Assembly (NCBI GenBank): GCA_963555985.3
Contig: CAUVXV020000008.1
Coordinates: 1-17,436 of the forward strand
Source of the DNA: Dehalococcoidia bacterium
Lineage (GTDB): Bacteria; Chloroflexota; Dehalococcoidia; Bin125
DNA length: 17,436 nt
Reading direction: 5' to 3'
In this document: positions 1 to 17,436 of the stretch, in pieces
How the letters are laid out: every line of letters starts with the position of its first letter
How positions within the stretch are numbered: the stretch's first letter is position 1
The notes under the pieces: model-generated
Told to the model about the DNA's origin: nothing
Databases searched by the model: none
Seen by the model: only the letters and a program-made list of their open reading frames with translations
Program-made: the position numbers and the translations under genes

Positions 1-25
1 ATGACGATACTTACTGAACCAGACC

Positions 26-256
26 CTAGATATCGTCCAACGGCTCCGGCGCGAACTCCAGACCCTCCAGATCGTCCTCCATCTCCGCCACTGTCCAGCC
101 CGTCCAGAAGATCAATCCCGTGATCGCCAGCATCAACACCGCCGCCGGCAACGCCACCGCCGCATAGCTCTGCCGCCGCAAGCCGAGCGCAAACCAGAGC
201 GCCTGCAACAGCGCCAAACCCATCAAGACCAAACCGGTCAGCCGTGTCCGCTCCAT
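26..256 (-). CDS. Small hypothetical membrane protein (76 aa, 2 predicted TM helices, acidic C-tail)
   Basis: The 3' part of track ORF 26..424 from the ATG at 256 (MERTRLTGLVLMGLALLQALWFALG...AVLMLAITGLIFWTGW) has two hydrophobic stretches. A TATGCT -10 lies 7 nt upstream of this ATG. The longer start would overlap the divergent gene. Confidence 0.7.
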   Translation of the reverse strand: MERTRLTGLVLMGLALLQALWFALGLRRQSYAAVALPAAVLMLAITGLIFWTGWTVAEMEDDLEGLEFAPEPLDDI

Positions 257-294
257 GCCCACGAGCATATCCGCCGCGTTGATAGACTCGCCCC
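257..294. promoter_or_regulatory. Back-to-back divergent -10 elements, probably leaderless promoters
   Basis: Plus strand: TGA-TAGACT (280-288, extended -10) 6 nt before ATG 295. Minus strand: TATGCT (269-264) 7 nt before ATG 256. No Shine-Dalgarno for either gene. Confidence 0.55.
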
Positions 295-993
295 ATGTCC
301 GACGCCGCCACCGATCCCGCCCCCGAAGCGCTGCGCGAGACCGCCGAAGCGACTGAGCATCCGGCCCAAGAACGCAGCTTCGAGCCGCGCACGGCGGTTG
401 CCGAACCACTCGCTCCACGCTCACTCTTCCTACACCGCCGCGTCGTTCGGATCAGCCCCAAACGGATTGAGATTCGTCCTCCCCGATCCGCCGTGGTCTT
501 TCCAGCAATCGGCGTGGCGGTCACAGCCGGACTGCTCGCCCTGCTCGGTACCTCGGTCGATTCGTTGCCCTTCTGGACCCTGCCCCTGATCCTGCTGGTC
601 GCCGTGCTGCTCTTGCCGCTTTCGGGGATTTCGTTGGTCTACGCCCTCATGGGGGCGCAGATCGTCGCTGACAAGGGCGGACAGAATGTCTCGCTTAAGC
701 AGCGTTTTCTCGGTCTCGGAATCGGCACCAACGAACTGATTCCCTTCTGGAAAATCCGCGAACTGCTGGTGGAGGATGAAGGCCGCGCTGTTGCCCGTGC
801 GACGGGCGAGCTTCCCCGCGAAGAGATCGCCCAGTGGCAGCTGGTGCTGGTCAAGAAGAGCGGTACCCGGCACGTGCTGGGGCAAGTCAGCGTTCCGCGC
901 GAACACGAGGAAGACGGCCTCGATCAAATCTTCGAGGTCGCCGACGCCTTCGCCGCACTCACCGGCGCAGAGATTCGAGGTCCGATCTGGTGA
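295..993 (+). CDS. Hypothetical membrane protein (232 aa, 2 TM helices followed by a soluble beta-rich domain)
   Basis: GC-rich codon usage; hydrophobic segments VVFPAIGVAVTAGLLALLG and LPLILLVAVLLLPLSGISLVYALMG; the stop overlaps the next start (GTGA). Confidence 0.8.
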   Translation: MSDAATDPAPEALRETAEATEHPAQERSFEPRTAVAEPLAPRSLFLHRRVVRISPKRIEIRPPRSAVVFPAIGVAVTAGLLALLGTSVDSLPFWTLPLILLVAVLLLPLSGISLVYALMGAQIVADKGGQNVSLKQRFLGLGIGTNELIPFWKIRELLVEDEGRAVARATGELPREEIAQWQLVLVKKSGTRHVLGQVSVPREHEEDGLDQIFEVADAFAALTGAEIRGPIW

Positions 994-1441
994 CTGAGCA
1001 CAATGAAGCAACCGCTTGGCAAGTCCAAATCGACGCCGACGCCCGCGCCGCACTGGACAAGATGGGCACGATCGCCGTGATCGGCCTCTCCCCAAGACCG
1101 GAACGCGACTCCCATCGCGTCTCCGCCTACATGCAACAGCACGGCTACCGCATCATCCCCGTCAACCCCGCCGCCGTCGGTACGGAAATCCTGGGAGAGA
1201 CGGTCTACGCAGCGCTCGAAGACATCCCCCACGAGTTCGACACTGTCACGTCTTCCGCCGCTCGCACCAGACCGACAAGCCGATCGATGCGGCCATCGCC
1301 GCCCGCGCGCAGGGAGTGCGCCAGGTCTGGCTCCAACTCGGCATCGTCAACCCGGACGGTCTCCGCCGCGCCCGAGCCGCCGGTCTGCGCGCGATTGAGG
1401 ATCGCTGTCTGATGGTGGAGCATCGGCGGCTCGCTCAATAA
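990..1441 (+). CDS. CoA-binding protein, YccU-like (about 150 aa), with a one-base deletion frameshift near 1247
   Basis: One frame gives TIAVIGLSPRPERDSHRVSAYMQQHGYRIIPVNP...GETVYAALEDIP..FDTV. Another frame continues VFRRS...VWLQLGIVN...AGLRAIEDRCLMVEH*. These are the CoA_binding_2 family motifs. GTC-AC-GTC-TTC lacks one base. Confidence 0.88.
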
Positions 1442-1545
1442 CCTGCTCCGCCTATGTCAGCCTGCGCCGCGTTGGTATCAGCGCCCTGGCTGCGCTACAT
1501 TGCAGTCCCGGTAATCCCCGCCTGTTCGTCGAGGGGGGGTTGCAA

Positions 1546-3201
1546 ATGATCACCCCAGCGGTTTCGAGCGAGCGCGTGCATCAGCCGATCAACGCGGCCC
1601 ACTCTGCCCACGGTTGCGCTCCCGCCCTGCCCCAGCATCCCCGTTCCCCGGCGCTTGACGACGCTCCGCACGAGGCCTGCGGCGTCTTCGGTATCTGGTC
1701 GAGTGCGGTCGACGTCGCCCGCGCTACTTTCTACGGCCTCTACGCGCTCCAGCATCGCGGACAGGAGAGCGCCGGCATCTGCACCACCGACCGCGAGCAG
1801 CTCCGTGTCACGACCGGGATGGGGCTGGTTTCGCAGGTCTTCACCGAAGAGCAGGTCGAGCAACTCGATGGAGCCGCTGCTATTGGTCATAACCGCTATT
1901 CGACCACCGGATCCAGCCGCTACCGCAACGCCCAGCCGATCAAACTGACCGATCCCTACAGCGGCGAGGAAGTCGCGATCGCGCACAACGGCAATGTCGT
2001 CAACGCGGTCCAGGTCAAGGCGGAACAGCTCGAAGCCGGCCACCGCTTCGAGACCCAGACCGACACTGAAGTGCTGGCCAAATACATGCTCGATCAACCG
2101 GGCGACTGGCTCGCCCGCACGACCGCGCTGATGCGCCACATCCCCGTCGCCTACTCGTTGGTGCTGCTGACCAACGACCGCCTGATGGCGATCCGCGACC
2201 CCTACGGTGTGCGTCCGCTCTGCATCGGTGAGATTGACGGCGGCTACGTGATCGCCTCCGAGACCTGCGCGCTCAGCAACATCGGCGCGACCTATCTCCG
2301 CGAGGTACGCCCGGGTGAACTGGTGACAATCGACGACGACGGGCTGCGCAGCGCTCAGGCGCTCGAACCCGAACAGCCCGCAGGCTGTGTCTTCGAGCAC
2401 ATCTACTTCGCTCGCCCCGACTCCCAGCTCGACGGGCGCGCCGCCGCCGAATCGCGCGATCGCTTGGGCGCAGAGCTCGCCCGCGAACAGCCTGCCGAAG
2501 CCGATGTCGTGATCGGCGTGCCTGACTCCGCCACCACGCACGCGCTCGCCTACGCACGAGAATCGGGCCTCCCCTACGCCGAGGGACTGGTCAAGAATCG
2601 TTACGTCGGACGCACCTTCATCTCCCCGGATCAGCGCCTGCGCGACCTTGGCGCCCATCTCAAGTACAACACCGTCGATCAGTTCCTGGCCGGCAAGCGC
2701 GTGGTCGTGGTCGATGACACGATCGTGCGCGGCACCACCACGCCCCGGATCGTGCGCCTGTTGCGCGAAGCGGGCGCGACCGAAGTCCATATGCGCGTCG
2801 CCGCGCCCCCGATCCAGATGCCCTGCCACTACGGCGTCGATATGGCTTCGCGCTCCGAACTGCTCGCGGCCACGCACTCGGCAGAGGAGATCCGGCGACA
2901 TATCGAGGCCGACTCGATTGGCTACCTCAGCATCGAAGGGCTGAACCGCGCCCTTCAGCTCGGTAAAACGACCTGTCTCGCCTGTTTCAGCGGCAACTAT
3001 CCCGTCGCCGTCCAAGCCGACTTCGAGGAAGCCCGCGCGATTGATCACAGCGACCTCGCAGCCGCGGCTCCCCTGTATGTCAACGGCGCAGGTCGCAACG
3101 GACATACCCCGCACGAACCGTCCAACAACGGCCGCGGCGGTTGCCCCCGCTGCGATTTCAACGCGCACGCCGACCGTTCATTGGCGGTGGCTGCGCCCTA
3201 G
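1546..3201 (+). CDS. purF: Amidophosphoribosyltransferase (Fe-S, propeptide type)
   Basis: EA|CGVFG Ntn nucleophile, LQHRGQESAGI, IGHNRYSTTG, AHNGN, VVVDDTIVRGTT PRPP loop, Fe-S cysteines (CVFE, PCHYG, CLAC). ATG 1546 follows GAGGGGG; the exact start is uncertain. Confidence 0.97.
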   Translation: MITPAVSSERVHQPINAAHSAHGCAPALPQHPRSPALDDAPHEACGVFGIWSSAVDVARATFYGLYALQHRGQESAGICTTDREQLRVTTGMGLVSQVFTEEQVEQLDGAAAIGHNRYSTTGSSRYRNAQPIKLTDPYSGEEVAIAHNGNVVNAVQVKAEQLEAGHRFETQTDTEVLAKYMLDQPGDWLARTTALMRHIPVAYSLVLLTNDRLMAIRDPYGVRPLCIGEIDGGYVIASETCALSNIGATYLREVRPGELVTIDDDGLRSAQALEPEQPAGCVFEHIYFARPDSQLDGRAAAESRDRLGAELAREQPAEADVVIGVPDSATTHALAYARESGLPYAEGLVKNRYVGRTFISPDQRLRDLGAHLKYNTVDQFLAGKRVVVVDDTIVRGTTTPRIVRLLREAGATEVHMRVAAPPIQMPCHYGVDMASRSELLAATHSAEEIRRHIEADSIGYLSIEGLNRALQLGKTTCLACFSGNYPVAVQADFEEARAIDHSDLAAAAPLYVNGAGRNGHTPHEPSNNGRGGCPRCDFNAHADRSLAVAAP

Positions 3202-3213
3202 GTCAGGTTTCCT

Positions 3214-3246
3214 CCGTCATTCCCGCGCTCCGTCGCGGGAATCTCG
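3214..3246 (+). repeat. CGTC-type REP palindrome, copy 1
   Basis: CCGTCATTCCCGCG-CTCCGT-CGCGGGAATCTCG; related copies at 11786 and 13217. Confidence 0.85.
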
Positions 3247-3315
3247 CCGAGTGCTGCACCGTCGTTTCATCCTGAGGAAAGCCCGTCCGAATCGCTTGCG
3301 CAGGCGCAACCTCCT

Positions 3316-3356
3316 TGCTCATCACATCGAGATGCCTGCGGCAAACCCGGGGTATG
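3316..3356 (-). repeat. Degenerate inverted REP copy
   Basis: The minus strand reads CATACCCCGGGTTTGCCGCAGGCATCTCGATGTGATGAGCA, which aligns to CATACCCGCGCTCCGCCGCGGGTATCTCGATGTGAGCA at 11790-11827. Confidence 0.7.
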
Positions 3357-3453
3357 TGGGAGGTTGGGAATTCTGAATGGCTTGGCGTCTTCTGCTTGGA
3401 GGCCATGTGGACAAGCCCTAGCACACTCGGGCATCTCTCTTTAGCCTTGCGAC

Positions 3454-3474
3454 GGTGCATCAAATTGATGCACC
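3454..3474. promoter_or_regulatory. Perfect inverted repeat upstream of purM, candidate operator
   Basis: GGTGCATCAA-A-TTGATGCACC: 10-bp arms with a 1-nt spacer, ending 45 nt before the purM ATG. Confidence 0.55.
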
Positions 3475-3519
3475 AAGTATGCAGCGAGGGCACGTCCGCG
3501 TAGTTCCGGGAAGTCGACA

Positions 3520-4602
3520 ATGGTCACCCGCACACACCCGTCGCCTTTATCAGCGCCGCGATACGCCGATGCCGGCGTCAACGTGGACGAAAACGACCGC
3601 CTGATTCCGCAGTACCGAAAGCTTGCTGAGCTGGCTAGTCGGCCGGAAGTGATTGGCGGTGTGGGTCTCTTCAGTGGTGCCTTCGCGCTAGATCTCGCCG
3701 GGTACGAGCAGCCGACTCTCATCGCATCAACCGATGGTGTGGGAACGAAGGTGCTAGTGGCGAGCATGGCCGGTATCTTTGACGGCATTGGTCGTGATCT
3801 CGTCAATCACTGCATTGACGACGTAATCACGGATGGAGCAGAGCCTCTGTTCTTCTTGGACTACTTGGCAACAGGAGGACTCTCAGAGAGCAACAAGGTC
3901 GCGATCGTCCAGGGAGTAGCTGAGGCGTGTCATGAAAATGAGGTGGCGCTCTTAGGCGGCGAAACGGCTGACATGCCTGATCTCTACCCTCTTGGCGAAT
4001 TTGACCTCGCGGGGACCATGATCGGAGTCGTGGACCGCGAGAATCTGATCACAGGTAGTGAGATTCAGACTGGTGACGTCTTGCTTGGGTTGCCGAGCGA
4101 CGGGTTGCACACCAATGGATACTCCCTAGCTCGGGAAGTGTTCCATCTGCGCCCTACAGACGGACAACGCCAGGAGATACGCGACCAGCTGCTGGCGCAC
4201 GAGCCTGTTCTGGGTGAATCCCTTGCAGATGCCCTCCTGCGCCCGCATCGCGCGTATTGGACGGACCTGAGAGATCACTTGGCAGACATCAAAGGCATTG
4301 CACACATCACAGGCGGCGGGATCCCAGGAAATCTTGCGCGGATTTTGCCTGACGCTTGTGCTGCCGAGATTCAGCGTGGCACCTGGGATGAGCTGCCGAT
4401 TTTCGGGCTGATTCAGCAGCGCGGCATGATCTCAGACGAAGAGATGTTCCGGGTCTTCAATATGGGATTGGGCATGATTGTTGCCACGTCGGCAAGTGAG
4501 GCTGAATCCCTGTGCATGGCCTTGCCGGACGCCCGCGAGGTTGGGCGGATTGTCGACCGCAACACCGACACGCCACCCGTGACGATCATGGAGGTCTGTT
4601 GA
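3520..4602 (+). CDS. purM: Phosphoribosylformylglycinamidine cyclo-ligase (AIR synthetase)
   Basis: YADAGV, STDGVGTK, GAEPLFFLDY, LLGGETADMP, GLHTNGYSL, AHITGGG, FNMGLGM motifs. Confidence 0.97.
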   Translation: MVTRTHPSPLSAPRYADAGVNVDENDRLIPQYRKLAELASRPEVIGGVGLFSGAFALDLAGYEQPTLIASTDGVGTKVLVASMAGIFDGIGRDLVNHCIDDVITDGAEPLFFLDYLATGGLSESNKVAIVQGVAEACHENEVALLGGETADMPDLYPLGEFDLAGTMIGVVDRENLITGSEIQTGDVLLGLPSDGLHTNGYSLAREVFHLRPTDGQRQEIRDQLLAHEPVLGESLADALLRPHRAYWTDLRDHLADIKGIAHITGGGIPGNLARILPDACAAEIQRGTWDELPIFGLIQQRGMISDEEMFRVFNMGLGMIVATSASEAESLCMALPDAREVGRIVDRNTDTPPVTIMEVC

Positions 4603-4621
4603 GACCAAGTCGCGGTCAGAG

Positions 4622-4668
4622 AAGATCACAGGGGTGATCTTGACCGAGTATCAGCGCCGCCTTACATT
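4622..4668 (+). promoter_or_regulatory. Sigma70-type promoter with abutting palindromic operator for the Rieske/cytochrome b operon
   Basis: TTGACC (4640-4645), 17-nt spacer, TACATT (4663-4668). AAGATCAC-AGGG-GTGATCTT (4622-4641) overlaps the -35. Confidence 0.6.
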
Positions 4669-4735
4669 TTCTGAGCGCCCGTATCGAGCACGGCGGCGGG
4701 CGATTGGCCAACACCCATTGGGGGAGAGGTAGCCG

Positions 4736-4867
4736 GTGGACCTGCTCGTATCCGCCCTTGTCACGATTCCTTTCCGCTCCGAGATCATGGAGCTGCCGCT
4801 CGTCGGGCTGACGATGCTCTTCTGCTTCGGCGCGCTCGTCATCCTCGGACGCTGGTGGGAGCGCTAA
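4736..4867 (+). CDS. Small membrane protein (43 aa), first gene of the cytochrome operon; not in the ORF track
   Basis: GTG start after GGGAGAGG. Translation MDLLVSALVTIPFRSEIMELPLVGLTMLFCFGALVILGRWWER*. One TM helix; stop 6 nt before the cytochrome b ATG; GC-rich third positions. Confidence 0.7.
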   Translation: MDLLVSALVTIPFRSEIMELPLVGLTMLFCFGALVILGRWWER

Positions 4868-4873
4868 CCGACC

Positions 4874-5630
4874 ATGGCCAATCTCGAACGCGCACCGCGC
4901 AAGTCCATGAACGAGCAGCTCTACGACCTGCTCTTCAAAAACTACGTCTGGCAGTCGATCTTCCGCACCGGTTACCCGAACACCCCGCGTAATCAGATGC
5001 TCGCGGTGGCGACCAACGTCTTCCTCCATCTCCACCCCACGCGGATCCACCGCACCCACGTCAAGATCACCCACACCTACTGCCTCGGCGGTCTCTCCTT
5101 CTTCATGTTCCTCGGCCTCACCGTCACCGGGGTGCTCTTGATGTTCTACTACGTCCCCTCGGTCGAACGCGCCTATCAGGACATCCAGGCGCTCGAAACC
5201 AACGTCCGCTTCGGACAGCCTCCTGCGCAACATGCACCGCTGGATGGCGCACGCGATGATCATCCTCGTGCTCTTGCACATGATGCGCGTCTTCTACACC
5301 GGCGCCTACAAGCCCCCGCGTGAGTTCAACTGGGTCGTCGGCGTCGTCCTCTTCATCCTCACCCTGCTGCTCAGCTTCACCGGCTACCTCCTCCCCTGGG
5401 ATCAGCTCGCGTTCTGGGCCGTCACCGTCGGTACCACGATGGTCGGTTCGGCCCCGGTGCTCGGCGACGAGAGCAAGTTCCTGCTCCTGGGCGGCTTCTC
5501 GGTCGGCCCCGGCGCACTGATCCGCTTCTACACCCTGCATGTGATCGGGCTGCCGCTCGTGATCTCGATCTTCATGGCCGTCCACTTCTGGAGAGTGCGC
5601 CGCGACGGCGGACTCGCCCGGCCGCTGTAG
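4874..5630 (+). CDS. petB: Cytochrome b6-like subunit (about 251 aa) of a Rieske/cytochrome b complex, with a one-base insertion frameshift near 5219
   Basis: TYCLGGLSF...[15 protein letters not shown] in ORF 4874, continuing [11 protein letters not shown]...[41 protein letters not shown]...VHFW in ORF 5232. All four heme-ligand His are present. Confidence 0.93.
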
Positions 5631-5648
5631 CGCTGCGGAGCAGGCATC

Positions 5649-6548
5649 ATGGTCAGTCGCGCCGCTGCCGCCATTCGCACCCGCCCGCGCCGAGAGCGCG
5701 AGGCCGAAGTCTTGGTCTGGCCCGACCTCGTCTTCATCGAGTTCATCTCCGCCCTGATCTTCTCCGTCGCCCTGATGGTGCTCTCGGCGATGGTCAACGC
5801 GCCCTTGCTCAACCGCGCCGACCCCGACACCACGCCCAACCCTTCCAAAGCGCCCTGGTACTTCCTCAACCTCCAGGAACTGCTCCTCCACATGGAGCCC
5901 GCCTGGGCCGGTGTGATCGTGCCCACCATCGTCCTCGTCTTGCTCGCCGCCATCCCCTACTGGGATCGCGACACCGAAGGTCAGGGCGTCTGGTTCGGCA
6001 CCAAGTTCGCCGGACGCCTCGCCGTCTTCGGTTTCACCGCCTCGGTCATGATCACCAGCCTGCTGATCATCTACGACGGCTCGCTCCACGTGATCTGGAC
6101 CGAGAACATCATCCGCGGCCTTGGCCTCAACTCCGACTTCAGCTGGCCGGGAGGCCTCGACTGGTTCCGCAACCTGCGAGGACTTGATACCGGCATCCCT
6201 TGGGAGTCGATCGGTTTCACGATCGGCGACTTCAAGATGTTCGAGGACTGGCGAGCCATTCCCTTAGGCATCCCCGGCACCACCACCGATCCGTGGCTGC
6301 TCAACCTCAACTTCCCCTCCTTCCTCTCACAACAGCTCGTGCCTGTCGCCACCATGGTCGGCCTGCCCGTCCTCTTCGTGCTCTTCTGCAAGCTGCTCGG
6401 CTGGATTCAGACCCGCCGCGACATCGCCCTGCTCATCTTCTCGGCCTTCATCGGCGTCTACCTCACGACCACCATCGTCGGTACTGCCTTCCGCGGTCAG
6501 GGCCAGGACCTCAAGCCGCCCTGGGACATCGTGGTGTTGGAGGAGTAA
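5649..6548 (+). CDS. petD: Cytochrome b subunit IV (PetD/QcrC-like), C-terminally extended (299 aa)
   Basis: VWPDLV, ADPDTTPNPSKAPWYFL (PEWY-equivalent), LAAIPYWDR; adjacent to cytochrome b6. Confidence 0.85.
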   Translation: MVSRAAAAIRTRPRREREAEVLVWPDLVFIEFISALIFSVALMVLSAMVNAPLLNRADPDTTPNPSKAPWYFLNLQELLLHMEPAWAGVIVPTIVLVLLAAIPYWDRDTEGQGVWFGTKFAGRLAVFGFTASVMITSLLIIYDGSLHVIWTENIIRGLGLNSDFSWPGGLDWFRNLRGLDTGIPWESIGFTIGDFKMFEDWRAIPLGIPGTTTDPWLLNLNFPSFLSQQLVPVATMVGLPVLFVLFCKLLGWIQTRRDIALLIFSAFIGVYLTTTIVGTAFRGQGQDLKPPWDIVVLEE

Positions 6549-6551
6549 CAG

Positions 6552-7283
6552 GTGGCCAACGGATCAGATCAGTCCACGGGTGAAGGCGGACGCCAGCGCC
6601 GCCTGCCGGCCGCATCGGAGCCCTCCGGCGGCTCGCGCCCGCAACGCGCTCCGCATCTCGCCTCCACCGCCCGCCGCGGCGTGGTCGAAGCCGGCGCAGG
6701 CGAACGCGCGATCGTCACGCGCGCCCAGCGTCGTCGCGCCCGCCAGGGACAGGTCAGCCGGCGCCAACTCCTGCGCGTCTCCTTCTGGGGCTTCTTCACC
6801 TTCGGCCTCACCGGTGGACTCGGCGCCTTCCTCTCCAACTTCTGGCCACGCAACGTCACCGGCTTCGGCGGCAAGATCTCCGTCGCCGCCTCCGATGTCC
6901 CCGCCGCCGGCGACAACCCCGAACCGATCCAGATCGGCAAGTTCTACCTCGCCCACCTCCGCGCCGGCGAAGGTACCCACGCCGGCTTCGGCGAAGAAGG
7001 CGACGAGGGCCTGCTCGCGCTCTGGTGGAAGTGCCCCCATCTCGGTTGCACCATCCCCTGGCGGCCGGGCTTCCCCTTCGAGGGCGTCACCGGCTGGTTC
7101 CGCTGCCCCTGTCACGGCTCCACCTACACCCGCGGCGGCATCCGCGTCTTCGGACCCGCCCCGCGACCGATGGACACGATGGACATCACCGTCAACAACG
7201 ACGGCTCGCTCAGCGTCGACACCGGCAAAATCACCAAGGGCGGCCAGGACAACCCCAAGCGCACCACGAGCTACAACGTCTGA
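6552..7283 (+). CDS. petC: Rieske 2Fe-2S subunit with Tat signal anchor
   Basis: CPHLGC and CPCHGSTY boxes, GPAPRPM, SRRQLL twin-arginine motif followed by a TM helix; GGAGGAG upstream of the GTG. Confidence 0.93.
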   Translation: MANGSDQSTGEGGRQRRLPAASEPSGGSRPQRAPHLASTARRGVVEAGAGERAIVTRAQRRRARQGQVSRRQLLRVSFWGFFTFGLTGGLGAFLSNFWPRNVTGFGGKISVAASDVPAAGDNPEPIQIGKFYLAHLRAGEGTHAGFGEEGDEGLLALWWKCPHLGCTIPWRPGFPFEGVTGWFRCPCHGSTYTRGGIRVFGPAPRPMDTMDITVNNDGSLSVDTGKITKGGQDNPKRTTSYNV

Positions 7284-7301
7284 TCCGGCGCAACTGCCGG
7301 A
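7284..7301 (+). other. Intergenic stem-loop between the Rieske and cytochrome c genes
   Basis: TCCGGC-GCAACT-GCCGGA with no U-tract. Confidence 0.35.
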
Positions 7302-7346
7302 ACCAACCCAACCGCCAGCGACAGCAAAGGCAGTGGACATTCAGCC

Positions 7347-8411
7347 ATGACCGGACAGAACACCGAAAAGCAGATTCTTGCGATGGTGATCCTGCTCGTA
7401 TTGTCCGTCGCCTCCCTGGGCGCATATACCTGGTTCGACAACGGACGCCGCACCGAAGCCATCTCCGAGGTCTACGAGCGCGACGCCGAGCGCGGCGCCC
7501 ACATCTTCGCCCGCAACTGCCGCGTCTGCCACGGCAACGACGGCCGCGGCTCCGAATCCGACTCCTCCCTCGTCGGCCTCGCCCTCAACAAGCCCTCCAA
7601 CACCTACGCCTGGCGCACTGACAACGAGGGTCAGCTCCTCACCATCCAGAACCGCTTCCGCTACACCATCGCCTGCGGTCGCAACGGCACGCCGATGCCG
7701 CCCTGGTCGCTCGAACAGGGCGGCTCGCTCGACGACTTCAAGATCGACAACCTCGTCACCCTGATCACGACCAACGCCGGCGACGCCTGGCACGTCGCGA
7801 TCGAAGCCGCCAAGCACGAGGACGAAATCAACATCGACAACCTCCACATCGCCCTCGACGCCGCCACCGAGACGATGAACAAGTCCGGCTTCTTCCCCTC
7901 CGCCCGCGACGCCGAGGATGCCGTCAGAGTCTTCGAGGCGCGCGACGATGAGCTCAACGCTCTCCGCGTCGCCGTCGCTGAGGCGGAAGAGTCGGGCGAA
8001 GGCCTGGAAGAGGCGGAAGCAGCTCTCGCTGAATACGAGAAGCAGTACGGCGACCTCGTGCTCGCCGCAGTCGCCGTACGCACCTCATCCGCTCTCTCAG
8101 AACGCAACGCCGCCCAGACCCTGCTCAATTCCGCCTCCCGCGTACAGCGCGATGTCGCCGAGAAGCGTGCCTGGCTCAAGATCGCCGGTGAGTTCGAAAC
8201 CGCCCGCAGCAACGTCGAAACCGCCGAAGAACGATTCGCCCAGGGCCTCCCGATCGACCAGCCCCCCGCCCAAGTCACCGCCTCCACCTGCGGACAAGTC
8301 CACGACTTCAGCCAGTTCGACCTCTCCGACATCCCCGAACTCTCGACCGGTCAGGTCGGCGCAAACATCGGCGCGTGGTTGACCACCCTGCCTGAAGGCG
8401 ACGACAGCTAG
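7347..8411 (+). CDS. Membrane-anchored monoheme c-type cytochrome with a long helical C-terminal region
   Basis: N-terminal TM, GAHIFARNCRVCHG heme motif, GTPMPPW axial Met motif; last gene of the cytochrome cluster. Confidence 0.9.
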   Translation: MTGQNTEKQILAMVILLVLSVASLGAYTWFDNGRRTEAISEVYERDAERGAHIFARNCRVCHGNDGRGSESDSSLVGLALNKPSNTYAWRTDNEGQLLTIQNRFRYTIACGRNGTPMPPWSLEQGGSLDDFKIDNLVTLITTNAGDAWHVAIEAAKHEDEINIDNLHIALDAATETMNKSGFFPSARDAEDAVRVFEARDDELNALRVAVAEAEESGEGLEEAEAALAEYEKQYGDLVLAAVAVRTSSALSERNAAQTLLNSASRVQRDVAEKRAWLKIAGEFETARSNVETAEERFAQGLPIDQPPAQVTASTCGQVHDFSQFDLSDIPELSTGQVGANIGAWLTTLPEGDDS

Positions 8412-8504
8412 ACGACCCAGCCCCGCTCGCAAGTCTGCCTTACCCCTAACCCACCGTTCACGTATTCTGAGCCTCTAGGCCCGCTCAGTGAGGAGATACC
8501 CAAG

Positions 8505-8624
8505 ATGGCAGCCCAAACCGGCAAGCGTTACTTCTGTCCCAGCTGCGGCGCGGAGTTCATCGTCACCCGCGGCGGCGAGGCCGACCTCAAGTGCGGCGAC
8601 ACCCCCCTCGAACAAAAGAAGTAA
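8505..8624 (+). CDS. 39-aa desulforedoxin/zinc-ribbon-like microprotein A; not in the ORF track
   Basis: AGGAGA RBS. Translation MAAQTGKRYFCPSCGAEFIVTRGGEADLKCGDTPLEQKK*, with CxxC-x15-C. Confidence 0.85.
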   Translation: MAAQTGKRYFCPSCGAEFIVTRGGEADLKCGDTPLEQKK

Positions 8625-8669
8625 CCACGCCCGACCGAACCACGCTCCCAAGCTTCCAGGAGACCCCAG

Positions 8670-8813
8670 ATGGCAGTCCAACTCGGCAAGCGCTACCGCG
8701 ACGAACAAACCGGCATCGAAGTCCTCTGCATCAAGCCCGGCGAGTGCGACCTCAAGGTCGACGAGCGCGAGATGGAACTGATGCAGCCCAAAGTCCTCCC
8801 CTCCGCCGACTAG
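8670..8813 (+). CDS. 47-aa microprotein B, paralog of A; not in the ORF track
   Basis: AGGAGA RBS. Translation MAVQLGKRYRDEQTGIEVLCIKPGECDLKVDEREMELMQPKVLPSAD*. 15 of 39 positions are identical to A in an ungapped alignment. Confidence 0.85.
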   Translation: MAVQLGKRYRDEQTGIEVLCIKPGECDLKVDEREMELMQPKVLPSAD

Positions 8814-8849
8814 CTGCGATCCGCCCACAGCCCTAGCCGGCCGCCGCTC

Positions 8850-9326
8850 ATGCCCGACACGCTTCGAGACCGCCTCCGCAACGACCTCCGCGATGCCATG
8901 CGCGCGCGCGACGCCATGCGCCGCAACACCATCCGGATGCTCGAAGCCGCGATCAAGAACGCCGAAATCGAACGCCGCCAGAAGAACACCGATCTCGCCG
9001 AAGCCGACGTCCTCGCCATCCTCCAACGCCAGGTCAAACAGCGCCGCGACTCAATCGAGCAGTTCGAGCAGGGCGGACGCGACGACCTTGCCGAGAAGGA
9101 ACGTGCCGAGATCGCCGTGATCGAGACCTACCTGCCCCAACAACTCTCGCGCGGGCAGGTGCTCGAGCGCGCCCGCGCCGTCGCCGAACAGGTCGACGCG
9201 AGCGGCCCCGGCGATCGCGGCAAGGTCATGGGCCCGCTCATGCGCGAACTGCGCGGAATCGCCGACGGCGCAATGGTCAACGCGGTCGTCGGCGAGTTGC
9301 TGGCCGAACTCGCTCAGGCGGAATGA
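8850..9326 (+). CDS. yqeY: GatB/YqeY domain protein
   Basis: LRDAMRARD..R..TIRML.AAIKN.EI, KQRRDSIEQF..GGRDDLAEKE.AEI.VI..YLPQQLS, GKVMG. Confidence 0.93.
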   Translation: MPDTLRDRLRNDLRDAMRARDAMRRNTIRMLEAAIKNAEIERRQKNTDLAEADVLAILQRQVKQRRDSIEQFEQGGRDDLAEKERAEIAVIETYLPQQLSRGQVLERARAVAEQVDASGPGDRGKVMGPLMRELRGIADGAMVNAVVGELLAELAQAE

Positions 9327-9442
9327 CGCGCCGCGCAACCAGACCCGCCTCCTATCTGGTCTGTATGATGAATTCTGCCTGAACGCGCCTGCTCGCGTGC
9401 CCAAACGATCCCCGCACACGAGCCGACCCAGGCGGAATGACC

Positions 9443-11669
9443 ATGGTCCGACCGACATACTTCACCGCCTGGCGAGTCGGTATCTTCGCAATTGCCCTCG
9501 CGATCGGGGATCGTCCTCGCGCTCACGCCCTTCCGCCGCGCCGAACAGTTCCCCGCGCTCGGAGCCGAGGCCGAGCGCGATGTTGTCGCCGGACACGACG
9601 TCACCTTTCGCAGCCCCACCCTGACCGAAGAAGCGCGCACTGAGGCGCGGGAGCGCGCCGAACCCCAATTCGCCTACGACACCGGCGTCCGTTCCTCCCA
9701 ACTCGAAGCCTTGCGGCGCTATCTCACCGATGTCATCGCCGCCCGCGCCGCCCAAGAATCCACGCTCGCAGCCGAATCGGGCGCGACCGCAGAACCGGAC
9801 GCCGCCGCTGAGACGGACACGTCCGAAACCCAGGCCCCAACCGATACCGCTAACCCGGCCGCTGCTCCGCCAGCTCCGCTCGCCAACTCCCGCCTCTCGA
9901 TCCGCGACGAGCAACAACTCATCGCAATCGAGCGCCCCCGCTTCGTCGTCATCCACGAAGAATCGCTGCGTACCCTCGACCTCCTGCTCCAGCGGGAGCT
10001 CTATCCGCTCGATGTCGAGAGCCTGCGCCTACGCCTCAACGACCAACTCAGCCCCCAACTCCCCTTCACCGAGTCAGCCCTGGTCGCCACGTTGGTCGGA
10101 GCCTACCTGCGCCCGACCATGGCCGAAGACGCGATCCTCACCGAGGCTGCCCGCGATCGCGCCGCCGACGCGGTTCCCTCGGTCTCGCGCAGCTTGGTGG
10201 AGGGCGAGCTTGTCGTCGAACGCGGTCAGATCGTCGATCCGCTCGCAGCCGAGGCGCTCGCCGCCCTCACCCCAGACAGCGGCGGGATCGAGTTGGAATC
10301 GCTCGGCGCAGTCGTCATCCTCGGACTCGCCGCCGCAACCGCCTTCGGTCTCTATCTCTATCTCGGCCGCCCCCAGGCCGTGGCCAGCGATCGACGCTTG
10401 ATCCTGCTCGCCTTCCTCGTCCTCCTCTCCGTCATCGCCGCTCGCGCCTGGTTCGAGTTCGCCCTCCCCGACGGACGTGGGCAGTCGCTCGATCTGATGA
10501 TCCCGCTGGCGGCCGGAGCCGTCTTGGTCGCCGCCCTGCTCAGCACCGCACTCGGCGTGATGACCGGCGTGCTGATCGCCGCCCTCGCCGGTTTCGCCGC
10601 CATCGCGCTCCCCAACTACCCTCTGGATCCCATCGGACCGCAAGCCCTCCGCCCCTTCGCCTTCTTCCTCGTCAGCAGCCTCGGTGGCGTCCTCGTCGCC
10701 GCCCGCGCGCAGGCCCTCGCTCAATACGGACTGGCCGGCCTCGCCGCCGGGACCACCGGGTTTCTCGTCGGCGCCGCCTTCTGGCTGCTCGATCCCGACC
10801 GCGCGACCGACCAGCTCGGCTGGCTCGCCCTGGCCGCGATCGTCACCGCCGCCGGAGCAGCCGTGATCATCATCGGAGCCTTCTCCCTGCTCGGAGCGCT
10901 CTTCGGCATCACGACCCCGATGCGCCTGCTCGAACTCGCGCAGCTGCAACGACCGCTCCTGCGCCGGCTGCAAGATGAAGCGCCCGGCACCTTCCACCAT
11001 TCCCTCCTGGTCGCCACGCTCGCCGAGCGCGCCGCCGCCCAGATCGGCGCCGACGCGCTCCTCGTCCGCGTCGGCGCCTACTACCACGACATCGGCAAGC
11101 TCCACCATCCCGCCATGTTCATCGAAAACCAGGGCGAGAGCGGCAATCCCCACGAAGACCTGAACCCCAGGGACAGCGCGCAGGTCATCATCGCCCATGT
11201 CCACGAGGGCGACATGCTCGCCAGACGCGGACGCCTCCCCCTGGCAATCCGCGACTTTATCAACGAACACCACGGTTCCCGCCGCGTCACCTACTTCTAC
11301 CGCAAGGCCGCCCTGGCCGATCCACGCACCGATCCCACCTGGTACACCTACGCCGGACCGCCCCCCCAGTCCCGCGAAACCGCCATCGTCATGCTCGCCG
11401 ACAGCTGCGAAGCCGTCGTCCGCGCCAGCCGCGAACAAGACCCCCAAACCATCAGCCTGCTCGTAGACAGCGTCATCGACGAGCGCCTGCGCGAACGCCA
11501 ACTCGACGAATGCGACCTCACCCTCCGAGAACTCCAACAAATCAGCGCCAGCTTCAAACAAACCCTCAACGGAGTCCACCACCAAAGAATCGAATACCCC
11601 CCAGCCAGCGAAGCCGAGCGCCGAGAACAAACCACCCGAGCCGCCCCCGCCCCCACGCCCCCGTCATAA
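9443..11669 (+). CDS. 7TM-HDIG membrane phosphohydrolase (PgpH/YqfF-like, possible cyclic-di-AMP phosphodiesterase), with a one-base insertion in GGGG at 9506-9509
   Basis: Removing one G joins MVRPTYFTAWRVGIFAIALAIG to IVLALTPF into one TM helix. Extracellular domain, about 7 TM helices, EAPGTFHHS, GAYYHDIGK, FIENQ, HHG, YAGPPPQSRETAIVMLADSCEA. Confidence 0.9.
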
Positions 11670-11818
11670 CCCACCCGTCATAACCCACCCGTCATCCCCA
11701 CTCCCAACCAGCTCCGTCATACCCACGCTCGATAACTCTGTCATACCTGCACCCAGAAATCCGTCATACCCGCGCCCAACCAACTCCGTCATACCCGCGC
11801 TCCGCCGCGGGTATCTCG
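11661..11818 (+). repeat. Tandem array of 7 CCGTCAT-headed REP units ending in one complete palindrome
   Basis: Units start at 11661, 11675, 11689, 11714, 11738 (CTGTCAT), 11761 and 11786. The last is CCGTCATACCCGCG-CTCCGC-CGCGGGTATCTCG. Confidence 0.85.
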
Positions 11819-11844
11819 ATGTGAGCACTACCAACCTCCAACCC

Positions 11845-11908
11845 TCACCCCACCTCCCCAAAATCTCCCCCTCAAGGGGGAGATGCCCCAGAGGGGTAGA
11901 GGGGGTGA
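11845..11908. repeat. Second, different nested palindromic element
   Basis: ATCTCCCCCT-CA-AGGGGGAGAT (11863-11884), then GCCCC-AGA-GGGGT, enclosed by TCACCCC (11845-11851) and GGGGTGA (11902-11908). Confidence 0.65.
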
Positions 11909-11955
11909 AACGCCACATCAAACCCCCAACGACAACCACAACACACCCAACCAGT

Positions 11956-11985
11956 TTGCAACCCGAACATCAGAACATATAAACT
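11956..11985 (+). promoter_or_regulatory. Putative sigma70 promoter of the orphan gene
   Basis: TTGCAA, 18-nt spacer, TAAACT in an A-rich stretch; GAAAGGA RBS before ATG 12029. Confidence 0.45.
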
Positions 11986-12028
11986 CACCTATCCAAAACA
12001 CAGGTTCCCAAGAAAGGAACACCCCGCC

Positions 12029-12385
12029 ATGCCCTTCGACTACACCTACCAGTCCACCATGTCCGGCGTCGGCCAACTCGCCCACTCCGAGGAAGCCGGC
12101 CACGTCCGCATCAAAGCGCTCGCCCTCCTCATCCGCGAACTCTCCCCCTCCAACGCCAAGACCCGCGAGATCCACCACGCGCTCGACCTCCAACCCCATC
12201 CCGAACCCGCGCCCAAACCCCGAGCCAACCACTCCCCCCGCCTGCCCGAAGCGCCGCTCACCCCTGAGCAGAAGAAAGAACTCCACCTCCATCCCCACGC
12301 CATCGCCGTGGCCCTGATGCGCGGCGAAGACGTCCCTCTGCCGGACGACGACGACAGCCTCGAAGAAGAGGAAGAGCCGCAGTAA
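12029..12385 (+). CDS. Hypothetical protein (118 aa, Pro-rich linker, acidic tail)
   Basis: AAAGGA RBS, codon usage like its neighbours, candidate promoter. No family recognised. Confidence 0.7.
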   Translation: MPFDYTYQSTMSGVGQLAHSEEAGHVRIKALALLIRELSPSNAKTREIHHALDLQPHPEPAPKPRANHSPRLPEAPLTPEQKKELHLHPHAIAVALMRGEDVPLPDDDDSLEEEEEPQ

Positions 12386-12551
12386 TCCCCCGACCGCAAG
12401 CGGCGACCCCCTCGTTTTTTTTTCTCACCGCCCCGTCAGGCCGCGAACCGCGACCATCCAGTCCCTACCGTGCCCGCACCCCCAATCAGCCCCTGACACA
12501 ATGCTCCGATAGCATCTAATCGAGACCCCAACGACCAAGCCGGAGTCCCCC

Positions 12552-13214
12552 GTGCGCTTCGCCGTCCTCGTCTTCCCAGGTACCTGGAGCGACCACGACT
12601 GCGTCCACGCCCTCCAAGACCTCGGCCAAACCGCCGAGCGCGTCTGGCACCGCGAATCCAACCTCGATCGCTACGACGGCGTCATCCTCCCTGGAGGCTT
12701 CTCCTACGGCGACCACCTCCGCTGCGGAGCCATCGCCCGCTTCTCCCCCGTCATGCTCGCCCTCGAACGCTTCGCCCAATCAGGACGCCCCGTCTTCGGC
12801 TCCTGCAACGGCTTCCAAATCCTCTGCGAAGCCGGACTCCTCCCCGGCGCGCTCATCCGCAACGCCTCCCTCCAGTTCCGCTGCCAACCGCAAATGCTCC
12901 GTGTCGAACACGCCGACAGCGGCTTCACCAGCGCCTGCGAAGACGGACAACTCCTCCAACTCCCCATCTCCCACGGCGAGGGCCAATACCACGCAACACC
13001 CGAAGTCCTCGACGAACTCGAAGACGCCGGCCGCGTCCTCTTCCGCTACCACGGCGAGAACCCCAACGGCTCCCTCCGCGACATCGCCGGCATCCTCAAC
13101 CCCCAGGGCAACATCCTCGGCATGATGCCCCACCCCGAACGAGCCTCTGACTCCCTCCTCGGCGGTACCGACGGCAACTACATCTGGCGCTCCATCATCG
13201 ACCGCTGGAGCTAA
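12552..13214 (+). CDS. purQ: FGAM synthase glutaminase subunit
   Basis: FAVLVFPG, LPGGFSYGD, GSCNGFQILCE.GLLPG, SHGEG, NPNGS, GMMPHPER (Cys-His-Glu triad); GGAG RBS. Confidence 0.97.
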   Translation: MRFAVLVFPGTWSDHDCVHALQDLGQTAERVWHRESNLDRYDGVILPGGFSYGDHLRCGAIARFSPVMLALERFAQSGRPVFGSCNGFQILCEAGLLPGALIRNASLQFRCQPQMLRVEHADSGFTSACEDGQLLQLPISHGEGQYHATPEVLDELEDAGRVLFRYHGENPNGSLRDIAGILNPQGNILGMMPHPERASDSLLGGTDGNYIWRSIIDRWS

Positions 13215-13216
13215 AT

Positions 13217-13245
13217 CCGTCATTCCCGCGAAGGCGGGAATCTCG
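13217..13245 (+). repeat. CGTC-type REP palindrome, copy 3
   Basis: CCGTCATTCCCGC-GAAG-GCGGGAATCTCG, 2 nt after the purQ stop. Confidence 0.85.
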
Positions 13246-13327
13246 AACCTCCCACTTCGCTCACGGCACAACCTGCGACGTACTCCTCAGCTCAGTCTGC
13301 ACACACCCCGCACGAAACTACCCCGCC

Positions 13328-15589
13328 ATGCCCACCTACCCACCCCCTACGCACGCCCCTCCAGCCCCCATCAACGACGGTATCCTCGCCCAGATCGCCC
13401 TGAGCCGCGACGAGTACGAGCGCGCCCGCAACATGCTCGGACGCGAACCCTCCGAAGTCGAACTCGGCATGATCGGCGCGCTCTGGAGCGAGCACTGCGG
13501 CTACAAACACTCTCGCCCTCTCTTCCACCACTTCCCCACCGAAGACGAACGCATCCTCACCAGCCTCGGCGAAGAGAACGCCGGTGCCATCGCCATCGGC
13601 GAAGGCTGGGTCGCGGTGATGAAGATCGAATCCCACAATCACCCCTCCGCAATCGAACCCTATGAAGGCGCAGCCACCGGCGTCGGCGGCATCGTCCGCG
13701 ACATCTTCGCCATGGGCGCGCAACCGATCGCTCTGCTCGACTCCCTCCGCTTCGGCCCGCTCGATGACCCCGACGGAGGCCGCCGCAACCGACGCCTCTG
13801 CACCGGCGTCGTCGCCGGCATCGGCGGCTACGGCAACTGCCTCGGCATCCCCACCATCGGCGGCGAACTCGTCTTCGGCGACTCCTACAGCGGCAACCCT
13901 CTGGTTAACGCCATGTGCCTCGGCGTCGCCCCGCGCGGACAACTGATCTCCGCCACCGCCGGCCCGCCCGGTACCCGCCTCATGATCGTCGGCGCAGACA
14001 CCGGCCGCGACGGGCTGCACGGCGCCACCTTCGCCTCAGTCGAACTGGACGAATCCTCCGCCGAACGCCGCCCCGCCGTCCAGGTTGGCAACCCCTTCCT
14101 CGAAAAGCTGCTCATGGACGCCTGCGTCGGACTGGTCCGCGACCACCGCGACTGGATCGAGGGACTCCAGGACTGCGGCGCAGCCGGCATCACCTCCTCA
14201 ACCGTCGAAATGGCCGAACGCGCCGGCGCTGGCATCCACATCCAGACCGCCAACGTCCCCCGCCGCGAGACCGGCATGACCCCCTACGACGTAATGCTCT
14301 CCGAGTCGCAGGAGCGCATGATCGTTGCCGTCAAGCCCGATCACGTCGCCGATGTCGCCGAGTGGTTCGCCTACTGGGACCTCCACGCCGACGAGATCGG
14401 CGAGGTCACCGACGACGGCATTGCCCGAGTCTTCGACGGCGACGCCGAAGTCGCCGCCATCCCGGTCGGCATCCTCACCACCCCGCCCGCCTATACGCCT
14501 GAAGCAATCCGCGACCCCGACGCCGCCCAACGAGCCGCCTTCGATCCAGCAACTCTCCCCGACCTCGAACCCGCCGAAGCGAGCGACGCCCTGCTCCAAC
14601 TCCTCGCCTCGCCCAACATCGCCTCCAAGCGCTGGGTCTACCGCCAGTACGACCACCAGGTCGGCACCAACACCGTGATCACCCCCGGCTCCGACGCCGC
14701 CGTCCTGCGCCTGCGCGGACTCCAACAAGGACTCGCGCTCTGCACCGACGGCCCCGGTCGCGCCGTCGAGCTCGACCCCTACGCCGGTACCGCCCGCGCC
14801 GTCGCCGAAGCCGCTCGCAACGTTGCTTGCACCGGCGCACGCCCCGCCGCCGTCACCGACTGCCTCAACTTCGCCAACCCCGAACGTCCGCACATCTACT
14901 ACCAGCTGAGCCAGGCCATCCAGGGCATGGCCGACGCCTGCCGAACCCTCGCTACCCCCGTCGTCAGCGGCAACGCCAGCCTCTACAACGAGTCCGAAGA
15001 CGGCCCCGTCGCCCCAACCCCCGTCGTCGGAATGCTGGGCATCCTCAAAGATGTGCGCCAGGCACTCCCAATGGCTTTCCAGTCCGAAGGCGACGAAATC
15101 TGGCTGCTAGGCGCAGACCTGGAGCAACCAGCCTCAACGCTAGGCGGCAGCGAGTATCTGGCAGTCAGGCACGGTCTCGTAGCGGGGCCGATCACAGTCG
15201 ATCTGAACGCCGAGCGAGCGCTGGTCGACACCCTCGTCGAAGCAGCCGAAGCCAACCTCCTCAAGTCAGCCCACGACTGCTCCGACGGAGGTCTGGCCGT
15301 CGCAATCGCCGAGTCTGCAATCGCAGGCGAGATCGGCGCAGAAGTGAAAGCAATCACCGGTCGTCTCGACGCAGCCCTCTTCGGCGAAGCCGGAGCGCGA
15401 GCAGTTGTGACTCTGGCGGCGGATCAAAGCGAAGCTCTGCTCCGGCTCGCAGCGCGGCATGGGCTAGGAGCCACACCGATCGGAACAGTCGGCGGAGATC
15501 GTCTGCTGCTCGAAGGTTCGATCGACCTTCCCATCAACGCGATTGCAGAAGAATGGCAATCAGCTCTACCCAGACTGCTCGACGCCTAG
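13328..15589 (+). CDS. purL: FGAM synthase synthetase subunit (small-type PurL)
   Basis: WSEHCGYK, KIESHNHPS, GAATGVGGIVRDI, TGRDGLHGATFAS, QDCGAAG, LSESQERM, SKRWVYRQYDHQV, DCLNFANPE, SAHDCSDGGL. Confidence 0.97.
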   Translation: MPTYPPPTHAPPAPINDGILAQIALSRDEYERARNMLGREPSEVELGMIGALWSEHCGYKHSRPLFHHFPTEDERILTSLGEENAGAIAIGEGWVAVMKIESHNHPSAIEPYEGAATGVGGIVRDIFAMGAQPIALLDSLRFGPLDDPDGGRRNRRLCTGVVAGIGGYGNCLGIPTIGGELVFGDSYSGNPLVNAMCLGVAPRGQLISATAGPPGTRLMIVGADTGRDGLHGATFASVELDESSAERRPAVQVGNPFLEKLLMDACVGLVRDHRDWIEGLQDCGAAGITSSTVEMAERAGAGIHIQTANVPRRETGMTPYDVMLSESQERMIVAVKPDHVADVAEWFAYWDLHADEIGEVTDDGIARVFDGDAEVAAIPVGILTTPPAYTPEAIRDPDAAQRAAFDPATLPDLEPAEASDALLQLLASPNIASKRWVYRQYDHQVGTNTVITPGSDAAVLRLRGLQQGLALCTDGPGRAVELDPYAGTARAVAEAARNVACTGARPAAVTDCLNFANPERPHIYYQLSQAIQGMADACRTLATPVVSGNASLYNESEDGPVAPTPVVGMLGILKDVRQALPMAFQSEGDEIWLLGADLEQPASTLGGSEYLAVRHGLVAGPITVDLNAERALVDTLVEAAEANLLKSAHDCSDGGLAVAIAESAIAGEIGAEVKAITGRLDAALFGEAGARAVVTLAADQSEALLRLAARHGLGATPIGTVGGDRLLLEGSIDLPINAIAEEWQSALPRLLDA

Positions 15590-15630
15590 CGGCCTGGCTA
15601 GACTGGCTGCACTGACACGGAGAGGCACAG

Positions 15631-16638
15631 ATGGTCGCCGCACGGCGTGACTTTGAAGAACTCTTGCTGGAGCACGGCTTCTCGCCCGAACGCGCCCACT
15701 ACTGGGCATCCGCGCTCGAACGCGCTGCTCATGCGGTCACGCAGGAGGAGTTCGAGGCTGGTCTCGAGCGGGCGATTGAGCGAATGACTGCGGTCATGCG
15801 CGAGGAGTTCGCCAAGCGCGATGTCGAAATTGCTGCGCTCAGGACCCAACTCCAATACCTCATCGATCAGCGTCAGGAGGACCTCGATCGCCTACAAGCC
15901 CAGCGTCATGAAGACCTGGAGCGCGGGCGCGCCGAGCGTCAGGAACTCATCGATCGCCTAAATGCGGAGCGTCAGGAGGACCTTGAGCGCAGACGCACGG
16001 AGCGCCAGGAAGACCTGGAACGCTCGCAGGCTGAGCACCAGGAATTCATCGATCGCCTAAATGCGGAGCGCCAGGAAGACCTTGAGCACTCGCAGGCCGA
16101 TAGCGAGCGCTTGCGCGCGGAGCGCCAGGAAGACCTCGAGCGCTCGCAGGCCGATAGCGAGCGCTTGCGCGCGGAGCGCCAGGAAGACCTCGAGCGCTCG
16201 CAGGCCGATAGTGAGCGCTTGCGCGCGGAGCGCCAGGAAGACGTCGAGCGCTTGCGCGCGGAGCGCCAGGAAGACCTGGAACGCTTGCAGGCCGATAGCG
16301 AGCGCTTGCGCGCGGAGCGCCAGGAGGACCTGGAGCGCTCACAGGCCGATAGCGAGCGCTTGCGCGCGGAGCGCCAGGAGGACCTGGAGCGCTCACAGGC
16401 CGATAGCGAGCGCTTGCGCGCGGAGCGCCAGGAGGACCTCGAGCGCTTGCGCGCGGAGCGCCAGGAAGACCTGGAACGCCTACGCATTCAACGCCAGGAA
16501 GACCTCGAACGTCTGCGTATCCAGCGCCAGGAGGACCTTGAGCGAGAGCGTGCCGCTCGCCAAGAGCGCCGCGCCATTGCTCTCGCCTTGGGCGGCACGC
16601 TGATCGCGCTACTCCTGAGAGTCTTCGGCGCGATCTAG
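15631..16638 (+). CDS. Coiled-coil tandem-repeat protein with C-terminal membrane anchor (DUF1640/CCDC90-like architecture)
   Basis: GGAGAGG RBS; short N-terminal head (LLEHGFSPERA), long RQEDLERL-type stalk, terminal hydrophobic AIALALGGTLIALLLRVFGAI. Confidence 0.82.
   Translation: MVAARRDFEELLLEHGFSPERAHYWASALERAAHAVTQEEFEAGLERAIERMTAVMREEFAKRDVEIAALRTQLQYLIDQRQEDLDRLQAQRHEDLERGRAERQELIDRLNAERQEDLERRRTERQEDLERSQAEHQEFIDRLNAERQEDLEHSQADSERLRAERQEDLERSQADSERLRAERQEDLERSQADSERLRAERQEDVERLRAERQEDLERLQADSERLRAERQEDLERSQADSERLRAERQEDLERSQADSERLRAERQEDLERLRAERQEDLERLRIQRQEDLERLRIQRQEDLERERAARQERRAIALALGGTLIALLLRVFGAI
15871..16545 (+). repeat. Intragenic 33-bp and 54-bp tandem repeats
   Basis: 11-aa RAERQEDLERL and 18-aa RAERQEDLERSQADSERL units, near-identical at DNA level from about 16063 to 16470. 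Confidence 0.95.
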
Positions 16639-16646
16639 TGCGGCAA

Positions 16647-17436
16647 TCAGTCCCCAGCCGCGGCCGAACCCTGACTCCGCACTGCCGTCACGCCCGAATC
16701 GTGCAGACGCTCGATGTCGGCCCAGTCGTAGCCCAGATCGAGCAGCGTCAACTCGGTGTCCTGACCCAGCTCTGGCGCGGCGCGTTTCACCTCAGTGTGC
16801 GTCTCCGAGAACGACACCGGGATACCCACGACCTTGTGATGCTCGAAGTGCGGGTGCTCCGCCTTTTGCAGGTAGCCGTTCAGCCAGAAATGCTCGTCTT
16901 CGTCGACTCCCTGATAGTCGTAGACGGGGCCGCAGGGGATGCGCTGAGCGATCAGCCGCTCCAGCCACTCGTCGCGGCCGCGCGTGAGGAAGGTCGCCTC
17001 CAACTCGCTGCGCAGCCACTCCTCGTTGTCGCGCCGTGCGAACGGATCGGTCGTGCGCTCGTCAGCCAGCAGGTCGGGACGTTCCAGGGCCTTGCACAGA
17101 CCCGGCCAAGACTTCGGGTCCAACAGTCCCATCGTCAGCCACTCGCCGTCGCCGGCCTGATACCACGAGAAGGTCGCACTGAACGAGCGTCCCGGCTTGA
17201 GCACGAACTGGTGCTGATTGTGCAGGTAGGCTTGCAACGACAGCGCCTGCAAGGTCAGCATTGCGCCCAACTGCGAGACGTCGATCTTCTGACCGACCCC
17301 GAAGCGCTCCCGCGCCAGCAAGGCCGTCATGATCCCGTAGGCGAACATGATCGAACCGGTCTGGTCTGCCAGACCCCATGGAGCAGTGATCGGCCGTTCG
17401 CCCGGCCCGCCGCCGAGTGCGACCATCGCGCCCGAC
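16647..17436 (-). CDS. CaiB/BaiF (family III) CoA-transferase, 5' end outside the window
   Basis: GLADQTG (catalytic Asp region), ALLARERFGVGQKIDVS, YQAGDGEW, IPCGPV, APELGQDTE..L..LGY. Confidence 0.93.
   Translation of the reverse strand, partial: SGAMVALGGGPGERPITAPWGLADQTGSIMFAYGIMTALLARERFGVGQKIDVSQLGAMLTLQALSLQAYLHNQHQFVLKPGRSFSATFSWYQAGDGEWLTMGLLDPKSWPGLCKALERPDLLADERTTDPFARRDNEEWLRSELEATFLTRGRDEWLERLIAQRIPCGPVYDYQGVDEDEHFWLNGYLQKAEHPHFEHHKVVGIPVSFSETHTEVKRAAPELGQDTELTLLDLGYDWADIERLHDSGVTAVRSQGSAAAGD

Follow-up and report, generated by a model that had tools for sequence, protein, structure and literature searches.

The locus and its two small genes

We have analyzed a tandem pair of small genes, designated here A and B, in a 17,436-nucleotide stretch of DNA from a Dehalococcoidia bacterium (the window). 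The genes lie on the forward strand, behind a Rieske/cytochrome b6-type operon spanning 4874-8411 (+) and ahead of a gene for a GatB/YqeY-domain protein (Table 1). The two reading frames of 39 and 47 residues recorded in the initial annotation, each with its own AGGAGA ribosome-binding site, are present as described, and the translations bear out its reading of the cysteines: A contains C11, C14, and C30 followed by Gly, and B has DEQT instead of a CxxC motif, carries C20 and C26, and ends in LPSAD. A recount of the gapless alignment gave the same figure of 15 identities in 39 positions. The C-terminus of A is basic and ends in KK. The description of the genes as unannotated is only partly correct, as homologues are labelled 'hypothetical protein' in NCBI and JGI records and some homologues of A are named 'desulfoferrodoxin'.

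Table 1. Features of the A-B locus and of the neighboring genes, in window coordinates.
Feature	Position	Strand	Description and basis
petB-like	4874-5630	+	Frameshifted here; Pfam
petD-like	5649-6548	+	Pfam
Rieske	6552-7283	+	Pfam
Cytochrome c	7347-8411	+	Pfam
RBS of A, AGGAGA	8491-8496	+	8 nt 5' of the ATG of A; direct reading
Gene A	8505-8624	+	39-aa desulforedoxin-like microprotein; ORF reading
RBS of B, AGGAGA	8658-8663	+	6 nt 5' of the ATG of B; direct reading
Gene B	8670-8813	+	47-aa desulforedoxin-fold microprotein; ORF reading
Codons of the C-terminal tail of B, QPKVLPSAD	8784-8810	+	Ends in a free Asp carboxylate; family hallmark
yqeY (GatB/YqeY-domain protein)	8850-9326	+	PF09424, E 2.8e-46; 36 nt after B

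Both genes are under strong purifying selection, with mean pairwise dN/dS values of 0.13 for A and 0.07 for B among 20 orthologues (dS of about 0.9), and because of these values the reading of A and B as decaying pseudogenes was dropped. B is matched in 38 of 41 related genomes, and the homologues fall into 91 protein clusters for B and 66 for A (the latter searched with the 39-residue protein plus one extra upstream codon), with many of the A clusters carrying PF06397. The positions invariant among the aligned A-types are G6, K7, Y9, C11, C14, E17, V20, T21, G24, C30, and K38.

Paralogy and desulforedoxin fold of A and B

The proposal that A and B are desulforedoxin-like paralogues is substantiated by both profile and structure comparison. 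The A-type and B-type profiles align to each other with an hhalign probability of 99.6% (E 5.8e-25), and the B-type profile matches desulfoferrodoxin (1vzg) at E 1.4e-5 and desulforedoxin (1cfw) at E 0.0062. Matches to the established family models are below threshold or absent: A scores 17.8 bits against Pfam PF06397 (Desulfoferrod_N; cutoff 23), B has no Pfam or NCBIfam match, TIGR00319 matches neither protein in the NCBIfam scan, and the four-cysteine pattern CxxC...CC is found in neither. Relatives with four cysteines pass the PF06397 cutoff of 23, as in the B-type P0166 (34 bits) and in P0158 (42.7 bits). The AF2 model of B has a mean pLDDT of 84.2, and its best PDB match is desulforedoxin 1cfw_A, with Z 4.8 and an rmsd of 1.5 Å over 36 of 36 residues (Z 3.1 for the next row); the B-half of a fused relative (P0162, pLDDT 92.7) aligns to the same structure with Z 3.9 and an rmsd of 0.7 Å, also over 36 of 36 residues. 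The low Z values reflect the shortness of the domain, which has 36 residues. A Foldseek search of the PDB with the model of the fused relative returned no match at E<=0.001, and desulforedoxin was recovered only by the all-against-all aligner; the ESM Atlas returned unnamed clusters only, the best of which (0.92) is probably the protein's own.

A and B thus have their fold and domain length (about 36 residues) in common with the desulforedoxin of Desulfovibrio gigas (PDB 1dxg/1cfw) and the N-terminal domain of desulfoferrodoxin (PF06397, TIGR00319). They differ from these in being two distinct paralogues in the fixed order A-B, and B adds a nine-residue extension with an invariant terminal Asp that lies outside PF06397. 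Their conserved genomic partner is an acyl-CoA ligase, and not the superoxide reductase domain of desulfoferrodoxin.

The family is large, with 1425 representative clusters at 50% identity matching the B-type profile and 2082 longer, mostly fused forms scored, and it ranges over the Chloroflexota, Desulfobacterota, Acidobacteriota, and at least one Streptomycetaceae genome. We found no name, family model, or paper that would make it an already characterized family, and the titles and abstract openings covered by our literature search contained no description of it. This is a large microprotein family without a name, and its cysteine-poor members have no family model.

Pairing and fusion of A and B

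The A-then-B pair is kept in the Chloroflexota, Desulfobacterota, and Acidobacteriota. Of 80 genome loci, 78 have the two genes side by side and the remaining two are cut by a contig end, and where both were recognized (40 of 41 sources) A is ahead of B in all but one; the pair and its order are conserved. Thousands of relatives are single chains with an A-linker-B organization, which account for about 50 of the 149 best representatives, and an in-frame A-B fusion is present at locus L039. Among the longer matches to the B profile, the best 120 of 2082 are all 84-155 residues in length, and fusion of A or B to a large enzyme was found in none of these 120. A 493-residue reading frame at locus L038 looks like upstream read-through.

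Desulforedoxin is a homodimer, and a dimeric organization of A and B is plausible, either as a heterodimer or as a fused pseudo-dimer. Prediction of an A+B complex gave a score of 0.41, compared with 0.02 for the best control, with at least 97% of contacts agreeing between runs and a partner pLDDT of at least 71. The mark it passes is reached by 116 of 157 solved complexes and by 2 of 215 mismatched pairs, although at scores of 0.60 or below it is reached by only 18 of the 157 and by both of the passing mismatches; moreover, a structure of the desulforedoxin homodimer is available, and resemblance to it may account for the pass. The initial annotation had proposed that A and B may form a heterodimeric module, and joint action of the two is supported by the conserved order, the common fusions, and weakly by the complex prediction, but the shared metal site that was part of the proposal is not. 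We conclude that A and B very probably act together.

Cysteine loss and the C-terminal tail of B

Desulforedoxin has four Fe ligands. A keeps three of the four ancestral cysteines (C11, C14, and C30), with Gly replacing the second Cys of the CC pair, and B keeps none, with D11, T14, V30, and D31 at those columns. It had been suggested that the partial cysteine sets of the two proteins might complement each other in a single heterodimeric site, but distant members of the family, as in PF06397, still have CxxC...CC, and in these relatives there are two complete and independent four-cysteine sites. Furthermore, in close homologues of B, C20 is replaced by V or I and C26 by A, G, or V, and we have dropped the shared A-B metal site because these two cysteines are not conserved. 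Nor is C20 a new ligand, since it is the usual residue in four-cysteine B-types as well, where it lies within an 'LCTK' stretch. The number of ligand cysteines in the fused forms varies from 4+4 to 0+1, with totals as low as 0-1, and fused relatives with only 0-2 of them retain the remaining sequence and the tail; on this evidence the family can do without the metal but not without the tail.

The PS[AS]D terminus is indeed conserved, and is the most conserved feature of B. The sequence QPKVLPSAD is invariant in all 22 close homologues, P44, S45, and D47 are invariant in 20 diverse B-types, and a terminal Asp, mostly within LP[SA][SA]D, is present in 133 of the 149 best representatives; the last is the unbiased figure, as the 50 fused forms in the alignment were preselected for a D end and their 50/50 is circular. 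The tail is probably flexible, since its pLDDT in the model of B is about 63. The position of the Ser shifts among homologues (SSD, ASD, and SAD), and a phosphopantetheine-type serine was rejected for this reason.

Association with an acyl-CoA ligase

The gene that recurs beside A-B encodes an AMP-forming acyl-CoA ligase. It is directly upstream of the pair in 18 of 80 genome loci (in Desulfobacterota and Dehalococcoidia), and a member of the same subfamily is directly downstream of fused A-B in 18 of the 40 metagenome loci with at least 1.5 kb of downstream sequence, although many of these loci are closely related and their adjacent ligases are 84-100% identical. Some of the locus scans used subsets of the alignment and are biased to 'LCTK'-type members. 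One genome (G031) has about seven modules of ligase and A-B; four of its approximately seven A-B pairs are beside an AMP-binding ligase gene, and a second search places a ligase match beside five. The ligase is accompanied by an enoyl-CoA hydratase (ECH), and in the ancestral operon also by family-III CoA-transferases and an Amidohydro_3 amidohydrolase. In Chloroflexota other than Dehalococcoidia the operons read ECH-ligase-A-B-Amidohydro_3, with one genome having the order B-ligase-A. The linkage is not universal: in about 25 Dehalococcoidales loci the pair follows carB-pyrK-UPF0047 with no ligase within 4 kb, and in the present genome the hydratase-ligase pair, of which the ligase occupies C1:207424-208995, is at C1:206643-208995, unlinked from A-B, the distance being 150-280 kb in this genome and its family.

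The ligases linked to A-B constitute one subfamily, the orthologue in genome G000 scoring 450 bits compared to 284 for the next paralogue. At E<=1e-110, a threshold set after the score gap was seen, the ligase is present in 14 of 301 evenly sampled Chloroflexota genomes, each of which belongs to the 19 that have a full-length B-type gene; it is found in none of the 282 sampled genomes without one, although the genomes are related and these counts overstate independence. In seven of the 14 ligase-bearing genomes the ligase and A-B loci are unlinked, and five of the 19 genomes with a full-length B (G037, G178, G280, G288, and G304) have no ligase at this threshold. The patterns of co-occurrence and neighborhood point to this single ligase subfamily, and not the local bc genes, as the deep association of A-B.

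Discussion

The nature of the A-B pair suggests several models to consider, and we favor one, to which we give about an even chance, in which A-B is a non-redox adaptor of the acyl-CoA ligase built on the desulforedoxin fold, with the Asp tail serving as its handle. A and B would constitute one small two-domain unit, as a heterodimer here and as an A-linker-B chain in many other bacteria. Because the metal sites have decayed in the present lineage, to three of four ligands in A and none of four in B, the unit would work as a protein-binding adaptor instead of a redox center. Its conserved partner would be the one AMP-forming ligase subfamily, which the invariant and flexible C-terminus of B (...LPS[AS]D-COOH, with small residues and a terminal Asp) would engage. 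That A-B physically binds the ligase, that the tail has this role, and that metal is absent are inferences.

This arrangement is reminiscent of the MbtH-like proteins, which are small activators of NRPS adenylation domains. Like A-B, these are of similarly small size (about 50-100 residues) and are encoded beside, and co-duplicated with, adenylating enzymes of the ANL superfamily. However, their fold is different, they have no counterpart to the conserved C-terminal Asp tail, and the partners of A-B are acyl-CoA ligases in catabolic-looking CoA-ester operons; Pfam scans of A, B, and the fused relatives gave no MbtH hit at E<=1.

The tail may, as the initial annotation suggested, be a carrier or a docking handle, and an adenylate-forming ligase is now a concrete candidate partner. 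A carrier role has a precedent in LysW, a small zinc-ribbon carrier with an acidic C-terminal end whose partners are an ATP-dependent enzyme that activates carboxylates and a hydrolase that effects release, and whose genes, like those of ArgW, neighbor a LysX/ArgX-type ATP-grasp ligase and lysine or arginine biosynthesis genes. By analogy, the ligase could activate or ligate at the C-terminal Asp carboxylate of B, or attach a substrate to it, pathway enzymes could act on the product, and Amidohydro_3 could release it. The likeness extends to a small globular domain of zinc-ribbon type with an acidic end and to a ligase and an amidohydrolase that flank A-B in the ancestral operon, with Amidohydro_3 immediately 3' of B in five of seven operons in other Chloroflexota classes. 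The near-universal terminal Asp after small residues, where the position of the Ser varies, suggests that a free carboxylate end is important, and the probable flexibility of the tail would suit a carrier; moreover, the conserved partner itself uses ATP to activate carboxylates, and among its closest relatives of solved structure are MenE, malonyl-CoA synthetase, and oxalate-CoA ligase, which activate dicarboxylates. Nonetheless, we consider a carrier role unlikely. The earlier comparison with LysW does not extend to family membership, as A scores 13.1 bits against the LysW/ArgW model NF041070 (cutoff 75) and B does not match; the neighbor enzyme is ANL-type and not ATP-grasp, the tail has a single terminal Asp rather than a Glu-rich sequence, and the fold is that of desulforedoxin. 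A LysX/ArgX-type ATP-grasp ligase and lysine or arginine biosynthesis genes are absent from the window and the related neighborhoods, in which the sole ATP-grasp protein is CarB. The other operon genes (hydratases and CoA-transferases) encode ordinary small-molecule CoA-ester enzymes, the present data do not support covalent modification of B, and we know of no ANL-family enzyme that acts on a protein C-terminus. We think it quite unlikely, but worth stating, that B serves, with A holding it, as a novel type of protein-borne handle, and that the ANL-type ligase would adenylate, thioesterify, or amide-ligate the free carboxylate of its terminal Asp at the expense of ATP, with Amidohydro_3 reversing the reaction or releasing the product. 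If true, this would put LysW- or ubiquitin-like carrier logic on a metal-free desulforedoxin fold, with an activating enzyme of the acyl-CoA-synthetase type.

The position of A-B behind the cytochrome operon raises the question of whether the pair is a co-expressed accessory subunit or assembly factor of the Rieske/cytochrome b6-c complex. Cytochrome c is upstream in 17 of 20 same-family loci, the pair is behind a bc operon in G025 (as a four-cysteine pair), G030 (as a fusion), and G039, with co-location also in G034, and no terminator-like site was found between the operon and A-B, although the promoter and terminator scan (7300-9600, both strands) found nothing at all and so is uninformative on transcription units. 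However, the pair is never beside bc genes in 80 genome, 80 metagenome, and 7 other-class loci, the family is common in anaerobes whose loci have no such operon, neither A nor B has a hydrophobic segment, a 93-nt gap precedes A and the two genes have their own ribosome-binding sites, and yqeY is at least as constant a neighbor, being directly downstream of B in all 20 same-family loci. RNA-library contigs, which come from one study and from relatives about 88-92% alike, include one of a relative that spans A, B, and yqeY and none that joins cytochrome c to A; one (X22 record 20) stops at 8411 in letters that do not match, and the gap proves nothing. Expression of A-B is only hinted at by these contigs because RNA libraries can contain DNA. 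The initial annotation was right to call the link to the cytochrome operon unproven, as the synteny is confined to a few Dehalococcoidia families; the link is one of local synteny, and a role in the bc complex seems to us improbable.

A role as a residual redox or metal protein, in which A would bind Fe or Zn through its three cysteines and the pair would be an electron carrier or metal sensor, is very improbable. We note that C11, C14, and C30 are invariant in all 20 aligned A-types, that four-cysteine relatives reach the PF06397 threshold, and that the neighbors elsewhere include acyl-CoA dehydrogenases, an aldehyde:ferredoxin oxidoreductase, and PyrK. But the fourth-ligand position of A is Gly, and the Asp following it is not conserved (Gly in 3 of 20 loci), the ligand-free B is the more constrained of the two proteins, and the fused relatives with 0-2 ligand cysteines have kept the other sequence and the tail. 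A, with its three remaining cysteines, may bind metal, and the neighborhood of the four-cysteine relatives would fit equally well with their being electron carriers beside CoA-ester dehydrogenases. Loss of cysteines with retention of fold and function is not unprecedented, and the zinc-ribbon ribosomal proteins L31, L33, L36, and S14 reportedly have both cysteine-containing and cysteine-free paralogues, with repeated loss of cysteines as in A/B; as the fold and cellular role differ, this is a precedent only for metal sites being structural and dispensable.

In the adaptor model that we favor, a classic iron-binding fold would be reused without its metal, and a specific and equally uncharacterized operon of acyl-CoA ligase, hydratase, and amidohydrolase would have a small partner dedicated to it. 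Such short genes often escape annotation or are labelled hypothetical, which could be mended by a family model covering both the tail and the forms that lack cysteines. If the tail docks into the ligase or is processed by it, this would be a new way to control or use an adenylate-forming enzyme, and would open to functional study a CoA-ester pathway that is widespread in bacteria from soil, marine, and subsurface settings.

The A and B genes and their fold

A and B are real genes and paralogues. Both reading frames lie where the initial annotation had placed them, each behind an AGGAGA sequence, and direct reading of the sequence also confirms the 15 identical positions of 39 in an ungapped alignment and the proposed cysteine layout, with C11, C14 and C30 (then Gly) in A, and C20 and C26 in B, which has DEQT at the position of the A CxxC motif. 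Over 20 orthologues (dS about 0.9), dN/dS averages 0.13 in pairwise comparisons of A and 0.07 in those of B, and B is matched in 38 of 41 related genomes, including 24/24 of the window's own family. The proposal that the two are desulforedoxin-like paralogues is upheld by alignment of the A-type and B-type profiles (hhalign probability 99.6%), by profile homology of B-types to solved desulfoferrodoxin (E 1.4e-5) and desulforedoxin (E 0.0062), and by the fold. An AlphaFold2 model of window B (mean pLDDT 84.2, about 63 over the last 7 residues) is matched best, in a comparison with 48,161 chains, by desulforedoxin 1cfw_A (Z 4.8, rmsd 1.5 Å, 36/36 residues; second-best row Z 3.1), the Z values being small because the domain is tiny. 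P0162, a fused A-linker-B relative, is modelled as two small beta domains (pLDDT 92.7, pTM 0.81), the B-half of which superimposes on desulforedoxin with an rmsd of 0.7 Å over 36 residues; Foldseek returned no match with the fused-relative model. As modelled, then, A and B have the desulforedoxin fold.

By fold and profile homology the pair belongs to the desulforedoxin superfamily, but it lacks the four-cysteine site that defines the desulforedoxin family and does not reach that family's curated cutoffs. A scores 17.8 bits against PF06397 (desulfoferrodoxin N-terminal domain; Pfam cutoff 23), B has no Pfam match, neither has an informative NCBIfam match, and the pair matches neither LysW nor MbtH models. 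The 66 protein clusters matched by A include many with PF06397 and a few named 'desulfoferrodoxin', and the 91 matched by B are all unnamed or 'hypothetical'. Full-text literature searches, judged by listings and abstract openings, found no description of the family.

Coordinates of features in the window, in its own genome (G000, contig C1) and in related loci
Feature	Sequence	Position	Strand	Remark
purF/purM	window	1540-4602
petB-like gene	window	4874-5630
RNA-library contig bridging A-B-yqeY (X22)	window	8464-9148
RNA-library contig bridging A-B (X21)	window	8489-8819
AGGAGA before A	window	8491-8496
A	window	8505-8624	+	39 aa
AGGAGA before B	window	8658-8663
B	window	8670-8813	+	47 aa
Dispersed repeat	window	11760-12480
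purQ/purL	window	12552-15589
ORF	window	15631-16638		335 aa
Tandem repetition	window	15869-16447
Ligase orthologue	G000:C1	207424-208995
Amidohydro_3/CoA-transferase cluster	G000:C1	330215-338564
Second copy of window	G000:C1	410072-427052
Last bc-operon gene (cytochrome c-cupredoxin)	G025, L021	4865-6145	-
Cytochrome c with LysM domains	G039, L040	2293-3945	+

A and B as one unit

A adjoins B in 78 of the 80 loci of the species-genome scan, the remaining 2 being cut by a contig end, and the same order is seen in distant relatives, so that both the pairing and the A-B order are conserved. The two are also found joined. One locus (L039) carries an in-frame A-B fusion with a linker, and an exhaustive profile search gave 1425 representative proteins at E<=0.001, with about 50 of the 149 best being single chains of 80-110 aa that join an A-like half through a variable linker to a C-terminal B-like half; a search for longer proteins scored 2082 hits, and the best 120 listed are all 84-155 aa. 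At the level of sequence, A-B fusions therefore exist.

Prediction of a window A+B complex gave a score of 0.41 versus 0.02 for the best control, with contacts agreeing in at least 97% between runs and partner pLDDT of at least 71. This supports a complex weakly: of 157 solved complexes 116 reach the mark, as do 2 of 215 mismatched pairs, but only 18 of the solved complexes do so with a score no higher than 0.60, a range that also holds both of the mismatches that pass. The pass may reflect likeness to the desulforedoxin homodimer, because that homodimer has been solved.

Association with an acyl-CoA-ligase-like enzyme

In many relatives the pair neighbours an AMP-forming acyl-CoA-ligase-like enzyme of about 500-520 aa (here, the ligase). 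It is directly upstream of A in 18 of 80 genome loci, usually in the order enoyl-CoA hydratase (ECH), ECH, ligase, A, B, two family-III CoA-transferases and a convergent amidohydrolase (Amidohydro_3). Chloroflexota genomes outside the class have it adjacent to A/B in 7/7 cases, four with the order ECH, CoA-transferase-like, ECH, ligase, A, B, Amidohydro_3, and one (G088, L206) with B, ligase, A. Of 40 soil-type metagenome loci whose contigs extend at least 1.5 kb past the fused form, 18 have the ligase directly after it; where both flanks are present (25 loci), 18 contain a ligase at some position. Genome G031 has about seven A-B pairs, four of which adjoin an AMP-binding ligase gene, and a separate ligase search puts matches beside five. 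Gene order thus varies by lineage and adjacency is retained; in about 25 Dehalococcoidales loci the pair follows carB-pyrK-UPF0047 with no ligase nearby. We note that G031 is a 5.6-Mb Dehalococcoidia-class genome (L032, L034-L038) with at least four to seven ligase copies, mostly beside pairs.

The ligases beside split pairs, G031 pairs and fused forms are 34-47% identical to one another (266-486 bits), whereas the next G000 paralogue reaches only 152-284 bits against them, and they are closer to each other than to other ligases, forming a single subfamily. The best NCBIfam model is the generic PRK06187 (456 bits, below the cutoff of 476), and the nearest solved relatives are FadD5, MenE and the feruloyl-CoA, malonyl-CoA and oxalate-CoA ligases. 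G000 encodes one clear orthologue (45% identity, 450 bits; next paralogue 284 bits) on its 3.1-Mb contig C1, directly downstream of an ECH 47-53% identical to that of other-class operons, and orthologues occur in 24/24 same-family genomes (63-94% identity), always far from the pair. C1 also has two tandem Amidohydro_3 genes together with a family-III CoA-transferase; these are the genome's best matches to the A-B-flanking enzymes of other phyla (31-40% identity), and the cluster may be a dispersed remainder of the same pathway.

Across 301 evenly sampled Chloroflexota genomes the B-type profile matches in 25, with 19 full-length and 6 tail-less partial matches. At E<=1e-110, a cutoff picked after the score gap had been seen, the ligase is present in 14 genomes, all within the 19 with full-length B (the other 5 lack it at this cutoff) and in 0 of the 282 others; 7 of the 14 genomes carry it at a site unlinked from the pair. 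These counts are not independent because the genomes are related. Taken with the gene neighbourhoods, the homology searches show A-B both co-occurring with and neighbouring the ligase.

The C-terminal tail of B

The conserved PS[AS]D terminus suggested by the window sequence is borne out: Asp is terminal in 133 of the 149 best representatives of the B-type profile search (LPSSD in 72, LPASD in 14, LPSAD in 12), and 22/22 homologues of B in the window's family share the unaltered nine-residue ending QPKVLPSAD. The 50 fused forms also end in D (50/50), a circular count because the set was pre-filtered for that ending. The position of the serine shifts but the terminal Asp does not, which points to a free acidic end, reached via small residues, as the putative functional feature. 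The boldest alternative, and the most probable of the three that we consider, is that this Asp would serve as a carrier or substrate, as the adenylating enzyme and amidohydrolase flanking the pair may suggest.

The bc operon and other features of the window

The window gene order is purF, purM; petB-like, petD-like, Rieske and cytochrome c; A, B, yqeY; a 7TM-HD protein; a repeat; and purQ, purL. Of 20 same-family loci, 17 have a detected cytochrome c upstream and all 20 have yqeY as the next gene downstream; a Rieske/cytochrome b6-type (bc) operon is likewise found ahead of the pair in G025, G030, G034 and G039. A role for A-B as a bc-complex accessory protein, the second most probable alternative, has this local synteny as its sole evidence, and the synteny is lineage-specific: outside these few families bc genes are absent beside the pair and the ligase recurs instead. 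A scan around the pair found no promoter- or terminator-like sites. RNA-library contigs, from three libraries of one study and relatives about 88-92% alike, bridge A-B (X21) and A-B-yqeY (X22), but only hint at expression because DNA can occur in RNA libraries.

A frameshift near 5217/5218, either a sequencing error or a variant, breaks the petB-like cytochrome b gene of the window into two frames, and the C1 copy has an intact 248-aa frame. Relatives differ in the gene that closes the bc operon: in G025 it is a cytochrome c fused to a cupredoxin domain, followed by a second cupredoxin gene, and in G039 a cytochrome c carrying LysM domains. The two pur segments bracket the block from the bc operon through A-B-yqeY to 7TM-HD, and it looks as if a respiratory block was inserted into a pur cluster. 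Contig C9, which is the whole window, matches a stretch of C1 at 94-99% identity, and the assembly therefore contains A and B in two copies. C9 probably comes from a variant strain and was binned into this genome, whose contamination is 7.5%. Copies of the dispersed repeat (about 550-730 bases), 84-91% identical, occur at no fewer than 15 other places on C1; Pfam has no match for its ORFs, and the repeat may represent a small mobile or repeated element. The tandem repetition (self-match offsets of 54 and about 100 bases, 77-90% identity) sits inside an ORF without clear family.

Loss of the cysteines and nature of the pair

Distant same-class genomes, Desulfobacterota and Acidobacteriota carry the complete four-cysteine site of desulforedoxin (CxxC...CC) in both genes, which have the lengths (38-40 and 47 aa) and A-then-B order of the window pair; B likewise ends in ...P[KR]x[LIV]PS[SA]D. 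Judged by alignment, the window's family is a degenerate branch of this pair, in which Gly replaces the second Cys of the CC pair in A and the four ligand columns of B are D, T, V and D. Fused forms range, in cysteines at the eight ligand columns, from 4+4 (2/50) down to 0+1, with 2+0 the commonest (15/50), and the same alignments show the cysteines lost while the tail was kept. The initial annotation had raised the idea that two incomplete chains share one metal site. However, close homologues have V/I in place of B C20 and A/G/V in place of C26, and C20 is the usual residue in four-cysteine B-types too, within the pattern E[VI]LCTK on which one locus scan was based; these are not ligands of a new site, and the shared-site idea therefore falls. 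A residual metal or redox role via the three cysteines of A is the least probable of the three alternatives.

The best supported reading is that A and B form a two-part desulforedoxin-fold adaptor, now independent of its metal; we infer its metal content, the role of its tail and its binding to the ligase. The evolutionary partner of this adaptor would be the ligase together with its CoA-ester pathway, and the C-terminal Asp tail of B is likely to be its working end.
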